Assembly: GCA_900553395.1 (NCBI GenBank)
Contig: USDJ01000006.1
Span: 13,863-77,862 of the forward strand
Reading direction: 5' to 3'
Length of the DNA: 64,000 nucleotides
Origin: an uncultured Mycoplasmatota bacterium
GTDB lineage: Bacteria > Bacillota_I > Bacilli_A > RF39 > UBA660
Shown: piece by piece, positions 1 through 64,000 of the stretch
Position numbering within the stretch: the stretch's first letter is position 1
Layout of the letters: the number at the start of each line of letters is the position of its first letter
Made by a program: the position numbers and the translations under genes
The notes under the pieces: model-generated
Told to the model about the DNA's origin: nothing
Database searches by the model: none
The model's input: only the letters and a program-made list of their open reading frames with translations

Positions 1-78
1 TGCTACTACAGCATTCCTTATTCTTTTTTCTTTTGGAGTATATTTATCAACTATTTCTTTATATTCTCTCTTCTCCAT
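1..78 (-). CDS. 5' end of a gene that runs out of the window; N-terminus resembles stage V sporulation protein AC (SpoVAC)
   Basis: ATG at 78-76 is preceded by GGGAGGA (92-86). The translation MEKREYKEIVDKYTPKEKRIRNAVVA fits the remembered SpoVAC N-terminal pattern (Y..xV....PK......N). Only 26 aa are visible. Confidence 0.4.
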   Translation of the reverse strand, partial: MEKREYKEIVDKYTPKEKRIRNAVVA

Positions 79-120
79 AAAAAAATCCTCCCAAAAATAT
101 TATGGGAAGATTTTCAAGTT

Positions 121-468
121 TTATTCACAATTACTTTTTTGAAATTTATACGAATAATTTCCGGCTTCAGATTTTATTAGGACTGATCCGGCTAATTTCT
201 GATCATTAATCATATTTTTTAAATTATCAGATTTTATATAGTTTTCACTTAGTAAATACTTTAATTCTACGCATTCAACATCACGATCCATTCCTTCATT
301 TAAATAATAATTTTTAGCAGCTTCTTCTATATTTGCAATTTGAGTTTTAGATAAACTTTTTCTAGAAGACGATATTAAATTCTTTACAGATACTAATGTA
401 ATAGATGCTATTACAGCAAGTATAACTATTACAGATAAAAGTTCTATTAATGTAAATCCCTTTTTCAT
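121..468 (-). CDS. Type IV pilin / pseudopilin-like protein (prepilin N-terminal cleavage-methylation domain)
   Basis: N-terminus MKKGFTLIELLSVIVILAVIA is a class III signal (G|FTLIE) followed by a hydrophobic helix. The size of 115 aa is typical of ComGC/GspG-like minor pilins. Confidence 0.8.
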   Translation of the reverse strand: MKKGFTLIELLSVIVILAVIASITLVSVKNLISSSRKSLSKTQIANIEEAAKNYYLNEGMDRDVECVELKYLLSENYIKSDNLKNMINDQKLAGSVLIKSEAGNYSYKFQKSNCE

Positions 469-526
469 AGTGTCCTTCTTTCAAATTTCAAAAAAAGAAC
501 AATCAAATTGTCCTTTTAAATACTAA

Positions 527-602
527 TGGTGGACTGTTAGGGATTCGAACCCTAGACCCACTGATTAAGAGTCAGTTGCTCTACCAACTGAGCTAACAGT
601 CC
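527..602 (-). tRNA. tRNA-Lys (anticodon CUU), CCA encoded
   Basis: The reverse complement GGACTGTTAGCTCAGTTGGTAGAGCAACTGACTCTTAATCAGTGGGTCTAGGGTTCGAATCCCTAACAGTCCACCA folds as a cloverleaf. It has a 7-bp acceptor stem, GCTC/GAGC D stem, ACTGA/TCAGT anticodon stem with loop CT-CTT-AA, and TAGGG/CCCTA T stem with a TTCGAAT loop. Confidence 0.92.
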
Positions 603-702
603 AAATGTAATCAAAACTATCAAGGAAATTCAATTACTAATAAAGTATATCATATTTTTATAAAAAAATAAATACTAAATTTTAAAAAAATTAAAAATTA
701 AA

Positions 703-722
703 AGTGTATGATTTCATACACT
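703..722 (-). terminator. Intrinsic terminator after the NTase-ABC gene
   Basis: AGTGTATG-ATTT-CATACACT forms an 8-bp hairpin 30 nt past the stop at 754, followed on the minus strand by a T-rich tract. Confidence 0.5.
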
Positions 723-753
723 TCTACCTACTTACCTTTTTACTTGCTAAAAA

Positions 754-3033
754 TTATTCTTCCATTCGACTTAGCTTATTATAAAATTCACAATTTTCTA
801 ATAGTTTCTTATGATTTCCACAAGATATAATTTTTCCTTTATCTAATACCATTATTTTCTTACAGTCTTTAATCATATTTAATTCATGAGTAACAACTAT
901 TATTGTATGGTCCTTTTTTATATTATTTATTACTTTTTTTATTATAGAACTCGTATTGTTATCTAGTGAACTCGTAATTTCGTCTAATAAAATTATCGGT
1001 GTATTTCTTATAAGAGCACGCGCTATAGCTAGTCTTTGCCTTTCACCACCAGATAGGTTAACACCACCTTCACCTATCATAGTATCATATTTATTTGGAA
1101 GTGATTCTATAAATTCATCAAGGCAAACCAAGTTCATAACATTATTAATTTCCTCAGTTGTAATATTGCTTTTTACAAGGCGTAAATTATCTCTTATACT
1201 CATGTCAAATAAATAAGGATTTTGACTAATAACAGAAATAGTATTTCTCAAATATGATTCGCTTAATTCATTTATATTAATATTATCTATTAAAACAATA
1301 CCATTAGTCGCACTATGAATTTTACTTATAAGATTTAAAATAGTAGTTTTACCACTGCCACTTAAACCTACTATAGCAGCTTCCTCAAACGGTCCAACTT
1401 TAAATGAACAGTTTTTTAAAACAGGTTTAGTTTTGTAGCTAAAATCTACGTTTTTAAATTCTATCATACCAGTTGATTTTATTAACTCCTTATTGCCAAA
1501 TGATTCTTTTTTATAATCATCTTTGTTTAAAAGACTAAATATTCTATCACAAGATAAATTGAAATTAGCACGTATATCCATAAAATTAACTAATCTATTT
1601 AAAGACGTAAAGACACTCGTTCTATACATAAATATAATAACAAATGACTCACTCGACAATTGATTATTTTTAACTAATAATAATCCAACAAGTATTACTA
1701 CCCCTAAAGCAAAAAGTTCTACAAAACTTGATGCTTTATTATATATATTTTGATAATATTCTCCTTTAAATTCCAATTCTCCAGCCTTTGAAAATGATTT
1801 TACAGTTCTATCAATATAACTATTTTTTAGATTTAAAGATTTAATATCCCCTATTCCAGAAACCATTTCTCCTAAAATAGTAGAATACTTTTCCTGCTCG
1901 ATTAAGAATTTATTTTTTTCACACATTTTTTTCTTAATACCTATCATTTTTATTTTATATATAATTATAATGAAGATTAAAAATATTAATCCTAAGATCC
2001 AATTTAGATAAAAAATATATAATAATACCCCGAAGTTTCCTAGCCCATTTATTAATATATCTTTTATCTTATTAAAAGAAGATGCTATTTCATTTGGATC
2101 ATCTTTTATTTTATTTATAAATGAACCACTACTATTCTCAGTAAAATTAGAAATATCAAAATCTACTACATTTTTAGCTATTTGACTTCTTATATTAAAT
2201 ACCATCTGCTTCATTATAACAAGATAAAGCTTAGATAAATAGAAAGATGACATTATAGTTATAAGTTTTAGTGCAATCATAAATATAATAATTACTAAAA
2301 CATTTCTATATCCCCCATATAAAAGATTCGTTACTATATTTCCAGAAAGTGCTGGAGTTATCGCATAAGATAGTGCAATAACAATTCCAAGAAAAATAAT
2401 TAGTTTAAATTCTCTTTTTACTCCATCTAAAAATCTAAAGCACTTTCTAAAGTTTCCATTAATAATCTTATTTTTATATATTTTAGTCTTTTTCCGAAAC
2501 ATTTCAACGTGCCATTTAAATCTTTTTCTTTTAACTTTTACCCTTTTATTACTACCAGTTATATATTTTACAAATCTAATAAGCTTTTTTAACCTTCTTT
2601 TATCTCCAACAGTAGGTTGTTTATCAAAATTCATTTGAGTTATAGTTCTATTTTTATAAGAAAATGTCGCTCCAATTGGAATCAATAGTTTCTTTTCAAT
2701 GTCAAAAAATAACAAGTCGGTATCATATGTCACAACATCCAGTAAATCGTCTATAGTAGATAAATCTATTTCCATCCCATTATAATTTATTTTATAACCG
2801 CCAAATACGTTATATTTATATTTAATATGATATTTATCTAAGAACTGCTTTATTTCACACTTTTTTTGAGACAAAACTACAAAGTCTAAATCTCTTACTT
2901 TCTCACCCATAATTAAGCTTCTTATTGCTCCACCAAAAAGTAAAACAATTCCGTCAAACTTAAAGTCATATATTATCGGAAATGTTTCATGAATAAATTT
3001 ATCTATTACGTTTACATCTACATCATTTAGCAT
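754..3033 (-). CDS. ABC exporter half-transporter (TMD+NBD) with an extra N-terminal ~200-aa nucleotidyltransferase-fold domain
   Basis: The NBD has Walker A GLSGSGKTT, signature LSGGERQRLAIARAL, Walker B ILLDEITSSLD and VVTHEL. About six TM helices span aa ~205-500. The N-terminal domain carries GGAIRSLIMGEKVRDLDFVV (GGxxR...DxD, CCA-adding/poly(A)-polymerase-head or LicD-like) and is paralogous to ORF 3046-3624. Confidence 0.85.
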   Translation of the reverse strand: MLNDVDVNVIDKFIHETFPIIYDFKFDGIVLLFGGAIRSLIMGEKVRDLDFVVLSQKKCEIKQFLDKYHIKYKYNVFGGYKINYNGMEIDLSTIDDLLDVVTYDTDLLFFDIEKKLLIPIGATFSYKNRTITQMNFDKQPTVGDKRRLKKLIRFVKYITGSNKRVKVKRKRFKWHVEMFRKKTKIYKNKIINGNFRKCFRFLDGVKREFKLIIFLGIVIALSYAITPALSGNIVTNLLYGGYRNVLVIIIFMIALKLITIMSSFYLSKLYLVIMKQMVFNIRSQIAKNVVDFDISNFTENSSGSFINKIKDDPNEIASSFNKIKDILINGLGNFGVLLYIFYLNWILGLIFLIFIIIIYKIKMIGIKKKMCEKNKFLIEQEKYSTILGEMVSGIGDIKSLNLKNSYIDRTVKSFSKAGELEFKGEYYQNIYNKASSFVELFALGVVILVGLLLVKNNQLSSESFVIIFMYRTSVFTSLNRLVNFMDIRANFNLSCDRIFSLLNKDDYKKESFGNKELIKSTGMIEFKNVDFSYKTKPVLKNCSFKVGPFEEAAIVGLSGSGKTTILNLISKIHSATNGIVLIDNININELSESYLRNTISVISQNPYLFDMSIRDNLRLVKSNITTEEINNVMNLVCLDEFIESLPNKYDTMIGEGGVNLSGGERQRLAIARALIRNTPIILLDEITSSLDNNTSSIIKKVINNIKKDHTIIVVTHELNMIKDCKKIMVLDKGKIISCGNHKKLLENCEFYNKLSRMEE

Positions 3034-3045
3034 ATTTTACCTTCT

Positions 3046-3624
3046 TTATTTATCTAAAAACTTTAATATCTTACTAGGGTGTCTAAAAAATGATTTTATC
3101 AGTTCATAAACTCTATTATATCTGCGTTTAATCTTTACCTTTTTCTTGTCTTTACTTAAAAATTCAACAAACTTTTTTGCTTTTTTTACTCTCACTTTGG
3201 TTCTAAAATAACTCTGATAATAATATTCTATAACTACATTTTTCTTTATTGTATTTTTTATTCCCATAGGAATTAAGACTTTTCTTTTAATATCATAAAA
3301 TAAAAAGTCAGTGCTTAAATGTCCTGCATCATATAAATCACTTGTACAAGTTAAATCTATATCCAATCCATTATAGGTTATTTTATATCCCTTATATATA
3401 TTTTTCTTAAACTTAAGATCATACTTATCTATAAACTTTTCTATTTCACAATCTTTTGTGGTTAATAGCACGAAATCCAAATCTTTTATAGGTTTATTCA
3501 TTATGATATCTTTTATAGAACCACCAAAGAGTAAAATAAGCCCATTAAATTCAAAATCATATATCATTGGAAATAACTTACGAATAGATTTATCCAATTT
3601 ATTTATATCAATATTTTCAAACAT
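3046..3624 (-). CDS. Stand-alone nucleotidyltransferase-fold protein, paralog of the N-terminal domain of the adjacent ABC exporter
   Basis: FGGSIKDIIMNKPIKDLDFVLL motif, colinear with aa 1-200 of ORF 754-3033 (PxIYDFxFxG, YNGxxIDL, DxLFxDI, LIPxG). The likely start is ATG at 3624 (MFENID) after GGAAGTAGTGA. The track start at 3642 is a TTG. Confidence 0.7.
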   Translation of the reverse strand: MFENIDINKLDKSIRKLFPMIYDFEFNGLILLFGGSIKDIIMNKPIKDLDFVLLTTKDCEIEKFIDKYDLKFKKNIYKGYKITYNGLDIDLTCTSDLYDAGHLSTDFLFYDIKRKVLIPMGIKNTIKKNVVIEYYYQSYFRTKVRVKKAKKFVEFLSKDKKKVKIKRRYNRVYELIKSFFRHPSKILKFLDK

Positions 3625-3632
3625 TATAATCA

Positions 3633-5717
3633 CTACTTCCAATATGCATAAAAGTTTTTATGAGGTTTTTTTTCTTCCTCTTTGGTATAATCTACATATA
3701 AATTATTAAGATACTTCTTATATTCCTTTGGCGCCGGATATTTTTTATCTCTAAAGTTAACTATAACAGTTTTCTTAAATATATCGCTATCCATTATCTC
3801 TCTATCATATTTATAATGACAAACAATTCCAGACTTGTTACACTCTTCCATAGAATGCTTTTTACAAATCCTATCTACTAGTTTGGCAAAAAAATTATTT
3901 GGAAATATATATGTAAATATACTTGCTGTTTTATATAGTACTTTTTCAAATATATTTCTCTTTTCTAGATAACATCCCCACTTGCTCATGTTTAGCATTT
4001 TTAAAATTTTAACAAAATTTAGATATGTTTTACTAGGAGCACCATCTATTGGAAATATATCTATAAATACTCCATAATCTTTTATATGATTTTTACATTC
4101 GAATGCTATAGTATTAGAATTTACTAATTTGGCATATGGACAATAATAATCTTTGTTGTTTGGCGTTAATAATATTAATTCATTATTATCACTATAACTA
4201 TTTATAAATTTCTCGTATTCTACCCTAGGCATTATAATATCTATATCATCGTCCCAAGGAAAAAAATCTTTTCTTAAAATAGCACCCGCTAATGTGCCAC
4301 AACCTAAAAAATATTTTATATTATTTTTTTTACAAAAAGAGTCAAAGTTATTTAACATATCATATTGTAAATCTTGTATCTCACTTATACTTAATCTACT
4401 TCCTAACTTATAATCCTTATTAGGTTTTAGTTCTGAAGATAGAAGTCCTAGCACCACATAGTATAATGGGGCTACTGAGATAATACTTATATTAAAGAAT
4501 GCTTGTACAGAGTATCCAATAAAGCTTAAGAATAAGCAAATGAATATATAATCCTTACTATTTTTTTCTTTAAATATCTTTTTAATAGAAAGATAAAATA
4601 TTGTAAATAACAGGCTTAAGTACGCTAAAAGAGAAAATATTCCTTCTGTAACAAGTTTTTGTAAATATTCGTTGTGAGCCTTATCTACATATAAGCCACT
4701 TTTAATATCTATCAAGTGTTCGTCTTCAAAAGCATAATAAAAATTGTCGATTCCTGCGCCAGTAAATATATATTTAGGTACTATTTTTAATGTTTCTCTC
4801 CATATGTGAATTCTTCCTGTTCCATATGAATCTTTTATATCACCTTTGCTTACTGAAACCATTTCATTAGACGTTCTTTTAATTTCTCTTGCAAAGTGTC
4901 CATTGTTATTATAGCTAAAGTTATTAAAAATAAATATACAAGAAATAACTAAAATTATTGATTTTAAAATAGTAGTTTTTAAATTAAAATTCATAACTAT
5001 AATCAAAAATATAATAAATATAACGAGAACTGCAAGTGCTACTACAGCACTCATTGTTCCAGAAGTTAAAAGCCCTAGGAAAAATAAATTAACAATTAAA
5101 AAGCCTAATATACTATATTTAAGTTCATTCCTACTAAAAAATAGACCTAATGATATACTTAAGTTAATAACCATTACAGATCCTAAAAAATTAGGATTTA
5201 CTTCTAAACCAGTAGAATACCAAGCATTTTTAAGAATAGGAATAAATAGTATACTATCTACCTTATAAAATTGCATTATAGCATATGTTGCCTGCATGAT
5301 TCCTGTAAATAATATTAAACTTAATATTATATTTTTGCTTTTTTTATTATTTAAGTCTTTACAATTCAAAAATATAATATAATACGTAATGATTTGTAAA
5401 AAGCCTTCATTCCTTCCAGGACTTCCTAATAATGCAACATTAAAATTTACTGAAAATACAAGTGAAACAAAAGCTAACACAACCAGTATAAATATAAATT
5501 TATTAAAAATATTATCATCTATATTAAACAATTTTCTTTTTACTTTAAAAATAACAAGTCCAATAGTGCCTAATAGTGCTATACCTATCGAAAAAGAAGA
5601 AATACTAAAGTCATTATAAATATGTAATATATCACCAACTAAAAGAAACAGTATAAAACTGCATATATAAATAGTTGGAATTAAATTTTTAAAATAAAGT
5701 TTAGTCTTTTCGTTCAT
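3633..5717 (-). CDS. Fusion protein: O-antigen ligase/polymerase-like polytopic membrane domain plus C-terminal LicD-family phospho-alcohol transferase domain
   Basis: About 11 hydrophobic helices with DKAHNEYLQKLVTEGIF (Wzy_C/O-antigen ligase-like HNxYL..L.E.G). The C-terminal ~250 aa carry LGCGTLAGAILRKDFFPWDDDIDIIMPRVEY (LicD motif GTLLGA.R...F.PWDDDID). Confidence 0.8.
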   Translation of the reverse strand: MNEKTKLYFKNLIPTIYICSFILFLLVGDILHIYNDFSISSFSIGIALLGTIGLVIFKVKRKLFNIDDNIFNKFIFILVVLAFVSLVFSVNFNVALLGSPGRNEGFLQIITYYIIFLNCKDLNNKKSKNIILSLILFTGIMQATYAIMQFYKVDSILFIPILKNAWYSTGLEVNPNFLGSVMVINLSISLGLFFSRNELKYSILGFLIVNLFFLGLLTSGTMSAVVALAVLVIFIIFLIIVMNFNLKTTILKSIILVISCIFIFNNFSYNNNGHFAREIKRTSNEMVSVSKGDIKDSYGTGRIHIWRETLKIVPKYIFTGAGIDNFYYAFEDEHLIDIKSGLYVDKAHNEYLQKLVTEGIFSLLAYLSLLFTIFYLSIKKIFKEKNSKDYIFICLFLSFIGYSVQAFFNISIISVAPLYYVVLGLLSSELKPNKDYKLGSRLSISEIQDLQYDMLNNFDSFCKKNNIKYFLGCGTLAGAILRKDFFPWDDDIDIIMPRVEYEKFINSYSDNNELILLTPNNKDYYCPYAKLVNSNTIAFECKNHIKDYGVFIDIFPIDGAPSKTYLNFVKILKMLNMSKWGCYLEKRNIFEKVLYKTASIFTYIFPNNFFAKLVDRICKKHSMEECNKSGIVCHYKYDREIMDSDIFKKTVIVNFRDKKYPAPKEYKKYLNNLYVDYTKEEEKKPHKNFYAYWK

Positions 5718-6831
5718 AAAGTTCCTCTATTTCTTCTCTATATATTTTATCCATTATTTTTAATACATTCATTATTGAGTATTTATTAATTATATCACTA
5801 TTTTTACGTCCTAACTCTAAGGCATAGCTTTTATTATTTTTTAGGGTTCTTATAGCGCCAATTAGTCCTTCTTTATCCTTTATATCCACTACGAGGCCGT
5901 TTACTCCATTACAAATCAAATCCCTATTACCTCTACAATTTGTAACAATTATAGGCTTATTTTTATACATGGCTTCCATTATATTTAAAGGTAACCCCTC
6001 CTGTTTACTAACAGAAATAACTAAGTCACTAATATCTACATATTCATTTATATTATCTTTAAACCCAAGTAATTTAACACTATCTTCTAGTCCCTTTTTC
6101 TTTATAAATTTTCTTATTTTTTTATCTCTAGCATTGTTACCTATAAGAAGTAATTTTTCATTAGTAATATTCATTTCATAAAAAGCTTTTACCAAATACA
6201 TTTGACGTTTTCTATTTGATATTTCAGCCACATAAGATATTATATAATCACTATCTTTAAATCCTAACTCTCTTATAATCTTTTTTCTTTTTGAAGTAGA
6301 AATGCTTTTTGAAAACTTTTCTTCTTTAAAACCTATACCAGGAATATATTTTATTTTAGTCTTAAAATGCTTTTTAGCAAAATTATAATCCTCTTCATTC
6401 ATGGTAATTATAAGATCCGTATATTTTGACAAAATTTTCTCTATTGGGAAAAATAAAATCCAATTAATCCAAGGACATCCTTTAAAAAAATGAAATCCGT
6501 GAGCCGTATATATGACTTTAACATTATTTTTTTTTCTATAATGTAAAGCTGCTAATCTAGTAACTACTGCGGCACTTGGCGTATTTGTGTGAATTATATC
6601 ATATTTTTCTGTTTCTATTATTTTTTTTAATATAAAGATTGACTTTATATTATCTAACTTAAATGGGGTTCTCTTTATTGGAACTGAATAGCACTTAGAT
6701 GCATATTCAAGTTCTTTATTAGATGAAGTGGCTGTATGAACTATAAATCCGTTATCATTAAACCATTTTAAGTATGGTATATGACACAGATATAAATGTA
6801 TATATGTATTAGAAGTATAAAGTACTTTCAT
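5701..6831 (-). CDS. Glycosyltransferase family 4 (GT-B, Glycos_transf_1)
   Basis: C-terminal EGLPLNIMEAMYKNKPIIVTNCRGNRDLICNGVNG matches the E..G....EAM..G.P....G motif. RBS GGAGTGA precedes the ATG at 6831. Confidence 0.8.
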   Translation of the reverse strand: MKVLYTSNTYIHLYLCHIPYLKWFNDNGFIVHTATSSNKELEYASKCYSVPIKRTPFKLDNIKSIFILKKIIETEKYDIIHTNTPSAAVVTRLAALHYRKKNNVKVIYTAHGFHFFKGCPWINWILFFPIEKILSKYTDLIITMNEEDYNFAKKHFKTKIKYIPGIGFKEEKFSKSISTSKRKKIIRELGFKDSDYIISYVAEISNRKRQMYLVKAFYEMNITNEKLLLIGNNARDKKIRKFIKKKGLEDSVKLLGFKDNINEYVDISDLVISVSKQEGLPLNIMEAMYKNKPIIVTNCRGNRDLICNGVNGLVVDIKDKEGLIGAIRTLKNNKSYALELGRKNSDIINKYSIMNVLKIMDKIYREEIEELYERKD

Positions 6832-6990
6832 ATAATCACTCCATATTAATTATAACTTATACATATTTAAAAGACAAGATTAAATTAAAAAGTATTAAAA
6901 TACAAAAGTTATTTTTTATCAATTATTAAAGATTAATTTACTTATATTAATAATAACTAGTTGAAGACTACTTGCTTATATAAAAGAAAA

Positions 6991-7014
6991 AAAGATTGAG
7001 CTTTTTCAATCTTT
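6991..7014 (-). terminator. Intrinsic terminator after frr
   Basis: AAAGATTG(A)-loop-(T)CAATCTTT forms an 8-9 bp stem immediately after the frr stop, followed by TTTTTTTCTTTT on the minus strand. Confidence 0.7.
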
Positions 7015-7020
7015 TAAGAA

Positions 7021-7563
7021 CTAAACAGTCATTAATTCTTGTTCTTTTACTTTAAACTTTTCATCTACTATTTTGTTATATTTATTTATTAGCTCTTGAA
7101 TTTCTTCTTGAGCACGTTTTTTATCATCTTCTGGCATTTCTAATTTTTTAACGTCGTTATTAGCATCTTGTCTTATATTTCTTAATGCTATTTTGCAATC
7201 TTCTGAATATTCTTTAGCTTGTTTTACATAATTTCTTCTTGTTTCTTCTGTAAGAGCTGGAATATTCAAAATAATTACTTCCCCATTATTATTTGGAGTT
7301 ATTCCAATATTAGCTTCATAGATAGCTTTTTCTATTGTACTAATACTTGTTTTATCAAAAGGCTTAATCATAAGTTGTCTAGCTTCTGGTATTGATATTG
7401 TTGCTAACTGTTTAAGTGGAGTATCTGAACCATAGTAGTTTACCATAACACCATCTAACATACTAGGGTTAGCGCGTCCAGCACGAATGTTTAAAAGCCT
7501 TTTTTCCATATTTTCTATAGCATTTTCCATAGACATTTCTGTTTCCATTAAGATTTCTTCCAT
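7021..7563 (-). CDS. frr: Ribosome recycling factor
   Basis: LLNIRAGRANPSMLDGVMVNYYGSDTPLKQLATISIPEARQLMIKPFD is characteristic of RRF. RBS AGGAGGAA is upstream. Confidence 0.95.
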   Translation of the reverse strand: MEEILMETEMSMENAIENMEKRLLNIRAGRANPSMLDGVMVNYYGSDTPLKQLATISIPEARQLMIKPFDKTSISTIEKAIYEANIGITPNNNGEVIILNIPALTEETRRNYVKQAKEYSEDCKIALRNIRQDANNDVKKLEMPEDDKKRAQEEIQELINKYNKIVDEKFKVKEQELMTV

Positions 7564-7571
7564 AATTCCTC

Positions 7572-9251
7572 CTATTTAATATTTTCTATTTCTTCTATAG
7601 CACTATCAATATTTATTTCTTTAATTTCTTCACTACTTCTTAGTTTTAATTCTACTATATCATCTGATACTTTCTTACCAATAGTTATTCTTACTGGAAT
7701 ACCTATTAGATCCATATCATTAAACTTAACTCCAGGACGTACATCTCTATCATCTAAAATAGTATCTATTCCAAGATTATTTAGTCTATTATATAAGTCT
7801 TGAGCTATTCCTACTTGTTTTTCATCTTTAGTAGATATAATTATGATTGCCACTTTATAAGGCGCTATAGAATAAGGCCATATTATACCTTTATCATCGT
7901 GTGACTGTTCTACAACACTGGCCATCACTCTAGGTACACCCAATCCATAACATCCCATATAAGGATAATTTAACTTGTTATCTTTATCCAAATAACTTAT
8001 ATTTAAAGCTTCACAATATTTAGTACCTAATTTAAATAAGTTTCCTACTTCTATTCCTCTTTTGAAATATAATTCACCATTACATTTTGGACACTTATCA
8101 CCTTCTACTGGCTGCTTTATATCACCTACGATATCGTATTTAAAATCGCTTACATTTCCATTTATATAGTGATAATTTTCCTTATTAGCTCCAAAGCAGA
8201 AGTTTCTCATATGTAAAATCTCATCGTCAATTACTATTTTAGCTTTTAAATCTTTTGGGCCAGTAAAACCAGGTACTGCATTTGATTTTTCAATCAATGC
8301 ATCATCTGCAAAATTAAATTCTTCAACACCCATTAATCTGCACACCTTAGCTTCACTTAATTCTCTATCGCCTCTAATAAAGAATACGACAAATTCACCA
8401 TTAACATTCATAAGTAATGCTTTAACACTGTTTTTTTTGTCAATATTTAAAAATTCGCAAACATCATCTATAGATTTACAATTTGGTGTTTCTACTAATT
8501 CTAAACTCTTATATTCATCAGTACTGTCTTCAATAGCTACGCTTGCAACTTCAACGTTTGTAGCATAATTACAATTTGAACAAAGCGCTAATAGATCCTC
8601 ACCAGTATCTGTTATAGCTTGATATTCCTCTGATAAAAAGCCACCCATAAGTCCTGTATCAGCTCTTACAATCTTATAATCTAAACCTATTCTGTCAAAT
8701 ATTTTATTATATGCAACATACATTTTTTTGTATGAATTATCAAGCCCTTCTAAATCTACATCAAAGCTATAAGCATCTTTCATGATAAACTCTCTAACTC
8801 TAATAAGCCCTAATCTAGGCCTTACTTCATCTCTATATTTATTACCTATTTGATATAAATTAAAAGGCATATCTTTATAGCTTTTTATCATAGAACCGGC
8901 TGCCATAGCAAATAATTCTTCGTGTGTTGGTCCAAGTGCTAAAGGACGATTATATCTATCCTTTAATTTAAACATACTACTGCCGAAATTATTAAGTCTT
9001 CCACTAGCTTCAAATACTTCTTGAGGAAGTAATTGTGGCATTCTAAGTTCTTGAGCACCAGCATTATTCATTTCTTCCCTAACAATATTTTCTATATTTT
9101 GTAAAACCTTTAATCCAAGTGGCATATATGTATAAATACCATTTCCGACTTTTTTTATCATACCTGATTTTACTAACAAATTGCCACTAATAGACTCTTC
9201 ATCACGTACATTTTCTCTTAATGTATAAAAAAATGAATTACTAAGTCTCAT
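7572..9251 (-). CDS. proS: Proline--tRNA ligase (bacterial type with insertion/editing domain)
   Basis: Length 559 aa. Class II aaRS motifs YQIGNKYRDEVRPRLGLIRVREFIMKDAYSF and GCYGLGVPRVMA are present. Confidence 0.93.
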   Translation of the reverse strand: MRLSNSFFYTLRENVRDEESISGNLLVKSGMIKKVGNGIYTYMPLGLKVLQNIENIVREEMNNAGAQELRMPQLLPQEVFEASGRLNNFGSSMFKLKDRYNRPLALGPTHEELFAMAAGSMIKSYKDMPFNLYQIGNKYRDEVRPRLGLIRVREFIMKDAYSFDVDLEGLDNSYKKMYVAYNKIFDRIGLDYKIVRADTGLMGGFLSEEYQAITDTGEDLLALCSNCNYATNVEVASVAIEDSTDEYKSLELVETPNCKSIDDVCEFLNIDKKNSVKALLMNVNGEFVVFFIRGDRELSEAKVCRLMGVEEFNFADDALIEKSNAVPGFTGPKDLKAKIVIDDEILHMRNFCFGANKENYHYINGNVSDFKYDIVGDIKQPVEGDKCPKCNGELYFKRGIEVGNLFKLGTKYCEALNISYLDKDNKLNYPYMGCYGLGVPRVMASVVEQSHDDKGIIWPYSIAPYKVAIIIISTKDEKQVGIAQDLYNRLNNLGIDTILDDRDVRPGVKFNDMDLIGIPVRITIGKKVSDDIVELKLRSSEEIKEINIDSAIEEIENIK

Positions 9252-9300
9252 TTTATCAACTCCTATCTCATTATAACAAAATATATAATAAAATAAAAGA

Positions 9301-11064
9301 TTAATTATCGTATTCTTTCAAAAAATTAAATAAGTTAATAGCTACTTCACCAGGTAAAACTTCCTTTAATTCACTAATACTTGCTTCTTTCATTTTATTA
9401 ATAGTTTTATATTTTTTTATAAGTTCTACTTTTCTCTTTTCGCCTATACCACTAATATTATCCAAAATACTAGAAAGGCTTCCCTTACTTCTTATTTGCC
9501 TGTGATAATTAATGGTAAATTCGTGTACCTCATCCTGCATTCTTTCTAGTAAATAAAATAGATTACTTTTTTTATCTATATTTATTTCTTTAATTGGGTC
9601 AAAAGCTAAAAGAGCGCTAGTTGTATGCTTTGAATCTTTCTTTAAACCAACTACAGGTATATTAAGACATAAACTATTTATAACGTCACGTGCTACATTT
9701 ATCTGACCAATTCCACCATCTACTATAATTAAATCTGGCATTTCTAATTTATCTTTTAAAACTCTAAAGTATCTTCTATAAATTACTTCTCTCATTGTAT
9801 TATAATCGTCGTTAGTATCTACACTTATTTTAAATTTTCTATAGTTGTTTTTACTTGGTTTGCCATCTATAAAGCAAACCATTCCAGATACATTATAAGT
9901 TCCAAAAAGATGAGCATTATCAAATATTTCTATTCTAGATAGCGTTGGAATATTTAAAACTTTTCCAAGCTCTTGATTAGCCAAAATAGTCTTTTCTTCA
10001 TCTTTATGTATTAGTTCAAATTTTTCATTTAAAACTATTTTGGCATTTTCACATGCCATATTTACTAGTTTTAGTTTTTCACCTTTTTTAGGGCATCTCA
10101 CAGAAACGTCTAAATACTTAGCAAGAAGTTCACTATCTACAATATTTGGCACAAGTATTTCTCGTGGTTTATTTAAATTATTATAAAATCTAGCAATAAA
10201 TCTTATAAGTTCTTCATTAATATCATCTACTATATCAAAAATTTTACTTTTTCTCTCTACAATTTTCGAACCTCTAATAAAAAAGACTTGAATGGATAAA
10301 TAACCTTTATCAAAGTAATAGCCAAATATATCTCTATCTACATTATCTTTTAACTCGACTTCTTGACGAGTCAATGTTATGTTTATATAATCAAGTAAGT
10401 CTTTATATTCTTTGGCTTTTTCAAAATGTAATAAATCACTTTCCTGTTGCATCTTTTCAACTAGCTTTTTGGTAACAATAGAATGATCACCATTTAAAAA
10501 TTTAGTTATTTCTTTCAACATTTCATCTATTTTATCTTGATCCACCTTGTTAGAACAATATCCTAAGCATTCACCTATATGATAATATAGACAAGGCCTT
10601 TTTTCATATGTGCTACATTTTCTAAGTGGATAAATCCTGTTTAGTAAATTAACAACACTACGTGCAGCAGTTACATTGGGATATGGTCCAAATAAGTGAT
10701 TAGCTTTTTTCTTTCTATTTATATTTCTTATAACTTTTAAAGTAGGCACTTTATCACTTGTAAGCTCTATATATGGATAACTTTTATCATCACGCAAAAG
10801 TATATTATATTTCGGATCGTATTTTTTTATTAAATTAATTTCTAAAATAAGTGATTCTATTTCACTGTTTACTACTATATATTCAAAATCAGCAATCTCA
10901 CTAACAAGTCTAGCCGTTTTACCATAATGTTTCCCTCTAAAATAAGAATTAACCCTGTTTTTTAATTTTTTGGCTTTTCCAACATAAATAATTACACCAT
11001 CTTTATTTTTCATAAGATAGCATCCAGGAAGTTGTGGTAAAAGTAATAGTTTTTCGTGCAACAT
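9301..11064 (-). CDS. uvrC: Excinuclease ABC subunit C
   Basis: GIY-YIG N-terminus (PGCYLMKNKDGVIIYVGKAKKLKNRVNSYF), a UVR domain and a C-terminal helix-hairpin-helix (ISGIGEKRKVELIKKY). The likely start is ATG at 11064 (MLHEK) after GGGTGA. The track start is a TTG 12 nt upstream. Confidence 0.93.
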   Translation of the reverse strand: MLHEKLLLLPQLPGCYLMKNKDGVIIYVGKAKKLKNRVNSYFRGKHYGKTARLVSEIADFEYIVVNSEIESLILEINLIKKYDPKYNILLRDDKSYPYIELTSDKVPTLKVIRNINRKKKANHLFGPYPNVTAARSVVNLLNRIYPLRKCSTYEKRPCLYYHIGECLGYCSNKVDQDKIDEMLKEITKFLNGDHSIVTKKLVEKMQQESDLLHFEKAKEYKDLLDYINITLTRQEVELKDNVDRDIFGYYFDKGYLSIQVFFIRGSKIVERKSKIFDIVDDINEELIRFIARFYNNLNKPREILVPNIVDSELLAKYLDVSVRCPKKGEKLKLVNMACENAKIVLNEKFELIHKDEEKTILANQELGKVLNIPTLSRIEIFDNAHLFGTYNVSGMVCFIDGKPSKNNYRKFKISVDTNDDYNTMREVIYRRYFRVLKDKLEMPDLIIVDGGIGQINVARDVINSLCLNIPVVGLKKDSKHTTSALLAFDPIKEINIDKKSNLFYLLERMQDEVHEFTINYHRQIRSKGSLSSILDNISGIGEKRKVELIKKYKTINKMKEASISELKEVLPGEVAINLFNFLKEYDN

Positions 11065-11128
11065 AATATCACCCAATCAATTATATCATTTTTTATATTT
11101 TTAGTAAATTAAAAGACTTTTTAACATT

Positions 11129-11719
11129 CTAAAAAGTCTTAACTTTTTGAAAACCAAATGTATCTTCATCTTCTATAGGTTCTTCACTTTCATAGACAAT
11201 TTCTCCTACCCTTACGGTATCAATTACATTATTTTTATCTTTTCCTTTATTAGAATCACTTGGAGCACCTCCAAATAAAATATTCTCTATTTCTTTTGCA
11301 TTTAAAACACTTCTTATTTTTTCAACAAGTTTATCACTCTTGTCATATTCACTAAATTGTCTATATATCTTATCACTAATTTTTGCACAATAACGGCGTG
11401 GATTAGATAAAATATCTTCTTTTATCTTTTTAATACCTATAAAACCTGTTCCCAAGCCAACAAAAGCTAAAATAAAGTTATCAAGAAATGGAAAAAAAGA
11501 AACAGAAGCGGCAAAAAGTAAAACAAAATTAAAAAGCATTAAATACGTTAATATTCTTGTTAATTTTAAACTGTCTTTATCTATACTTTGTGACAATTCT
11601 CGTAATTTGTCTTGTTCTTTTTTCAACAATTCCGTTAATTCTTCAGCACTCATATCAAACAAATAATCGTAATTGTCAATTACTTCATACTTTGCTTTTT
11701 TCTTGAAAACTTTTCCCAT
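11129..11719 (-). CDS. Hypothetical membrane protein (two central TM helices, acidic C-terminus)
   Basis: An ORF with a charged coiled N-terminal region and hydrophobic segments LTYLMLFNFVLLFAASVSFFPF and ILAFVGLGTGFIGI. I recognise no family. Confidence 0.5.
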   Translation of the reverse strand: MGKVFKKKAKYEVIDNYDYLFDMSAEELTELLKKEQDKLRELSQSIDKDSLKLTRILTYLMLFNFVLLFAASVSFFPFLDNFILAFVGLGTGFIGIKKIKEDILSNPRRYCAKISDKIYRQFSEYDKSDKLVEKIRSVLNAKEIENILFGGAPSDSNKGKDKNNVIDTVRVGEIVYESEEPIEDEDTFGFQKVKTF

Positions 11720-11805
11720 AAATTTCTCCTTAACAAATAATACACGTTAGTATATCATCAAAAGTATAAAAAGTAAAGACAACTACATTAATTTACTACA
11801 TAGCA

Positions 11806-12429
11806 TTATTCGTTATATAATATCTTCTTAAGTATTAAATTAACCTGAGAAAACTCTACATTAGAAGCTGTTGCTCCTCCAAGTATTATAGTATTAACGC
11901 TTAATTTAGTGTTCTCTTCAAATCTAAGTAATGTTGTTTGATAAAACTGAGCATACTTGCCATTACTTTGGGGAAAACTAAATGACAAAGCTTTTATTTC
12001 TGAACCATTTTCATCCTGCAAATAAAAGTGCCCACCATGCGCATTATCAGCACCACTTATTAATCCAGATAAAGTTATTTCATAAATACCAGGCTTAACT
12101 AACACTTCATTTTCATTGACAACTTCGAAATAATTAGAAGGATTAGGAATTAGCCAAGGTGATGCAATAGTAAGTTCTCCTTCATTTTTAGTATCATCAT
12201 AACTTGTATAAAAAATGCTCTCAATGCTTGCAGGAAAACTTGGCCCTGTTGGACCAATGCTACCAGTATCTCCCTTATCTCCTTTGTCTCCTTTTTCACC
12301 AGCTATACCAGCAATGCCTTGAGGCCCTGTTGGACCCACTAGACCTATCTGACATCCAAAACCTAAATTTAATAACTTATTTCGTAGTTTCATATCTTCC
12401 TCTATTTTTAAATATTTTTTTTCATTCAT
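11806..12429 (-). CDS. Collagen-like triple-helix repeat protein with BclA-like C-terminal globular domain (probable spore-surface/exosporium protein)
   Basis: 12 uninterrupted GXY triplets (GLVGPTGPQGIAGIAGEKGDKGDKGDTGSIGPTGPS) are followed by ~140 aa of beta-rich sequence. Start ATG at 12429 (MNEKKY) follows AGGAGGC (12440-12434). Confidence 0.75.
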   Translation of the reverse strand: MNEKKYLKIEEDMKLRNKLLNLGFGCQIGLVGPTGPQGIAGIAGEKGDKGDKGDTGSIGPTGPSFPASIESIFYTSYDDTKNEGELTIASPWLIPNPSNYFEVVNENEVLVKPGIYEITLSGLISGADNAHGGHFYLQDENGSEIKALSFSFPQSNGKYAQFYQTTLLRFEENTKLSVNTIILGGATASNVEFSQVNLILKKILYNE

Positions 12430-12494
12430 AATAGCCTCCTGTTTTAATATATGATATATTAATTTTTTAGTATAAGCCAAACATAAATAAAAAA

Positions 12495-12522
12495 AGAATT
12501 AGTACTTACAAATACTAATTCT
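12495..12522 (-). terminator. Intrinsic terminator overlapping the parC stop
   Basis: AGAATTAGTA-CTTACAAA-TACTAATTCT forms a 10-bp stem, followed by TTTTTTTATTT on the minus strand. Confidence 0.8.
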
Positions 12523-15061
12523 CATTATCTATGTTATCTAAAAAATCATCTATAGTCATCATTCGATGATCTATATTATCTAAAGATATATTTTCTTTTT
12601 GAATCTCTACTGGTTCCTCTAGAACTTCGTGATTTATTCTAGGGTTAGTTATTTTATTTTCACAGAATACATCTAAAATATCGTGTTTAGAAAGACTCGT
12701 ACCAGTTGAATATCTATCTACTATTGGAAGATCAGTTAATTTGATAAATTCTATATCTTCCTTAAATTTCAATCCCAAAGTATTCTTAGAATTTAGCACA
12801 AAAGTTTTAAGAATATAATATGGATTTGTTTTAACATCTCTTATTACTTGTATACCTTTTCTAGCTCTAGATATTCTTTCAAATTCTGATAACTTAATTC
12901 GTTTACCTGTGTTTTTAGTAGTTATAATTGATATACATTCTTCGTTGTCAATAACATTTCCAGATACTACAGCATCATTTTTAAGACTAATAGCTTTAAC
13001 ACCACTTGCCCTACTTCCAAGTACTGGAACTTCATTGATATCATATCTTAATCCAAAACCATTATGAGTTGTTATAAATATATCAGATCCATCTTTATAT
13101 TCAACATTAACAACCTGATCACCATCTTTAAGTTTAATATATGGCATAGGTTTAGTATAGCGAAGGGCTTTTAGGTCACTGATTAGTGTTCTTTTAATCA
13201 TACCATTCATAGTAAATATTGTTATATATTTATTTGTATTAAAATCTGTTATAGCAATAGAATTTATTATATTTTCATCTGGATCTATTTTTATAATATT
13301 ACTTATATGTTTACCTAAGTCTTTCCATTTCATATCAGGTATTTCATAAACAGGGACATATAAATAATTTCCAAGTGTTGTAAATAGTAATATAACATCC
13401 ATTGTATTTACTTCGTACATTCCAACTACATAGTCTAACTCTTTGAGACCAGTTGCTCCATCTCTTGCACCGTAACTTCTTTTTGATACTCTCTTAACAT
13501 ATCCATCTTTTGTAACTACAACAACACATTCTTCTTTAGGGATCATAGCTTGAGTATCTATTTTAATCTCAGTAATTTCATCTTTTATTTCAGTTTTACG
13601 AGGAGTAGCATATTCATTTTTTATGGATTTAAGCTCTTGTTTCATTACACTTTTTAATTTTTCTTCATCAGATAAAATCCCTAATAATATTTCTATAGCA
13701 CGTAATAGGTTTGCATATTCTTCTTTTAATACATTAACATCTGTATTTGTTAGCCTATAAAGTTGTAAAGTAACTATAGCCTCAGCTTGCTCATTAGAAA
13801 AATCATATTTTTCAATCAGATTGTTTATTGCATCACTTTTATTTTTACTAGATCTAATTGTTTTTATAATCTCATCTAATATATCAAGAGCTTTAATTAA
13901 GCCTTCCACTATATGCATTCTAGCTTTTGCGTGCTCTAAATCAAATTTAGTACGTCTAGTTATAACTTCTTTTTGATGAGCTATATAAGCATCTAATATA
14001 TCTATAACTCCTACTATCTTTGGCCTGCGATTAACTATAGCAATCATATTATATGAATAATTTATTTGAAGTTCTGTGTTTTTAAATAAATAATTTAATA
14101 TAACTTCTGGATTGCTATCCTTCTTTAAGTCAATAACTATTCTAACACTTTCTTCTCTATCAGATTCATCTCTTACTTCTAGCATGCCATCTATTTTCTT
14201 GTCAAAAATAATATCCGCTATCTTTTTTACTAAAAGAGCCTTATTAACTTCAAAAGGAATTTCGTGTATTAATATTTGCTTTATCTTTTTATCTTCTACT
14301 ATCTCATATTTTGATCTTATTACAACTTTTCCTCTTCCTTTAGTTAAGGCATCCATTATTTCTTTTTTACCTTCCACTATAGCTCCAGTAGGAAAATCTG
14401 GACCCTTTATTATTTCTAAAATAGTATCTAGTCTACAATTTGGACTATCTATTCTCTTAATTGTAGCATCTATTACTTCTCCTAAGTTATGTGGAGGAAT
14501 TTCTGTTGCATATCCAGCACTTATTCCTTTAGAACCATTTACTAATAAATTAGGATATTTAGCTGGAAGTACTACTGGTTCATATAATGTATCATCAAAA
14601 TTAGGTGTCCATTCTATAGTATTTTTATCTATATCTTTTAAAAGTTCTCCACTTATTTTTGATAATCTAGTCTCTGTATAACGATATGCTGCTGCGCTAT
14701 CTCCATCCATAGATCCGTTATTACCATGCATATCGATATAGCACTCATTTTGTTTCCACCACTGACTCATATGTACCATTGCTTCATATATACTTGAGTC
14801 TCCATGTGGATGATAATGACCCATTACATTTCCAACAGCAGTCGCACTTTTTTTATGTGGTCTCTCGTATGTATTTTTATCTCTAAACATAGCATAAAGT
14901 ATTCTTCTTTGTACTGGCTTTAATCCATCTCTAACGTCTGGAATAGCACGATTTTGAATTATATCTTTAGCATAACTTCCGAATCTTTCGCCCATAATCT
15001 CTTCTAGGGTATAATCATAAATTCGGCCTAATAGTTCAACTGTATCATCTTGCTTTTTCAT
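12515..15061 (-). CDS. parC: DNA topoisomerase IV subunit A
   Basis: RDGLKPVQRRILYAM and YHPHGDSSIYEAMV are present, and the active-site region is AAAYRYTETRL. MHGNNGSMDGD is the ParC-type NNGS rather than GyrA NFGS, and no GyrA-box QRRGGKG was seen. Confidence 0.85.
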   Translation of the reverse strand: MKKQDDTVELLGRIYDYTLEEIMGERFGSYAKDIIQNRAIPDVRDGLKPVQRRILYAMFRDKNTYERPHKKSATAVGNVMGHYHPHGDSSIYEAMVHMSQWWKQNECYIDMHGNNGSMDGDSAAAYRYTETRLSKISGELLKDIDKNTIEWTPNFDDTLYEPVVLPAKYPNLLVNGSKGISAGYATEIPPHNLGEVIDATIKRIDSPNCRLDTILEIIKGPDFPTGAIVEGKKEIMDALTKGRGKVVIRSKYEIVEDKKIKQILIHEIPFEVNKALLVKKIADIIFDKKIDGMLEVRDESDREESVRIVIDLKKDSNPEVILNYLFKNTELQINYSYNMIAIVNRRPKIVGVIDILDAYIAHQKEVITRRTKFDLEHAKARMHIVEGLIKALDILDEIIKTIRSSKNKSDAINNLIEKYDFSNEQAEAIVTLQLYRLTNTDVNVLKEEYANLLRAIEILLGILSDEEKLKSVMKQELKSIKNEYATPRKTEIKDEITEIKIDTQAMIPKEECVVVVTKDGYVKRVSKRSYGARDGATGLKELDYVVGMYEVNTMDVILLFTTLGNYLYVPVYEIPDMKWKDLGKHISNIIKIDPDENIINSIAITDFNTNKYITIFTMNGMIKRTLISDLKALRYTKPMPYIKLKDGDQVVNVEYKDGSDIFITTHNGFGLRYDINEVPVLGSRASGVKAISLKNDAVVSGNVIDNEECISIITTKNTGKRIKLSEFERISRARKGIQVIRDVKTNPYYILKTFVLNSKNTLGLKFKEDIEFIKLTDLPIVDRYSTGTSLSKHDILDVFCENKITNPRINHEVLEEPVEIQKENISLDNIDHRMMTIDDFLDNIDNEN

Positions 15062-15071
15062 ATTTTCACTC

Positions 15072-16982
15072 CTAATTAATTTTATAATTATCCTCTAGTG
15101 AGAACTCAACATTTTCTTCTATCCATTCTTTTCTTGGATCTACTTTATCACCCATAAGCGTTGTAACTCTTTTTTCTGCTAATACTGCATCATTTATGCT
15201 TACTTTGATTAGGCTACGAGTCTTAGGATCCATTGTAGTTTCCCATAATTGAGTTGCATCCATTTCTCCTAAACCTTTATATCTCTGAGTTTTAGTAGGT
15301 TTACCCTTATATTTTTCTAAAAGTCTCTTTCTATCATCCTCAGTCCAAGCATATTCTCCTTCTTTACCACATTCAATTTTATATAAAGGAGGCATTGCTA
15401 TATACAAATGTCCTTCTTCTATTAATGGTTTCATATATCTATAGAAAAATGTTAATAGTAATATTTGTATATGTGCACCATCAACATCGGCATCGGTCAT
15501 GATTATTACTTTATCATAATTGCTGTCTTCTACCTTAAAATCAGCACCAGCACCTCCACCTATTGCATATATCATAGTGTTAATCTCTTCATTTTTATAT
15601 GCTTCTTCTAAAGATGCTTTTTCTGTGTTTAAAACTTTTCCTCTAAGAGGTAATATTGCCTGATATTTTCTATCTCTACCAGTTTTTGCTGAACCACCGG
15701 CTGAATCTCCCTCGACTAAAAAGAGTTCATTTATCTTAGAATTTTTAGCTTGAGCTGGAGTCAATTTACCACTAATAACTCTTTCTTTTTTACCTCTATC
15801 TTTACCGCTTCTAGCCTCATCACGTGCTTTTCTAGCAGCTTCACGAGCATTCCTACTTTTTAGCATTTTATTAATTATAGAAGTAGCTACTGCTTTATTT
15901 TCTTCAAGGAAGAAAGATAACTTTTCTGATACTATACTATCTACTACTGTACGTGCAATAGGCGTACCTAATTTACCCTTTGTTTGCCCTTCAAATTGCA
16001 ATAATTCCTCTGGAATTTTAAGACTTATAATTGCAGTTAAGCCTTCTCTAGTATCCGGTCCTTCTAAGTTTTTATCACGCGCTTTTAAATATCCATTGGA
16101 TTTAGCATATTCATTAAATACACGAGTAAGAGCACTCTTAAAACCAACTTCGTGTGTTCCACCATCTATAGTTTTAACGTTGTTTACAAATGAAATAATA
16201 TTTTCAGAATATGAATCTGTATATTGAAATGCTACTTTAACATCTATTTTATCTTTAACACCACTTAATACCATAGCTTTATGCAATTCGTTTTTATCTT
16301 CATTTACATATTCTACAAATGCTTTAAGGCCATCGCTATACATAAAAGATTCGTGCTTATTATCCTCTTCGTCTGTTACTTCTATGTCTAACCCTTCAAG
16401 TAAAAAAGCACTTTCTTGCATTCTTTCACAGATAGTAGTAAATGAAAAATTAGTAGTAGAAAATATATTATCGTCTGGCATAAATCTAACTCTAGTTCCA
16501 GTCTTACTAGTTTTATCTCTTTTAGTTAATGGTATATCTACTTCTCCACCATTTTTAAATCTAATAAAGTATTCATATCCGTCTCTTTTTATAGTTACTT
16601 CCATCCATTTAGATAGTGCATTAACTACACTTGCACCTACTCCGTGTAACCCTCCAGAAACTGTATATCCGCTAGTCTCAAACTTTCCACCGGCGTGAAG
16701 TACTGTGTAAATTACTTCTGGTGTTGTTCTTCCACTAGAATGCATTCCAACAGGAACACCACGTCCTTCATCTTCAACAGTTATACTATGATCTTTGTGC
16801 AAAATTATCTTTATTTTTTTACCGTATCCATTTATAACCTCATCTATTGAATTATCTACGATTTCCCATACAAGATGATGAAGGCCTCTTTTATCAGTTG
16901 AACCAATATACATACCTGGTCTTTTTCTTACTGCTTCAAGTCCTTCTAATATTTTTATTGAGCTTTCATCATATTTTACCAT
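15072..16982 (-). CDS. parE: DNA topoisomerase IV subunit B
   Basis: GHKL ATPase N-terminus (LEGLEAVRKRPGMYIGS, HHLVWEIVDNSIDE) and TOPRIM (LFLVEGDSAGGSAK, PLRGKVLNTEKA). Assigned as parE because it pairs with the ParC-type subunit. Confidence 0.8.
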   Translation of the reverse strand: MVKYDESSIKILEGLEAVRKRPGMYIGSTDKRGLHHLVWEIVDNSIDEVINGYGKKIKIILHKDHSITVEDEGRGVPVGMHSSGRTTPEVIYTVLHAGGKFETSGYTVSGGLHGVGASVVNALSKWMEVTIKRDGYEYFIRFKNGGEVDIPLTKRDKTSKTGTRVRFMPDDNIFSTTNFSFTTICERMQESAFLLEGLDIEVTDEEDNKHESFMYSDGLKAFVEYVNEDKNELHKAMVLSGVKDKIDVKVAFQYTDSYSENIISFVNNVKTIDGGTHEVGFKSALTRVFNEYAKSNGYLKARDKNLEGPDTREGLTAIISLKIPEELLQFEGQTKGKLGTPIARTVVDSIVSEKLSFFLEENKAVATSIINKMLKSRNAREAARKARDEARSGKDRGKKERVISGKLTPAQAKNSKINELFLVEGDSAGGSAKTGRDRKYQAILPLRGKVLNTEKASLEEAYKNEEINTMIYAIGGGAGADFKVEDSNYDKVIIMTDADVDGAHIQILLLTFFYRYMKPLIEEGHLYIAMPPLYKIECGKEGEYAWTEDDRKRLLEKYKGKPTKTQRYKGLGEMDATQLWETTMDPKTRSLIKVSINDAVLAEKRVTTLMGDKVDPRKEWIEENVEFSLEDNYKIN

Positions 16983-17071
16983 AACTTATTCACCTCAACA
17001 ATTATAACATAAATAAACTTTTAAAGTCAAAAAAATCCTTGTTTTTTCATAATAAAAGTAGAATAAAAGTC

Positions 17072-17995
17072 TTATTCTACCGTTATAACTCTTTTTGATG
17101 ATACCTGATTTCCAGAAGGATCTTTAGCTATATATGTAATAATATATTTATCCTTTACTCCAAAATTTATTTTACCCTCTATGCTTATAGAACAATCACC
17201 ACTATTATCAGTACAACTTACGCCTTCCATTAAGTCATATTCATTAACACTTGAAGATATAGTTGTATTTTCTGGTATTACAAGATTTGGTGCCTCTAAA
17301 TCTTTTATAATTACACTAAAAACTACTACAGTAGAATATCCATAGTCATCTACAACAGTATAATTTACATAATAAATTCCAAGCTTAGTTGTGTCAATTG
17401 TATCAACTATTATATCATTTTTGGTAATATTGAAAACCACTCTGCTTGCCAAATTAGCTCCATCTTTAGAAGTCGCATTATAGCTTGGCATAGAAAAGTC
17501 ACTGCCAAGATTTACACTAACAGTATAATTTCCGGCACTATCCTTATTTAATCCTTCCAGTACAATACTAGGTTTTTGTTCTTTATAAAGAGAAGAAGTC
17601 CTATCATCTCTTTTTATAGTAAATAAATAATCTCCACTTTTTTTAGAATACTTACTCTTACTATATCTATTACTTCCAATATTTTTAATCTCTATAACTA
17701 AGTCATCACTAAAATATTCGCCAGTTTTTGGATCTTTTATATCAGAATCTAGTAAAGATTTCTTTTTTAATTCTCCTACTGTTATATATTTAACATTATC
17801 TCTTTCAGGTAAAAATTCAGCATTTTCTAGCGACCAATTATAAGCTGAGGTTAAAATATCATTTATTTTTTTTTGATATACAGTATCTTTACTACTATCA
17901 GTTACATTTATAATAGCAGGAAGTGTTATAGAGAAAATTACCATCAAAATAACTATAACTCCTAATAATTCTACTAATGTGAATCCTTTTTTCAT
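17072..17995 (-). CDS. Type IV pilin-like protein with two C-terminal Ig-like (DUF5011-type) domains
   Basis: N-terminus MKKGFTLVELLGVIVILMVIFS followed by a GspG/ComGC-like head. The C-terminal half has two repeats of the pattern G.Y.V.Y...D..G......V.V.D...P (GIYYVNYTVVDDYGYSTVVVFSVIIKDLEAP and KYIITYIAKDPSGNQVSSKRVITV). Confidence 0.75.
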   Translation of the reverse strand: MKKGFTLVELLGVIVILMVIFSITLPAIINVTDSSKDTVYQKKINDILTSAYNWSLENAEFLPERDNVKYITVGELKKKSLLDSDIKDPKTGEYFSDDLVIEIKNIGSNRYSKSKYSKKSGDYLFTIKRDDRTSSLYKEQKPSIVLEGLNKDSAGNYTVSVNLGSDFSMPSYNATSKDGANLASRVVFNITKNDIIVDTIDTTKLGIYYVNYTVVDDYGYSTVVVFSVIIKDLEAPNLVIPENTTISSSVNEYDLMEGVSCTDNSGDCSISIEGKINFGVKDKYIITYIAKDPSGNQVSSKRVITVE

Positions 17996-17998
17996 ACA

Positions 17999-18529
17999 TT
18001 ACTCCTTTATAAAAATGCTTAATATTTTAGAGGCAAAAAGAAGTATTTCATTTCCCTTGCTCATAGCAATACCTTTTTCCAATGCCTTACCACCAATTGT
18101 AAGAGTTGATATAATTCCCATTACTATAAGTGTCACTAAAAGCCCATTATAATTAGTGGCAGCAGTTATTTTAAGTGATATAACCGCTCCTGTTGATCCA
18201 GATATAATTCCACATATATCACCTATTACATCGTTACAAAAAGATGATACTTTTTCAGCATTTTTTTTAAGTTTTACTGCAACTCTAGCAGATTTTATTT
18301 TTTTTGATGCCATAGAATGAAATACAGCCTCATCTGCCGTAGAACAAGCAACACCTATCATGTCAAATATAACTCCAATAAGAATAAACACAATAGTTAA
18401 AATTATACCTACTGGTATATTTACATTTGGTATAGCAGTTTCAGATATAAAAGTAAATAATATAGATATAATAAAAGTTAAAATAACAATCATCATAATC
18501 CATTTATAATTAGTTTTAGCATTCTTCAT
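17999..18529 (-). CDS. Polytopic membrane protein, function unknown
   Basis: Three or four hydrophobic helices. The ORF abuts the downstream pilin gene. I cannot securely assign a family. Confidence 0.5.
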   Translation of the reverse strand: MKNAKTNYKWIMMIVILTFIISILFTFISETAIPNVNIPVGIILTIVFILIGVIFDMIGVACSTADEAVFHSMASKKIKSARVAVKLKKNAEKVSSFCNDVIGDICGIISGSTGAVISLKITAATNYNGLLVTLIVMGIISTLTIGGKALEKGIAMSKGNEILLFASKILSIFIKE

Positions 18530-18530
18530 A

Positions 18531-18755
18531 CTATTTTAATTCTTCTCTTTCAATATTTGTGTTATAATTAGACTCTTGTGAATTATTTTCTATAATTCTT
18601 TCTTTTTTATCTTTTAATCCTATTACAAAAAGTATAAATAAAATAATAACTAACACATATAAAGATAAAATTATAATTAAATCTTTATGACTTTTTTTAC
18701 TCTTATCATTCTTATTGCTTGAATCAAGCTCTACTGCTTTTGGATCATTATCCAT
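18531..18755 (-). CDS. Small single-pass membrane protein
   Basis: 74 aa with one TM helix (LIIILSLYVLVIILFILFVIGL). Its stop codon (18531-18533) sits one nucleotide upstream of the start codon (18529-18527) of the next gene. Confidence 0.4.
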   Translation of the reverse strand: MDNDPKAVELDSSNKNDKSKKSHKDLIIILSLYVLVIILFILFVIGLKDKKERIIENNSQESNYNTNIEREELK

Positions 18756-18821
18756 ATCATCACCCTAAGTTTAGTATAGCATAAAAGAAATAATTTAACA
18801 AGAAAAAATAAAGATTGCTCT

Positions 18822-20078
18822 TTATTTCAAATATGATATAAACTCATCCATTGTAGTACTAGAAAATATAGTCATTCTTCTCACTTTATATTTATCTGTA
18901 CTTTTAGGATATGAATATCCATAAGTATTATATTGACCTATAAAAGCAAGTTTAAATCCTGCTTTTTTCAAAAGAGAAATAGCCCTATCATTAAAATCAA
19001 AGAATGGATAAGCGAAATACTTGCTTCCACCTAGCTTTTCTTGACTAATGCGTAAGTCTTCTAAAACTTTATCTTCATCAAGACATAGTATTCCTCCACC
19101 TTGATTGCCATACCCTTTACACTCATATTGATTATGCATATTATTGGTATGTGATTCTAAATCTAAATATTCAGATTTAAACTCATCATAAGTATCTTTT
19201 ATTCCTGTAATCACAAATAATGTTGCATTTACTTTATACTGCTCCAATAACTTAATAGCATCTAGATCAAATATAGTTCCATCATCTATAGTTAAAACTA
19301 TGCTTTTTTCTGGAATATTAATTTTACCATCTAAATACATTTCAAGTTCATTAAGTTTAAGTGTAAAATAATTATTTTCCCTAATATATTTTAAATGACT
19401 CTCAAACTGATCTAAAGTTTGGCATATAGCTTGATCACAATTATAAGTATCTGGGTTATATAAGAAATGATAAGTTAAAGTCCTTATTTTATCCTTATTC
19501 TTTAGTTCTGTGTTTATATTATCATAAATAGACTCTATATCTTCACTATTTATATATACTAGGGCATTATTATATTCAATGCCATATCTATTATCATCTT
19601 TAACTATTATAGGAAAGTCAAATGATGAATTAATAGTATATAATAAATTACCTTCATAATCATAAAAACTAGTAACATCTTTTGTTTTAATATTCTGATT
19701 AAAATATATATAATTTTTATATCTATCATCTATACTAAATGCATCTATCTTTTCTACATCGCGATAATATACATATATATCTAAATTTTCTATTTTAAAA
19801 TAAGTTGTTGTGGAAGTTAGTTCAATATCGTCTAGTATAAGATTAATATTTTCACTAATTTTTCCATATTCCTTATAATTATCATCGGTTTTATAATAAA
19901 GTTTAGCTTCTCTACTCGTTTTTACATATTTATTGTAATGACTTTTTACCTCACTTAAATTATCAATGCTATTGTCAGTTTTTTCTTTAGCATTATTCTT
20001 ATTAAAATTAATTAAAAAGGTAAACCCAAGTATAATTAAGGCTACTAATAAAATTCCAAAAATAGTATATTTTTTCAT
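18822..20078 (-). CDS. Membrane-anchored polysaccharide deacetylase (NodB homology domain)
   Basis: N-terminal TM helix. The catalytic-domain pattern is YHFL...F..HL.YI.ENNY..L, then SIVLTIDDGT, then LESHTNNMH. Confidence 0.75.
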   Translation of the reverse strand: MKKYTIFGILLVALIILGFTFLINFNKNNAKEKTDNSIDNLSEVKSHYNKYVKTSREAKLYYKTDDNYKEYGKISENINLILDDIELTSTTTYFKIENLDIYVYYRDVEKIDAFSIDDRYKNYIYFNQNIKTKDVTSFYDYEGNLLYTINSSFDFPIIVKDDNRYGIEYNNALVYINSEDIESIYDNINTELKNKDKIRTLTYHFLYNPDTYNCDQAICQTLDQFESHLKYIRENNYFTLKLNELEMYLDGKINIPEKSIVLTIDDGTIFDLDAIKLLEQYKVNATLFVITGIKDTYDEFKSEYLDLESHTNNMHNQYECKGYGNQGGGILCLDEDKVLEDLRISQEKLGGSKYFAYPFFDFNDRAISLLKKAGFKLAFIGQYNTYGYSYPKSTDKYKVRRMTIFSSTTMDEFISYLK

Positions 20079-20091
20079 ATTATCACCAATC

Positions 20092-21597
20092 TTAGTATGC
20101 GTTATTTATGAAGTATTTTTCATAAAAAGCTGATTTTTTCATAAGTTCATTATTAAAAGCATCATAGCCAAGTTCTTCTGCCAGAGTTTCACTTGATGAA
20201 AATAAGTCTGTTCCAAGACCTAAATGGTCATTTTCTATAGAAACGCCAAGAGCTGACAACGTTGTTGGAAACATATCTAATGTTGTAAATACTCTGTTTT
20301 TAGAATTAACCGGAACTTTATCTGTATTTATAAATGCATTATAAACACTTCTATTATAGCCACTATCTATAGAATCAAAAAATGTCTCCTGCATAGTAAA
20401 ATGATCTCCAGTTATTATTATAACTGTATCTTTATAAAAATCTTGTTCCTTAATCCAATTTATAAATTCATAAATCATACTATCCGAACATGAAAATGAA
20501 TTAGAATAATTGTCCTTAAATTTTTTCTCACAAGAAGAATCCAAATAGCCATCTGGAAAATGTGTATCGGCCGTTAACAAAGTAAAATTAAATGGTTCAT
20601 CACTTTTAGATATTTCTAGCAATTTATCTTTAGCAAAGGCAAACAATTTTTTATCTTCATAACCCCACCATACTTTATAATTTTTACTTATTAATTTATT
20701 TTTTCTAGCATATTCATAATCATAAATCTCATATTTCCCATGGTAACTAAAATAATCATCGCGGCATCCAAATGCAGCATCTGAGCCAATCATAAAATAA
20801 TTTTTATAACCGTTATCAAGTAAAATATCACCTAATGTATATAATCCTTTAATAGAATTATCATAACTTAAATCAGTATTTACATCAATAGACACTTTTA
20901 GTGGCACACCAGAAGTCTGCGCTATAAGCGCACCTGCTGTGTAAGTTGCGCCACTTACTTCATATCCACCACCTAAATTTTCTCTATTACTAAAATTAAG
21001 ATTATTTAGCGCTATAGACTCTAAATTAGGTATTATAGACTCTTCTAATGCTCCTCCATTTGCTTTTGAAGCAAAAGTAGATTCAAGTGACTCTACATAA
21101 ATATATATTAAATTTTTCTTCTTTTCTGGAAACGTTATGTTAACATTTCTAGGATCTATATAAAGTTCATCATATATCTTAGAATATTGATTTTGATACT
21201 TAATAAATTCATCAATTTTAAGTATTTTAACTGGAAGAAGTATACTAAATATTATATATAGAGTAAAAATTATCTTTCCTATATAATCTATAGCATCTAA
21301 TTGTGACTTCTTATCTTTTATAGTAATATTAACAAATACCTTACCTTTAAATTTTTGTGATATTTTTAATATTACTAGATAAATAGATATTGCTATAACA
21401 CCTGATATAACAACAAATAATAATCCTTTAGAAATTGAAGAAAAGCTTGTCCCTTTACTAGTCATCAAACTATAAACTATTTGCTCAAAAGGAACAGATT
21501 TAAAAGTATACTTTATATATAAAGATATAAGTACAACAAGAAGTAAAATTAATTCAAATATATATTTAATTACTTTTTTTGTGTTTTGGTTTTTCAT
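20092..21597 (-). CDS. LTA-synthase/sulfatase-family phospho(glycerol/ethanolamine) transferase
   Basis: Three N-terminal TM helices precede an extracytoplasmic sulfatase-like domain (LIYIYVESLES, GATYTAGALIAQTSG, LLTADTHFP, IIITGDH). Confidence 0.75.
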   Translation of the reverse strand: MKNQNTKKVIKYIFELILLLVVLISLYIKYTFKSVPFEQIVYSLMTSKGTSFSSISKGLLFVVISGVIAISIYLVILKISQKFKGKVFVNITIKDKKSQLDAIDYIGKIIFTLYIIFSILLPVKILKIDEFIKYQNQYSKIYDELYIDPRNVNITFPEKKKNLIYIYVESLESTFASKANGGALEESIIPNLESIALNNLNFSNRENLGGGYEVSGATYTAGALIAQTSGVPLKVSIDVNTDLSYDNSIKGLYTLGDILLDNGYKNYFMIGSDAAFGCRDDYFSYHGKYEIYDYEYARKNKLISKNYKVWWGYEDKKLFAFAKDKLLEISKSDEPFNFTLLTADTHFPDGYLDSSCEKKFKDNYSNSFSCSDSMIYEFINWIKEQDFYKDTVIIITGDHFTMQETFFDSIDSGYNRSVYNAFINTDKVPVNSKNRVFTTLDMFPTTLSALGVSIENDHLGLGTDLFSSSETLAEELGYDAFNNELMKKSAFYEKYFINNAY

Positions 21598-21907
21598 CTT
21601 TTACCTCTACATCTACTTGTAAATATTTTTCTACTATAATAAATAATACTGGTAATATGCAATTTACAAAAATAGAAAGCAATTCATATTTAAAAGAAAA
21701 TATATAGTGATCATTTATATATGTTAATATATTACCATCAAAACCATTAAGCAAAATAATTGGTAGCATAATCAAAAAGTTAGAAAATAAAACCAATAGT
21801 AAGAAATACATAATAAGATCACGTGTATTAACATTATTTTTTATTCTTTGTATTATTTTTATTCCTAATACACTAGGTAAAACTAAAATTAAAATTCCAT
21901 AAAACAT
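21566..21907 (-). CDS. Small polytopic membrane protein (3 TM helices), unknown function
   Basis: 113-aa ORF overlapping the next gene by 32 nt. It lies immediately downstream of the candidate ncRNA terminator. Confidence 0.5.
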   Translation of the reverse strand: MFYGILILVLPSVLGIKIIQRIKNNVNTRDLIMYFLLLVLFSNFLIMLPIILLNGFDGNILTYINDHYIFSFKYELLSIFVNCILPVLFIIVEKYLQVDVEVKDEKPKHKKSN

Positions 21908-21950
21908 ATTATCACATCCAATATTATTTTAACATATTATTTAATTATTT

Positions 21951-21975
21951 CAAACAAAAAAGGCATTTAAGCCTT
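21951..21975 (-). terminator. Intrinsic terminator of the candidate ncRNA
   Basis: The minus strand reads AAGGC-TTAAAT-GCCTT followed by TTTTTGTTTG. It lies 45 nt upstream of the next start codon. Confidence 0.6.
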
Positions 21976-22564
21976 AATTTAATCTATGGCATTAATATAG
22001 TTAACTTTACGTCTTAGGTCAAGTTGGATTTCCCTAAATATTACTTATCGTTACCAATAAGCGGTTCCCCATTAAAATATTTAGTATATTGTCACCAAAT
22101 ATACTACTTGATTGCCACTTAGTACGCACTACAATCCTATATTAACAACACTCTAGAAGATTTCCTCACCAAATTCTTGTTATTAATTCTTTTTTGCAAA
22201 TAGTATTTCAAATTGCACTTCAGTAGATTCTAGCTAAAAATTTACTAAACTGTTAACCAATTATCCCAACTATTCACTCAAGACAAGCTACACTACCCAT
22301 AACTTTCATCACAAAGTAGGTTTAATCCTATTTCGTATTCAGTCCGTCAGTAATTTCGTATAGGCAAAACACAACAATAGGTCTCCACGAATGGTGGGTC
22401 AGTTGCCATATGCCATTATGGTTGCCCAACATCCTCATTTCCAGCACTCACCCTACACTGGGCGTATAAAGCAAGCACAAGAAGTTTCACAGATATGCTC
22501 TTTAACGGATTTTTAGCCCCGTCTTCATAACAATTATTTGACTAGAATAATGTGCCATTGATGC
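21952..22564 (-). ncRNA. Candidate large (~610 nt) structured non-coding RNA, family unassigned
   Basis: No ORF of 60 aa or more in any frame. Its own promoter and terminator are listed as separate features. G+C rises to 29/60 in each of 22381-22440 and 22441-22500, against 11/60 in the coding line 22681-22740. Many helices can be drawn on the minus strand: 22083-22105 (8 bp), 22043-22062 (with a G.U pair), 22014-22037, 21979-21995, 22327-22364, 22302-22317, 22385-22397, and a long-range helix 22223-22235 with 22286-22296. Confidence 0.6.
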
Positions 22565-22569
22565 ACTAG

Positions 22570-22598
22570 ATTATAGCAAATTTACTTAATTTTGTCAA
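22570..22598 (-). promoter_or_regulatory. Near-consensus sigma-A promoter driving the candidate ncRNA
   Basis: The minus strand reads TTGACA (22598-22593), a 17-nt spacer ending in TGC (extended -10), then TATAAT (22575-22570). Confidence 0.65.
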
Positions 22599-22635
22599 AT
22601 TCACTATATAAATAGTATATTCTAAAGTTAAAATA

Positions 22636-24042
22636 TTAAAACCTAAAATATATAAAAGGATTATAAGTATTGCTAATTAAAAGGCATATGCAAAATATAA
22701 ATATCATTATATAAAGTAAATCTTCAATAATATAGTAATGCTTAAATGAGCTAAACTTCTTATTTATTTTATCAAATATAGGGAAACTAAATAGAAATGC
22801 AAATGGTATATATAAATAATAGTTAAGTAAGCTATAATTAATAGATAATGCTGCTTCTATAGGTAGTGATTTAAAATTAAAAATATTTTTAAATACATAA
22901 AGTAATAAATTTAAGTCTTCTGCTCTAAATATTATCCAACCGATATTTATTAATATAAACGTATATAACCATCTTACAAAGCCATTCCACTTAGACATGA
23001 ATTCTAATAAAAATAGCTTTTCTATCAATAAAATAATTGCAAAGTATACTCCCCAAATAATGAAATTCCAACTAGCTCCATGCCACAATCCTGTTAAAAT
23101 CCACACTATAATTATATTTCTAATCCATTTTGCTTTAGATACCCTATTACCTCCAAGAGGTATATATAAATAATCCCTAAACCATGATGATAATGAAATA
23201 TGCCATCTTCTCCAAAATTCAGTTATACTCTTTGACACATATGGATAATTAAAATTCTCTAAAAAGTCAAAGCCAAACATTGCCCCTAAACCAATAGCCA
23301 TATCACTATATCCTGAAAAATCAAAATATATCTGAAAAGTATATGCTAATGTGCCTAAAATTAATACTATTCCAGTATAATTGTTACTAATAGCAGAATT
23401 AAAAATTGTATCTGCTATTAAAGCCATATTATTAGCTATTATTATTTTTTTACTCAATCCTATTATAAATCTTCTAAGACCATTTGAAAATTTTTCTACA
23501 GAATGCTTTCTTTTTTTTAGTTCTTTTTCTACAGTTGAATATCTAACAATGGGTCCAGCTATAAGTTGAGGAAAAAGTGTTACATAAGTTGCTAGAAGTA
23601 AGATATTCTTTTGAACTTTAACTTCACCTCTATATACATCTATGACATAAGATAATGTTTGAAATGTATAAAAACTTATACCTATTGGTAAAACAAGATT
23701 AATAGTAATATTATTAGTATTAAATATATTTGAGAAAATACTATTAAAAAATCCCAAATATTTAAATATAAATAAAGTTAATATATTAAAAACTATAGTC
23801 AGTACTAATAATTTTTTCTTTAGAGATATTTTGCGTTTATATTTATCTATCAATATTGCAAAATAATAATTTAATACAATAGATAAAATCATCAAAATTA
23901 TGTATCTTGGCTCTCCCCAAGAGTAAAAAACTAATGAAAAGAACAATAGAACATAATTTTTATATTTATCTTTAGAGATATAATAAATAAGCAATGTAAT
24001 AGGTAAAAATATAAACAAAAATGTTAAACTACTAAAAACCAT
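22636..24042 (-). CDS. MBOAT-family membrane O-acyltransferase (AlgI/DltB-like)
   Basis: Polytopic protein with ITEFWRRWHISLSSWFRDYLYIPLGGNR and LTGLWHGASWNF, the MBOAT histidine region. Confidence 0.88.
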   Translation of the reverse strand: MVFSSLTFLFIFLPITLLIYYISKDKYKNYVLLFFSLVFYSWGEPRYIILMILSIVLNYYFAILIDKYKRKISLKKKLLVLTIVFNILTLFIFKYLGFFNSIFSNIFNTNNITINLVLPIGISFYTFQTLSYVIDVYRGEVKVQKNILLLATYVTLFPQLIAGPIVRYSTVEKELKKRKHSVEKFSNGLRRFIIGLSKKIIIANNMALIADTIFNSAISNNYTGIVLILGTLAYTFQIYFDFSGYSDMAIGLGAMFGFDFLENFNYPYVSKSITEFWRRWHISLSSWFRDYLYIPLGGNRVSKAKWIRNIIIVWILTGLWHGASWNFIIWGVYFAIILLIEKLFLLEFMSKWNGFVRWLYTFILINIGWIIFRAEDLNLLLYVFKNIFNFKSLPIEAALSINYSLLNYYLYIPFAFLFSFPIFDKINKKFSSFKHYYIIEDLLYIMIFIFCICLLISNTYNPFIYFRF

Positions 24043-24043
24043 T

Positions 24044-25219
24044 TTATTTGCTCCAATCTATATTAAAACTTTCATTAATTAAAAATGAATAATCAGCAAT
24101 AATAAGCACTTTATCTATATTATTTTCTTCTATATACCTTTTTATATCAAATTTTTCTCCCATTACTTCTTCATAATGCCTTAAATCTATTACATATGTT
24201 TTATTAAAATGAGACGCTATTAATTTATTTATTGCATTCGTATATGAAGAACCTAATACAAGCAAGTTATCTTTATCATTATTATTAAAATCAAAAATGA
24301 CTTCACCAGAATCTCCACCATAAAATTCACCATAATGATTAGTAAGCCTACTTCTATTATACTTGCCTTTAAAATAATTTTCTTCATTTCCATATGTATC
24401 ATATAATTTATCATTTATTATTGTGAATTCTGGAAAATTAAATTTATAAACAGTAAATAGTTCTTTATAGTCAAAAATCTGACTAATTCTTGATCTTGAA
24501 CCATAAAATACTATGTCATCAAAAGTAACAGTTTCAACTGGCTTTATTATGTTTTGAGCATCATCAAACATCTCAGCTATTTGTGTATATGCCATATAAG
24601 AGCCATAATAATTCCAATGGTGGTCAGTCTTATAAAATAATTTTCTATATTCTTCGTAATTTTTAAATTCCAATGAAGCAAAGTTGTAATTACCTTTCAA
24701 ATTTTTTTTAATGTAATCAATTATATTAATATGATACTCATTTTTTTCGAAATCAAAAATAGATGGAGTTGATAAAAAATAATAATAAGTATCTATATAA
24801 TCATTTAACTTGCTATAAACTTCTAATCTACTATTTATATTAGCTCTAGCCTCTTTAGTTAATTCATCATATTTCACTATTAAATCGTGATTGCAATTAT
24901 ATGTAAAAAAAGAGCCATCTAAATTCAAGTATTTATTTTTACAAAGTCTTTCTGGAATATTATTATAATCAGTAAAATTTAATATCGATTTTAACTCTTG
25001 CTTAATTGTCTCTCCACCTATAAACTGGTCTGATAGTGCACTTTCCAATTTTTTTTGATAAGTACCATCTAAATATGAAATAAACGTAAAATGTTCAAAT
25101 TTTTGTAATGTTCTATTTTCTGCAAAAGATATATTTTTTTCAACTCTCACAAATCCTAATTCACAGACAAATAATATTAAAAACACTAATATTATAAATA
25201 TTATATTTCTAGATTTCAT
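24044..25219 (-). CDS. DHHW-family (AlgJ/AlgX/DltD-like) extracytoplasmic O-acetylation partner protein
   Basis: N-terminal TM helix and the YKTDHHWNYYGSY motif. The gene directly follows the MBOAT gene. Confidence 0.75.
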   Translation of the reverse strand: MKSRNIIFIILVFLILFVCELGFVRVEKNISFAENRTLQKFEHFTFISYLDGTYQKKLESALSDQFIGGETIKQELKSILNFTDYNNIPERLCKNKYLNLDGSFFTYNCNHDLIVKYDELTKEARANINSRLEVYSKLNDYIDTYYYFLSTPSIFDFEKNEYHINIIDYIKKNLKGNYNFASLEFKNYEEYRKLFYKTDHHWNYYGSYMAYTQIAEMFDDAQNIIKPVETVTFDDIVFYGSRSRISQIFDYKELFTVYKFNFPEFTIINDKLYDTYGNEENYFKGKYNRSRLTNHYGEFYGGDSGEVIFDFNNNDKDNLLVLGSSYTNAINKLIASHFNKTYVIDLRHYEEVMGEKFDIKRYIEENNIDKVLIIADYSFLINESFNIDWSK

Positions 25220-25265
25220 AACATACCTTTCTACACTATTTTTTTAAATTAAATATGATTAAATG

Positions 25266-26087
25266 TTACTTGTCATCAGTCCAATCAGTAGCTTTAATCC
25301 AATTTTCATAAGGAAAAATATGCTCTAAATTTTTAGCAGCCCAATATTGCGTTAAATATGAAGAATAAATTATTTTTTCCTTTTTTAACAATGATTCTTC
25401 AGGTATTTTTTCACTTTTAGAGTTCTTTGCTTCACTTATTTCCATATATTTTCCAAAATAATATAAATTATCATATAATTTCATAGACATTGATATGTCC
25501 CTAACAATAGTAGAGCACATTTTATGGTGCCAATGTGAATATTCTCCATCTGGATTATGAGTTATTATTAGTTCCCAGTTTTTGTATCCAATAATTTCCT
25601 CTAAGGAGCGATAAATCTCATACCTGATTTTACCTCCCCAATCACTAACACCAGAACTGTTACTATCAATATATGCTAAACTTAAATACTTCGCGCCATA
25701 AGAATCAAGTGCTTTTTTAAATTCTTGCTCTCTTTCTGAATTTGGTTGGCAAGTTACACACACAACTAAATATTCTTTTCCATGCTCCATTAAATGATAA
25801 CCGCCGAAAATACTTTCATCATCAGGATGAGCAACTATCATTAGTTTGGTAATACCATCCAAATCTAATTTTTCTAACTTATCAGATATATTTTTATCAT
25901 AAGTATATTTGCTCTTAAACCTGTCGTCAATTTTTTTATACCTTAAGTTTAACTCTTTATTTACTAAATTTAAATCGTTATTCTTGTTATATAGCATATA
26001 TATAAAATACAATAACACAAGTATTATAATAATCATTACGGATATGAGTATTTTTAGACTTTTTATTCTTCTTAAATTTTTTTCCAT
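25266..26087 (-). CDS. Membrane-anchored PIG-L/LmbE-family N-deacetylase
   Basis: A TM helix followed by LMIVAHPDDESIFGG and a later HWHH cluster. Confidence 0.75.
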   Translation of the reverse strand: MEKNLRRIKSLKILISVMIIIILVLLYFIYMLYNKNNDLNLVNKELNLRYKKIDDRFKSKYTYDKNISDKLEKLDLDGITKLMIVAHPDDESIFGGYHLMEHGKEYLVVCVTCQPNSEREQEFKKALDSYGAKYLSLAYIDSNSSGVSDWGGKIRYEIYRSLEEIIGYKNWELIITHNPDGEYSHWHHKMCSTIVRDISMSMKLYDNLYYFGKYMEISEAKNSKSEKIPEESLLKKEKIIYSSYLTQYWAAKNLEHIFPYENWIKATDWTDDK

Positions 26088-26088
26088 T

Positions 26089-26562
26089 TTAGATGCTTCT
26101 TTCTAACAATTTAATGATATTTGGTGTATTACTCTTGAATTTCTTTGGCTTGAATTTTTTTGCTTCTATAAGTAACTTATCTAAATTATCAAAATCCTCT
26201 AAGTATAAAATATATCCTTCTTTTGCAAAGTTTTCTACAATTTGAAGTTGATGGTCATTAACATGCTCATTATACTTTTTTAGTCTTGGAGCTGCTATGA
26301 CAATTTTATTATTTTTTAATCCTGTTATAATTGATCCAACACCACCGTGTGTAATCAAAATATCGCATTCTTTTATTTTTTCATCAAATTCATTCATTGG
26401 TATTAAATCGAATATTTCCATATCTTTCGACTTAAAATTTGAAGTACAACCAGCTTGAACAATAACTTTTTCGTTTATTTTCTTATTATCTATTTGTTTT
26501 TGTATAGCCTCAAGTAATCTTGTGAATTTTTTATCTTGAGTACCTAATGTTACTAATATCAT
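26089..26562 (-). CDS. Alg13/PssE/Cps14G-like glycosyltransferase catalytic subunit (Glyco_tran_28_C)
   Basis: ILVTLGTQDKKFTRLL and ITHGGVGSI. The likely start is the ATG at 26562-26560, which overlaps the upstream TAA (TAATG) after GGAGGGTGG. The track start at 26574 is a GTG. Confidence 0.75.
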   Translation of the reverse strand: MILVTLGTQDKKFTRLLEAIQKQIDNKKINEKVIVQAGCTSNFKSKDMEIFDLIPMNEFDEKIKECDILITHGGVGSIITGLKNNKIVIAAPRLKKYNEHVNDHQLQIVENFAKEGYILYLEDFDNLDKLLIEAKKFKPKKFKSNTPNIIKLLERSI

Positions 26563-27029
26563 TAATAAATCCACCCTCCATATATTGCTTTAGGATATAA
26601 TTTCAACATGCTTTCCCATTGTACAATAAACACATCAGATATAGGATAAACTATTTTTCCAGATAGCGTTTTTGTTTTACTATTGGCAAAAGTTTCAATA
26701 AAGATTATCTTACTACCAAAAAGTTTACCTATATAACACATTGGAACCGCAGTATGTGTGCCTGTAGTAACTATTGCTTTAGGTCTTATTTTAATATAAA
26801 GTACCAATGATTTAAAAATGTTATAAATAAATTTAAAAAAGTAAGTAAATAAATTTTTCCTTGTTCCATAAACTAAATAATTAACATTTTTATACTTATA
26901 TTTTAAATTTTTAGTAGACTTTGTCTTTTCTGTTATTAAATAACTATCGTATTTTTCAAATAAAGGACTTAATTGCAGTAACTCATTCAAATGCCCACCA
27001 GTTGAAGATATAAATAATACTCTTTTCAT
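26562..27029 (-). CDS. Alg14/PssD/Cps14F-like glycosyltransferase accessory subunit
   Basis: MKRVLFISSTGGHLNELLQL and a size of 155 aa. It is paired with the Alg13-like gene, as in split bacterial UDP-sugar transferases. Confidence 0.7.
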   Translation of the reverse strand: MKRVLFISSTGGHLNELLQLSPLFEKYDSYLITEKTKSTKNLKYKYKNVNYLVYGTRKNLFTYFFKFIYNIFKSLVLYIKIRPKAIVTTGTHTAVPMCYIGKLFGSKIIFIETFANSKTKTLSGKIVYPISDVFIVQWESMLKLYPKAIYGGWIY

Positions 27030-27451
27030 TTTCTTTTATTCTCCTTAAATACTATAAATTTACTAAATATATAATTCAGTATTAAAACTAAAAATTGAAC
27101 TAATATTTTTGAAATCTTATCATTAATATTTAATAAAGATACAAAAACATACATAGACGCCATATCAATTAGTAATGTAGACACTCTTGATAGAAAAAAC
27201 TTAATGGCTGATGATAGATTTTCACTATTATTTTTGAAGACGAATTTTTTATTTGCAAAATATGCAAATGTAACAGCGCATATCCAAGATACAACATTTG
27301 CTACTTGCAACTGAAATGGATTATTTGGATTTAAAAAGGTTAAAACACTTATATAATATGTTGCTAAACTAACAAACGTGGTAAATCCTCCAACAATAAT
27401 ATAATTAATTATCTCTTCGTATTTTTTATAAACAATCATTATCTTTTTCAT
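27026..27451 (-). CDS. GtrA-family small membrane protein (lipid-linked sugar translocation)
   Basis: 141 aa with 4 TM helices and the pattern YIIVGGFTT....NKKFVFKNN. It is adjacent to a GtrB-like GT2 gene. Confidence 0.7.
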   Translation of the reverse strand: MKKIMIVYKKYEEIINYIIVGGFTTFVSLATYYISVLTFLNPNNPFQLQVANVVSWICAVTFAYFANKKFVFKNNSENLSSAIKFFLSRVSTLLIDMASMYVFVSLLNINDKISKILVQFLVLILNYIFSKFIVFKENKRK

Positions 27452-28358
27452 TACATAATATTTCCTTTACTATATATATTGGCCTATTTCTAGATTCCGT
27501 ATAATTTCTATATACGTATTCCCCTATTATTCCCATTAAAATGCTGTTAATTCCAAATATAAATAATACAAATGGAAACAAATAATAAAATACATTAACA
27601 CTTAAAATCAATTGAAAAATGAATATTAATATAGAAGCAATAATATTAAATATTGCTAACTTAAATATCATCGTTAGTGGGCTTTTTGAAAAAGATAAAA
27701 TTCCACTGACTCCATATCTAAGCAAACTTTTAAAACTCCAAGATGTTTTACCATTTACTCTTTTTTGGGGAGTATATGGTAGATAATAAGTATTAAATCC
27801 TATCCAATTAAAAATGCCTTTAGAAAATCTATCATGTTCTGTAATAGTTAATATAGTATCAATAACTTTTCTATTAAATAGTCTAAAATCACTTGCACCT
27901 ACCTTAACTTCAGTACCCATCGATTTTCCCATTATTTTATAAAATTTTGCTTTTATAAATGATATTAGTTTATTTTCTATTCTACTTTCTTGGTAATACG
28001 AAACTATATCTATATCGCTATTACTTTCTAATGCTTTAATCATAGGAAGTACTAAACTTGGTGGCTGCTGCATATCGGCATCTATTATTACTGCATAATC
28101 GCCAGTACACGTTTTTAAACCTGCAAATATACCTGCTTCTTTACCAAAATTTCTAGAAAAATTAATAACTTTGATATCAAAAGTTTTTTCTGATAACAAT
28201 TTTTTTAATTCACTATATGTATTATCTTTGCTACCATCGTTTACAAATATTAGTTCAACATTATATTTTTTGTTTTTAAAAGAATTTTTCACTTCTTCAT
28301 AAAATAAATTTATATTACGTTCTTCATTGTAGCAAGGAACAATAAAAGATATTTTCAT
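27426..28358 (-). CDS. GT2 polyprenyl-phosphate sugar transferase (GtrB/CsbB/DPM1-like) with two C-terminal TM helices
   Basis: ISFIVPCYNEE, VIIDADMQQPP (DXD) and a C-terminal hydrophobic pair. Confidence 0.8.
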   Translation of the reverse strand: MKISFIVPCYNEERNINLFYEEVKNSFKNKKYNVELIFVNDGSKDNTYSELKKLLSEKTFDIKVINFSRNFGKEAGIFAGLKTCTGDYAVIIDADMQQPPSLVLPMIKALESNSDIDIVSYYQESRIENKLISFIKAKFYKIMGKSMGTEVKVGASDFRLFNRKVIDTILTITEHDRFSKGIFNWIGFNTYYLPYTPQKRVNGKTSWSFKSLLRYGVSGILSFSKSPLTMIFKLAIFNIIASILIFIFQLILSVNVFYYLFPFVLFIFGINSILMGIIGEYVYRNYTESRNRPIYIVKEILCNEKDNDCL

Positions 28359-29842
28359 AAATCACACTCCCTAATATTTTTGAATACCACTTTTTTATTC
28401 TGTGGTATTCCATACCATAATTTAAACGTATAAAGATGATAATCATCATATGGATTGGCATTCCATAAATATTTACCAGGTACTCTTATTATTTCAATAA
28501 CTTCAGTATTGTCTTTTAATTGATTTCTTATATAAATAGTTCTTTTTAAATCTAATTTATAGCAATACATATAAAACAAAGTAAAAAATCCAATTAATAT
28601 TGCCACAAAACAGTTGTTTAATTTTATTACCCATTTTCTATCAAATATTTTAACATTCAAACTATCAAATATAAGTAAAGAACATATTATTAGCATTATA
28701 GTAGATAAAAATGAAGTTCTACCACCAGCAAGTGGAGAAATAAGCATAGCACCATTGTTTAGAATAGCTATTAAAAAGAAAAATAATAATTTTTGTTTAT
28801 CAGCTTTAGAGTACTTAACTACTAGAATAATTAAAATCACTAAGTATGCGCACCAATACAGGAAAGTAAATATGTTATAGCAATCTAATAAGAAATTTAA
28901 ACGCCCTATTTGAAAATTAAATATCAAATAACAAGTATTTAAAACTATTGTTATAAATGGTACTATTCCCATAAAGAAATATAAAGCAAATTTTTTAAAG
29001 CCTTTCAAGTTTCTATATATCAATACTAAACTTGAAAAAGTTGAAATAAGTATTAAGAAACTGTTTTTAACAAACACATATCGTAACTGCCTAGGAAAGG
29101 TATATTTTATTTTTTCTAATAAATTCATTTTGTCAAAAGAACTCATAGAATTTAATCTATTCATAGTTCCTGGACTAAATAGCATTAAATATAATCCTAA
29201 ACAAGCTGACAAAGTACATATTACCATCAAAACATTAACTTTTTTATTTTTGATATAATAATAAACTATTATAAGTATAAAAGTTGAAATAATTCCAACT
29301 GCAACATTTTCTACAAACATACAGCTTATAAAGCTTAATATAGGAAGCACTATATACATATATTTCTTATAAGATATTGCTGTTTTTTGATCATCAAATA
29401 TTTGTCTGTTTATATATATAATAAATACTAAAAATATCATTGGAATAAAATATGTTGTATTTCCAGTTATCCATACATATACTTGGGAAAAAGTTTCTTC
29501 GTCAACAAGTAATAAACTTTCAATAATCAGTGCTGAAAGGAATGACAACTTTCGTACATTAACCATTTTGTTAATGAAATAATACAAAAATGTCATTCCA
29601 AACGCATTAATAATTATCCATATTGGCTTGTAATAATTAAATATTAAATCGAATAACCTACTAAAAAATCTTCCCTCAAACGAATTATAATTATTAACAG
29701 ATATTTTTATAATAGACTTTAATGATCCATTAAACAACAAATTATTCCAATCATCACCTGTATATGGGATTAAAATGCCAACTAAAAGGAAAAAGATAAA
29801 AACAATTCCTAAATAAATGTATTCATTATTTATTTTTTTCAT
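28355..29842 (-). CDS. Large polytopic membrane protein, putative GT-C-type glycosyltransferase
   Basis: 495 aa with more than 10 TM helices and an early PYTGDDW acidic loop. It is translationally coupled to the GtrB-like gene. Confidence 0.5.
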   Translation of the reverse strand: MKKINNEYIYLGIVFIFFLLVGILIPYTGDDWNNLLFNGSLKSIIKISVNNYNSFEGRFFSRLFDLIFNYYKPIWIIINAFGMTFLYYFINKMVNVRKLSFLSALIIESLLLVDEETFSQVYVWITGNTTYFIPMIFLVFIIYINRQIFDDQKTAISYKKYMYIVLPILSFISCMFVENVAVGIISTFILIIVYYYIKNKKVNVLMVICTLSACLGLYLMLFSPGTMNRLNSMSSFDKMNLLEKIKYTFPRQLRYVFVKNSFLILISTFSSLVLIYRNLKGFKKFALYFFMGIVPFITIVLNTCYLIFNFQIGRLNFLLDCYNIFTFLYWCAYLVILIILVVKYSKADKQKLLFFFLIAILNNGAMLISPLAGGRTSFLSTIMLIICSLLIFDSLNVKIFDRKWVIKLNNCFVAILIGFFTLFYMYCYKLDLKRTIYIRNQLKDNTEVIEIIRVPGKYLWNANPYDDYHLYTFKLWYGIPQNKKVVFKNIRECDL

Positions 29843-31296
29843 TTTGCACCCTCTTCAATAAACTCAAAAGTTACATCTTCTGGCAAACCATAATAATTTA
29901 GAAAATATTTATAAGCATAATAATTCTTAGAATATGGTTCATTTATATCTATTTGATATTTATAATATTTTTTGTTTGCTAATTTATAAATTAATTTATT
30001 TGTTTTGCCTTTTTTATAATTTTCTATTGCAATTAGCCTATCTTCTTTTAACTTACCTATTTCAGAATAGATTATTGCTTCATTACATAATAGCGCTACT
30101 AATACTACTATAAGAATATAAGATAATAATTTAATAAATTCACCTTCAAATGCATCATATAAATACAAAATAGCAAGCATAATCATACAAATAAATGTAA
30201 AATAATTAGGTCTTCCAGATATATATTCTACAGTTAAACATAAAGAATAAGAAATAGCATAAAACGACAGAAACATAATATTTAAGTTTTCTCTTTTATG
30301 TATATAATTAATGTAAAAATTACTTAGCAAAATTGTTATTGAAAGAACAAAATATAACCAATTATTATTTAATATTAGTGCTAAGAAAATCACTAGAATA
30401 TTTACTGAAATAAAGATATATTTTAAATTATTATCACTTTTAATTAAGCTCAAGAATACAGAGACTATAAATATAATTGGAATTACATTATATATATTTT
30501 TAAGATTATACATATTATAAGAAACCACTGGTAATGATAAATTAAGCTTTTCAATCAAATTTAATTTATTCCAAGCTTCATTCTGTCCAATTCTAGAAAA
30601 AGTTCCAGGTCCTAAAAATAAGAACACACCACTTATGATAATTGGAATAAATAATAACAATTTTTTTCTTTCAAACTTTTTCAAAATAACAAGATCGTAC
30701 ATAAGCATTAGAACTACAAATATTGACGTAAATACAAAAGTAGATTCATGAATTATGCTAATAATTAATACTAAAAGCATGTTAACCCACATTTTCTTAT
30801 TTAAGCCATATCTCAGATACAAGTAAATAAACAAGAATAGAAAAGTGCTTGTCCAAACATAATTAACAGATCCAGCAACCCAATATATAATCCATTTGAA
30901 ATTTACAATAAGTAAAAAGCAACAAAGCCCAAATAAGTAATTAAATAATTTATTTGAATTATTTTTATATAACCCTATAATTTTATCAATAAGGTAGAAA
31001 TTCAAAATTATTATAATTGGATTTAATATTGACCATACGTTTTTACCAAAAATTAACAGTGCTTGAACAATTGAATGTACAAAAACTCTAGAACTAACTA
31101 TTTTGTAATCACTTAGCTGCATTTTTAAAACTTGTACTAAATTTGTTATTCTAACATCAGTTCTATATAAAAACGAATATCCTAAATCATCATTTAATAT
31201 CATTGTATTTAAAGAACAATACAAGAGAATTATAAAAAACGAAGATAGAATTAATATCAAGAGTTTATTTTTTTTAATCGCTTCTAACATAATCAC
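29839..31296 (-). CDS. Large polytopic membrane protein, putative GT-C-type glycosyltransferase/polymerase
   Basis: 485 aa with more than 10 TM helices and an early NDDLGY acidic loop. It overlaps the neighbouring gene by 4 nt. Confidence 0.45.
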   Translation of the reverse strand: MIMLEAIKKNKLLILILSSFFIILLYCSLNTMILNDDLGYSFLYRTDVRITNLVQVLKMQLSDYKIVSSRVFVHSIVQALLIFGKNVWSILNPIIIILNFYLIDKIIGLYKNNSNKLFNYLFGLCCFLLIVNFKWIIYWVAGSVNYVWTSTFLFLFIYLYLRYGLNKKMWVNMLLVLIISIIHESTFVFTSIFVVLMLMYDLVILKKFERKKLLLFIPIIISGVFLFLGPGTFSRIGQNEAWNKLNLIEKLNLSLPVVSYNMYNLKNIYNVIPIIFIVSVFLSLIKSDNNLKYIFISVNILVIFLALILNNNWLYFVLSITILLSNFYINYIHKRENLNIMFLSFYAISYSLCLTVEYISGRPNYFTFICMIMLAILYLYDAFEGEFIKLLSYILIVVLVALLCNEAIIYSEIGKLKEDRLIAIENYKKGKTNKLIYKLANKKYYKYQIDINEPYSKNYYAYKYFLNYYGLPEDVTFEFIEEGAK

Positions 31297-31300
31297 ACAC

Positions 31301-33799
31301 CTAGTTCATTTTGTCTTTTTCTAATTTAAATATTATATTAGCTAATTTAGAATTGAATCTTTTTAAATAAATATTTTTTAAGGTAAACTTTTTAATATAT
31401 TTATTATTTTTATAATTTGGGAACTTCTCATTAACTTTATTAATTACGTATATAACACCTTTATCAAATTCTTCTTTATTTTTTGTTTTAGCTAATCTTT
31501 TAATAAAAGTGCCATATAAATATCTAACATAAGAATATTCTATTTCATCTAAATAGTTGGTATACTTTTTGTTGCTATTATATAACTCGGCAATACCATC
31601 AAGATTTTCAATTAATTGATATAACTTCTTATCATATACATAAGTAAGTGAACCCTCGTGTTGAATGTAATAATATAGTGTTTCATCTACTGAGCCAATT
31701 GACTTTGCTATTGGAAAAACCCTATATAGAAATTCAACATCTTCACAAAAATTTGATCCAACTTTAAATTTAATGTTTTTCAAAATAGTTTTTCGATATA
31801 TTTTGTTCCATATAACGTGATATGACGAAATTAATGCATTTCTTTTTACATATTCATAATTGTCTAAAGTAGCACTAATTCCACAGGAAACTGTTTTTTC
31901 TTTGCTTGGATATACCATCAAAGCATTACAAGCAACAATATCTAGATCATCATTCTTTGCTTTTTCATATAGTTTTCCGTACATAGTACTGTCCACATAA
32001 TCATCCGAATCAACAAATCCAATGTACTCTCCTGTTGCTAAAGATAATCCAACGTTTCGTGCGTTTGAAACTCCACCATTTGTTATATGTTTTACAATGA
32101 TATTTGAATATTTATTAGAATAATCATCTAAGATTTTTCCACTTCCGTCTTTAGAGCCATCGTCAATAGCAATTATTTGTAAACTGTCCATCTCTTGATT
32201 TACTAAACTATCTAGACATTTAGATATATACTTTTCAGAATTATAAACAGGAACAATTACACTAACCTTTATTTTTTTATTATTTTTACTTTCTTTTCCA
32301 TTATTTTTCATAACATATTTCTCCTTATCATGTCTTACAAAATGCAATAAATATCCACAGATAAAACCTAAAATAATTGTAACAACAAGTTCATCTAAAA
32401 CGTGTCCACTATAAAATGAAATTCCAATACAAACATAAATAGAAATACATAAAACAGCAATCTTAAATCTTAATCTTTTTCTATATAGCATATATATAGC
32501 TGCATATGTAGCAATTAATATATAAGGAAGAAGAAATAATATTACTCCAAATATTCCTATAGTATAATAATGAACCGTAAAATCACTTTCTATGTATATC
32601 TTTGCATTTCTATATCTGGAATATCCCATTCCAAAATACTTATCTAATGGATTGCTATTTAATTCATAGATTCTCTTAGTTATTAATTTTTCTAAATTTC
32701 TATTACCTCCCCTTTCACTATATGGTAAATCCATTGTATCTATCCAGAACTGGACATCATTTTCATATGGATATAATTCTAATATATATTCTGAAGGTAT
32801 TGAAAAATAATTAGCATAATTTTTAACAAAATTATTTTTGTCAGTATCTGATTCTAAATTTTTACGTTCAAGTAAAATATCTTCTCTTCCCTCGATATCA
32901 CTTTCTATTTTCTCATAATCGTTAAAATTTTTTCTTAATGTTAGGGGGGAGAAACTCATAACTATCACTAATATTAAAAGACTCGCAACATATATGGCTA
33001 TATTTTTTACTATAAACTTAAAATTTTCCTTTTTAAAAATAATGAAGAATAACCAAGAAATTAACATACAAAGCGCTACTAAAAGCCATCCATATGTTGA
33101 AACTCTTGTTCCTAACATAATCATTGAAATGGCAAGACAAACACTTGAAATATAGGATAATTTATCAGAAAATCTAATCGCATAATATATATTAATTGGT
33201 AATAGTAGCATAAGAACTGCACTAATTTGATTTGCCATATAGAAAAATCCTTTTGAAGCAAGATCTTCAAATTGATAACTATTATTTAAAAACCAATCAA
33301 ATATATTTCCTGATATAAATCCAGTTCCATATGATTTCAAAGAAATCTTAAATATGTTTGTAATAATAATTTCAAGTGAAAAAATAAGTGATACTATAAC
33401 AATACTCTTTTTAAAAGTATCTTCTTTTATATTTGATTTATAAGTTATATACGCAATTGTAAAAGGTAATATGAGCCTTAAGTAATAAAAGAACTCTGTA
33501 ACATATGAAAAAGTCATTGTTTCTAGAATAGCACTATCGAATTTTAAAGAATTGTATATATGAAAAGCCATATATACTAAAAGCAAAAACAAATATATTA
33601 ATATAAAAACTTTTTCTTTTTTTTCAAGCTTAACTTTCAAAATAATTAAGATTAACATAATAAAGCAAAAAGCAACTCTAATTATTGTTGAAGGTGAAAA
33701 CTTTAAGATTTTAGTTACTGATGGAGAAAAAAGCAAATAAAAATCTAAAAATGGTTGTAATATTATAAAAATTAATAATGCTCTGTCTATTTTTTTCAT
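31301..33799 (-). CDS. Fusion: O-antigen polymerase/ligase-like membrane domain plus C-terminal GT2 glycosyltransferase
   Basis: The N-terminal ~490 aa are polytopic. The C-terminal domain has VSVIVPVYNSEKYISKCLDSLVNQ, AIDDGSKDGS and VDSDDY. Confidence 0.75.
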   Translation of the reverse strand: MKKIDRALLIFIILQPFLDFYLLFSPSVTKILKFSPSTIIRVAFCFIMLILIILKVKLEKKEKVFILIYLFLLLVYMAFHIYNSLKFDSAILETMTFSYVTEFFYYLRLILPFTIAYITYKSNIKEDTFKKSIVIVSLIFSLEIIITNIFKISLKSYGTGFISGNIFDWFLNNSYQFEDLASKGFFYMANQISAVLMLLLPINIYYAIRFSDKLSYISSVCLAISMIMLGTRVSTYGWLLVALCMLISWLFFIIFKKENFKFIVKNIAIYVASLLILVIVMSFSPLTLRKNFNDYEKIESDIEGREDILLERKNLESDTDKNNFVKNYANYFSIPSEYILELYPYENDVQFWIDTMDLPYSERGGNRNLEKLITKRIYELNSNPLDKYFGMGYSRYRNAKIYIESDFTVHYYTIGIFGVILFLLPYILIATYAAIYMLYRKRLRFKIAVLCISIYVCIGISFYSGHVLDELVVTIILGFICGYLLHFVRHDKEKYVMKNNGKESKNNKKIKVSVIVPVYNSEKYISKCLDSLVNQEMDSLQIIAIDDGSKDGSGKILDDYSNKYSNIIVKHITNGGVSNARNVGLSLATGEYIGFVDSDDYVDSTMYGKLYEKAKNDDLDIVACNALMVYPSKEKTVSCGISATLDNYEYVKRNALISSYHVIWNKIYRKTILKNIKFKVGSNFCEDVEFLYRVFPIAKSIGSVDETLYYYIQHEGSLTYVYDKKLYQLIENLDGIAELYNSNKKYTNYLDEIEYSYVRYLYGTFIKRLAKTKNKEEFDKGVIYVINKVNEKFPNYKNNKYIKKFTLKNIYLKRFNSKLANIIFKLEKDKMN

Positions 33800-33811
33800 T
33801 TTTCCTTCCTT

Positions 33812-34987
33812 CTATCTAAATAAATCTTCTATTTTTTTTATTATAATCATGTTATTTTTATTATAATCATAATTCTCTAAATTTTTCTTATATTTATTTA
33901 AAACATCTAAATTATTTAATATAAATTTTAATCCTTGATAAAGGCCATCAGCACTATTTTCTACTATCTTTCCATTTTTATCATTATCGATTAATTCAAA
34001 AGTAGCTGAATTACTGGTAGCTAATACAGGTACCTTAAGTGTCATAGCTTCTACTATAACCAAACCGAAAGTTTCAAAAAATGAAGATAAAATAAATAAG
34101 TCTGAATTTATTATTTTTGAATACGGATTACTAGTCTCACCCATTAATTTAAATTTTTCATTTAATCCAAGATTATCAATTTTTAATAGCAAATTTTCTT
34201 TTTCTGGTCCATCTCCATATATTTTGAATTCAACATTTTCAATTAAATTTTCTTTTTCTAACTTTGAGACTGCCTCTAATAATCTATCATATCCTTTTAT
34301 TTTATGAAGTCTACCTACTGATATAAATCGAAGTTTATCATTTTTATCAATTTGTACTTCCTCTTTTACTTTCTCTTTAATTCTATCTATATTTACCAAA
34401 TTATTTATAACTTCACATTTGTCTTCTAAATGATAAATATTATTAAAATCGTCCATTACGCCTTTTGATACAGCAATTATTTTATTAAATTTGGATAATA
34501 TTTTTTTAAATAGCCTTTTATATTTGGCATTCGAATTCATCGACCTATAATTGTAATGAAGCCAATGAATTTTGGTTTTACAGTCACCAAATCCAACAAA
34601 AAGAGCTGTAAATCCATCTTTAAAAGCAATTTCAACGTCATAATCATCTTTTAATATTTTTTTTCTTTCACGCTTTATTCTATATTTTATTATACCAGTT
34701 TTCATGCTTAAAACTAATCTTATTTTCTTTAATATTAATGATATATTCTTAGTTTTTAAAACTTCTTTTAAGGTTAAATCTATAGTTTCAAAATAACTAG
34801 TACCATATATTAAATTAACATCATCTGGTAAATTCTCTAATCTATTTCCATTATTGTGTAAGCATAATATATCAAACTTTAAATTTTTTCTATCAATCAT
34901 GAACATCATATCTTCTAAAAGTATAGATACTCCACCCATTTTTCGCTCATCAACTACAATTAGAATTTTTTTCACAGTACTAATCAC
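33812..34987 (-). CDS. Glycosyltransferase family 4
   Basis: FETFGLVIVEAMTLKVPVLATSNSATFELIDNDKNGKIV. Confidence 0.8.
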   Translation of the reverse strand: MISTVKKILIVVDERKMGGVSILLEDMMFMIDRKNLKFDILCLHNNGNRLENLPDDVNLIYGTSYFETIDLTLKEVLKTKNISLILKKIRLVLSMKTGIIKYRIKRERKKILKDDYDVEIAFKDGFTALFVGFGDCKTKIHWLHYNYRSMNSNAKYKRLFKKILSKFNKIIAVSKGVMDDFNNIYHLEDKCEVINNLVNIDRIKEKVKEEVQIDKNDKLRFISVGRLHKIKGYDRLLEAVSKLEKENLIENVEFKIYGDGPEKENLLLKIDNLGLNEKFKLMGETSNPYSKIINSDLFILSSFFETFGLVIVEAMTLKVPVLATSNSATFELIDNDKNGKIVENSADGLYQGLKFILNNLDVLNKYKKNLENYDYNKNNMIIIKKIEDLFR

Positions 34988-35933
34988 TTCCCCTCAATAA
35001 AAGTTTTAATAATTTATATTTTTTATTATAAATCAAATCACAAATTATTTTATATTTTATAGATTGTGATTTATAATACTTATTTTTTTTCCAGTTAGGA
35101 AAGTCTTCTCTAACAATTTTGACCACTCTATCAAGATCAAGAAAAGCAGAAAATTTTAAAAATCTAAGTGATGACGCATGTAGTAAATGTTCAATATATA
35201 TCCATTCTATTTCTTCATTATACTTCTTATCACTATTAAAATATTTTTTTAAATTTTCTAGTGCAATAAAAATATGTGTCAATTTTTCGTTATATTGTGT
35301 TTGGTTCATTGTTGAACCATTTCTAACTAAATAATAATATAATTTTTCGTTAACAAATGAAATTTTTGATGCGAACAATCCCCAGGCTGGTACAACTGCA
35401 ATATCTTCATAAGCTCTAATAGTTGGAAAATAAAGTTTATTATTTTTCAAAATATCTAGTTTAACAATTTTAAAGCAAGGTCCTGATTGATTAACTATGA
35501 AATTCTTATTACAATCCGCCACAAATTCTTTTTTGATATTATTACTTAGTATATTATAACTTTCATCAACAATATTATAATTACATACAACTATATCAGA
35601 ATTGTCTAAAATAGATTTATTGTAAAGCTTTTTACATATCTCAAAATCTACATAATCATCCGAATCAACAAACATAACAAATATTCCGTTCGAATTTTTT
35701 ATACCCAAATTTCTCGCTGAAGCTTGACCAGCATTGTTTTGAGATAAGACTACAATTCTTTTATCTTTCTTTAAATATTTGTTTATTATTTGTTCAGAGT
35801 TATCCGTACTACCATCGTTAACTAAAATAATTTCTATATCTTTTAATGTTTGATTTACCAAACTATTCAAACATTTATCCAAATACTTTTCCATATTATA
35901 AACAGGTACAATTATACTTATCTTGGGTTTCAT
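34980..35933 (-). CDS. Glycosyltransferase family 2
   Basis: ISIIVPVYNMEKYLDKCLNSLVNQT, VNDGSTD and VDSDDY. Confidence 0.85.
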   Translation of the reverse strand: MKPKISIIVPVYNMEKYLDKCLNSLVNQTLKDIEIILVNDGSTDNSEQIINKYLKKDKRIVVLSQNNAGQASARNLGIKNSNGIFVMFVDSDDYVDFEICKKLYNKSILDNSDIVVCNYNIVDESYNILSNNIKKEFVADCNKNFIVNQSGPCFKIVKLDILKNNKLYFPTIRAYEDIAVVPAWGLFASKISFVNEKLYYYLVRNGSTMNQTQYNEKLTHIFIALENLKKYFNSDKKYNEEIEWIYIEHLLHASSLRFLKFSAFLDLDRVVKIVREDFPNWKKNKYYKSQSIKYKIICDLIYNKKYKLLKLLLRGSD

Positions 35934-35942
35934 TTTAACTCC

Positions 35943-38570
35943 TTATTTCAAAATGTTTTTCATAATAAATTCATATAGACGCTTAGCAGAATTACCATCT
36001 AAATGCGTATGATATTTTTTTAATTCTTCTTCATATTTTTCTTTATTATAATTATTATTTTTTAGATTTTTCAAATATTTTAGAAAATCTTTTTCATTAT
36101 AAATATGTTCACCACTTATTATCTCATCATAATTTTCGCAACTAAGATATTTCTTATAGTAATCATAATCATCTAGTGTTACTCCGATCATATTTCTTTT
36201 AAGTAAATAATCAAAATATACTGATGAATAGTCAGTTATTAACGAATCAGTTCCACTTAAAAATTCATATAAATCTACTCCTAAATCCTGCAAATCAGCA
36301 TCTAGAATTATTCTAAAATTAGATAATTTTTCATTAGTCAAACTGCTTATATCTTGTGCTGGATGAGGTTTTAAATATATATATATATTATTTTTAATCA
36401 AATATTCATCTAATTCTTTTAGTTTCTCTAAATTATCATAGATAGGTATTAATGTATCACTTATATTTATTTCTTTTATATTCTTATGTTTTCTATAAGT
36501 TGGTAACCACAATACCAATTTACAATTTTGTTGCAAATTTAATTTTTTCTTTATGTCTATATTTTTAAACAATGAGTCATTCCTTGCAAATCCAAAATCT
36601 CTAAATTTATCTACAGAATTATTAAACTTTTCAGCCAAGAATTCAAAGAAATAATTTCCAGGAAGTATAAAATAATCTGCTACACCACATTGACTTAAAT
36701 ATTCATCTACCTTTTTATAGCCTATACCGTGCAACAAATGAATTCTCGTTTGATTAATATGCTTTTTGTGAACATATTTATTACAATCTATTATTAATTT
36801 AGCACTATAGTTATAGTAGATTGTCTTTATTTTTTCGAATGGAGTTTTTGGAAATAATTTTACAAATTTAACGTTTTTTATATTGTAATCCTTAAATTTT
36901 TTAGGATTATCAACAAACCATATAAGCTTGTATTTATCATTTAACTTTTTCTTTAGAAAGTAATTATAAACTGCTAAAGAATTATCAGACATATCAGGAT
37001 TACTTTCAAATATAATATAGTTTTTTACTAATAGTTTTGGATATTTTTGATAGATTATTTTTTTTATTGACTGTCTAAAGCTCTTTTTATCATCATGAGT
37101 AAAAAATAACAAATAGATAACAAATAAATAACCTAAGGAATATATTACACAAAAGGTAAATAATAATATCCAACTAGTTATATTTATTTTTGTAAAGTAC
37201 AAAATTGCTTTAAATATTATGGTGTATATAGAAGTTGCAAAAGTAATTCTTATAATATTCTTAAAATAAGTAATAACATCTATATTAACTTTTTTGTAAT
37301 AATATATATTTATTATTATAATATTTCCTAATAAAAGTGAAGCAGAACTACCTATAGCAGCACCAATTGCGCCAAATCTTTTTGATAAAGGTATTGTTAT
37401 AATAACATTTAAAAGCGCCACAAACAAATATACTACAGACCTAAATTTATGCTTATTTTTTGCTTGACATATTGAAATTGCTGTATTTTGTGTCAAGGGT
37501 ATAGTAGATGGAATTAAAATAATCAAGGCTATATAATACGCATTAACATAATCAGCTCCACCCCATAATGTAACAAATGCTTTACCAAACAAAATAAATC
37601 CAAATAAAACTAAAAACATTACAATCATTTGAATTTTCGAAATTTTGTTAAAAAAAGTAGAAACTTCATCATCAGAATTCTTCTTCTCAACCATTGAAAC
37701 AATTTTTGGTAAACATACACCACTAATTGCTGTTGACATCTGTTCATACATTGTTCTAATCTGAGTAAATAAACCATATACTGCAACAACTGCTGTGCCG
37801 CATACTGCACCCAAAATTATTTGATCTGTATTGTTATATATACTATCAACAATCATAGCTAAAAATATGAAAAATGAATATGTAAATATCTCTTTAAAAT
37901 ATTTAAAGCAACTTTTGCTTATCTTAAATCTCATATCTAGCTTAACTATACAGTAATAAGCATTAATTAAGTTAATTGCTAAATTAAAAGCACTCATTAA
38001 AATCACTACAACAATTGCATTTGCACCATTAAATAATGCATAAATTAAACTTATAGGATATAAAATTGCTTTAACAGTAAGTAAGCCTTTTTGAAAGGCA
38101 AACTTTTCTGACGAAATAATGTAACTGCCAAACACACTGAGTGGAAATGCTATAGCAACATTAACAACCAATATCAAGATTATTATCCTAGCCGAATTCA
38201 ACTCACTTGCAGTGAACTTTTGACCGAATAACAACCCAACATTTTTATATAACAATACACCAATCAAAAGAGAAACTACGCAAATAATTAAATAGGAAAT
38301 TAAAAACAAGCCATTTATTTCATTTTCTTCCTCTTTTTTTTCTAGTGACTTATATTTGGATGTGTATCTAATCATAGAATTACCAAACCCTAAATCCAAC
38401 ATAGATAAATAAGACATTATTGATAAAGCTATTGTATATAATCCATATTCACTTTTTCCCAAGCATTTAATTAAAAATGGAGTATATATAAATGTCATAA
38501 TGGTGTTTACAAATATATACACATATGACATAATAACTCCAAGTTTTCTTTGATTTTTCAACTTCATCAC
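35943..38570 (-). CDS. Fusion: Wzx-type (MOP superfamily) polysaccharide flippase plus C-terminal CDP-glycerol glycerophosphotransferase (TagB/TagF family)
   Basis: The N-terminal ~490 aa contain about 12-14 TM helices typical of polysaccharide biosynthesis flippases. The C-terminal ~380 aa carry LVLWLPTYRKH and LITDYSSVYFDYLL (Glyphos_transf motifs). Start is GTG at 38570 or ATG at 38567. Confidence 0.75.
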   Translation of the reverse strand: MMKLKNQRKLGVIMSYVYIFVNTIMTFIYTPFLIKCLGKSEYGLYTIALSIMSYLSMLDLGFGNSMIRYTSKYKSLEKKEEENEINGLFLISYLIICVVSLLIGVLLYKNVGLLFGQKFTASELNSARIIILILVVNVAIAFPLSVFGSYIISSEKFAFQKGLLTVKAILYPISLIYALFNGANAIVVVILMSAFNLAINLINAYYCIVKLDMRFKISKSCFKYFKEIFTYSFFIFLAMIVDSIYNNTDQIILGAVCGTAVVAVYGLFTQIRTMYEQMSTAISGVCLPKIVSMVEKKNSDDEVSTFFNKISKIQMIVMFLVLFGFILFGKAFVTLWGGADYVNAYYIALIILIPSTIPLTQNTAISICQAKNKHKFRSVVYLFVALLNVIITIPLSKRFGAIGAAIGSSASLLLGNIIIINIYYYKKVNIDVITYFKNIIRITFATSIYTIIFKAILYFTKINITSWILLFTFCVIYSLGYLFVIYLLFFTHDDKKSFRQSIKKIIYQKYPKLLVKNYIIFESNPDMSDNSLAVYNYFLKKKLNDKYKLIWFVDNPKKFKDYNIKNVKFVKLFPKTPFEKIKTIYYNYSAKLIIDCNKYVHKKHINQTRIHLLHGIGYKKVDEYLSQCGVADYFILPGNYFFEFLAEKFNNSVDKFRDFGFARNDSLFKNIDIKKKLNLQQNCKLVLWLPTYRKHKNIKEINISDTLIPIYDNLEKLKELDEYLIKNNIYIYLKPHPAQDISSLTNEKLSNFRIILDADLQDLGVDLYEFLSGTDSLITDYSSVYFDYLLKRNMIGVTLDDYDYYKKYLSCENYDEIISGEHIYNEKDFLKYLKNLKNNNYNKEKYEEELKKYHTHLDGNSAKRLYEFIMKNILK

Positions 38571-38573
38571 CTA

Positions 38574-39329
38574 CTATTTATTAATTTCAAAATCATAATT
38601 TATAAATTGATCTAAGCTTAAATTCTTATCGTCTATATAGTAATCAGCATTTGGTTTTCCGAATCTAATCTCATCATATTTAACATTGTTTTTTTCCATC
38701 CAGTTTTTAGTAACATTTAAATATTTTTTTTCTATTAATTCTATATTATTGCCACAACTATTTTGTCCACGTGCTGTAAATAATATTATTCGCCATCCTT
38801 TATCATGCAACTCGTTTATTTTTTTTATAACATCAGGATTAGGAATAGAATTTTCAAAATCTCTATTAATAGTAAAATTGATTGTATCATCTATATCTAC
38901 AACAATAGTGTTATAAACTTTTGAATTTGATTTAGTGCTCTCCTTTATAATTTTTTTAGCCCTAGTAGTTGAGACATTAGGTGTTCTTTCAATAAATTTC
39001 ACTTCACAGTATTCTTCAATATTAACTATATCAGGATAACCTTTATAATCGCTACCTATTGCAAATATATCAACATTTTCTTTTTTTAGTATCTCAAATT
39101 TGTCTTCTTGCTTATCTATTGGAACAACCTCATCTACAAATCTTATTGATTTAAGCATTTCTTTTCTTTGTTCATATGAATATGCTACAATTTTTCCACT
39201 TTTAGCAACACAAGAATCTGTATTGAGTCCAACCACAAGGTAATCACCCATTTTTTTTGCTCTTTCTAAAAGTTTAATATGTCCTATATGCATAATATCG
39301 AATGTTCCAGTTGTCATTACTTTTATCAT
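38574..39329 (-). CDS. Fusion: glycerol-3-phosphate cytidylyltransferase (TagD-like) plus C-terminal HAD-type phosphatase domain
   Basis: TTGTFDIMHIGHIKLLERAKKMGDYLVVGL is the cytidylyltransferase HxGH motif. The C-terminal half has VVDIDDTI (DxDxT), LFTARG and YYIDDK. Confidence 0.8.
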   Translation of the reverse strand: MIKVMTTGTFDIMHIGHIKLLERAKKMGDYLVVGLNTDSCVAKSGKIVAYSYEQRKEMLKSIRFVDEVVPIDKQEDKFEILKKENVDIFAIGSDYKGYPDIVNIEEYCEVKFIERTPNVSTTRAKKIIKESTKSNSKVYNTIVVDIDDTINFTINRDFENSIPNPDVIKKINELHDKGWRIILFTARGQNSCGNNIELIEKKYLNVTKNWMEKNNVKYDEIRFGKPNADYYIDDKNLSLDQFINYDFEINK

Positions 39330-40372
39330 TTAAAATTCCTCTCTTTCTTGTGATCAAATAATATATCCGTGCTAAAAACAAATAACATAAGGCTTATCAT
39401 AAGTATTCCATATATTATATATCCAATTTCTTTATCTACTAAAAGCCATATAATTGAAGCTACTGAAAATAAAGTAGTAATTAAATATATTATCAAAACT
39501 GTAGTCCTTATACTACAATTCCTTCTTAATAATTGATGATGAAAATGACTCTTATCTGGAGTTCCAATACTTTCACCCTTTAATTTCCTTCTTATTATCG
39601 CACAAACAGTATCAAGAATTGGTACCACAAGTATGCAAAGAGGAATTATTATTGCTGACGTAAGAATTGTTTTAAATCCTAAAAGTGTTATAACAGAAAT
39701 TATAAAGCCTAAAAACATAGAACCTGTATCTCCCATAAATATCTTTGCTGGATAAAAATTATGAGCTAAAAATCCTAATGTTGAGCCTAACATTATAAAT
39801 GTTATTACAACAGACAATCCAATTCTACCTTGATAATAAGCTATTATTCCTATAGTAAGGAAAAATATAGAGCTTATTCCACTTGCTAGCCCATCAAGCC
39901 CATCTATTAAATTCATACAATTAATACATCCCAAAATAAATAATATCGTAATGGGATATGCAAAAATTTTAAAGTCGATATAAAATCCTAAGAAACTTAC
40001 GTCTCTTAAAAGTAAATTTCCATAAAATACTACTATAATTGCAGCGAGTATTTGCCCTACTAGCTTATGCGAAGCTTTCAATGGCTTAATATCGTCCAAT
40101 ATCCCAGTTATAATTATAACAAAGCTTCCTATTAATATAGAATTCATTATAGCTGTGTGCTCGCCAAAAATCATATAACCTAGCAAAAAACCAGAATATA
40201 TACCAAGGCCACCCATTCTTGGCATAGGTTTAGTATGCACTTTTCTTGCATTAGGTATATCTAATGCACCTACGTGAAAAGCTATCTTTTTTATTATAGG
40301 TATTATACTAACAACAAAAACAAATGGTATAAATACCATACACAAAATTGTATTTAAGTTTATATTACTCAT
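39326..40372 (-). CDS. Polyprenyl-phosphate N-acetylhexosamine-1-phosphate transferase (WecA/TagO, MraY superfamily)
   Basis: Polytopic protein with ILDDIKPL, NCMNLIDGLDGLASG and IFMGDTGSMFLGF. Confidence 0.85.
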   Translation of the reverse strand: MSNINLNTILCMVFIPFVFVVSIIPIIKKIAFHVGALDIPNARKVHTKPMPRMGGLGIYSGFLLGYMIFGEHTAIMNSILIGSFVIIITGILDDIKPLKASHKLVGQILAAIIVVFYGNLLLRDVSFLGFYIDFKIFAYPITILFILGCINCMNLIDGLDGLASGISSIFFLTIGIIAYYQGRIGLSVVITFIMLGSTLGFLAHNFYPAKIFMGDTGSMFLGFIISVITLLGFKTILTSAIIIPLCILVVPILDTVCAIIRRKLKGESIGTPDKSHFHHQLLRRNCSIRTTVLIIYLITTLFSVASIIWLLVDKEIGYIIYGILMISLMLFVFSTDILFDHKKERNFK

Positions 40373-40507
40373 CTTACCACCAACCTAATTATATCATATT
40401 TAAGCTTTTTTACAAATAATTTGACATCTTTTTCAATAATTATTGCATATGTGATGTTAAATATTTATTTTTACAAGTAAATAAGTTATAATATTTATGG
40501 TGATAGT

Positions 40508-41128
40508 ATGAAAGATAAAAAGATAGATTTAAGTGGAATTAAAGAAGACGATCTTGACAAAACTGCAAATTTTTACGACTTAATGTCAAGAAAAGAAAAA
40601 AGAAAAGCTAAAAAAAGTACTGAAGAAAATTCAGATAATAAGCAAGTAAACAATGCCAATAATAAAGATAATGATATAGAAGAAATGATCAATGAAAAAC
40701 GCAAAAGTACATCAGACTTATCTTCCAATATAAAAATCGCTAAAGAGGAAATTAAAAAAGGCGAATCTAAAAAAGATGAAAATCTTGGAAAAACTCAAAT
40801 TTTAGAACTAACTAGGCAAATGAAGTTTAATTTTGAAGAAAAGAAAAAAGAAGTAAAAAATGAAAAGAAAAAAGGAATTTCAAAATTAAACATAATCGGC
40901 GAAGTAAACTTAATTTGTATTGGATATTATATATATTTATTAATATTTACGAACTATCAGGATAAAGAACTAAATTATATGATAACAGGTGGAATAATAG
41001 TTATGCTTGTCTTACTTTTCGGATTATCTGTTGTCACTAAAAAAAAATTAAGTAAGGCTTTCATGGTATTAAACATAATTGCTATTATTAGTTTTATAGC
41101 ATTTAATATATATTCATTGATGTATTAA
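40508..41128 (+). CDS. Lys/Glu/Asn-rich protein with three C-terminal TM helices, unknown function
   Basis: One of only two plus-strand genes. RBS GGTGA lies upstream. The N-terminal 130 aa are low-complexity and charged. Confidence 0.5.
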   Translation: MKDKKIDLSGIKEDDLDKTANFYDLMSRKEKRKAKKSTEENSDNKQVNNANNKDNDIEEMINEKRKSTSDLSSNIKIAKEEIKKGESKKDENLGKTQILELTRQMKFNFEEKKKEVKNEKKKGISKLNIIGEVNLICIGYYIYLLIFTNYQDKELNYMITGGIIVMLVLLFGLSVVTKKKLSKAFMVLNIIAIISFIAFNIYSLMY

Positions 41129-41155
41129 AAAAATCTAGATTAACTAGATTTTTTT
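41127..41155. terminator. Bidirectional terminator between convergent genes
   Basis: AAAAAAATCTAG-ATTAA-CTAGATTTTTTT forms a 10-12 bp stem that overlaps both stop codons. Confidence 0.7.
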
Positions 41156-41621
41156 AGTTGGTTATATATTTGACATATTGTAGCTTTTTTTCTGGATCAG
41201 ATCTATAAATATATTTTGATGGGTTTTTTAATCCTTCAGTATTTAAGTCTGGATCAAACATAACCAAAGCCTCTTTTTCCTTAGATGAAATAAATACATC
41301 ATCTGCTATATCATATAATCCCAAAACTTTAATTATTTCTAATATTCCCTTTTCGTGATTATACTCATCATAATATATTAAAATTCTTCCGTCTTTATAT
41401 GCTATTCTTAAATCACTTAGTTCTAATGGAAATCTTCCAAGCAAAAGTTTTTTATCTTTCAGATGTAAAACTACATCATAATATTCTTTATTTGATCCCC
41501 AAAATCTTTGAGTTGTAACAAAGGCATTTTCACCTATATTATATATAAATGGAGCCTCGTAAATTACTAACGGGTTATATTCTCCAATATTTGCTTCATT
41601 ACTATTTAACACATTCTTCAC
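41154..41621 (-). CDS. Hypothetical cytoplasmic protein
   Basis: 155-aa ORF overlapping the end of the upstream GT4 gene by 20 nt. I recognise no motifs. Confidence 0.45.
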   Translation of the reverse strand: MKNVLNSNEANIGEYNPLVIYEAPFIYNIGENAFVTTQRFWGSNKEYYDVVLHLKDKKLLLGRFPLELSDLRIAYKDGRILIYYDEYNHEKGILEIIKVLGLYDIADDVFISSKEKEALVMFDPDLNTEGLKNPSKYIYRSDPEKKLQYVKYITN

Positions 41622-42618
41622 CTTTCAATACAGATTCATATATGCTAATAAGTTTCTTGCCAACATCCTTTATATCTCTTTTTAATGCCACTTTATATCC
41701 TTCCTCTGTTAAATCTGGAAGTTTATGTTCAAGTATTTTTTTTATTTTATCTTCGAATTCATCTAAATCTTTTGCCTTATATACATTAACTCCATCTTCA
41801 AGCCAAATAGAAAATACTGGTATATCCCTTATTAAGGCTGGTATTTTTGCAGCACATGCTTCTATTATAGGTATGCCTTCTGTTTCTTCAAGCGTTGGAA
41901 ACAAATATAAATCACATCCACTATAGGCACCTCTTAGTACACTTGGCTCCACATATCCAGCAAAGACTAAGTTTGGCAATTTAGTCGTAACAGCTTTCCT
42001 TATTTTTAATGGACTTGCTGCAAGTGGTGAATAGCCAAACCATATAAATTTATATTGTGGAAGCCTCTTAGCTAGCTCTACAAAATCTAAGATGCCTTTT
42101 CTTTCTATGTATAAGCCTACTCCCATAATAATTTTATCACTTTTTTTATAGCCAAATTTTTCTCTAAATTCTTTCCCTAATTCATCATTATGTTCAAAGA
42201 ACTTAACATTAATACCATTACTTATATCAGTAATAGGTTTTTTTATACCATAATTTTCTAGTAGTTTCTTTGAATATGGCGTAGGGGTTAATATATGGTC
42301 ACCAAGTGAGTAGCATTTAATTAGCCATTTTTTAAAAATAGGAGCCACTTGATTAGAAAGTACAAATGAATTTCTGAAATCTTCTTCCGTTGAATGAGCA
42401 TGATACACTACTTTTTTTCCCATCTTTCTAGCCTTTTTAGCTAAATTATATGACTTTGGTCCATAAAAATTTATATGTACAATATCGTAATCATCATTAG
42501 GATCGGTAGTATACGGAATATTATTTTCCTTTAAAGCATTCATTTGATGTTTAATCGCTTTACCCAAACCACTTTTACCAATCATTTTTTCATTTTCTGT
42601 ATATAACAATACTTTCAC
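41602..42618 (-). CDS. Glycosyltransferase family 4
   Basis: KVLLYTENEKMIGKSGLGKAIKHQ at the N-terminus and EETEGIPIIEACAAKIPALIRDIP. The likely start is GTG at 42618 after GGTGA, because the longer track ORF adds a non-homologous leader. Confidence 0.75.
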   Translation of the reverse strand: MKVLLYTENEKMIGKSGLGKAIKHQMNALKENNIPYTTDPNDDYDIVHINFYGPKSYNLAKKARKMGKKVVYHAHSTEEDFRNSFVLSNQVAPIFKKWLIKCYSLGDHILTPTPYSKKLLENYGIKKPITDISNGINVKFFEHNDELGKEFREKFGYKKSDKIIMGVGLYIERKGILDFVELAKRLPQYKFIWFGYSPLAASPLKIRKAVTTKLPNLVFAGYVEPSVLRGAYSGCDLYLFPTLEETEGIPIIEACAAKIPALIRDIPVFSIWLEDGVNVYKAKDLDEFEDKIKKILEHKLPDLTEEGYKVALKRDIKDVGKKLISIYESVLKGEECVK

Positions 42619-42652
42619 TTGAATCACCAACTTAATTATAGCATAAAACATT

Positions 42653-42883
42653 TTAATACACAATATTTACAAGTATTACATCTTCACCTATTTTTTCTAT
42701 TTGATCCCATTTTATATTAACCTCTTTTTTGTTAGTAAAAAATGATATGATAAATCTTCTTTTTTCTACTATCAGTCCTATAGCTTTACCTGATTCATCT
42801 ATACTCATATCTATTATATTTCCTATGTTTTTACCATCCAAAAGATTTATTACTGTTTTATTTTGCAAATCAGAAAGCCTCAT
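42653..42883 (-). CDS. YlmC/YmxH-family sporulation protein (PRC-barrel)
   Basis: 76 aa, MRLSDLQNKTVINLLDGKNIGNIIDMSIDESGKAIGLIV...IKWDQIEKIGEDVILV. Confidence 0.8.
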   Translation of the reverse strand: MRLSDLQNKTVINLLDGKNIGNIIDMSIDESGKAIGLIVEKRRFIISFFTNKKEVNIKWDQIEKIGEDVILVNIVY

Positions 42884-42911
42884 GATATCACCAATATATT
42901 ATATGATTAAA

Positions 42912-43379
42912 CTAGTCAGATGTCCCTAGTTTCAATATTTTTTTTAAATATAACATTTTATTTATAACGAGTTCTTCATTTTGCCTTATCTTAAGTCCTT
43001 GCTTTTGAAGTGAAAAAGAAAAATGTGTATCTTTAATTATTTCACCATCAACATTACACAAGTCAATAGCATTATAATCTTCACCTTGTAAACTTTTATA
43101 AAAATCATTACCACTGCCAACAGGCACCACTGATAGCATTGCATCGCTCTTAGCTATTCCATTTACAATTTCAGTTAATGTGACATCACCACCTACACTA
43201 TAAATTATAGTATTTTTATCTCGATGTAACGAAGCAAATCTAGTTGCATCTCCACTTTTTAATGTATAATAAATTTTATAGTCTAAGCGTAATTCTCTAC
43301 AATACTCCTCTATTGCTTTTCCAGCAGATAAACCTTTACCACAGCCTGAAATAGGATTAACTATAAAAACATATTTCAT
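42912..43379 (-). CDS. Truncated diacylglycerol/lipid kinase catalytic-domain protein (possible gene remnant)
   Basis: MKYVFIVNPISGCGKG...SVGGDVTLTEIVNG...VPVGSGNDF is the DAGK_cat pattern with GGDGT changed to GGDVT. Only ~155 aa are present, versus ~300 aa in full-length family members. Confidence 0.55.
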   Translation of the reverse strand: MKYVFIVNPISGCGKGLSAGKAIEEYCRELRLDYKIYYTLKSGDATRFASLHRDKNTIIYSVGGDVTLTEIVNGIAKSDAMLSVVPVGSGNDFYKSLQGEDYNAIDLCNVDGEIIKDTHFSFSLQKQGLKIRQNEELVINKMLYLKKILKLGTSD

Positions 43380-43416
43380 ATAATCATCAAGGTAATTACA
43401 ACATATAAGTTTAATT

Positions 43417-44193
43417 TTAAACAATATTATTTTTTATATTACTCAAGGCACTTTTTTCTAGTCTTGAAATTTGTGCTTGAGATATTCCAAGTTCCTCAGA
43501 TAGTTCCATTTGTGTTTTACCAGTTAAATATCTCTCTATTATGATAAATTTTTCTTTATCTTTCAATTTTTTTATTGCTTCCTTTAAAGCAATTCTATCA
43601 TCTATTTGCTTCATTTTACTAGCCTTATCTTCTATTTGATCTGATAAATATATAGTATCTCCACCATCATTATAAATAGGCTCAGATATACTTATAGTCT
43701 CTTTCATACTATCTAGTGCATTGCTAACATCAAATTCTGACATATTCATTTTACTCGCAATCTCTCTAACACTCGGCTCACGGCTTAATTCATTAGTTAA
43801 TTCTTCCTTTACTATTAACGCATGGTATGCTATATCTTTTATACTACGAGCTATGCGTATGCTTGAATTATCTCTCAAATATCTTTTTACCTCGCCTAAT
43901 ATCATAGGTACAGCATACGTTGAAAATTTCACATCAAAACTAAGATCAAAATTATCTATAGCCTTAATTAATCCTATGCAACCAACTTGAAACAAATCAT
44001 CCATATTGTCAGTGCGATTATTATATTTTCTAAGTATACTTAAAACCAACTTTAGATTACCATTAACCAAGTCTTCTTTAGCAAATATGTCTCCTTCCTT
44101 ATACTTTCTAAATAAGTTAGTCATTTCCTCATTCGTTAAAACTTTTAAATTCGCAGTATTCACGCCACATATTTCAACTTTATGACGTGCCAT
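43417..44193 (-). CDS. sigG: Sporulation sigma factor SigG
   Basis: MARHKVEICGVNTANLKVLTNEEM...LVNGNLKLVLSILRKY...DDLFQVGCIGLIKAIDNFD..VKFSTYAVPMILGEVKRYLRDN closely parallels B. subtilis SigG. Start ATG at 44193 follows AAGGAGA. Confidence 0.88.
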   Translation of the reverse strand: MARHKVEICGVNTANLKVLTNEEMTNLFRKYKEGDIFAKEDLVNGNLKLVLSILRKYNNRTDNMDDLFQVGCIGLIKAIDNFDLSFDVKFSTYAVPMILGEVKRYLRDNSSIRIARSIKDIAYHALIVKEELTNELSREPSVREIASKMNMSEFDVSNALDSMKETISISEPIYNDGGDTIYLSDQIEDKASKMKQIDDRIALKEAIKKLKDKEKFIIIERYLTGKTQMELSEELGISQAQISRLEKSALSNIKNNIV

Positions 44194-44295
44194 AATATCT
44201 CCTTTCAAAAATATTTTGAACAATAAGGAGATATTTTAAACAATTTAAATAAAAATAATATATCTACATTATGTAATTTGTTTTTTAAATCAAAA

Positions 44296-44331
44296 AAGAC
44301 TTATCTTTAGTTAATACTAAAAACAAGTCTT
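44296..44331 (-). terminator. Intrinsic terminator after fhs
   Basis: AAGACTT...AAGTCTT outer stem with a TTTAGT-TAAT-ACTAAA inner stem, followed by TTTTTTG on the minus strand. Confidence 0.6.
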
Positions 44332-44343
44332 ATTATATAGAAT

Positions 44344-45954
44344 TTAAAATAATCCTTCTATATTATTATTTTTATCAATTTTCATGTTTAAATATGCAGC
44401 ATTTTTTCCTAGACCTGGCATAGTCATAATATTACCCATCATAACTACTATAAATCCAGCTCCACTCGAAATCTTTATGTCAGTTACCGTCATATCAAAA
44501 TTTTCTGGAGCTCCTAATAGTTTAGGATTATCTGAAAATGAATATTGAGTTTTAGCAATGCATATAGGATATTTATCTAAGTTATTTTTCTCTATTAAAG
44601 CTATCTTTTCCTTAATATCATCATTTATAATAACATTACGTGCTCTATAGATTTCTTTTGAAACTTTATTTATTTTATCTATTATACTATCACTATAATT
44701 ATATAAAGGTTTATAATCTATATCATTATCGCAGATTTTAACAATTTCTTTTGCTAATTCTTTAGCACCTTTACTTCCATCTTTATATGATGTAGAAACT
44801 ATTGCTTTATATCCTAAATCTTCAACATGATTTATTATATATGATATGTCTTGTTGAGTATCTGAATCAAACTTGTTTATACATATCACAATATTTTTTG
44901 TATATTTACTAATATTTTCTATATGTCTATCTAAGTTTGAAATTCCAGAACTAAGAGAACCATCACCATTATATTTTAATGCTCTAACAGTGGCATTAAT
45001 AACAACGCAATTTGGTTTAATATTAGCTTCTTGACATTTTATGTCTAAAAATTTTTCAGCACCTAAATCTGCACCAAATCCTGCTTCAGTAACAACATAA
45101 TCGCATAAACTAAGACCAAGCTTGGTTGCAATTATTGAATTGCATCCGTGTGCTATATTAGCAAATGGACCACCGTGTATTAATGCAGGATTATTTTCTA
45201 AAGTTTGAACTAGATTAGGTTTCATAGCATCTTTTAATAGGATTGCTATTGCTTGAACACAATTAAGTTCTCTAGCAAATATCATTTTATTGTCTTTAGT
45301 GTATCCGATTAAAATATTACCTATTCTATTTTTTAAATCCTCTATATCACTAGCAAGACATAATATCGCCATGATTTCGCTTGCTACTGTAATATTATAA
45401 TGATCAACTCTTTCTAAACCTTTGTTATCGTATTTGATAACAACATTTCTAAGAGCTCTATCATTTAAATCAATACATCTATTAAATACAACTTTGTCAA
45501 TTCCAAGTAAGTTACCTTGATATATGTGATTATCTATAATAGCACATAATAAATTGTTTGCAAGTTCTATTGCGTGGATATCTCCAGTAAAATGTAAGTT
45601 AATATCTTCCATTGGGACAACTTGTGAATATCCTCCACCAGTGGCGCCTCCTTTTATTCCAAAGACCGGTCCTAGTGATGGTTCACGCAATACTACTATA
45701 CTATTTTTACCTATTGCTCTTAGAGCGTCATTTATACCAATACTCATAGTTGTTTTACCTTCACCATATGGAGTAGGATTAATAGAAGTAACTAATATAA
45801 GCTTGCTACCAGCTTTTTGATTTAAATTTTTAATATTTATCTTAGCCTTATATTTTCCGTAGCACTCCAAGTCTTCACTATCAATATTTAATTTATTTGC
45901 TACTTCTTCTATATCTAATAATCTGCACTCTTTACTAATTTCAATATCAGTCAT
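44344..45954 (-). CDS. fhs: Formate--tetrahydrofolate ligase
   Basis: TSINPTPYGEGKTTMSIG P-loop region and GGPFANIAHGCNS. The likely start is ATG at 45954 (MTDIEI) after GGGTGA. Confidence 0.92.
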   Translation of the reverse strand: MTDIEISKECRLLDIEEVANKLNIDSEDLECYGKYKAKINIKNLNQKAGSKLILVTSINPTPYGEGKTTMSIGINDALRAIGKNSIVVLREPSLGPVFGIKGGATGGGYSQVVPMEDINLHFTGDIHAIELANNLLCAIIDNHIYQGNLLGIDKVVFNRCIDLNDRALRNVVIKYDNKGLERVDHYNITVASEIMAILCLASDIEDLKNRIGNILIGYTKDNKMIFARELNCVQAIAILLKDAMKPNLVQTLENNPALIHGGPFANIAHGCNSIIATKLGLSLCDYVVTEAGFGADLGAEKFLDIKCQEANIKPNCVVINATVRALKYNGDGSLSSGISNLDRHIENISKYTKNIVICINKFDSDTQQDISYIINHVEDLGYKAIVSTSYKDGSKGAKELAKEIVKICDNDIDYKPLYNYSDSIIDKINKVSKEIYRARNVIINDDIKEKIALIEKNNLDKYPICIAKTQYSFSDNPKLLGAPENFDMTVTDIKISSGAGFIVVMMGNIMTMPGLGKNAAYLNMKIDKNNNIEGLF

Positions 45955-46088
45955 ATTATCACCCTTAATAACTATATCATAAACTAAAATTTTAGTAAAC
46001 AATTTAATTATATATACACATCTGCAAATTCTATTTTTATAGCTACTAAAAGACACCATGAAAGGTGTCTTTTACAATCTAACAATTA

Positions 46089-47048
46089 TCACTTTCTATA
46101 TTTTATTGCTTTAAAAAGTTTAATGGGGTTTACTGCACCTTGATCTGAACTTTCAAGTTCCGTTATCAATTTACTAATCATGTTATTACCATCATCTTTA
46201 TTTATCAATTCACGGCATTTAGCCTGTGCAGCATCAGTAGTTGTGCAACTACATATTTCTTGTATACTTGGTAAAATAAATTCTGGATCTTGAGAAGAAA
46301 TATTAATCAAAAAATCATAAGCATATTCGGCTATCTGCCATTTCTTCGAATGAGAAATGATTTTTGCGCATTCTAATGATATTCCCAAACTGACAAGAGC
46401 TTTATTACATAATACCTTACTAGTAAAACTAGAAATTTTAATATCTTCAATAGCAAAAATCAATTTTAAAAGTTCAAATAATTCGTAATTACCAGAATAT
46501 GGAAAATTACTTAAAATATAATTAGTAATTGGTAACATATTATAACTTCTCGAACTAACAAATTCTAATACTTTAAAAGTGATTCCTTCGTTAAGTAAAT
46601 ACTCATGGCTTAAAAGGATATATAACTCTAGAGCAGTTTTTTCAGTTCCACAAAAATTCATAAACTCTATCGCCTTCTTTGCTATACCAGCTTTCAAAAT
46701 TTTACTATTTGTTAAAATTTGATACGAATATTTCGCAATAAAATTGTGCTTAGAACTGTTTATTAACTCTGCCATTTCTATTGAACTGCCATTCATTATA
46801 GCTTGCTTATTTGTAAGCATTAAATAAGTTTCCTTAAATCTCATTTTTTTTAAAACTCCTAATGCTTCTATTGCCTTGGTATCGTCAGAATAACAATCAA
46901 TAATTATCATTGACATTTCAAAGGTTCCAGATGTTACTAGACTTTCTAATAATGCATCACTTCTTTTTAATACTCTTTCCATAGTATTCATATCAATATT
47001 AAATTTTTTAAAACAACCTAGTAATATAATAGCCGTTTCTCTTTTCAT
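46089..47048 (-). CDS. Hypothetical all-alpha repeat protein
   Basis: 319 aa with no TM helices. It has about four degenerate ~45-aa repeats (IAKYSYQILTNSKILKAGI / ALELYILLSHEYLLNEGI / FTSKVLCNKALVSLGI / IAEYAYDFLINISSQDP). Confidence 0.5.
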   Translation of the reverse strand: MKRETAIILLGCFKKFNIDMNTMERVLKRSDALLESLVTSGTFEMSMIIIDCYSDDTKAIEALGVLKKMRFKETYLMLTNKQAIMNGSSIEMAELINSSKHNFIAKYSYQILTNSKILKAGIAKKAIEFMNFCGTEKTALELYILLSHEYLLNEGITFKVLEFVSSRSYNMLPITNYILSNFPYSGNYELFELLKLIFAIEDIKISSFTSKVLCNKALVSLGISLECAKIISHSKKWQIAEYAYDFLINISSQDPEFILPSIQEICSCTTTDAAQAKCRELINKDDGNNMISKLITELESSDQGAVNPIKLFKAIKYRK

Positions 47049-47134
47049 AAATACGCCTCACTGACACGATATGTTATCAGAATTCAAGAAAAAAGTCAAA
47101 TAAAATGGATATAGTTAATATATTCTTTGAAAAA

Positions 47135-47154
47135 AAATTGACCAAAGTCAATTT
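47135..47154 (-). terminator. Intrinsic terminator after ftsZ
   Basis: AAATTGAC-CAAA-GTCAATTT forms an 8-bp stem directly after the stop, followed by TTTTTTTC on the minus strand. Confidence 0.8.
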
Positions 47155-48219
47155 TTAGAAGCTTCCTCTTCTTCTTAAGAAAGAAGGAATTATATCATCA
47201 TTATCATCATCTGAATCGCTATTGCTAAATGATGGTGTTGCTTGAGTATTATTTAATACTTTTTCTTCTTTATCATCATCAAATCCCGTAGCTATTACAG
47301 TTACAATTATTTCATCATTTAGATTTTCATTAATAACTGCTCCAAATATAGTATTCATATCAGTTTTAGCACTTTCTCTAATAACCTCAGCAGCTTCTTC
47401 TACTTCAAATAAAGTTAAATTGTTTCCACCAGTGACATTAATTATAGCATCTGTAGCTCCATCTATACTAGTTTCAAGAAGCGGACTTGATATTGCTTGC
47501 TTAGCAGCTTCAGTAGCCCTATTTTCTCCAACTCCTATACCTATACCTATAAGAGCTTTACCACGTTTTTCCATAACTGTTTTAACATCTGCAAAGTCAA
47601 GATTTATTAATCCAGCTACTGCAATTAAATCAGATATAGATTGTACACCACGTCTTAAAACGTTATCTACTTCTTTAAATGACTCCAAAAGTGGAGTTGA
47701 CTTATCTATTATTTCTCTTAACTTATCATTTGGAATAACAATTAATGTATCTACATTCTTTTTTAATTCTTCAAGACCAATTATTGCCTGATCCATTCTT
47801 TTTTTACCTTCGAATGAAAATGGCTTTGTAACTATTCCAACTGTAAGTGCTCCAAGCTCTTGTGCAATATTAGCTATAACAGGAGCTGCACCAGTACCAG
47901 TTCCTCCGCCCATTCCACAAGTAACAAATACCATATCTGCTCCAGATAAAGCCTCTTCTAATTCTTTTTTGCTTTCAAGAGCTGCTTCTCTACCTACTTC
48001 AGGTTTTGCACCAGCACCTCTTCCACCAGTTAAATTCTCTCCTATTTGAATCTTAGTTGGTGCTTTAGAACAATTTAATACTTGTAAATCTGTGTTAGCT
48101 ACTATAAACTCAACGCCTTTAACTCCCGATTCTATCATTCTATTAACGGCATTGTTTCCACCACCACCAACACCAATAACTTTTATCTTAGCAACTTGGT
48201 CCATTTCTAATCCAAACAT
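47155..48219 (-). CDS. ftsZ: Cell division protein FtsZ
   Basis: [17 protein letters not shown] and the tubulin signature [15 protein letters not shown]. Confidence 0.97.
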
Positions 48220-48230
48220 AATTTCCTCCT

Positions 48231-49478
48231 CTATTCGCTAAAGAAAAATCCAAAAATTTTTCCAAGCATTGAATCTGATGCATTTAATTTTTTATTAGCA
48301 ACAGAAGACATTTGATATGCTTCATTATCACTAACCATACTATAATCTAAATCTTTTAGTTTTAACTTCCCTATAAAGTATATTAAATTACCTATACAAG
48401 ATGAATAAATATTATCCCTTATTCCAAGCATTTTTACATTACCTATATTAGCATTTTCTCCAAATACGTCGTTAACGACATATTCAAATCCCGGCATATT
48501 GCTCGTACCACCTGTAATTATAATATAATCTATTTTTTTACTTGTCAATAGATTTATTTCTTTTTTAGCCTCAGTGAGTATTTCCTCTAATTTTTTTTGA
48601 ACTACTTCAGAAATCTCAAACTGATTAATCTTAAAATGATCTTCATATGCACTTTTTACTTCTACAATATCATTTGTACTAGCATTCTTTTTGTGAGCTA
48701 AAGCAAATTTTAATTTTAGTCTTAAAGATGTCGGTAAATCGACTTTATATGTATATGATATATCACTATCTACATTTCTTCCACCCAGGTTTATTATACT
48801 GCTTTTAACTAAAATACTCTTATTATATAAAGATACATTCGTTATATCACTACCTATATTAATTATTGCCCCTGTCTTATCTTCAAAATTTCTATTATTG
48901 AATGAATACAAATCTCCTATATTGTTTAAAGATATATCCACAACTTCTAGTCCAATGCTTTCAAGTAATCCTATTACAGAATAAACATTTTTCTTAGGTG
49001 TTGTAACAAGTACAGCACGGCAACCTAAAATATTGGCTTTCATACCTTTTGGATTTTTAATATAAGCATTATTATCAAGGGAATAATCTATAGGTAATAT
49101 TGTTACCATTTCCCTTAATGTATATGGATTTGACTTTAAGGCTGACTCTAGCGATTTAATAATATCCATACTTCTTACTACTTTATCTTGGCCTTGAACT
49201 TTAACACTACCATTTATTACAGAATACTCAGCATTGAAAGAAGGGACAGAAGTAATAACCTTTCTAATCCTTATATCAAGAGTATCTTCTACTTCTTTTA
49301 ATGCTTTTTTTATAGATTCAGTAGCTAATTCAACATCAGTAATTAAACCTTTTTTTATTCCTTTAGATTTATGAGATGATGAAGCTAGCAAATTTAATTT
49401 ATTTTGATATAATTCACAAACTACTATCTTTATAGAATCAGAACCAATATCAAGACTAGTATAAATGTGCTTCATCAT
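48231..49478 (-). CDS. ftsA: Cell division protein FtsA
   Basis: Actin-like ATPase with [12 protein letters not shown] and [12 protein letters not shown]. It sits immediately upstream of ftsZ. Confidence 0.9.
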
Positions 49479-49591
49479 ATCATCTCCTACAATCTATATC
49501 CTATTATACTATAAAATAAAAAAAAAGTAAAAACTTTTTTACCTTTTCTCAAATTTAATGATAAATTATCACTATTAGTCCAATAAACAGA

Positions 49592-51235
49592 TTATATTTC
49601 TTGTACTACAACTAGTATCATAGGCCTTATTTCTGTCTCTTTATAAAAATATTTACCTAATTTTTCTCTTATATTAAGTTTTAATTTATTATAATCAATA
49701 TGGCCTGTTTTAATTTGTTCGTTAATTGCATCAGTAACTATTTTTTCTGATTCTTTAATTATGTCAATATTTTCTTTAACATATATAAATCCTCTAGTTA
49801 CTATGTTAGGCTTATTTATTATTTTCTTAGTTTGTCTATCTATATTAGCATTTACAACTACAACTCCACTATCACTTAGCATTTCTCTATCTTTTAAGAC
49901 AAGATCACCTATATCACCTACTGTTTTACCATCAATTAAAATATCATCTACTTTAATTGTCTCATCAGTTTCAACTAATTCTCCATCTACAAAACAAGCC
50001 ACTTCACCATTTAAATTCAAAAGAATATTATCTTCAGACATATTTAATCTTTTAGCTAAGATTGCATTTTCAACCTGATCTTTATATTCTCCAATTACTG
50101 GAAAATAATACTTAGGTTTCATTAAATTTATCATAAGCATAATATCTTCACTTGAAGCATGAGGAGATAAATATTTCTTAGGTAATATTACAAGTTTAGA
50201 GCCTACTTTAGCAATTTTATCAAAAACTCTAGTAGCTGTAATTTCACCGCCATCATAAATAGGTGATAGCATGACAACTGTATCTTTATCGGTTAAAGTT
50301 ACAAACTTATCTGAATTTCTAAGTATTCTTTTTAAACTAGAATAAGGTTTTTCTCTTTCGTTAGAAATTATAACTATTATTCCCACATCATTAACATGAC
50401 TTATAGTTTTTATTCTTGACTTATCAAATGTTATATATTTTAAATCTATTCCCTTTAAAATAACACTTTCAAGACTTTTACCCATTATTACTACATTTCT
50501 ATCAGTTTTTGATATTTCATTAAATAATTCTTGTATTCTATATATTTGTGTTTCAAATATATTAAAAAATATTCTACCTAAATTATCGTCTAAAGTTGTT
50601 CTTATTACACTACTAGCTTGATGCTGAGGAGATGTATATCCAACCTTAGATGCATAAACCGATTCGTTCATAAGGCAAAGGACACCTTGTTTACCAATAT
50701 AAGCTAGTTTACCTATATCCATAGAATAAGGTCCCATCATTGAAGGGTCAAATAAATAGTTTCCAGTAAACACTATTGCTCCATCTTTTGTAGTTAAAAC
50801 ATATATAAAACAATCTGGCAAAGCGTGAGATGCTTGTATAGGAAAGATACTCTCACTACCAAAATCTATTTTTTTATGAGCCTTTATTTCTACTAAATTA
50901 GCTTGTTTAATTCCACTTTCTTCTAAATCTTGTTTTATTACTTCAAGAGTAAATTTACCACCGAATATTTTAATATCAGGTAAATCTACTAATATATCTG
51001 ATATAGCTCCCATCTGTTCATCGTGGCCGTGTGTTATAAATAATCCTACTATTTTATCTTTGTTTTGAATTAAATAATCATAATTTGGTATTATATAATC
51101 TACGCCTAATAGTTTATCATCAGCATACTTTAATCCGGCATCAAATATATATATTTTTTCATCTACATTAACAACATACATATTTTTTCCAATTTCATTT
51201 TGACCGCCTAAAGCAAAAATCTTAATTTTACTCAT
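49592..51235 (-). CDS. Ribonuclease J family protein with a degenerate metallo-beta-lactamase motif (RNase J2-like)
   Basis: MSKIKIFALGGQNEIGKNMYVV, beta-CASP architecture and 547 aa. Motif II reads THGHDEQMGA instead of the canonical HGHEDHIG. Confidence 0.8.
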   Translation of the reverse strand: MSKIKIFALGGQNEIGKNMYVVNVDEKIYIFDAGLKYADDKLLGVDYIIPNYDYLIQNKDKIVGLFITHGHDEQMGAISDILVDLPDIKIFGGKFTLEVIKQDLEESGIKQANLVEIKAHKKIDFGSESIFPIQASHALPDCFIYVLTTKDGAIVFTGNYLFDPSMMGPYSMDIGKLAYIGKQGVLCLMNESVYASKVGYTSPQHQASSVIRTTLDDNLGRIFFNIFETQIYRIQELFNEISKTDRNVVIMGKSLESVILKGIDLKYITFDKSRIKTISHVNDVGIIVIISNEREKPYSSLKRILRNSDKFVTLTDKDTVVMLSPIYDGGEITATRVFDKIAKVGSKLVILPKKYLSPHASSEDIMLMINLMKPKYYFPVIGEYKDQVENAILAKRLNMSEDNILLNLNGEVACFVDGELVETDETIKVDDILIDGKTVGDIGDLVLKDREMLSDSGVVVVNANIDRQTKKIINKPNIVTRGFIYVKENIDIIKESEKIVTDAINEQIKTGHIDYNKLKLNIREKLGKYFYKETEIRPMILVVVQEI

Positions 51236-51332
51236 AATTACTCCTTTCTTTTAAAGCTTAATAAGACTAAAACATTATATCATCTAAAGCATAAAATTGC
51301 AATTAAAAAATAAAAAGTGATTATATCACTAA

Positions 51333-52034
51333 TTATTCAAACACATCAAAATATTCTCCACTATCTAAATATAGAATTCCATTTTTATTAGGAAATGACT
51401 TCATCATATCTATATATTTATTAAGATTTAAAAACCTACTAAGGTTCAAATAAACATAATTACCATCATTCATAACTAAAAGGAATCTTTCTTGATCTAC
51501 ATCATTTGGTTTATACTCTATTTCAGATATCCTACTTAAAATATCAACATCAATTTTTTTAAATTTTGTTATAAATTTACTATATATGGTGTTAGGAACC
51601 ACATTAATTAACGTTGGTGCCTTATAATTTGAATCTACTCTATCTTCATTATATAATACAGTTTTATTTTCAGGTAAATAATAAAATAAAGGATAGTTTT
51701 CTTCAACTTCAATATAAACTCTTTTTAAAGCACCTTTTTTACTCACTTTTGCACTATAAATATACATATTGCTTTCTAATCTTTTTTCTATTTTATAGCT
51801 CATATTACTTATAGAGCTTGGATAGTCTTGAATAGATGCTATATCAATTATTTCTTGATCAGTCAAAATTCTATTACCTTTGATATAAATATTTGTTATT
51901 TTTACATTAAAAACATAATATATAGCAAGAATTATTAAAAATAATATAGCAAGAAAAGTAAAAAAGCGTTTTTTATTTAATTTTTTTTTGTTACTATTTT
52001 TTTTCTTTTTTTTGCTCTTATTATTTTTAGCCAT
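51333..52034 (-). CDS. divIB: Cell division protein DivIB/FtsQ
   Basis: Lys-rich N-terminus, a single TM helix and a POTRA-like segment (ITNIYIKGNRILTDQEI). It sits between murB and ftsA. Confidence 0.75.
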   Translation of the reverse strand: MAKNNKSKKKKKNSNKKKLNKKRFFTFLAILFLIILAIYYVFNVKITNIYIKGNRILTDQEIIDIASIQDYPSSISNMSYKIEKRLESNMYIYSAKVSKKGALKRVYIEVEENYPLFYYLPENKTVLYNEDRVDSNYKAPTLINVVPNTIYSKFITKFKKIDVDILSRISEIEYKPNDVDQERFLLVMNDGNYVYLNLSRFLNLNKYIDMMKSFPNKNGILYLDSGEYFDVFE

Positions 52035-52042
52035 ACTATCAC

Positions 52043-52939
52043 CTATTCTATAAATTCTTGCTCAACTTTTAATTCTATATTATATTTATCTTTTACATCA
52101 TTCTTAATCTTATTAATAAGTTCTTTTACATCTTCACCCTTAGCTTCACCTGTATTTATTATAAAATTTGCATGCTTATCACTTACTTTAGCTCCACCTA
52201 TACTATAGCCCTTAAGACCAATATCTTCTATAAGTTTTCCTGCATAATTACCTTCTGGATTTCTAAATACAGAGCCAGCACTAGGATACTCTAAAGGCTG
52301 AGTTTCTATTCTCCTTTTTTTTCTTTCTTCTATTATTTCCATAATTTCTAGAGAGTTACCTTTAGCTAAAGAAATAGAAGCCTCTATGCATATATATCCT
52401 TTATTTTTTTGTAAAAATGAAGATCTATAATGAAAATCTAAATCTTTGTTATACAAAGTTTCAATCCTATAGTCTGGTGTTATTACCTTAACACTAGTTA
52501 CAATATATCCCATATCAGACTTGTAAGCTCCTGCATTCATATACACAGCTCCACCAACAGTCCCAGGAATACCAGTTGCAAATTCCATACCAGTTAATCC
52601 CAGCCTAGATACTCTTAGAGCTAATTTATTTAATAAGTAACCCGCACCCACTATTACTTTAGTTCCAATTATTTTTAGCGAGTTAAAATTATCTAATTTA
52701 ATTATTACTCCATCATATCCAGAATCGTTAAAAATGACATTAGAACCATTTCCAAGAATTTTATATTTTATATTACTAGAATCTAAATATTTTATTAAAG
52801 TAATAAGAGATGCCTCATCATTAGGAAAGACAACACACTTCACTGGTCCTCCAACTTTATATGTTGTATAATCTTTCATTTTAGCATCGGATATAACTCT
52901 ACCTATACCTAATTTTTTTATGTTCTTTACTATACTCAT
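52043..52939 (-). CDS. murB: UDP-N-acetylenolpyruvoylglucosamine reductase
   Basis: YTTYKVGGPVKCVV, ILGNGSNVIF, GIPGTVGGAVYMNAGAY and SAGSVFRNP. Confidence 0.93.
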   Translation of the reverse strand: MSIVKNIKKLGIGRVISDAKMKDYTTYKVGGPVKCVVFPNDEASLITLIKYLDSSNIKYKILGNGSNVIFNDSGYDGVIIKLDNFNSLKIIGTKVIVGAGYLLNKLALRVSRLGLTGMEFATGIPGTVGGAVYMNAGAYKSDMGYIVTSVKVITPDYRIETLYNKDLDFHYRSSFLQKNKGYICIEASISLAKGNSLEIMEIIEERKKRRIETQPLEYPSAGSVFRNPEGNYAGKLIEDIGLKGYSIGGAKVSDKHANFIINTGEAKGEDVKELINKIKNDVKDKYNIELKVEQEFIE

Positions 52940-54024
52940 AAATTTTTACCATCTACTAACTTTTCTAAATTTTTATAAATAATTGTTGCACTATTAGGAA
53001 CATCTAATTTTTTAAGATTACTTTTTAGTTCTATAGTTTTTTTATCATTAGACAATATATCATCTATTTTATCTATTAAGGCTAAACTATTTAAATCTTT
53101 TTCTTCTATCAAATACGCTGCATTATTGTTAACTAAATCAAGAGCATTTTTATACTGATGATTATTAGGTACATAAGGACTAGGTATTAATATTGATGGA
53201 ACTTTCAGTGCGATTATCTCACTTAATGTAGAAGCTCCAGCTCGTGTAACTATTAAGTCAATATTTTTCATGGCTCCCGTCATTCCTTCTATATATGGAA
53301 GAACCTTAACATTACTAGGAAATCCATTCTTTATCACTCTATCATAGTCACCTTTGCCTGTGACATATAATATTTGATAATCTTTACCCTTAAATAATTT
53401 CATAGTTTCTATTAAAAAGTCATTTATAGTACTAGCACCTAAAGATCCCATAACAAATAATACTGTCTTTTTAGCTTTGCTAAGGCCAAACTCACTCATA
53501 TCTATTGACTTAGTTTTAACCGCATTCTCGCTACAAGGATTTCCCGTAAATATTGTTTTATCACTAGGAAATGAATTAAGACTTGACTTGAATGATACAG
53601 CAATTAAATCAACATACTTACTAAGCATTAAGTTAGCTTTTCCAGCAACACTATTTTGTTCGTGTATAAGGGTTTTAATTTTTAAACTATGTGCAGCTAA
53701 AATAACTGGAACTGTAACATAACCTCCAACTCCAATAACTACATCCGGCTTAAAATCCTTTATGATTTTTTTCATTTCTCTTTTTGCCTTTATTAAGCAC
53801 TTAATGGTCTTGAAATTAGAAAATATTTTTTTTCTATTAAAACCATATACTTCAATAGATTTAAAAGGAATATTATATTTAGGAACAATATCTTTTTCCA
53901 TTCTATTATGAGTACCAATATATAAAAATTCACTTTCTGGCTCATACTCTTTTATTTTATTTATAATAGCTAAGGCAGGGTAAATATGACCACCAGTACC
54001 ACCAGCACTTATAATAACTCTCAT
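52936..54024 (-). CDS. murG: Undecaprenyldiphospho-muramoylpentapeptide beta-N-acetylglucosaminyltransferase
   Basis: ISAGGTGGHIYPALAI and RAGASTLSEI. Confidence 0.93.
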   Translation of the reverse strand: MRVIISAGGTGGHIYPALAIINKIKEYEPESEFLYIGTHNRMEKDIVPKYNIPFKSIEVYGFNRKKIFSNFKTIKCLIKAKREMKKIIKDFKPDVVIGVGGYVTVPVILAAHSLKIKTLIHEQNSVAGKANLMLSKYVDLIAVSFKSSLNSFPSDKTIFTGNPCSENAVKTKSIDMSEFGLSKAKKTVLFVMGSLGASTINDFLIETMKLFKGKDYQILYVTGKGDYDRVIKNGFPSNVKVLPYIEGMTGAMKNIDLIVTRAGASTLSEIIALKVPSILIPSPYVPNNHQYKNALDLVNNNAAYLIEEKDLNSLALIDKIDDILSNDKKTIELKSNLKKLDVPNSATIIYKNLEKLVDGKNL

Positions 54025-54113
54025 ATAATCACTCCTATCTCATTATACCATAATTATATTCATTTACAATAATTTATATAAACTAAAAGACTCAAAATAT
54101 GTCAAATTGAGTC

Positions 54114-55850
54114 TTAAAATCCACTTCTTTTAAATAACTTCTCTAAATCACTTTTAGAATAGTAAATAACAGTAGGCCTACCATGCGGACAGTTAAAAGG
54201 ATTATCACACTTTCTTAAATCATTTATTAAGTTTTCCATTTCATCCATAGTAATAGCTGTATTTGCCTTAATTGACATTTTACACGCCATAGTAGCCGAT
54301 AAGTGATCATTAAATCTAGCTATATCAAAGTTTTTTTCTTTATTTATAACAAGATCTAAAACCTCCTTTATTGCATTATACTCATTATTTTTAGGTATCC
54401 ATACAGGATGTGATTTAATTATAACCGAATTTATTCCAAACTCATCTATATCAAAATTTAAACTTCTAAGAAATTCAAAGTTTTCCTTTAATATAACGTA
54501 TTCAGAATTAGTATATTCAAGTGTTATAGGGATTAGCAATTGTATACTTTCTTTCTTTGGATTATTCAGCTTTTCCTTTACTATTTCATAGTTTATTCTT
54601 TCCTTAGCTGCGTGTTGATCTATTATATACATTCCAATTTCATTTTGACAAATAATATAAGTCCCGTGTACTAATCCAACAGGATACATAATAGGCAATT
54701 TTTCACTAGAATCTTCGTGAACTTCTACTTCACTATCAACTAAATTACTATTTATGACATATTCCTCTTCATTATCAGATAAAATCGGAGTATCAAAATC
54801 TAAAACTATTTTTTCATAAGTTTTCTCTTTCGGTGCTTCTTTTGGTTCTTCAATATGTGGAATTAATGTTTTTTTAGATAACAATTTTATTATATTCATT
54901 TTTATTAATTCAATTAAATCTTCTATATTACTAAACTTAATATCCATTTTAGTGGGGTGAATATTAACATCTACTAGTGTTGTATCTACATTTATATTTA
55001 AAACAACAATCGGATAATAATTATCTGGTTTATAAGAATGATAAGAATCATTTATTGCCCTATTTAACTCTATATTTCTTACTATTCTTCCATTTACTAT
55101 AGTAACCATACTATTTCTACTTGACTTATATACTTCAGGCAGACTTATGAATCCACTAACTGAATAATCGTTATTTGAGCAATTAATTTCTAGCATCTTC
55201 TTAGCTACAGAAATACCATAAATATTTTTAATACATTTAAGCAAATTTGAAGATCCAGCAGTAAGCAATAACTCTTTAGAATCATTAAAAACAGTAAATC
55301 TTATTTCTGGATGTGAAAGAGCTATTTTATTCATATAATCCATTATACTCGACAATTCAGTATATAAACTTTTTAAGTGCTTTAATCTAGCTGGAGTATT
55401 ATAAAATAAATCTCTAACACTAATAGTTGTACCTTTTCTAGCATCACTTTTTTCTACACTTAAAACTTTTCCACCTTTTATATTAACCTTTGTTCCAACA
55501 TCACCTTTAGAGGTTATAAGTTCTATATCAGAAACAGAAGCAATACTAGCTAAGGCTTCACCTCTAAAGCCTAATGTGTGAATATGATATAAATCATTTT
55601 CATCTATAATTTTACTTGTAGCATGCCTATTAAAAGCTAAAATAGCATCATCATATTCCATACCACAGCCATTATCTATTACTTTAATTTCTTTAACCCC
55701 AGACGAAATCAATTCTACCTTTATTTCAGTAGAATTAGCATCTATGCTATTTTCTACTAATTCCTTCACAACAGAAGAGCACCTCTCAACAACCTCTCCT
55801 GCAGCTATTTTATTAGCCAAAATTTCATCCATTATTTTTATAACTGCCAT
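54114..55850 (-). CDS. mutL: DNA mismatch repair protein MutL
   Basis: LANKIAAGEVVERCSSVVKELVENSIDA, DNGCGM, GFRGEALASI and C-terminal CPHGRP. Confidence 0.93.
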   Translation of the reverse strand: MAVIKIMDEILANKIAAGEVVERCSSVVKELVENSIDANSTEIKVELISSGVKEIKVIDNGCGMEYDDAILAFNRHATSKIIDENDLYHIHTLGFRGEALASIASVSDIELITSKGDVGTKVNIKGGKVLSVEKSDARKGTTISVRDLFYNTPARLKHLKSLYTELSSIMDYMNKIALSHPEIRFTVFNDSKELLLTAGSSNLLKCIKNIYGISVAKKMLEINCSNNDYSVSGFISLPEVYKSSRNSMVTIVNGRIVRNIELNRAINDSYHSYKPDNYYPIVVLNINVDTTLVDVNIHPTKMDIKFSNIEDLIELIKMNIIKLLSKKTLIPHIEEPKEAPKEKTYEKIVLDFDTPILSDNEEEYVINSNLVDSEVEVHEDSSEKLPIMYPVGLVHGTYIICQNEIGMYIIDQHAAKERINYEIVKEKLNNPKKESIQLLIPITLEYTNSEYVILKENFEFLRSLNFDIDEFGINSVIIKSHPVWIPKNNEYNAIKEVLDLVINKEKNFDIARFNDHLSATMACKMSIKANTAITMDEMENLINDLRKCDNPFNCPHGRPTVIYYSKSDLEKLFKRSGF

Positions 55851-55875
55851 TATACCACCTCTTTAATTATATAAT

Positions 55876-55903
55876 AAAAAAAATCTAAAAACTAGATTTT
55901 TTT
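55876..55903 (-). terminator. Terminator-like hairpin inside the mutL leader
   Basis: AAAAATCTA-AAAAC-TAGATTTTT forms a 9-11 A/T-rich bp stem followed by a T-run on the minus strand. It lies about 25 nt upstream of the mutL RBS. Confidence 0.4.
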
Positions 55904-55986
55904 GATATGTTTGATATTAAATGCCATTTATATACTAAAATTCAACCAAACTATTGTTTTTTTAAGAAATAAATATGTTTTATAGT

Positions 55987-56018
55987 TATATATAAAAAGT
56001 TTGACAAAATGTCAAACT
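55987..56018 (-). promoter_or_regulatory. Composite element: sufS terminator hairpin overlapping a promoter-like TTGACA-N17-TATATA
   Basis: Hairpin AGTTTGAC-N5-GTCAAACT (55998-56018) followed by TTTTT. On the minus strand TTGACA (56015-56010) and TATATA (55992-55987) are spaced 17 nt apart. A near-identical copy lies at 63346-63377. Confidence 0.4.
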
Positions 56019-57213
56019 AAATTATTACCTCATTTTTTATATTAGGATTAGATAAGCGTTCTACTAATAAATCTATTTCTTCCTTAGTATTATAAAAGTA
56101 CAAACTCATTCTGCAAGTATTCTTTATTCCTATTTCGTCTTTTAACATCTTTGCGCAATGGTTACCTGCTCTAATACATATATTATATTTGTTTAAGTAA
56201 ACGGCTACATCTTGTGGAAAAATATCTTTTATATTAAATGTTATAATACTGCATTTTGAATCTTCATTATATATTATTATATTAGGTACTTCTTTTAATT
56301 TTTCTATTGCATATTCTCTTAATTCTTTTTCGTATTTTTCGATATTACCTATTCCTAAGTTAAATAAATAATTTAAAACGCTACCAAAGCCGACTACTCC
56401 GGCTATATTAGGAGTACCAGCTTCTAGTAAATGTGGCATTTCATTATAATTTTTAGTTCCATCAAATTCGAATGAAGAATTCATTCCTCCACCTACTATA
56501 ATCGGTCTTATTTTATCTAAATATTCTTCTTTTAAATATAGCACACCTACACCAGTAGGTCCACACATTTTATGTGCTGAAAAGGCTAAGAAATCCATAT
56601 CAAGTGATTGAACATCTACTACCATATGTGGTATGGATTGAGCTCCATCTATAACCACTTTAATTCCCTTTTCATGAGCCAATTTAATTATTTCTTTTAC
56701 CGGTCTTATATCACCTACTACATTCGTAACATGTGCAATACTAATTACTTTAGTTTTATCAGTAATAGAATTTTTTACATTTTCTAAAGTAAGTGATAAA
56801 TTAGAGTCTAATTTAATATAATTAACGTCTATTCCTATTTGCTCTTTAAGCTCAAACCATGGTAAAACATTAGACGCATGTTCAGATTTAGTAATTAAAA
56901 CTTCATCACCTGCATTTAAATAATTTTTAAAATAGCCAAATATTATTTTATTTAATGCATCTGTGGCATTATTCGTAAATACTATCTGATTAGCGCTTTT
57001 GGCATTTAAAAGTTTTCTTACTAGCTCCCTTGTATTTTCATACATAGAATCTACTTTTAGACTTATATCATAATCTCCTCTATGTGCATTAGCACTATAA
57101 TGATTATAATAATCACTAATAGTGTCGCTTAATATATATGGTTTTAATGTAGTAGCACCATTATCTAAATAAATAATACCACTTTTAAGTATCAAAAAAT
57201 CATCTCTATTCAT
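56017..57213 (-). CDS. sufS: Cysteine desulfurase, SufS-like (class V aminotransferase)
   Basis: YLDNGATTLKP, SAHKMCGPTGVGVLY (PLP lysine) and RAGNHCA. The likely start is ATG at 57213 (MNRDDF) after GGAGGTGA. Confidence 0.85.
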   Translation of the reverse strand: MNRDDFLILKSGIIYLDNGATTLKPYILSDTISDYYNHYSANAHRGDYDISLKVDSMYENTRELVRKLLNAKSANQIVFTNNATDALNKIIFGYFKNYLNAGDEVLITKSEHASNVLPWFELKEQIGIDVNYIKLDSNLSLTLENVKNSITDKTKVISIAHVTNVVGDIRPVKEIIKLAHEKGIKVVIDGAQSIPHMVVDVQSLDMDFLAFSAHKMCGPTGVGVLYLKEEYLDKIRPIIVGGGMNSSFEFDGTKNYNEMPHLLEAGTPNIAGVVGFGSVLNYLFNLGIGNIEKYEKELREYAIEKLKEVPNIIIYNEDSKCSIITFNIKDIFPQDVAVYLNKYNICIRAGNHCAKMLKDEIGIKNTCRMSLYFYNTKEEIDLLVERLSNPNIKNEVII

Positions 57214-57217
57214 AGAA

Positions 57218-58018
57218 TCACCTCCAATACTTATCAATTTTTTTATTTATATTATTTAATACTTTCTTATTAAGAACATCAGATGTCAAAAATCCTTTTA
57301 TAAGTAAATTTAATGCACTATTATAATCGATTCCTCTACTTTGTAAGTAAAACAGTTCATCATCGCTAAATTTACCTATTAAGGCTGAATGCGAAGCTTC
57401 AACATCATTACAATCTATATATAAATTGGGCTTTATTTCACATTTATTATTTGTTAAATTTATTATTCTATTACTTTGATTTACGATACATCCTGTTACA
57501 TCTTTTGGTACAAACGAAGATACCTGATAAATGATATTTCCAGAGCTAATACACACACTATTATTTTTTATATTACTATTTGTATTTTTACTATTATGAA
57601 ATATATAGAAATCGTATGTTTCTTTACTTGTTGCTATAGATTTAAAATTATAATTAAAGCAAGAATTTAATCCATTTAAATTAACTTTTATCATTTCTTT
57701 TATGCTTTTTAAAGCATGGAATTTTAAAACATCACAAGTACTATTTTTTCCTAAACTATATTCATATTGTATCTTTCCAGTTTGTCCTTTTGTTAAAACA
57801 GTTAAATTAAGATGAGAATTATTTGATATGTTTAAATTTATGTTCAATTTACTTTCTTGTTTTAAATCTATTTCTATTTCCAAATTACAAGTTTTTACTA
57901 CATTTATTTTTATTTCATTTATTGAAAACAAGCATTCTTTGTGGTAATACTCTATCTGAATGTTCTTGCCAACATTTACTTGTTCTAAATTATCATTAAC
58001 TATTTTTATTTTATTCAT
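57218..58018 (-). CDS. Short SufB/SufD-family Fe-S assembly protein
   Basis: C-terminal VEASHSALIGKFSDDELFYLQSRGIDYNSALNLLIKGF is typical of SufD/SufB. The protein is only 266 aa. Confidence 0.7.
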   Translation of the reverse strand: MNKIKIVNDNLEQVNVGKNIQIEYYHKECLFSINEIKINVVKTCNLEIEIDLKQESKLNINLNISNNSHLNLTVLTKGQTGKIQYEYSLGKNSTCDVLKFHALKSIKEMIKVNLNGLNSCFNYNFKSIATSKETYDFYIFHNSKNTNSNIKNNSVCISSGNIIYQVSSFVPKDVTGCIVNQSNRIINLTNNKCEIKPNLYIDCNDVEASHSALIGKFSDDELFYLQSRGIDYNSALNLLIKGFLTSDVLNKKVLNNINKKIDKYWR

Positions 58019-58802
58019 GACTTACAAATTCCCTTATAATACATTCACTAGTAGAACTTGTTTTTTTATTTTTTATAGAATTAAATCCATTTTTTTCTAT
58101 CTCTTTAACTAAACTTTTATCACCAGTTTTAACTATTTTTCCATCTTCAATAATATGCACTATAGTAGGATGAACATATTCTAGTAATCTATTATAGTGT
58201 GTTATAACGATAATACCAGGTTCATACATTTTATAATATTTCCAGATTGCTTCCCCTACTACTTTTAAGCTATCAACATCTAAGCCAGAATCTATTTCAT
58301 CTAACATAATTAAAGAAGGTTTTAACATATACATTTGAAGAATCTCATTTTTCTTTCTTTCCCCACCACTAAATCCTTGGTTTATTCCTCTATGTATCAT
58401 ATCACTTTTCATATGAAGTTCTTCGACATTTTTATCTAATTCTTTGATAAAATCAAACAATTTAAAGTTTTCTTTTTCTCTTATACTAATAGCGCTTCTT
58501 AAAAAGTCAGCATTACTTACACCTTCTATTTCAAGAGGTAATTGCATACCTAAAAATATTCCAAGCCTACTCCTTTCATCCACGCTAAGATCATTTATAA
58601 GAGTATCATTAAAATATATTGATCCCTTTTCTATTTTATAATTAGGGTCACCCATTATAACTTTAGTAAGTGTACTTTTACCTATACCATTAGGACCCAT
58701 TAGAACGTGTATTTCACCACTTTTTACTACTAGGTTAAAATCTTTTAATATTCTTTTATTGTCTACTGAAACTGTTAGATTTTCTATTCTCAATGTACTC
58801 AT
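58011..58802 (-). CDS. sufC: Fe-S cluster assembly ATPase SufC
   Basis: LMGPNGIGKSTL, GFSGGERKKNEILQM and IMLDEIDSGLD. Confidence 0.92.
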   Translation of the reverse strand: MSTLRIENLTVSVDNKRILKDFNLVVKSGEIHVLMGPNGIGKSTLTKVIMGDPNYKIEKGSIYFNDTLINDLSVDERSRLGIFLGMQLPLEIEGVSNADFLRSAISIREKENFKLFDFIKELDKNVEELHMKSDMIHRGINQGFSGGERKKNEILQMYMLKPSLIMLDEIDSGLDVDSLKVVGEAIWKYYKMYEPGIIVITHYNRLLEYVHPTIVHIIEDGKIVKTGDKSLVKEIEKNGFNSIKNKKTSSTSECIIREFVSHE

Positions 58803-58979
58803 GTGACCATCTCCTTTAACATTATACTAAATAAGGCTTAAAAAATAAAGAAAAAAAATTTAAAATGTGGAATAAATTATTAAAAACAATTACATAATAC
58901 CATGAATATTCGCAGTATTCACCGAAAAGAGTTTACCTCTTTTTTTATTTTTGGTAAAATATATAGGGAGAGTGATTAT

Positions 58980-59375
58980 ATGGATTGTGTTTTTTGCAAA
59001 ATAATTAAAGGAGAAATTCCAAGTTTAAAAATATATGAAGACGATAGTGTATTAGCTTTTTTAGATATTAACCCAGACTGCGATGGGCATACACTTATAA
59101 TACCTAAAAAGCATTTTAAAGACTTAGACGATATAGATATTGATACTTTGACAAGAATAAATCTAGCTGCCAAAAAAGTTAAAAAATTACTCGAGGAAAA
59201 ATTACATTGTGATGGAATATCACTTCTTCAAAATAATGGAAATGTCCAAGAAGTAAAACACTATCACCTTCATCTAAAACCTCAATACAAAGATAAAATG
59301 TCATTGGAATTAGTTAAGCATAAAGACTTAATTAAAGATCCAAATGAAATTTATAATATGATTAAAAATAGTTAA
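58980..59375 (+). CDS. HIT-family (histidine triad) nucleotide hydrolase
   Basis: MDCVFCKIIKGEIPS...DGHTLIIPKKH...VKHYHLHLKP is the HxHxHxx triad. Start ATG at 58980 follows GGGAGAG. Confidence 0.88.
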   Translation: MDCVFCKIIKGEIPSLKIYEDDSVLAFLDINPDCDGHTLIIPKKHFKDLDDIDIDTLTRINLAAKKVKKLLEEKLHCDGISLLQNNGNVQEVKHYHLHLKPQYKDKMSLELVKHKDLIKDPNEIYNMIKNS

Positions 59376-59398
59376 AAGGCATGAACAAAAGTGCCTTT
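59375..59398 (+). terminator. Intrinsic terminator of the HIT gene
   Basis: AAAGGCA-loop-TGCCTTT followed by TTTTTATTTT. Confidence 0.75.
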
Positions 59399-59411
59399 TT
59401 TTATTTTAAAA

Positions 59412-59438
59412 AAACTGCACTTTTATTTTGTGCAGTTT
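59412..59438 (-). terminator. Intrinsic terminator of pnp
   Basis: AAACTGCAC-loop-GTGCAGTTT forms a 9-bp stem followed by TTTTTTAAAAT on the minus strand. Confidence 0.75.
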
Positions 59439-59442
59439 ATAT

Positions 59443-61572
59443 TTATTTTATAACTTCTTTTCTTGAAAGGTTAAGTCTTCCTCTCTTATCATAGCCTAAA
59501 CATTTAACTATAATTTCATCGCCTTCTTTAACAATATCAGTAACACGTTCTACTCTTTCAGTATTAAGTTCTGAAATGTGTACCATGCCCTCACATCCAG
59601 GCCAAAGCTCTACAAAGCATCCAGACTCTATTACTTTAACAACTTTACCATTATAGATTTTTCCAGCTTCTGGAGTTCTTACTATTTCCTTAATCATATT
59701 TGCAGTACGTTCTATTATATCTTTATCTGTATGGTAAATAACTACTCTACCATCATCTTCAAGATCTACTTTAACAGCATTAACATCATTTACTGATGTA
59801 ACATGACTTGCGTCAAGTATTATCTTAGTAATAGTTTCTCCACCTTTACCAATAACTTCTTTTATTTTTAAAGGATCAATCATAAATACGCAAGTCTTTG
59901 GAGCATATTTACTAACTTCGCTTCTTGGCTTTTCTATTTGACTAGCTATCTTATCTAAGATTTCCATACGTGCAACTTTAGCTTGAGCTAATGCTTCTTT
60001 TAAAATTTCCTTTGTAATTCCTTTTATCTTAATATCCATTTGAAGTGCACATATACCATTTCTAGTACCTGCAACTTTAAAGTCCATATCACCTAAGTGA
60101 TCTTCCATACCTTGAATATCTGTTAATATTGTATAGTCATCGTCACAAGTAATAAGTCCCATAGCAATACCTGCAACAGGAGCTTTAATTGGTACACCAG
60201 CAGCCATTAAACTCATGCATCCAGCACATATACTTGCTTGTGAAGAAGAACCATTTGATTCTAAGATTTCTGATACTACTCTTATTGTATAAGGGAATTC
60301 TTCCTCGCTTGGTATAACTTGTAATAGTGCTCTTTCTCCTAGTGCTCCGTGTCCTATTTCTCTTCTACCAGGAGAACCATATCTTCCTGTTTCACCTACT
60401 GAAAATTGAGGGAAATTATAATGTAACATAAATCTTTTTTCAGTTTCAAGACCAAGACCATCTAAAATTTGATGCTCTCCTAGTGCTCCTAGAGTTGTTA
60501 TACTTAAACTTTGAGTTTCACCACGTGTGAAAAGTGCACTACCATGAGTTCTTGGAAGTAAATCTATGTCTGTTGAAATAGGTCTTATTTCAGTCATAGT
60601 TCTTCCATCTGCTCTAATTTTTTCTTTAACTACTATAGATCTAAATAATTCATATTCTATTTCACCAAATACAAGTTTAACTTTAGTTAATAGTTTATTT
60701 AAATCTTCTTCACTTAAATCACTATTTTCTTCTGCATATTTATTTACTAATTCTTCTTTTAATTCATCTATTGCATTATATTTAGTTAACTTATCTTTAA
60801 TGCGAAGCGCCTTATCAAGTCTTTCACTACAATAAGACTTAACTTCTTCTTTTAGCTCATCACTAATTTCAAGAACTTCATATTCCATTTTTTCTTGTCC
60901 GCATTCTTCAATAATTTTTTCTTGGAAAGCGCATAGTTCTTTAACAGCTTCGTGTCCAAACATCAAAGCTTCTAACATATCTTCTTCAGAAACTTCTTTA
61001 GATCCTGCTTCAACCATATTAATTGCTTCTTTTGTTCCTGCAACAGTTAAATCTATATCTGATTTTTCTGCTTCTTCTACAGTAGGATTGATAATAAATT
61101 TGCCATCTACTCTTCCCACCTTTACACCAGCGATTGGTCCATCAAATGGTATCTTAGATATACTTGTTGAAAGTGATGATCCAAACATAGCAGTAAGTTC
61201 TGGTGAATTATCTGGGTCTACAGATAACACTGTATTTACTATTTGAACCTCATTTCTAAAGTTTTCAGGAAACATAGGTCTCATAGGTCTATCTATCATA
61301 CGCGCTGCAAGTGTTGCTGCATCTGTTGGCCTACCTTCCCTTTTAATAAATCCTCCTGGTATTTTACCAACAGAATATAATTTTTCTTGATATAAAACCA
61401 TTAAAGGAAAGAAATCTGATAAAACGTTTGCTGTTTTACTTACAACTACAGTAGATAAAACAACAGTATCACCATATCTAACTAGTACAGCTCCGTGTGC
61501 CTGTTTTGCTAATTCTCCTATTTCTACTTTTAATTTTCTTCCTCTAAAATCTAATTCAAATACTTTCTTCAT
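59443..61572 (-). CDS. pnp: Polyribonucleotide nucleotidyltransferase (PNPase)
   Basis: 709 aa with two RNase PH domains ([43 protein letters not shown]) and C-terminal KH and S1 domains. Confidence 0.96.
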
Positions 61573-61612
61573 ACATTCCTCCTAGCATAATTATTAGTTT
61601 TTATCAAATTAA

Positions 61613-61634
61613 AGACACTCAAAAAAGAGTGTCT
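61613..61634 (-). terminator. rpsO-pnp intergenic hairpin (terminator/processing site)
   Basis: AGACACTC-AAAAAA-GAGTGTCT forms an 8-bp stem between the rpsO stop and the pnp start. Confidence 0.6.
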
Positions 61635-61648
61635 ACGTTTATTTAGTT

Positions 61649-61918
61649 TTATTTTCTTAAGCCTAAGTCTTTAACTATCTTACGATATCTAGTAACATCG
61701 TTTTTAATTAAATAATTTAATAAGCTTTTTCTTTGACCTACTTTATGAAGTAATCCACGTTTTGAATGATTATCGTGTGGATGTTTCTTAAAGTGTTCAG
61801 TCAAAGTATTTATCTCATTAGTTAAAATTGCTATTTGTACTTCGATAGAACCAGTATCCTTTTCATCTTTTCCAAACTTTTTAACTAAATCTTTTTTTAA
61901 TTCTTTGTCTAAAGCCAT
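61649..61918 (-). CDS. rpsO: 30S ribosomal protein S15
   Basis: 89 aa, [58 protein letters not shown] is upstream. Confidence 0.96.
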
Positions 61919-62041
61919 AATTTTCTCCTTTCATAATATTCGCTTAAACCTAGTAATAAAACGGAGTATTTCACTACCAAGAAATAAGTACACTAATAAT
62001 ATACATTATTTTTTATAAATATGCAACCATTTATATGATTT

Positions 62042-62776
62042 TTATTTCAATTTATCCTTGGCTAACTCTATTACTGGACGAACTCCAATTTCTAAATCTC
62101 CTATACCATTTGACTTCAATAAAGCAGATCTAACACTTATAGCATCTGGACTTAAGCCTTCATCGTAGAACCAAGATGATGCCGTTGCTGACCAATATCC
62201 ACCTGTATAGCCAGTATTAGTTATAGGTTTGTTAGGTATACCTAGATCATATTCTTCAACCACCGCTAGAACTCTATCATATAACCAACCTATTTTAGTC
62301 CTTAATTCAGTAGTTGAAAGAGAACCCTGGTTTAAAGTAACTATTTCAGTTTTACCTAATTTGGCAGAAATGTTAGCTATTTCTGCTACTTCTTCTGCTG
62401 TTATAAGTCTTGCATTATACCCTGTATAATCGATAGTATAATCAATTGCGTCACAATCTTGAGAAACACTTATATCACCATCAGAATTTAAATAGCAACT
62501 ATTTGCTGATCTTTTATATGTATAGCTTGTTGGTGTAAGCATACCTTTCCAAGCACTTGTATCATCTTTTAGTGCTTCTAAAGCTGTTATAGGTCCATTT
62601 TTATAATTTGCTACATCACTCCAACTTACTTTATCCAATGTATTATGATCCAAAATTAAAGTTACTCTATCATCAGTACTATTTATAACATAAAATTTTA
62701 AGCAACTATTTTGATACGTGTCTTTATTATCTATTCCATTATATCCTGATGCGCTATTTCCATAATCTGTTACCAT
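62042..62776 (-). CDS. Surface-domain ORF lacking its own signal peptide; probably the C-terminal part of the upstream pilin-like gene (shifted -1 at an A7 tract)
   Basis: The C-terminal pattern GGYWSATASS...AISVRSALL.....GVRPVIEL recalls extracellular domains common in gut Firmicutes (I recall DUF6273-type, not verified). There is no RBS and no hydrophobic N-terminus. Its ATG lies inside the A7 tract at the end of ORF 62770-63330. Confidence 0.6.
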   Translation of the reverse strand: MVTDYGNSASGYNGIDNKDTYQNSCLKFYVINSTDDRVTLILDHNTLDKVSWSDVANYKNGPITALEALKDDTSAWKGMLTPTSYTYKRSANSCYLNSDGDISVSQDCDAIDYTIDYTGYNARLITAEEVAEIANISAKLGKTEIVTLNQGSLSTTELRTKIGWLYDRVLAVVEEYDLGIPNKPITNTGYTGGYWSATASSWFYDEGLSPDAISVRSALLKSNGIGDLEIGVRPVIELAKDKLK

Positions 62777-63330
62777 TTTTTTGTACTATCTTCATAAGAG
62801 AGAATAGTGAAAGTTTCATATTCTCCAAGAGACTTCTTATACTCAGTCTCACTACACACCTTACCATTTTCCACATCAAAATACACTACATCCCCTGATT
62901 TATATGCACGTGTATTTAAATTCTTACTAGCTACTAGAATGCCGTTAATAGTTGAAACATTATATTTATATTTAGGAAAATATAAATTATTTATGCTCAC
63001 TACCCTATTATCCTCTATATCAACACTACCACTTGTCGGTTTAGTATTTTCTACATCTACTAATAATGTTTCGGAACAAGCATCATTTATACATAAATTA
63101 CCATTTTGATTTACAATATAAGTCCCATTTTCTAAATCAAATTTAATATCTGTCTGTCTAATTGATATTGCTTGATCCACAGCATCTATATAGAATTCTG
63201 CACTTCTCAACGTTGCATTCTTTCTAGAATCATGAATCATATTTTGTACTATTGGAACAGCTATCAAAGCTATTATTGATAGTATAACTAGTACTGCAAG
63301 AAGCTCTATCAGTGTAAAACCTTTTTTCAT
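62770..63330 (-). CDS. Type IV pilin-like protein (prepilin N-terminal domain), possibly the N-terminal part of a longer frameshifted gene
   Basis: MKKGFTLIELLAVLVILSIIALIAVP. RBS GGTGATAAT is upstream. The ORF ends ...ACA AAA AAA TGG TAA. Confidence 0.75.
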   Translation of the reverse strand: MKKGFTLIELLAVLVILSIIALIAVPIVQNMIHDSRKNATLRSAEFYIDAVDQAISIRQTDIKFDLENGTYIVNQNGNLCINDACSETLLVDVENTKPTSGSVDIEDNRVVSINNLYFPKYKYNVSTINGILVASKNLNTRAYKSGDVVYFDVENGKVCSETEYKKSLGEYETFTILSYEDSTKKW

Positions 63331-63345
63331 ATTATCACCATTTTA

Positions 63346-63377
63346 AGTATATAAAAAGTTTGACGAATTGTCAAACT
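63346..63377 (-). promoter_or_regulatory. Composite element: terminator hairpin overlapping a promoter-like TTGACA-N17-TATACT upstream of the pilin gene
   Basis: Hairpin AGTTTGAC-GAATT-GTCAAACT (63357-63377) followed by TTTTT. On the minus strand TTGACA (63374-63369) and TATACT (63351-63346) are spaced 17 nt apart. It is a near-copy of 55987-56018. Confidence 0.4.
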
Positions 63378-63404
63378 ATAATCTAAAATTTAATTTTAAA
63401 AATT

Positions 63405-64000
63405 TTACTTTAATTTATCTTTAGCTAACTCTATTACAGGACGAACTCCAATTTCACTGTCATTTATACCACTCGATTTCAATAAAGCAGGTCTAACACT
63501 TATAGCATCTGGATTTAATTCTTCATTGTAGAACCAAGATGATGCCGTTGCTGTCCAATAGCCGCCTGTAAGACTGAAATCGGTTATAGGCTTATTTGGT
63601 ATAACTAGTTCGTACCCTTCAGATATTAAGACTCTGTCATATAACCAACCTACTTTAGTCTTTAATTCATCTGTTGAGATAGAACTTTGATTTAAAGCAA
63701 CTATTTTGGTTTTACCTAACTCAGTAGAAATATTAACTATTTTTGCTACTTCTTCTGCTGTTATAAGTCTTGCATTATATCCATTATAATCAATAGCATA
63801 GTTTATTGCATCACAAGCTTGAGAAATGCTTGTATCATCATCAGAAGTTACGTAACAACTATCTTTCTCTCTTTTATATGTATAGTTTGTTGGATTAAGT
63901 ACTCCTTTCCAATCTTTTGTATCATTCTTCAATACATTAAGAGCTGTTACTGGACCACTTTTATAATTCGCTGTCTCGCTCCAGTGTACCTCGTCTGATG
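63405..64000 (-). CDS. Paralog of ORF 62042-62776 (same surface domain); 5' end lies outside the window
   Basis: The reading frame stays open to position 64000 (SDEVHWSETANYKSGPVTALNVLKNDTKDWKG aligns with LDKVSWSDVANYKNGPITALEALKDDTSAWKG). The C-terminus GVRPVIELAKDKLK is identical in both copies. The start given in the track is only an in-frame TTG. Confidence 0.7.
   Translation of the reverse strand, partial: SDEVHWSETANYKSGPVTALNVLKNDTKDWKGVLNPTNYTYKREKDSCYVTSDDDTSISQACDAINYAIDYNGYNARLITAEEVAKIVNISTELGKTKIVALNQSSISTDELKTKVGWLYDRVLISEGYELVIPNKPITDFSLTGGYWTATASSWFYNEELNPDAISVRPALLKSSGINDSEIGVRPVIELAKDKLK

What the first reader, a model, noticed from the sequence alone, without database searches (positions are those of the whole stretch)
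754..3642. Nucleotidyltransferase-fold domain fused to the N-terminus of an ABC exporter, with a stand-alone paralog immediately upstream
ORF 754-3033 is a normal TMD-NBD half-transporter of the MsbA/PglK architecture, except for an extra ~200-aa N-terminal domain. That domain contains GGAIRSLIMGEKVRDLDFVV, the GGxxR...DxD signature of pol-beta-superfamily nucleotidyltransferases (CCA-adding/poly(A)-polymerase head, LicD-like). ORF 3046-3624 is a free-standing paralog of that domain, colinear over ~190 aa. Both copies share a very basic C-terminal tail (KVKRKRFKW and KIKRRYNRVY). The N-terminal accessory domains I know on ABC exporters are peptidases (C39), not NTases. Together with the LicD fusion next door, the operon encodes three NTase-fold modules, two of them tethered to membrane machines. 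This suggests that export or flipping of a lipid-linked glycan is coupled to a phospho-alcohol or nucleotidyl modification. The 4-gene module (754-6831) sits between tRNA-Lys and the frr terminator and looks like an accessory insertion, although no integrase is present.
Basis: partly seen in the sequence, partly recalled or inferred. Interest (0 to 1): 0.65.

Follow-up and report, generated by a model that had tools for sequence, protein, structure and literature searches.

The report
Nucleotidyltransferase head fused to ABC exporter
An uncultured human-gut bacterium carries a membrane exporter with an enzyme domain of the tRNA-CCA/poly(A)-polymerase type on its cytoplasmic end and a free copy of that domain next door, inside a conserved cell-surface glycan-modification operon; the combination has not been described and what the enzyme domain does is unknown.

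Summary
ORF 754-3033(-) is an MsbA/ABCB-type half-transporter with about 200 extra N-terminal residues. ORF 3046-3624(-) is a 43%-identical paralog of that extension (E=6e-50). The extension is a head-only class II (CCA-adding/poly(A)-polymerase type) nucleotidyltransferase, not LicD-like. Support: an AF2 model (pLDDT 93) whose top 45 PDB matches are all class II enzymes, hhalign probability 91% to the E. coli Cca head against 0.2% to LicD, and Pfam PolyA_pol above threshold in relatives. The GG..R/DxD motif is kept, and so is an invariant acid at the inferred third-carboxylate position. Class II motif B (RRD) and the neck and body are absent. The fusion recurs in at least 26 metagenomic 90%-identity clusters, all unnamed. 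In every one of six lineages examined the NTase genes lie next to LicD and a GT4 module, and in five also next to Wzy_C and the ABC. In some lineages the paralog is fused in tandem in front of the ABC-proximal domain. The ABC-proximal copy always keeps its catalytic residues; the other copy is degenerate in 17 of 29 cases but intact here. My best model is a membrane-apposed NTase pair that modifies a lipid-linked glycoconjugate before flipping; this is inferred, not shown. The "island" reading is only partly supported. I rate it a new variant of known kinds, of moderate to high interest.

The parts
754..3033 (-). NTase::ABC fusion gene (759 aa): class II NTase head plus basic linker (aa 1-205), type IV exporter TMD (aa 206-500), canonical NBD (aa 501-759)
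   Evidence: ORF; Pfam ABC_membrane and ABC_tran; closest solved half-transporter is MsbA, 231 bits; RBS AAGGT before the ATG; Walker A, signature and Walker B intact
2419..3033 (-). N-terminal nucleotidyltransferase domain (aa 1-205): head aa ~1-135, helix 144-159, basic linker/elbow helix 171-192
   Evidence: AF2 model pLDDT 93, pTM 0.83; Foldseek top 45 PDB hits all class II CCA/A-adding/PAP I enzymes, best E=4.8e-6; hhalign probability 91% to E. coli Cca aa 2-125; PHROG 'nucleotidyltransferase' and 'tRNA nucleotidyltransferase' E~4e-4; Pfam PolyA_pol 17.5 bits, below the cut-off of 23
2884..2934 (-). Motif A: G34 G35 xx R38 ... D48 L D50 (catalytic GG..R/DxD); an invariant acid, D90, is encoded at 2764-2766
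   Evidence: Aligns with GGGVRD..KDFD of E. coli PAP I and GGAVRD..KDRD of E. coli Cca; invariant in 15 within-species variants; D[LF]D kept in 24 of 24 fused clusters
3046..3624 (-). Free-standing paralog (192 aa from the ATG; the ORF opens at TTG 3642), catalytic motifs intact, cationic amphipathic C-terminal helix
   Evidence: 43% identity, E=6e-50 to the fused domain; clade B in the NJ tree, motifs GGK-D-D-D intact; tail muH 0.76, reached by 0.8% of shuffles; orthologs of this copy are fused in tandem in front of the ABC-proximal domain in P0002/P0129, P0006 and P0250
3633..5717 (-). Wzy_C (O-antigen-ligase-like, about 10-12 TM) :: LicD fusion (694 aa); LicD domain aa 462-674 = nt 3696-4334
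   Evidence: Pfam LicD 1e-37, Wzy_C 1e-14; WaaL 7tpg E=8e-5; separate Wzy_C and LicD genes in L003, L005, L041 and L047; crude TM scan
5701..6831 (-). GT4 glycosyltransferase (376 aa), first gene of the operon
   Evidence: Pfam Glycos_transf_1 and Glyco_trans_4_2; BshA 5d00 E=7e-20; its N-terminal half is fused to LicD in L043/L046
6849..6877 (-). Promoter-like site TTGTCT-17-TATAAT upstream of GT4 (consensus match only)
699..726 (-). Terminator-like hairpin plus T-run after the ABC gene (consensus match only)
121..468 (-). Type IV prepilin-like gene (115 aa); possibly associated with the cassette, not proven
   Evidence: Pfam N_methyl; a pilin-like gene also follows the cassette in L005-7 and L046 although the other flanks differ; 36% identity over 111 aa to the L046 copy

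Best explanation
SHOWN. The first ~200 residues of the ABC protein are a head-only class II (CCA-adding/poly(A)-polymerase type) nucleotidyltransferase domain. It keeps the metal and triphosphate motif (GG..R, DxD, and an invariant acid at the inferred third-carboxylate position). A highly basic linker joins it to an MsbA/ABCB-type exporter. The upstream gene is an ancient paralog of this domain. Both belong to a conserved cassette, GT4 - Wzy_C - LicD - NTase paralog - NTase::ABC, found in uncultured low-GC Bacillota known only from metagenomes (the window MAG is from human gut).

INFERRED. The ABC-proximal domain is the catalytic subunit. The paralog is its partner, a hetero-dimer mate that has often lost its catalytic residues. 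Basic tails and the ABC fusion hold the pair against the cytoplasmic face of the membrane. There the pair carries out a nucleotide-dependent transfer on the lipid-linked glycoconjugate that GT4 and LicD build: either nucleotidylation of a hydroxyl, or a LicD-like transfer from a nucleotide-activated donor. The exporter then flips the product, and Wzy_C transfers it to its final acceptor outside. That acceptor may be the linked pilin-like protein or a wall or lipid anchor. Tethering the enzyme to the exporter would couple completion of the modification to export. My confidence in the fold and architecture part is about 0.9; for the mechanism it is about 0.35-0.4 (the confidence field gives the mechanism).
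For: Fold:
- AF2 model pLDDT 93; Foldseek top 45 PDB hits are all class II NTases.
- Family profile against PDB sequences: PAP I E=3e-4, aligned on motif A.
- hhalign probability 91% to the Cca head.
- Relatives pass the Pfam PolyA_pol threshold; PHROG hits.

Catalytic competence and constraint:
- G34, G35, R38, D48, D50 and D90 are invariant in 15 population variants, and the domain varies no more than the TMD or NBD.
- D[LF]D is kept in 24 of 24 fused clusters and GG in 22 of 24.
- All 10 sequences with a demonstrable ABC fusion in the tree are intact.

Partnership with the paralog:
- The genes are adjacent, 12 nt apart.
- Natural tandem fusions paralog::NTase::ABC occur in P0002/P0129, P0006 and P0250.
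- The paralog clade has lost catalytic residues in 17 of 29 members.

Pathway link:
- NTase genes are next to LicD and a GT4 module in 6 of 6 lineages, and next to Wzy_C and the ABC in 5 of 6.
- Fusions Wzy_C::LicD (window) and GT4N::LicD (L043/L046) tie the other parts together.
- The related stand-alone G2 proteins (21 metagenome loci checked) have no LicD, Wzy_C or GT4 neighbours, so the linkage is specific to this subfamily.

Membrane apposition:
- Tails carry +17 and +11 net charge, and the paralog tail is an amphipathic helix.
- The N-terminus of type IV exporters is cytoplasmic (established knowledge).

The ABC part is closest to the lipid flippases MsbA and ABCB1/ABCB4.
Against: - No biochemical data exist; neither substrate nor donor is known.
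- Class II motif B (RRD) aligns with V100-V101-T102, and the neck (motif D) and body are missing. The usual NTP-ribose and base contacts are therefore not there.
- One lineage keeps four NTase paralogs plus GT4N::LicD without any ABC or Wzy_C nearby.
- Two lineages have fully degenerate NBDs. Export coupling is thus not universal.
- No priming phosphoglycosyltransferase lies in the cassette, so the lipid acceptor is a guess.
- Nucleotidylated bacterial glycolipids or glycans have no precedent that I know of.
Confidence: 0.4

Rival explanations
1. Donor synthesis: the NTase pair replaces LicC/TagD/TarI. It condenses CTP (or another NTP) with a phospho-alcohol to make the CDP-alcohol that the adjacent LicD consumes, channelling it at the membrane.
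For: NTase genes are always next to LicD. None of the six cassette contexts encodes a LicC, TagD or TarI-type cytidylyltransferase (same calls). LicD requires a CDP-activated donor made by LicC in the Lic-1 pathway (PMC10434233). Class II enzymes bind CTP and ATP (established knowledge).
Against: A phosphate nucleophile is not known chemistry for class II or pol-beta NTases, which activate hydroxyls (established knowledge). A soluble donor-making enzyme has no need of a membrane tether, a basic tail, or 2-4 paralogs that include dead copies. The window already encodes a TagD-like CTP_transf_like enzyme at 38574-39329.
Confidence: 0.2
2. Non-catalytic accessory: the domains act as nucleotide-sensing or substrate-docking modules, analogous to the inactive C39-like domains of some peptide exporters. 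They would gate or scaffold the LicD/GT4/Wzy_C/ABC complex without doing chemistry.
For: The paralog clade is degenerate in 17 of 29 members. Motif B and the neck are missing. Gene fusions among all the components suggest one membrane complex.
Against: The ABC-proximal copy keeps every catalytic residue in all fused lineages, and within the species. That is not expected for a pure scaffold. It stays intact even where the NBD has decayed.
Confidence: 0.15
3. RNA-directed activity: a membrane-tethered, CCA/poly(A)-type 3'-end nucleotidyltransferase acting on an RNA (tRNA or another RNA), unrelated to the glycan genes.
For: The closest structures and profiles are tRNA NTases and PAP I. Stand-alone relatives occur in phage-like DNA next to Thg1 and in a 112-kb viral contig. 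The basic tails could bind RNA.
Against: There are no neck, body or tail RNA-binding domains, and no RRD motif. The subfamily's strict linkage to LicD/GT4 and its fusion to an exporter are unexplained by RNA work. The G2 relatives lack that linkage.
Confidence: 0.05
4. Artefact: a mis-called or chimeric ORF, or a recent frameshift fusion with no function.
For: One related database entry (P0146) does look like an assembly chimera.
Against: The same 759-aa protein is on 4 independent contigs. The 15 listed members of its 28-member 90%-identity cluster are all 759 aa. There are 26 fused clusters at 48-57% identity, substitutions in the domain are conservative, and an RBS precedes the ATG.
Confidence: 0.01

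Closest known systems
Class II tRNA nucleotidyltransferases / bacterial poly(A) polymerase I (Pfam PolyA_pol head, PF01743)
   Same: Same fold and same motif A (GGxxR(D)...DxD), and an invariant acid on a neighbouring strand that I take to be the third carboxylate. These are the best structural and profile matches.
   Different: Only the head is present (about 135 aa plus a short helical extension). Motif B (RRD), the neck (EDxxR), and the body and tail that hold the RNA are missing. The window proteins score below the Pfam cut-off. The context is glycan genes, not RNA genes.
Short head-only 'PolyA_pol head' / 'tRNA nucleotidyltransferase' proteins of phages, and the stand-alone 160-200 aa proteins (my group G2) of low-GC gut Bacilli
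   Same: Closest sequence relatives (E down to 1e-30 with the family profile). Similar size. BFVD matches of 167-220 aa. They pass the PolyA_pol threshold.
   Different: They lack the basic C-terminal tail, have no LicD/GT4/Wzy_C/ABC neighbours, and some are phage-borne next to Thg1. Their function is also unknown.
MsbA / ABCB-type (type IV) lipid flippases; PglK
   Same: TMD-NBD half-transporter with canonical motifs. MsbA is the best solved half-transporter (231 bits), with ABCB1 and ABCB4 above it as full transporters. A role in flipping a lipid-linked substrate is plausible.
   Different: It carries an N-terminal enzyme domain. It scores far below the MsbA (323 vs 602) and PglK (166 vs 1000) equivalog cut-offs.
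Peptidase-containing ABC transporters (PCATs, N-terminal C39 domain)
   Same: The only well-known case of a cytoplasmic N-terminal enzyme domain on a type IV exporter that processes cargo just before export (established knowledge). It is a logical analogue.
   Different: The fold and chemistry differ (cysteine peptidase vs NTase). No C39 match is present. The cargo here is probably a lipid-linked glycoconjugate, not a peptide.
Lic-1 / teichoic-acid phosphocholine pathway (LicA-D, TacF, TacL) and Mycoplasma fermentans GGPL synthesis (Mf1 LicD-like + Mf3 GT)
   Same: LicD plus a glycosyltransferase plus a flippase plus a Wzy_C-family ligase is the same logic (PMC10434233, and established knowledge). 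The LicD domain hits NCBIfam Mf1 at 1e-21.
   Different: The cassette has no LicA/B/C. The flippase is an ABC, not a MOP/Wzx type. The NTase pair has no counterpart. The Mf1 score (78) is far below the cut-off of 225.
WbdD-Wzt coupling in ABC-dependent O-antigen export (E. coli O9a)
   Same: Conceptual parallel: a terminal chemical modification is read or made at the exporter, so that only finished chains are exported (established knowledge).
   Different: That system uses a different transporter class (type V, Wzm/Wzt), a kinase/methyltransferase, and a carbohydrate-binding module. There is no sequence relationship, and this was not tested here.

Membership tests
Class II nucleotidyltransferase superfamily (PolyA_pol head fold) | Motif A: GGxxR(D) followed about 9-10 residues later by DxD | tested here: met
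   aa 34-50 GGAIRSLIMGEKVRDLD; aligned to the PAP I and Cca motif A
Class II nucleotidyltransferase superfamily (PolyA_pol head fold) | Pol-beta-like head fold similar to solved class II enzymes | tested here: met
   Model pLDDT 93; Foldseek top 45 hits class II, E=4.8e-6 to 1.4e-3, probability 1.0, TMq 0.39-0.51; hhalign probability 91%
Class II nucleotidyltransferase superfamily (PolyA_pol head fold) | Pfam PF01743 at or above the gathering score (23 bits) | tested here: not met
   17.5 bits (fused domain) and 17.9 bits (paralog). Met only by relatives: P0024 30.9, P0117 28.2, P0089 27.3 bits
CCA-adding enzyme / poly(A) polymerase I (functional family) | Motif B (RRD) for ribose recognition | tested here: not met
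   The Cca RRD aligns with V100-V101-T102
CCA-adding enzyme / poly(A) polymerase I (functional family) | Neck (motif D, EDxxR), body and tail domains that template nucleotides and hold the RNA | tested here: not met
   The domain ends at about aa 200 and runs into TM1. hhalign covers only Cca aa 2-125. No PolyA_pol_RNAbd or tRNA_NucTran2 hits
CCA-adding enzyme / poly(A) polymerase I (functional family) | RNA 3'-end nucleotidyl transfer activity | not testable with these tools
   Needs an enzyme assay
LicD family (PF04991) | Profile match to LicD | tested here: not met
   No Pfam LicD hit on the N-domain or the paralog. hhalign of the family against the cassette LicD domains gives probability 0.2%. 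No entry described as LicD/FKRP/fukutin in the Foldseek top 50
Type IV (ABCB/MsbA-like) ABC exporter | ABC_membrane TMD followed by an ABC_tran NBD with Walker A, signature, Walker B and H-loop | tested here: met
   Pfam 77.8 and 101.5 bits; motifs GLSGSGKT, LSGGERQR, ILLDE, VTHE
MsbA (lipid A flippase) equivalog | NCBIfam TIGR02203 at or above 602 bits | tested here: not met
   323 bits
PglK equivalog | NCBIfam NF050066 at or above 1000 bits | tested here: not met
   165.8 bits
PCAT (peptidase-containing ABC transporter) | N-terminal C39 peptidase or C39-like domain | tested here: not met
   No Peptidase_C39 hit. NHLP and bacteriocin ABC models match only from aa ~176-195 onward and score below their cut-offs
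Known anti-phage defence systems (PADLOC) | Match of the NTase domain to a defence-system model | tested here: not met
   No hit for the paralog, G2 or G3; the fusion hits only through its NBD

The most novel reading that the evidence does not exclude
The ABC-tethered class II NTase head adds a nucleotide (or a nucleotide-derived phospho-group) to a lipid-linked glycan or glycolipid as a checkpoint for flipping. That would be a new chemical class of bacterial surface-glycoconjugate modification. It would also be the first enzyme-coupled lipid or glycan ABC flippase, working with a pseudo-enzyme partner, and possibly feeding a Wzy_C-type transferase that decorates a Gram-positive pilin-like protein.
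Probability: 0.2. Interest if true: 0.85.

Novelty: new variant of a known kind. Interest (0 to 1): 0.6.

Why it matters
ABC exporters with a built-in cargo-processing enzyme are known essentially only from peptide secretion (C39 peptidases). A nucleotidyltransferase tethered to an MsbA-like flippase, inside a LicD/GT4/Wzy_C operon, points to an unrecognised step in how some gut Firmicutes build or decorate surface glycoconjugates. These are molecules that shape host recognition; phosphocholine-type decorations are immunologically active.

The finding also defines a new, Pfam-invisible subfamily of head-only class II nucleotidyltransferases, recruited from an RNA-type enzyme fold into envelope biogenesis. 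Its active and inactive paralog pairing gives a clear handle for experiments.

Because standard domain annotation does not see the domain (no PF01743 in any of the 26 fused clusters), the architecture cannot be found in domain-architecture databases.

Tried and rejected
- **LicD-likeness of the N-domain:** rejected (hhalign probability 0.2%; no Pfam LicD hit).
- **PDB sequence search with the 3-sequence profile:** found nothing useful. It worked only after the family was enlarged.
- **First AF2 model with 3 sequences:** mediocre (pLDDT 70). It was replaced by the 65-sequence model.
- **The search for related loci on genome contigs with alignments:** failed or found nothing.
- **Hand-made degenerate DNA pattern:** recovered only G2-type stand-alone relatives in GTDB genomes, JGI metagenomes and IMG/VR. 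No cultured host of the fusion was found.
- **Defence-system reading:** rejected (PADLOC).
- **Compositional island:** rejected (GC about 25% throughout the window).
- **Names and taxonomy from cluster look-ups:** none carried names. One G3 relative is a hypothetical protein of Sporanaerobium hydrogeniformans, next to an HD-domain gene.
- **Literature searches for an NTase-ABC fusion or this cassette:** returned nothing relevant.
- **P0146 (NTase + LpxB-like C-terminus):** judged an assembly chimera.
- **Amphipathicity of the fused domain's linker:** not significant (13% of shuffles reach it). Only the paralog's tail is significant.
- **hhalign alignment between motif A and the DL...D region:** low confidence. 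The equivalence of D90 to the class II third carboxylate is therefore inferred, not shown.

Full report
**1. What is in the sequence**

All features lie on the minus strand. In transcription order they are:
- proS (7572-9251) and frr (7021-7563);
- a 190-nt spacer with an AT-rich hairpin plus T-run, then a promoter-like TTGTCT-17-TATAAT site (6877-6849);
- a GT4 glycosyltransferase (5701-6831);
- a Wzy_C::LicD fusion (3633-5717);
- a 192-aa ORF (3046-3624, counted from the ATG);
- a 759-aa ORF (754-3033);
- a terminator-like hairpin (726-699), tRNA-Lys(CTT) (527-602), and a type IV prepilin-like gene (121-468).

The 759-aa protein has Pfam ABC_membrane at aa 211-477 and ABC_tran at aa 539-688, with canonical Walker A, signature, Walker B and H-loop motifs. 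Its closest solved half-transporter is MsbA, and ABCB1/ABCB4 score higher still as full transporters. No Pfam model covers the first ~205 residues above threshold. Those residues align with the upstream ORF at 43% identity over 190 residues (E=6e-50). Both copies end in very basic tails.

The window comes from a human-gut MAG (GCA_902477035.1). The same 759-aa protein is on four independent contigs. Its 90%-identity cluster has 28 members, and the 15 listed are all 759 aa. The fusion is real.

**2. What the extra domain is**

Directly, both copies give only sub-threshold Pfam PolyA_pol hits (17.5 and 17.9 bits against a cut-off of 23), plus PHROG 'nucleotidyltransferase' and 'tRNA nucleotidyltransferase' hits at about 4e-4.

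A profile search of 1.84 billion representative proteins found 127 relatives. They fall into three groups:
- G1: about 190-205 aa, free or fused, with a basic tail.
- G2: stand-alone, 160-200 aa.
- G3: stand-alone, 225-270 aa.

G2 and G3 members pass the PolyA_pol gathering score (for example 30.9, 28.2 and 27.3 bits).

Further evidence came from the 65-sequence alignment:
- Its profile hits E. coli poly(A) polymerase I, Aquifex A-adding enzyme and human CCA enzyme in the PDB by sequence (E=3e-4 to 3e-3), aligned exactly on GGxxRD...DxD.
- hhalign against the E. coli Cca protein gives probability 91% over the Cca head, aa 2-125.
- The AlphaFold model rises from pLDDT 70 to 93, with pTM 0.83.
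- The model's top 45 PDB matches are all class II tRNA nucleotidyltransferases or PAP I.
- Its best viral matches are short phage 'PolyA polymerase head' or 'tRNA nucleotidyltransferase' proteins.

By contrast, the family shows no profile similarity to the cassette's own LicD domains (probability 0.2%).

The domain is therefore a class II, CCA/PAP-type pol-beta head, not a LicD-like module. It is head-only. The Cca motif B (RRD) aligns with V100-V101-T102, and nothing corresponds to the neck (motif D), body or tail. Membership of the superfamily is met; membership of the functional CCA/PAP family is not.

**3. Is it likely to be catalytic?**

- Among 15 within-species variants, G34, G35, R38, D48, D50 and D90 are invariant. 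The domain is no more variable (12% of sites) than the TMD (8.5%) or the NBD (20%), and its substitutions are conservative.
- Among 24 fused clusters at 48-57% identity to the window protein, the ABC-proximal domain always keeps D[LF]D and [RK]. It keeps GG in 22; two have SG.
- A neighbour-joining tree splits G1 into two clades. Clade A holds the ABC-proximal copies, and all 10 demonstrably fused members are intact. Clade B holds the free or distal copies, and 17 of 29 have lost one or more catalytic residues.
- The window's free paralog belongs to clade B but is intact (GGSIK...DLD...IDL).
- In three lineages the clade-B copy is fused in tandem in front of the clade-A copy (P0002/P0129 958 aa, P0006 945 aa, P0250 941 aa). 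There it is always degenerate.

An always-active copy, an often-dead partner, adjacency and natural tandem fusion together form the classic signature of an enzyme/pseudo-enzyme hetero-dimer. That reading is an inference.

**4. Genomic context**

I recovered six lineages with enough flanking DNA.
- Five carry GT4 - Wzy_C - LicD - (paralog) - NTase::ABC in that order, but in different chromosomal neighbourhoods:
  - frr / tRNA-Lys in the window;
  - ileS-like / gerA operon in L003;
  - tsaD, ISL3 transposase remnants / pilin-like, UDG in L005-7;
  - LigB-AMMECR1 in L041;
  - DUF421 in L047/48.
- The sixth (L043/L046) has FtsH-SecG, then two NTase paralogs, a GT4-N-domain::LicD fusion, two more NTase paralogs (one degenerate), two arylsulfotransferase-family genes and a pilin-like gene. 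It has no ABC and no Wzy_C.

NTase genes are thus next to LicD and a GT4 module in 6 of 6 lineages. The fusions Wzy_C::LicD, GT4N::LicD, NTase::ABC and NTase::NTase::ABC link all the parts.

As a control, I examined 21 G2 loci from metagenomes; one viral contig and one chromosomal example (L090) were examined as well. None has LicD, Wzy_C or GT4 neighbours. One G2 gene sits beside Thg1 in phage-like DNA, and another sits among housekeeping genes. One G3 gene sits beside an HD-domain gene. The LicD link is therefore specific to G1.

A prepilin-like gene follows the cassette in three lineages whose other flanks differ. The window and L046 copies are 36% identical over 111 residues. This may point to the target of the pathway, or it may be drift.

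**5. How it most likely works**

Shown:
- a catalytically intact class II NTase head joined by a +17 linker to a canonical type IV exporter;
- a paralog with a cationic amphipathic C-terminal helix (muH 0.76, reached by 0.8% of shuffles);
- an operon with GT4, LicD and a Wzy_C-family transferase.

Inferred:
- The NTase pair sits on the cytoplasmic face of the membrane. The N-termini of type IV exporters are cytoplasmic, and the positive-inside rule agrees.
- It performs a nucleotide-dependent transfer on the lipid-linked intermediate that GT4 and LicD build.
- The exporter flips the product, and Wzy_C hands it to its final acceptor.

Three observations limit the 'coupled to export' part. One lineage lacks the ABC altogether. 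Two (P0006, P0020) have NBDs in which Walker A, signature, Walker B and H-loop are all degenerate while the NTase motifs remain intact. And there is no precedent for nucleotidylated bacterial glycolipids.

The main rival is that the pair makes LicD's CDP-alcohol donor. No cassette encodes a LicC, TagD or TarI-type enzyme, and LicD needs such a donor (PMC10434233). Against this rival:
- the chemistry would be unusual for this fold;
- a donor-making enzyme has no need of membrane tethering or of dead paralogs;
- the window already encodes a TagD-like enzyme 35 kb away.

A purely non-catalytic scaffold is disfavoured by the strict conservation of the active-site residues. An RNA-directed role is disfavoured by the missing RNA-binding domains and by the glycan-gene linkage.

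**6. The 'accessory insertion' claim**

The four genes form their own transcription unit, by consensus signals only. The cassette occupies six different neighbourhoods in related genomes, once beside IS remnants, so it is a shuffled accessory module. However, its GC content (about 25%) matches the rest of the window. The tRNA-Lys flank is unique to this genome, there is no integrase, and I could not find an empty site. The verdict is partly supported.

**7. Novelty**

The fusion occurs in 26 clusters at 90% identity (48-57% identical to the query apart from the query's own cluster, 692-958 aa apart from two truncated entries). All come from metagenome assemblies, all are unnamed, and none has PF01743 in its precomputed Pfam annotation. 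It is therefore invisible to domain-architecture resources. Full-text searches found no description of it. Every component kind is known: a class II NTase head, a type IV ABC exporter, LicD, GT4 and Wzy_C. What is new is the subfamily, its recruitment to an envelope pathway, its pairing of active and inactive copies, and its fusion to an exporter. I rate it a new variant of known kinds, with interest 0.6.

Noticed in passing
window 21970-22574 (-): Full-length OLE (ornate large extremophilic) RNA, 389 bits, model positions 1-616 of 616, in a 25%-GC human-gut MAG that also carries spore genes.
   Followed up: no
window ~20092-42700 (-): Large teichoic-acid-like or wall-glycopolymer cluster. It includes a TagO-like Glycos_transf_4 (39326-40372), a TagD-like CTP_transf_like (38574-39329), a Wzx-type Polysacc_synt fused to TagF-like Glyphos_transf (35943-38570), an O-antigen_lig::GT2 fusion (31301-33799), two GT_STM0557_N proteins, GtrA, an Alg14/Alg13-like pair, PIG-L, MBOAT (22636-24042) and an LtaS-like sulfatase (20092-21597).
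   Followed up: partly
window 121-468 (-); L005 11547-11984; L046 14440-14823: A solitary type IV prepilin-like gene follows the cassette in three lineages whose other flanks differ. The window and L046 copies are 36% identical over 111 aa. Wzy_C-family enzymes include pilin O-oligosaccharyltransferases, so this protein could be the pathway's target.
   Followed up: partly
window 62042-64000 (-): Three further N_methyl (pilin or pseudopilin-like) genes at the far end of the window.
   Followed up: no
L041 7086-9923 (P0006); P0020: Two fused lineages have ATPase domains with Walker A, signature, Walker B and H-loop all degenerate, yet intact NTase motifs. They look like pseudo-transporters kept as membrane anchors.
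   Followed up: partly
L043 1191-4929; L046 7022-14823: A cassette variant without ABC or Wzy_C: four free NTase paralogs (three intact, one degenerate) around a fusion of the GT4 N-terminal domain to LicD, followed by two arylsulfotransferase-family genes (one with LRR_5) and a pilin-like gene.
   Followed up: partly
L040 6222-7498; L110 9387-9890; L090 8664-9146: Stand-alone head-only class II NTases (G2, 160-200 aa) are common in low-GC gut Bacilli MAGs (e.g. Clostridium sp. CAG:628) and occur in a 112-kb viral contig. One lies directly after a Thg1-family gene in phage-like DNA, which hints at tRNA-end repair, and carries a weak Pfam Gad2 hit.
   Followed up: partly
L003 14831-15430 (-): The lineage with the tandem NTase::NTase::ABC protein also has a third, free and catalytically intact paralog 6 kb downstream on the opposite strand, next to a LigB/AMMECR1 gene. 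In L041 that LigB/AMMECR1 gene abuts the cassette.
   Followed up: no
P0146 (339 aa, 1.6-kb contig): A database protein that joins an ABC-proximal-type NTase domain to an LpxB-like C-terminus of different composition. It is most likely an assembly chimera.
   Followed up: partly

Follow-up and report, generated by a model that had tools for sequence, protein, structure and literature searches.

What is encoded by a long ORF-free stretch that lies among cell-envelope genes on the minus strand of the window, the whole 64-kb stretch of DNA analysed here? The interval is bounded by the stop codon of an MBOAT gene at 22636 and the next start codon at 21907, and no frame between 21908 and 22635 holds an ORF longer than 41 aa, in agreement with an initial annotation that had found none of 60 aa or more. 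That annotation proposed that the minus strand encodes a large, structured non-coding RNA that stands alone, either one of several poorly understood classes in a new context or a new class, and it compared the small membrane-protein gene that follows with oapA, the partner gene of OLE RNA. Two points are addressed here: the class to which the RNA belongs, and the downstream gene that encodes its OapA partner.

Identity of the RNA

The composition of the stretch differs sharply from that of its surroundings. The GC content is 0.35 to 0.42 across 22200-22599, against 0.18 to 0.24 in the flanks (200-nt windows), and the GC skew of the region is negative on the plus strand, so that the minus-strand RNA is G-rich; the jump in GC and the G-rich transcript described in the initial annotation are thereby borne out. 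The predicted 613-nt transcript folds with a minimum free energy of -153.5 kcal/mol (z = -2.6), and none of 20 dinucleotide shuffles folds as well.

A scan of the entire window against Rfam 15 at the gathering thresholds returns two matches in total, a tRNA at 530-602 and the following RNA:

21970-22574, minus strand: OLE RNA, full-length type (cmscan match to RF01071 and covariation over 72 copies)

The RF01071 match scores 389.4 bits (E = 6.7e-111), where the gathering score is 50. It extends end to end, covering model positions 1-616 of 616 without truncation and exceeding the gathering score by 339 bits, and it is recovered also in an identical contig and in one relative. The end-to-end match makes the RNA a member of a described class rather than a new one. 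It also bears out the call of a stand-alone large structured RNA, and the cmscan comparison suggested in the initial annotation returns OLE, the candidate named first there. ROOL, GOLLD, HEARO and raiA RNAs are likewise large, structured and often stand-alone units; neither these models nor those of RNase P, tmRNA, SRP and group II introns match anywhere in the window at the Rfam gathering thresholds. On the evidence of the sequence it is very nearly certain that the region specifies an OLE RNA, of known class, with its own promoter and terminator and with oapA 3.4 kb downstream.

A single hairpin of the Rfam model is missing from this copy. The 12 nt at model positions 424-435 fall into a gap between 22148 and 22147; they are missing in all Bacilli-clade OLE sequences aligned and present in the copies from Clostridia/Oscillospiraceae (alignment A2 columns ~567-578). 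Larger stems are also missing in several relatives (L056, L068, L080, L042, L053 and L057), which resemble published reduced variants.

In this region the window sequence recurs unchanged in CABSFM010000004.1, a contig of the human-gut MAG GCA_902477035.1, and in contigs of gut metagenomes, Hadza samples among them. These identical contigs share the gene order and the OLE match, and six metagenome or MAG samples give the same nhmmer match (589.6 bits).

Conservation of the fold

The window OLE and 71 further copies were aligned with MAFFT, blind to structure, and the Rfam consensus structure was projected onto the alignment through the window sequence. The 3' pairing partners slid by 1-3 columns served as controls, together with 500 shuffles. 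In the window copy 144 of the 154 projected pairs are canonical. Across the 72 copies, standard pairs occupy 88.5% of cells, compared with 38-46% after sliding, and the covariation score is 0.521, compared with 0.10-0.135 in the slid controls; no shuffle (0/500) reaches any of the observed pairing measures. As one check of its RNA call the initial annotation had asked for compensatory changes in homologs, and 127 of the 154 pairs change on both sides. About one quarter of the positions are invariant over the 72 copies, those from Clostridia included, and all of them are kept in the window copy. The predicted OLE fold of the window copy is intact and evolutionarily maintained.

Of the nine helices drawn by hand in the initial annotation, those at 22083-22105 and 22043-22062 correspond to P13 and P14.1. 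The other seven lie off the fold supported by Rfam and by covariation, as judged by a crude concentricity test.

Predicted protein sites and dimer loops

The hairpin GUAUA-U-UUG-GUGA-CAA-UAUAC at 22104-22084 aligns to P13 of the model, with a GUGA loop and a one-nucleotide U bulge. OapB recognises a GNRA tetraloop closing P13 together with a single-nucleotide bulge (PMC7936274), and the predicted OapB site is retained in the window OLE. The GUAA loop of P14.1 is also present. A k-turn near P5 of OLE is bound by OapC/YbxF (PMC9723947); the joining sequences that flank this site in the window copy align to the RF01071 model. Genes for OapB and OapC were not found within the 64-kb window.

The reported dimer contacts of OLE involve the A-rich loop of P4, the complementary loops of P5.1 and P6.1, and the self-complementary loop of P9, for which a homodimeric kissing interaction has been seen by cryo-EM (PMC12265935). 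In the window copy P4 carries the A-rich loop CUAAAAA, the P5.1 loop ACGCCCAGU and the P6.1 loop UAAUGGCAUA are complementary kissing-loop sequences, and the P9 loop, UAGCUA, is self-complementary.

~22235-22245 (alignment A2 columns ~452-466): P9 loop, with palindrome switching between clades

In 69 of the 72 copies the P9 loop reads as a palindrome, and the palindromes differ (UAGCUA in 18, UGGCCA in 14, UGUACA in 10, and others). This exchange of one palindrome for another lends comparative support to a homodimer kissing loop. A loop that pairs with itself has here evolved by compensatory change, in keeping with the homodimeric contact that has been reported.

Promoter and terminator

Two candidate expression signals bracket the RNA:

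22570-22598, minus strand: ole promoter, sigma-70-type, with -35 TTGACA (22598-22593), a 17-nt spacer and an extended -10 TGcTATAAT (22578-22570)
21951-21975, minus strand: ole terminator-like hairpin of 5 bp with three G-C pairs and a 6-nt loop, followed by a U-tract

The promoter matches the consensus at 12 of 12 positions, as no other site in the region does, and has the extended -10 TG in addition; the promoter and spacer given in the initial annotation are upheld. Transcription would start at about 22563-22567. In 55 of the 72 OLE copies a promoter with at least 10 of 12 matches occupies the same position, usually with the extended -10 TG, and the end of the -10 element mostly lies 11-13 nt before a conserved TGGC.

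At the other end, the hairpin AAGGC-TTAAAT-GCCTT at 21975-21960 is followed by TTTTTGTTTG. Terminator-like sites number two, which are both strands of this one hairpin, against 0.3 expected in shuffles, and the terminator read by hand at 21975-21951 in the initial annotation therefore stands as a candidate. A terminator-like hairpin follows OLE in 13 of the 15 loci in which oapA lies at least 300 nt away, compared with 14 of the 57 in which oapA is adjacent. The conserved position of the promoter and this distribution of terminators suggest that ole is a self-contained transcription unit in the gut Bacilli lineage, with its own promoter and often its own terminator. Transcription may read through the short 5-bp terminator into the downstream genes.

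Identification of oapA

It has been reported that ole and oapA almost never occur one without the other, and that OapA, a membrane protein of four helices, resembles CNNM and carries a distinctive DxxxD motif (PMC11332333). All ORFs of the window were screened for transmembrane segments and for DxxxD. Two small membrane-protein genes downstream of OLE have to be distinguished:

17999-18529, minus strand: oapA, 176 aa, with four predicted TM helices, DxxxD and a K/R-rich loop, CNNM-like
21566-21907, minus strand: 113-aa three-TM ORF, with a 32-nt overlap with the start of an LtaS/OpgB-like gene

The product of 17999-18529 has four TM segments and the sequence NDVIGD at residues 99-104, in which D100 and D104 form the DxxxD motif. 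Both residues are invariant and the K/R-rich loop is conserved in 25 aligned OapA homologs. A mutant of the Halalkalibacterium halodurans protein, PM1, may carry D100A/D104A; no confirmation of this turned up in the literature consulted, and it was not used as evidence. The match to PF01595 (CNNM) has an E-value of 9.7e-4, under the threshold, as is expected since OapA is only distantly related to CNNM. OapA homologs of ~180 aa number 5781 and carry PF01595 only, and within NCBIfam no model matches true OapA at E <= 0.001. TIGR04086, which we had assumed to be a dedicated NCBIfam model for OapA, was dropped as evidence.

The decisive test is the association with OLE. Among 80 loci encoding OapA relatives of 41-70% identity, taken from species-representative genomes that are mostly MAGs labelled "uncultured Bacilli bacterium", nhmmer places OLE upstream on the same strand in 74. 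By its TM segments, DxxxD motif, CNNM-like match and association with OLE, 17999-18529 is identified as oapA. In five loci with oapA homologs of 56-64% identity (L016, L020, L023, L033 and L048), neither nhmmer nor the Rfam model detects an OLE within 5-10 kb; either ole lies far off or on another contig, or oapA has been kept without it.

The 113-aa ORF at 21566-21907 was rejected as oapA. It has three TM segments and lacks DxxxD in the motif screen, it has no Pfam or NCBIfam match at E <= 0.1, CNNM included, and it co-occurs with the LtaS/OpgB-like gene. The sole homolog found, in locus L013 (43% identity), occupies the same place before a sulfatase-type gene; in that locus the homolog lies at 6345-6680 and the LtaS-like gene at 6652-8226. 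The 113-aa ORF may be a split-off membrane subunit of the LtaS/OpgB-like enzyme. The initial annotation was right that a small polytopic membrane-protein gene directly follows the RNA, and its parallel with oapA fails on the missing DxxxD and the lack of a family match.

Genes between ole and oapA

In the window oapA lies 3.4 kb from ole, and three cell-envelope genes come first. The spacer holds, besides the 113-aa ORF:

20092-21597, minus strand: 501-aa LtaS/OpgB-like phosphoglycerol-transferase-type enzyme with a sulfatase fold (PF00884, 3.4e-22)
18822-20078, minus strand: 418-aa polysaccharide deacetylase (PF01522, 7.5e-11)
18773-18801, minus strand: candidate promoter for the 74-aa ORF and oapA, TTGTTA, 17 nt, TGcTATACT (9 of 12 plus TG)
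18531-18755, minus strand: 74-aa single-TM ORF directly upstream of oapA, a position conserved in the closest relatives

The LtaS/OpgB-like enzyme also matches PRK03776/PRK12363 at ~1e-49, under the equivalog cut-off. Homologs of the deacetylase (59-66% identity) lie between OLE and oapA in L010, L011, L012 and L013, and in L007 a Polysacc_deac_1 (PF01522) gene is located upstream of OLE. Since promoter-like matches occur at chance frequency in this AT-rich stretch, the promoter at 18773-18801 is a tentative assignment.

The 74-aa ORF has no Pfam family above threshold. It shares 30-49% identity with the ORFs that occupy this position in L007, L009-L013 and L015, and in the closest relatives a small single-TM ORF is always directly upstream of oapA, whatever precedes it. 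Two roles are conceivable for it, that of an OapA partner particular to the lineage and that of no more than a conserved leader ORF. Its counterparts are:

L007, 9718-9996
L009, 9704-9961
L010, 8319-8549
L011, 9826-10011
L012, 1697-2071
L013, 9613-9957
L015, 9575-9955

Over 76 loci the gap between the 3' end of OLE and the start of oapA is 200 nt or less in ~58, and in 13 it is at least 596 nt, up to 5816 nt, with genes between the two. The gene orders in the closest relatives are:

L007, L009 and L015: OLE, small TM ORF, oapA, pilin-like gene
L010 and L012: OLE, deacetylase, small ORF, oapA
L013 and the window: OLE, 113-aa ORF, LtaS-like gene, deacetylase, small ORF, oapA
L011: OLE, AMP-binding enzyme, hybrid histidine kinase, deacetylase, small ORF, oapA

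The layout of the window is thus shared with L013, whose OapA is only 61% identical. The inserts in other loci comprise a GT2 glycosyltransferase, an acyltransferase-3, an EamA transporter, a solute-binding protein and a restriction endonuclease. In L036 a gene for an R.Pab1-type restriction endonuclease occupies 9192-9950 between ole and oapA, which indicates that the spacer takes up mobile or defence genes besides envelope genes. The notion that the inserts are always envelope genes is rejected, given the AMP-binding enzyme with the hybrid kinase, the EamA transporter, the solute-binding protein and the restriction endonuclease: the inserts are heterogeneous, and envelope genes are frequent among them and not exclusive.

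In this gut lineage the ole-oapA module lies at the edge of a large envelope-glycopolymer cluster, and envelope enzymes (polysaccharide deacetylase, LtaS/OpgB-like transferase, GT2 and acyltransferase-3) have come to lie between ole and oapA repeatedly. One reading of the inserted envelope genes and the small ORF is a functional coupling of the OLE particle to the synthesis or modification of envelope polymers, with the small ORF as a lineage-specific extra subunit. The heterogeneity of the inserts lowers its probability, and we regard it as rather unlikely; the genes may instead have been inserted neutrally at a permissive site.

Genomic surroundings

OLE lies inside the downstream end of a large cluster:

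~18800-40400, minus strand: co-oriented envelope-glycopolymer cluster

The cluster includes a TagF-like glycerophosphotransferase fused to a flippase (35943-38570) and an O-antigen-ligase/GT2 fusion (31301-33799). It further contains a GT4, two DUF6056 proteins, a PgfS-like GT2, GtrA, an Alg14/Alg13-like PssD/PssE pair, a PIG-L deacetylase, a DHHW/AlgX-like protein and the MBOAT protein, which is DltB-like, under the equivalog cut-off. The initial annotation had regarded a cell-wall glycopolymer cluster as a new context for such an RNA. This claim is weak, as cell-wall biosynthesis genes are already reported among the recurrent neighbours of ole (PMC12265935) and relatives are similarly laid out.

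Elsewhere in the window, type-IV-pilin-like ORFs with N-terminal methylation motifs are found on the minus strand at 17072-17995, 121-468 and 62770-63330. The first of these directly follows oapA, in a position conserved in L007 and L009-L013, and carries a bacterial Ig-like domain. Next to parC/parE lies an ORF of 224 aa (11806-12480, minus strand) that includes a short collagen-like Gly-X-Y repeat and occupies the same place in other samples of the species.

Alternative explanations

Could the RNA represent a new large structured class whose resemblance to OLE is superficial? Its context differs from the classic ispA-ole-oapA-dxs operon, the gene directly downstream is not oapA, and one hairpin of the model is missing. 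Against these differences stand the match along the whole of RF01071, far over the gathering score, the invariant quarter of positions shared with Clostridia, the covariation that supports the same fold and the presence of oapA nearby, which together leave this explanation practically no probability. The option of a new class raised in the initial annotation is excluded by the Rfam match, the shared invariant positions and the covariation. A second possibility is that this OLE gene, parted from oapA, has fallen out of use and is decaying into a non-functional relic. The 3.4 kb between ole and oapA would agree with it, and rare defective ole genes are mentioned in the literature from organisms without OapA. 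This account is exceedingly improbable because 144 of the 154 base pairs are canonical, the invariant nucleotides, the protein sites and the dimer loops are all kept, oapA is intact with an invariant DxxxD, and the consensus promoter is conserved; the identical match in six samples and the recurrence of the layout in L013, with an OapA so divergent, also speak against it.

The stretch might instead be a degraded protein gene, or it might serve the envelope genes downstream as a long 5' leader or riboswitch, rather than being a free-standing RNA. It is co-oriented with a long series of envelope genes, and from its weak terminator read-through could reach the 113-aa, LtaS-like and deacetylase genes. 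The decayed gene is rejected on the shortness of the ORFs, none above 41 aa, and on substitutions that fit RNA base pairing and not codons. A leader or riboswitch is unlikely because the genes that follow this RNA in relatives are quite different ones, or oapA itself, and OLE RNA is known to be stable and abundant (PMC12265935). Taken together, an origin as a protein gene or a leader is very unlikely. The preferred reading remains that of a free-standing OLE RNA, maintained with its oapA at a distance.

Comparison with known OLE systems

The window locus and the OLE-OapA ribonucleoprotein of H. halodurans and Clostridium have the same ~600-nt length, conserved nucleotides and secondary structure of the RNA, and the window keeps the predicted OapB site, the dimerisation loops and a downstream, same-strand oapA with four TM helices and DxxxD. 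The differences lie mainly in the layout. In H. halodurans ole is placed inside a polycistronic isoprenoid/DNA-repair operon (PMC12265935), whereas the window ole has a strong predicted promoter and a terminator of its own. The classic order is ispA-ole-oapA-dxs, while here oapA is 3.4 kb off behind three envelope genes and is preceded by the 74-aa single-TM ORF. The window OLE also lacks the hairpin at model positions 424-435, and its host is a gut commensal, known from a MAG of 27% GC.

The reduced OLE forms 'variant 1' (TANB77) and 'variant 2' (RF39) come from similar hosts, uncultured gut bacteria represented by MAGs (Fernando and Breaker 2024, PMC11332333). Unlike them, the window OLE is of the full-length type, with model positions 1-616 covered and the P13 OapB site kept; truncated copies do occur among the aligned relatives, for example in L056, L068, L080, L042 and L053. 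The window copy is an ordinary full-length OLE, and its sole unusual feature is the position of oapA 3.4 kb downstream behind three cell-envelope genes. The RNA class is already known, and the uncoupled layout of ole and oapA is a minor variant.

Proposed mechanism and significance

In the proposed mechanism, ole would be transcribed on the minus strand from its near-consensus extended -10 promoter, with transcription ending at the short intrinsic terminator. Like other members of its class, the RNA would dimerise by way of its P4, P5.1/P6.1 and P9 loops and then bind dimers of the four-helix OapA encoded at 17999-18529. The product would be a membrane-localised ribonucleoprotein, possibly spanning the membrane, that aids stress adaptation; dimerisation, OapA binding, membrane localisation and the role in stress are taken over from work on the family (PMC12265935, PMC11332333, PMC7936274, PMC9723947). 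In the gut lineage ole and oapA are apparently separate transcription units. We propose that the spacer tolerates inserted genes because ole terminates by itself and oapA has its own promoter.

According to current proposals OLE spans the membrane as an RNA dimer and acts as a master stress regulator. The stresses linked to OLE in H. halodurans are alcohol, cold, Mg2+ and poor carbon sources. The window copy brings no new class or mechanism to this picture. In conclusion, the analysis corrects the assignment of oapA in the window, adds comparative support for the P9 homodimer kissing loop, and suggests that ole in gut Bacilli is typically self-contained and can, in a minority of genomes, be parted from oapA by distances of up to 5.8 kb or more; annotation by ole-oapA adjacency would mis-assign oapA in such genomes.

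Follow-up and report, generated by a model that had tools for sequence, protein, structure and literature searches.

A pilin-like surface-protein gene of an uncultured Mycoplasmatota bacterium split at a seven-adenine run, probably a recent frameshift allele

The window examined here is a stretch of 64,000 nucleotides (nt) from the genome of an uncultured Mycoplasmatota bacterium (GenBank assembly GCA_900553395.1, contig USDJ01000006.1, positions 13,863 to 77,862 of the forward strand). Towards its end two open reading frames (ORFs), both encoded on the minus strand, meet at a run of seven adenines (A7) and are preceded by a short intergenic module and by the 3' part of a related gene (Table 1). 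The upstream ORF encodes a protein of 186 amino acids (aa), given in the ORF listing as MKKGFTLIELLAVLVIL...YEDSTKKW, which matches the prepilin N-terminal methylation motif PF07963 with 30.8 bits (cut-off 21.2). The downstream ORF encodes 244 aa (MVTDYGNSASGYNGIDNK...GVRPVIELAKDKLK in the same listing), starts with ATG GTA ACA GAT and has no Pfam match. In the reverse complement of 62700-62860 the junction reads ...TAT GAA GAT AGT ACA AAA AAA TGG TAA CAG ATT ATG G..., with TGG TAA as the end of the 186-aa ORF, and since the ATG of the 244-aa ORF takes the last A of the A7 run, this second ORF is read in the -1 frame and shares 7 nt with the first. At the overlap a heptamer A_AAA_AAA stands in zero-frame phase, with a stop one codon beyond it. 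No Shine-Dalgarno (SD) sequence was seen on reading the 20 nt upstream of the 244-aa ORF (TTATGAAGATAGTACAAAAAA), and the N-terminus of the encoded protein is hydrophilic (MVTDYGNSASGYNG). A first-pass annotation of the window had described this same layout, namely the end of a pilin-like ORF, an ATG formed with the last A, the -1 frame and a slippery heptamer followed by a stop, and had noted that the downstream ORF possesses neither a ribosome-binding site (RBS) nor a signal or hydrophobic N-terminus; the layout is confirmed in the sequence, and the 20-nt upstream reading and the hydrophilic N-terminus bear out the second point.

Table 1. Positions of the two halves of the broken gene, the A7 run and the upstream elements in the 64,000-nt window.
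Feature	Position	Strand	Remarks
3' part of the intact tandem paralog	63405..64000	minus	corresponding site reads GTA AAA GAA ACA
Intergenic module upstream of the broken gene	63346..63377	minus	hairpin and promoter-like site, overlapping
Terminator-like hairpin of the upstream paralog	63377-63357	minus	
Promoter-like site TTGACA-17-TATACT	63374-63346	minus	intact; 11/12 match to sigma-70-type
RBS GGTGA	just before the ATG at 63330	minus	intact
5' half of the broken gene	62770..63330	minus	186-aa ORF with prepilin-type N-terminus MKKG/FTLIELL; first 185 residues of the 429-aa intact protein, then a W and a stop from the shifted frame
A7 homopolymer	62776..62782	minus (T7 on plus strand)	1-nt deletion site; junction of the two ORFs
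3' half of the broken gene	62042..62776	minus	244 aa, -1 frame; covers intact-protein residues 186-429; start codon corresponds to the internal Met186 codon of the unbroken gene; neither RBS nor signal peptide

The two ORFs are the halves of one gene, which encodes a protein of 429 aa. The tandem paralog extends past the end of the window and is, in full, a single ORF of 428 aa (G000:C6:77267-78553). The joined ORFs align with it from end to end at 70% identity and without a gap at the junction (window, STKKMVTDYGNS; tandem paralog, NVKETVTDYGNS), and in the DNA alignment the broken gene lacks one base where the paralog has AAAAGAAA. The genome contains two further paralogs with the same architecture, of 368 and 371 aa, each in a single ORF. 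When the read-through sequence was compared with a collection of 5.8 billion proteins, a protein of 429 aa and 97% identity was found (P0001), to which a second one of the same length (P0123) was added by cluster look-up; the same 90% cluster also contains both window ORFs. These two proteins are encoded as single ORFs on contigs of other metagenome assemblies (L037 and L038), in which synteny is kept (FtsW-family gene, 428-aa paralog, ortholog of the broken gene, rpsO, pnp, and HIT). Over 1609 nt the DNA identity to the window is 99.0% for L038 and 97.6% for L037, and the single gap is an eighth A: both contigs read ACA AAA AAA ATG GTA (A8), with the surrounding 160 nt otherwise identical to the window. 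A single ORF was also found in all paralogs listed and in the 120 homologs listed. The first-pass annotation had proposed a fusion of about 430 aa with the junction STKK-MVTDY, to be checked against orthologs and against the complete paralog beyond 64000. Both comparisons have now been made: the two syntenic orthologs and the paralog, gapless through the junction, give the length that had been expected, and the orthologous proteins contain the junction as such (...YEDSTKKMVTDYGNS..., reading STKKMVTDY).

In the intact surface protein a prepilin-type N-terminus, with a cleavage/methylation motif and a long hydrophobic helix, is followed by a pilin-like beta region and then by a C-terminal domain, which is ~280 aa long and ends in GVRPVIE. 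Its N-terminus has the type IV prepilin-like combination of a G/F-x-x-x-E motif and a hydrophobic helix and scores above the curated cut-off (P0123 versus TIGR02532, 34.2 bits, cut-off 16.3). The family profile matches the alpha-1 helix of solved pilins (E = 1.8e-6 to 2.8e-5), and among solved structures this N-terminal helix was the only match, with nothing for the C-terminal domain. An AlphaFold2 model of the intact ortholog (mean pLDDT 77.7) displays an N-terminal helix of 53 residues (7-59) followed by the pilin-like beta region, and beta strands at 168-174 and 184-190 flank the junction; a whole-chain Foldseek search of the PDB with this model returned nothing at E of 0.001 or below. In an alignment of 73 members, invariant columns occur upstream of the break (Y143, G146, Y150, V153, G156, and C159) as well as downstream of it (C210, F213, Y214, L225, L227, D228, and H229, among others). 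With invariant residues on both sides and beta strands flanking the junction, neither half is a plausible autonomous domain.

The C-terminal module carries the motifs GYNGI-N, LILDHN, GYW-ATASS, and GVRPVIE. Six of the 73 homologs match DUF6273 (PF19789; best E = 2.7e-5) and one matches Lcl_C (PF07603); no match to either family was obtained with the 244-aa ORF of the window or with P0123. These matches suggest that the domain may be distantly DUF6273/Lcl_C-like, and its role is presumably binding. The genome also encodes a prepilin peptidase (Peptidase_A24 at C9:39991-40320, 57.3 bits), PilB-type (T2SSE) ATPases on contigs C9, C3, and C7 and PilC-type (T2SSF) platform proteins on C9 and C3, which makes processing of the protein and its presentation on a pilus or pseudopilus plausible; from this gene content we infer that export would proceed through the genome's own prepilin peptidase and pilus machinery. 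The genus possesses a large and variable multigene family of proteins with a prepilin-type N-terminus, which differ in their C-terminal modules and range in length from ~115 to more than 2000 aa. About 12 members occur in the window genome, including those at 121-468(-) and 17072-17995(-) of the window, and among the relatives (genomes G001-G025) up to 60 matches were counted in a 1.3-Mb genome, a striking investment for such small genomes.

Homopolymers are a classical site of base-calling and consensus errors. If the true sequence were A8, the gene would be intact in the window strain too, a reading to which a slim chance is given. The contigs with A7 are all 100% identical over 1609 nt; they could share one read set, and may therefore derive from one sample and not be independent observations. 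However, A7 is present in three differently produced assemblies, namely the window genome, the NCBI metagenome-assembled genome GCA_902477035.1 (L039/L047) and a Logan contig of SRR1761699 (L048). In addition, the whole assembly was screened for ORFs of at least 100 codons that abut at a homopolymer of at least 7 nt (at least 6 for G/C). Sixteen of the 17 places retrieved are ordinary gene starts, in which an RBS is followed by ATGAAAAAAA, so that the assembly appears to have no systematic homopolymer problem; the remaining one is the split gene. That only one gene is split in this way, despite 1525 A/T runs of length 7 and 439 of length 8 genome-wide, argues against a systematic error, and a sequencing error at this site is considered unlikely.

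The genome (1.16 Mb, 27% G+C) is rich in such runs. A sense-strand count in 873 long ORFs gave 974 A7 and 275 A8 runs, the latter distributed over 227 of the ORFs, and AAA represents 79% of the Lys codons. Runs of A7 and A8 are so common that the heptamer at the junction is not statistically special; the site stands out by the two long ORFs that abut there. As regards run lengths in general, A/T runs of 6-8 exceed the i.i.d. expectation (for length 7, 1525 observed versus 797 expected) and those of at least 9 are depleted (52 versus 106 expected for length 9; 5 versus 38 for length 10), as would be expected if tracts longer than 8 nt, being prone to slippage, were selected against. Runs of nine A are rare (12 on the sense strand of the 873 long ORFs); the pilin-like gene at 17072-17995(-), of 307 aa, contains one in frame (17866-17874, around codon 40), so that slippage or phase variation would a priori be sought in this gene before the A7/A8 site, although as a single case it is not significant.

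The frequency of these runs also bears on programmed recoding, in which full-length protein would be made from the A7 allele either by -1 ribosomal frameshifting on A_AAA_AAA, the mechanism named first in the title of the first-pass annotation, or through an extra A inserted by a slipping RNA polymerase. Several traits of the site are compatible with it: the heptamer is correctly phased with respect to the zero frame, a shift to the -1 frame would allow perfect re-pairing of both Lys tRNAs, the stop is only one codon away and compensatory low-level frameshifting at indels is known (PMC5009743). However, a single frame encodes the protein in orthologs and paralogs, hence the two-frame arrangement is not conserved, and ~974 other A7 runs within genes would be equally slippery. 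The stimulatory hairpin for which a search had been suggested was looked for by folding the 96 nt that start at the site, and neither a hairpin nor a pseudoknot was found downstream (-5.1 kcal/mol versus a shuffle mean of -7.15, z = +0.95); no GGAGG-like or SD-like stimulator was seen on reading the 20 nt upstream of the heptamer. In Escherichia coli A_AAA_AAA is a weak shift site, much below A_AAA_AAG, and efficient RNA polymerase slippage in bacteria has been described on runs of 9 A or T (reviewed in PMC5009743), longer than the run of 7 present here. With a weak heptamer, an arrangement that is not conserved and no stimulatory structure on the one hand, and a run below the length documented for efficient slippage on the other, both forms of recoding are very improbable.

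The state of the site in related sequences gives an indication of the direction of the change. A7 is found in the window, L039, L047, and L048, and A8 in L037 and L038. A homolog from another lineage, obtained from a Hadza gut metagenome (P0002), reads GTA AAA AAA ACA at the site and thus keeps A8 in frame. In all three strains GTA AAA GAA ACA is found in the paralogs, and most of the more distant relatives encode V-K-E-T (AAA GAA ACA; AAAAGAAA). All compared sequences other than the A7 contigs keep the frame, with either A8 or an A-rich stretch of the same 8 nt. It is likely, from these comparisons, that a GAA-to-AAA change created the A8 run and that one A was then lost in the window strain. 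When L037 and L038 were taken as mutual references, the codon changes specific to the window lineage amounted to one that is unambiguous (T381S) and one that is ambiguous (codon 323); with only one or two such substitutions and with the promoter-like site and RBS intact, the deletion is recent and the gene undecayed.

A separate observation concerns L037, in which about 25 of the 37 differences from the window are clustered within ~200 nt (L037:3880-4080, P0001 codons ~294-360). Identity to the window is 81-90% in this patch and 96-100% elsewhere, a mosaic pattern that points to possible recombination between this gene and some other member of the family. As a source of the patch, gene conversion by the neighbouring paralog of L037 was considered and rejected, as this paralog is only 83-85% identical there and in its present form is not the donor.

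The same strain comparison can be read as adaptive phase variation, which would refine the explanation preferred here and involve the same mutational mechanism, slipped-strand mispairing, as in documented switches: the A8/A7 tract would be a selected contingency locus that mediates high-frequency ON/OFF switching of the pilin-anchored surface protein within populations. This reading is less likely, although it deserves more weight than the error or recoding hypotheses. The tract is a homopolymer in a coding region, a change in its length toggles the frame, and its length differs between very close strains (99.0% identity) without other decay. The product belongs to a large and variable family of surface proteins, the usual target of such switches; A8 also occurs in frame at this position in the P0002 lineage, and a switch with A8 as the ON and A7 as the OFF state is documented for vaa (PMC2831843). 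On the other hand, no sign of selection for mutability was seen: A8 runs are not unusual in this genome, as shown by the counts above, and the ~12 pilin-like genes show no enrichment in long runs (2 runs of at least 8 in 13.9 kb versus ~0.43/kb genome-wide). The tract is not conserved in the family, most relatives having AAA GAA ACA, and it is located in the middle of the gene, not near its 5' end. A7 was seen in one strain background only. A search of JGI metagenomes for tract lengths in more strains, with an exact flank pattern allowing a variable gap and with a protein-guided scan, found none. The presence of MutS in the genome (MutS_V match at G000:C8:39337-39888(-), inside an open frame of 862 aa) is a further point against such switching; loss of mismatch repair as a driver of slippage was rejected on account of the same frame. 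It is thus doubtful that an A8/A7 contingency locus switches individual pilin-anchored members of the family; if it did, slippage on A7 might give traces of full-length protein in the OFF state.

The broken gene is most probably a recent A8-to-A7 replication-slippage frameshift allele, null or OFF and reversible in principle, of one surface-protein gene. The species-typical ACA AAA AAA ATG would have arisen where most relatives have AAA GAA ACA, and one A would then have been lost in the window strain, most likely by slipped-strand mispairing at replication. Translation from the intact promoter and RBS would stop after residue 185 plus a W, which would leave a truncated pilin-like fragment and a C-terminal domain that is not exported; an allele with such an outcome would be null or OFF. 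Any product re-initiated at the Met186 ATG would be expected to remain cytoplasmic, and reversion from A7 to A8 would be possible in principle. We infer both the slippage mechanism and the loss of function. Ribosomal or RNA polymerase slippage on A7 may provide a low level of full-length protein; adventitious slippage of this kind would probably amount to a percent or less, as a by-product and not as a designed mechanism. Of the four mechanisms offered in the first-pass annotation, the homopolymer length polymorphism is therefore the one that stands (A7 here, A8 in two strains), whereas programmed frameshifting and transcriptional slippage are not upheld and a sequencing error is unlikely.

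For annotation purposes, both ORFs should be described as a single gene with a frameshift (pseudogene or OFF allele) and not as a pilin and an orphan protein, nor as a recoding site. The case also illustrates how an AT-rich genome may make its own mutational hazard, since the GAA of relatives changed to AAA gives A8, from which a base is then lost in one strain. Mixtures of A7 and A8 in populations, if they occur, would give a first indication that pilin-like surface proteins of these uncultured gut bacteria vary in phase through homopolymers, and A7/A8 phase variation, if true, would represent a known mechanism in a new host.

Several known systems resemble the locus in part. The -1 frameshifting of the dnaX/IS911 type, based on A_AAA_AAG, an SD sequence and a hairpin, shares with the junction an X_XXY_YYZ lysine heptamer and a downstream ORF in the -1 frame; however, the junction is devoid of stimulators, its Z base is A instead of G and its orthologs are single ORFs. 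Rescue of frameshifted genes by transcriptional slippage has been described for poly(A) tracts of Buchnera and Blochmannia and for tssM of Citrobacter rodentium (PMC4256274). These genes and the broken gene have in common a poly(A) indel in an otherwise intact-looking gene of an AT-rich reduced genome, but the run is of 7 here, efficient slippage being described on 9 (PMC5009743), and the present case is known from DNA. As for the protein itself, type IV pilin-like proteins that bear large C-terminal domains (non-core minor pilins and pilus-presented adhesins) have the same class III signal peptide (G/FTLIE), long N-terminal helix and globular C-terminal module. In comparison with these, the C-terminal module described here has no Pfam match of its own, and no fold match resulted from the whole-chain Foldseek search.

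The closest parallels are found among genes in which a short homopolymer changes length by one nucleotide. In vaa of Mycoplasma hominis A8 corresponds to Vaa+ and A7 to Vaa-, with switching at 1e-3 to below 1e-4 (PMC2831843). As in the broken gene, A8 is in frame and A7 out of frame, the tract lies within the sequence that codes for a surface protein, the genome is small and AT-rich, and a change of 1 nt truncates the product. In contrast, vaa has its tract close to the 5' end and its reversible switching has been measured, whereas the tract of the broken gene is in mid-gene (codons 183-186) and cannot be told apart from the hundreds of A8 runs elsewhere in the genome. Across A8/A7 or T8/T7 tracts the same paper cites precedents for switching at 1e-3 to 1e-6, for instance Campylobacter coli flhA (T8 to T7 at 3e-4, T7 to T8 at 7e-6). 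Comparable alleles include Listeria monocytogenes inlA (A7 to A6) and Bacillus subtilis swrA (A9/A8) (PMC2831843; PMC2831863-type examples). For inlA, flhA, and swrA, phenotypes and measured frequencies have been reported, whereas the broken gene is known from metagenome assemblies only. In all of them, as in the broken gene, a surface or motility gene is inactivated through a strain-level indel of 1 nt within a short run of A or T, and the origin is probably replication slippage. The split gene is thus a real but ordinary feature, which belongs to the already known class of homopolymer frameshift alleles.
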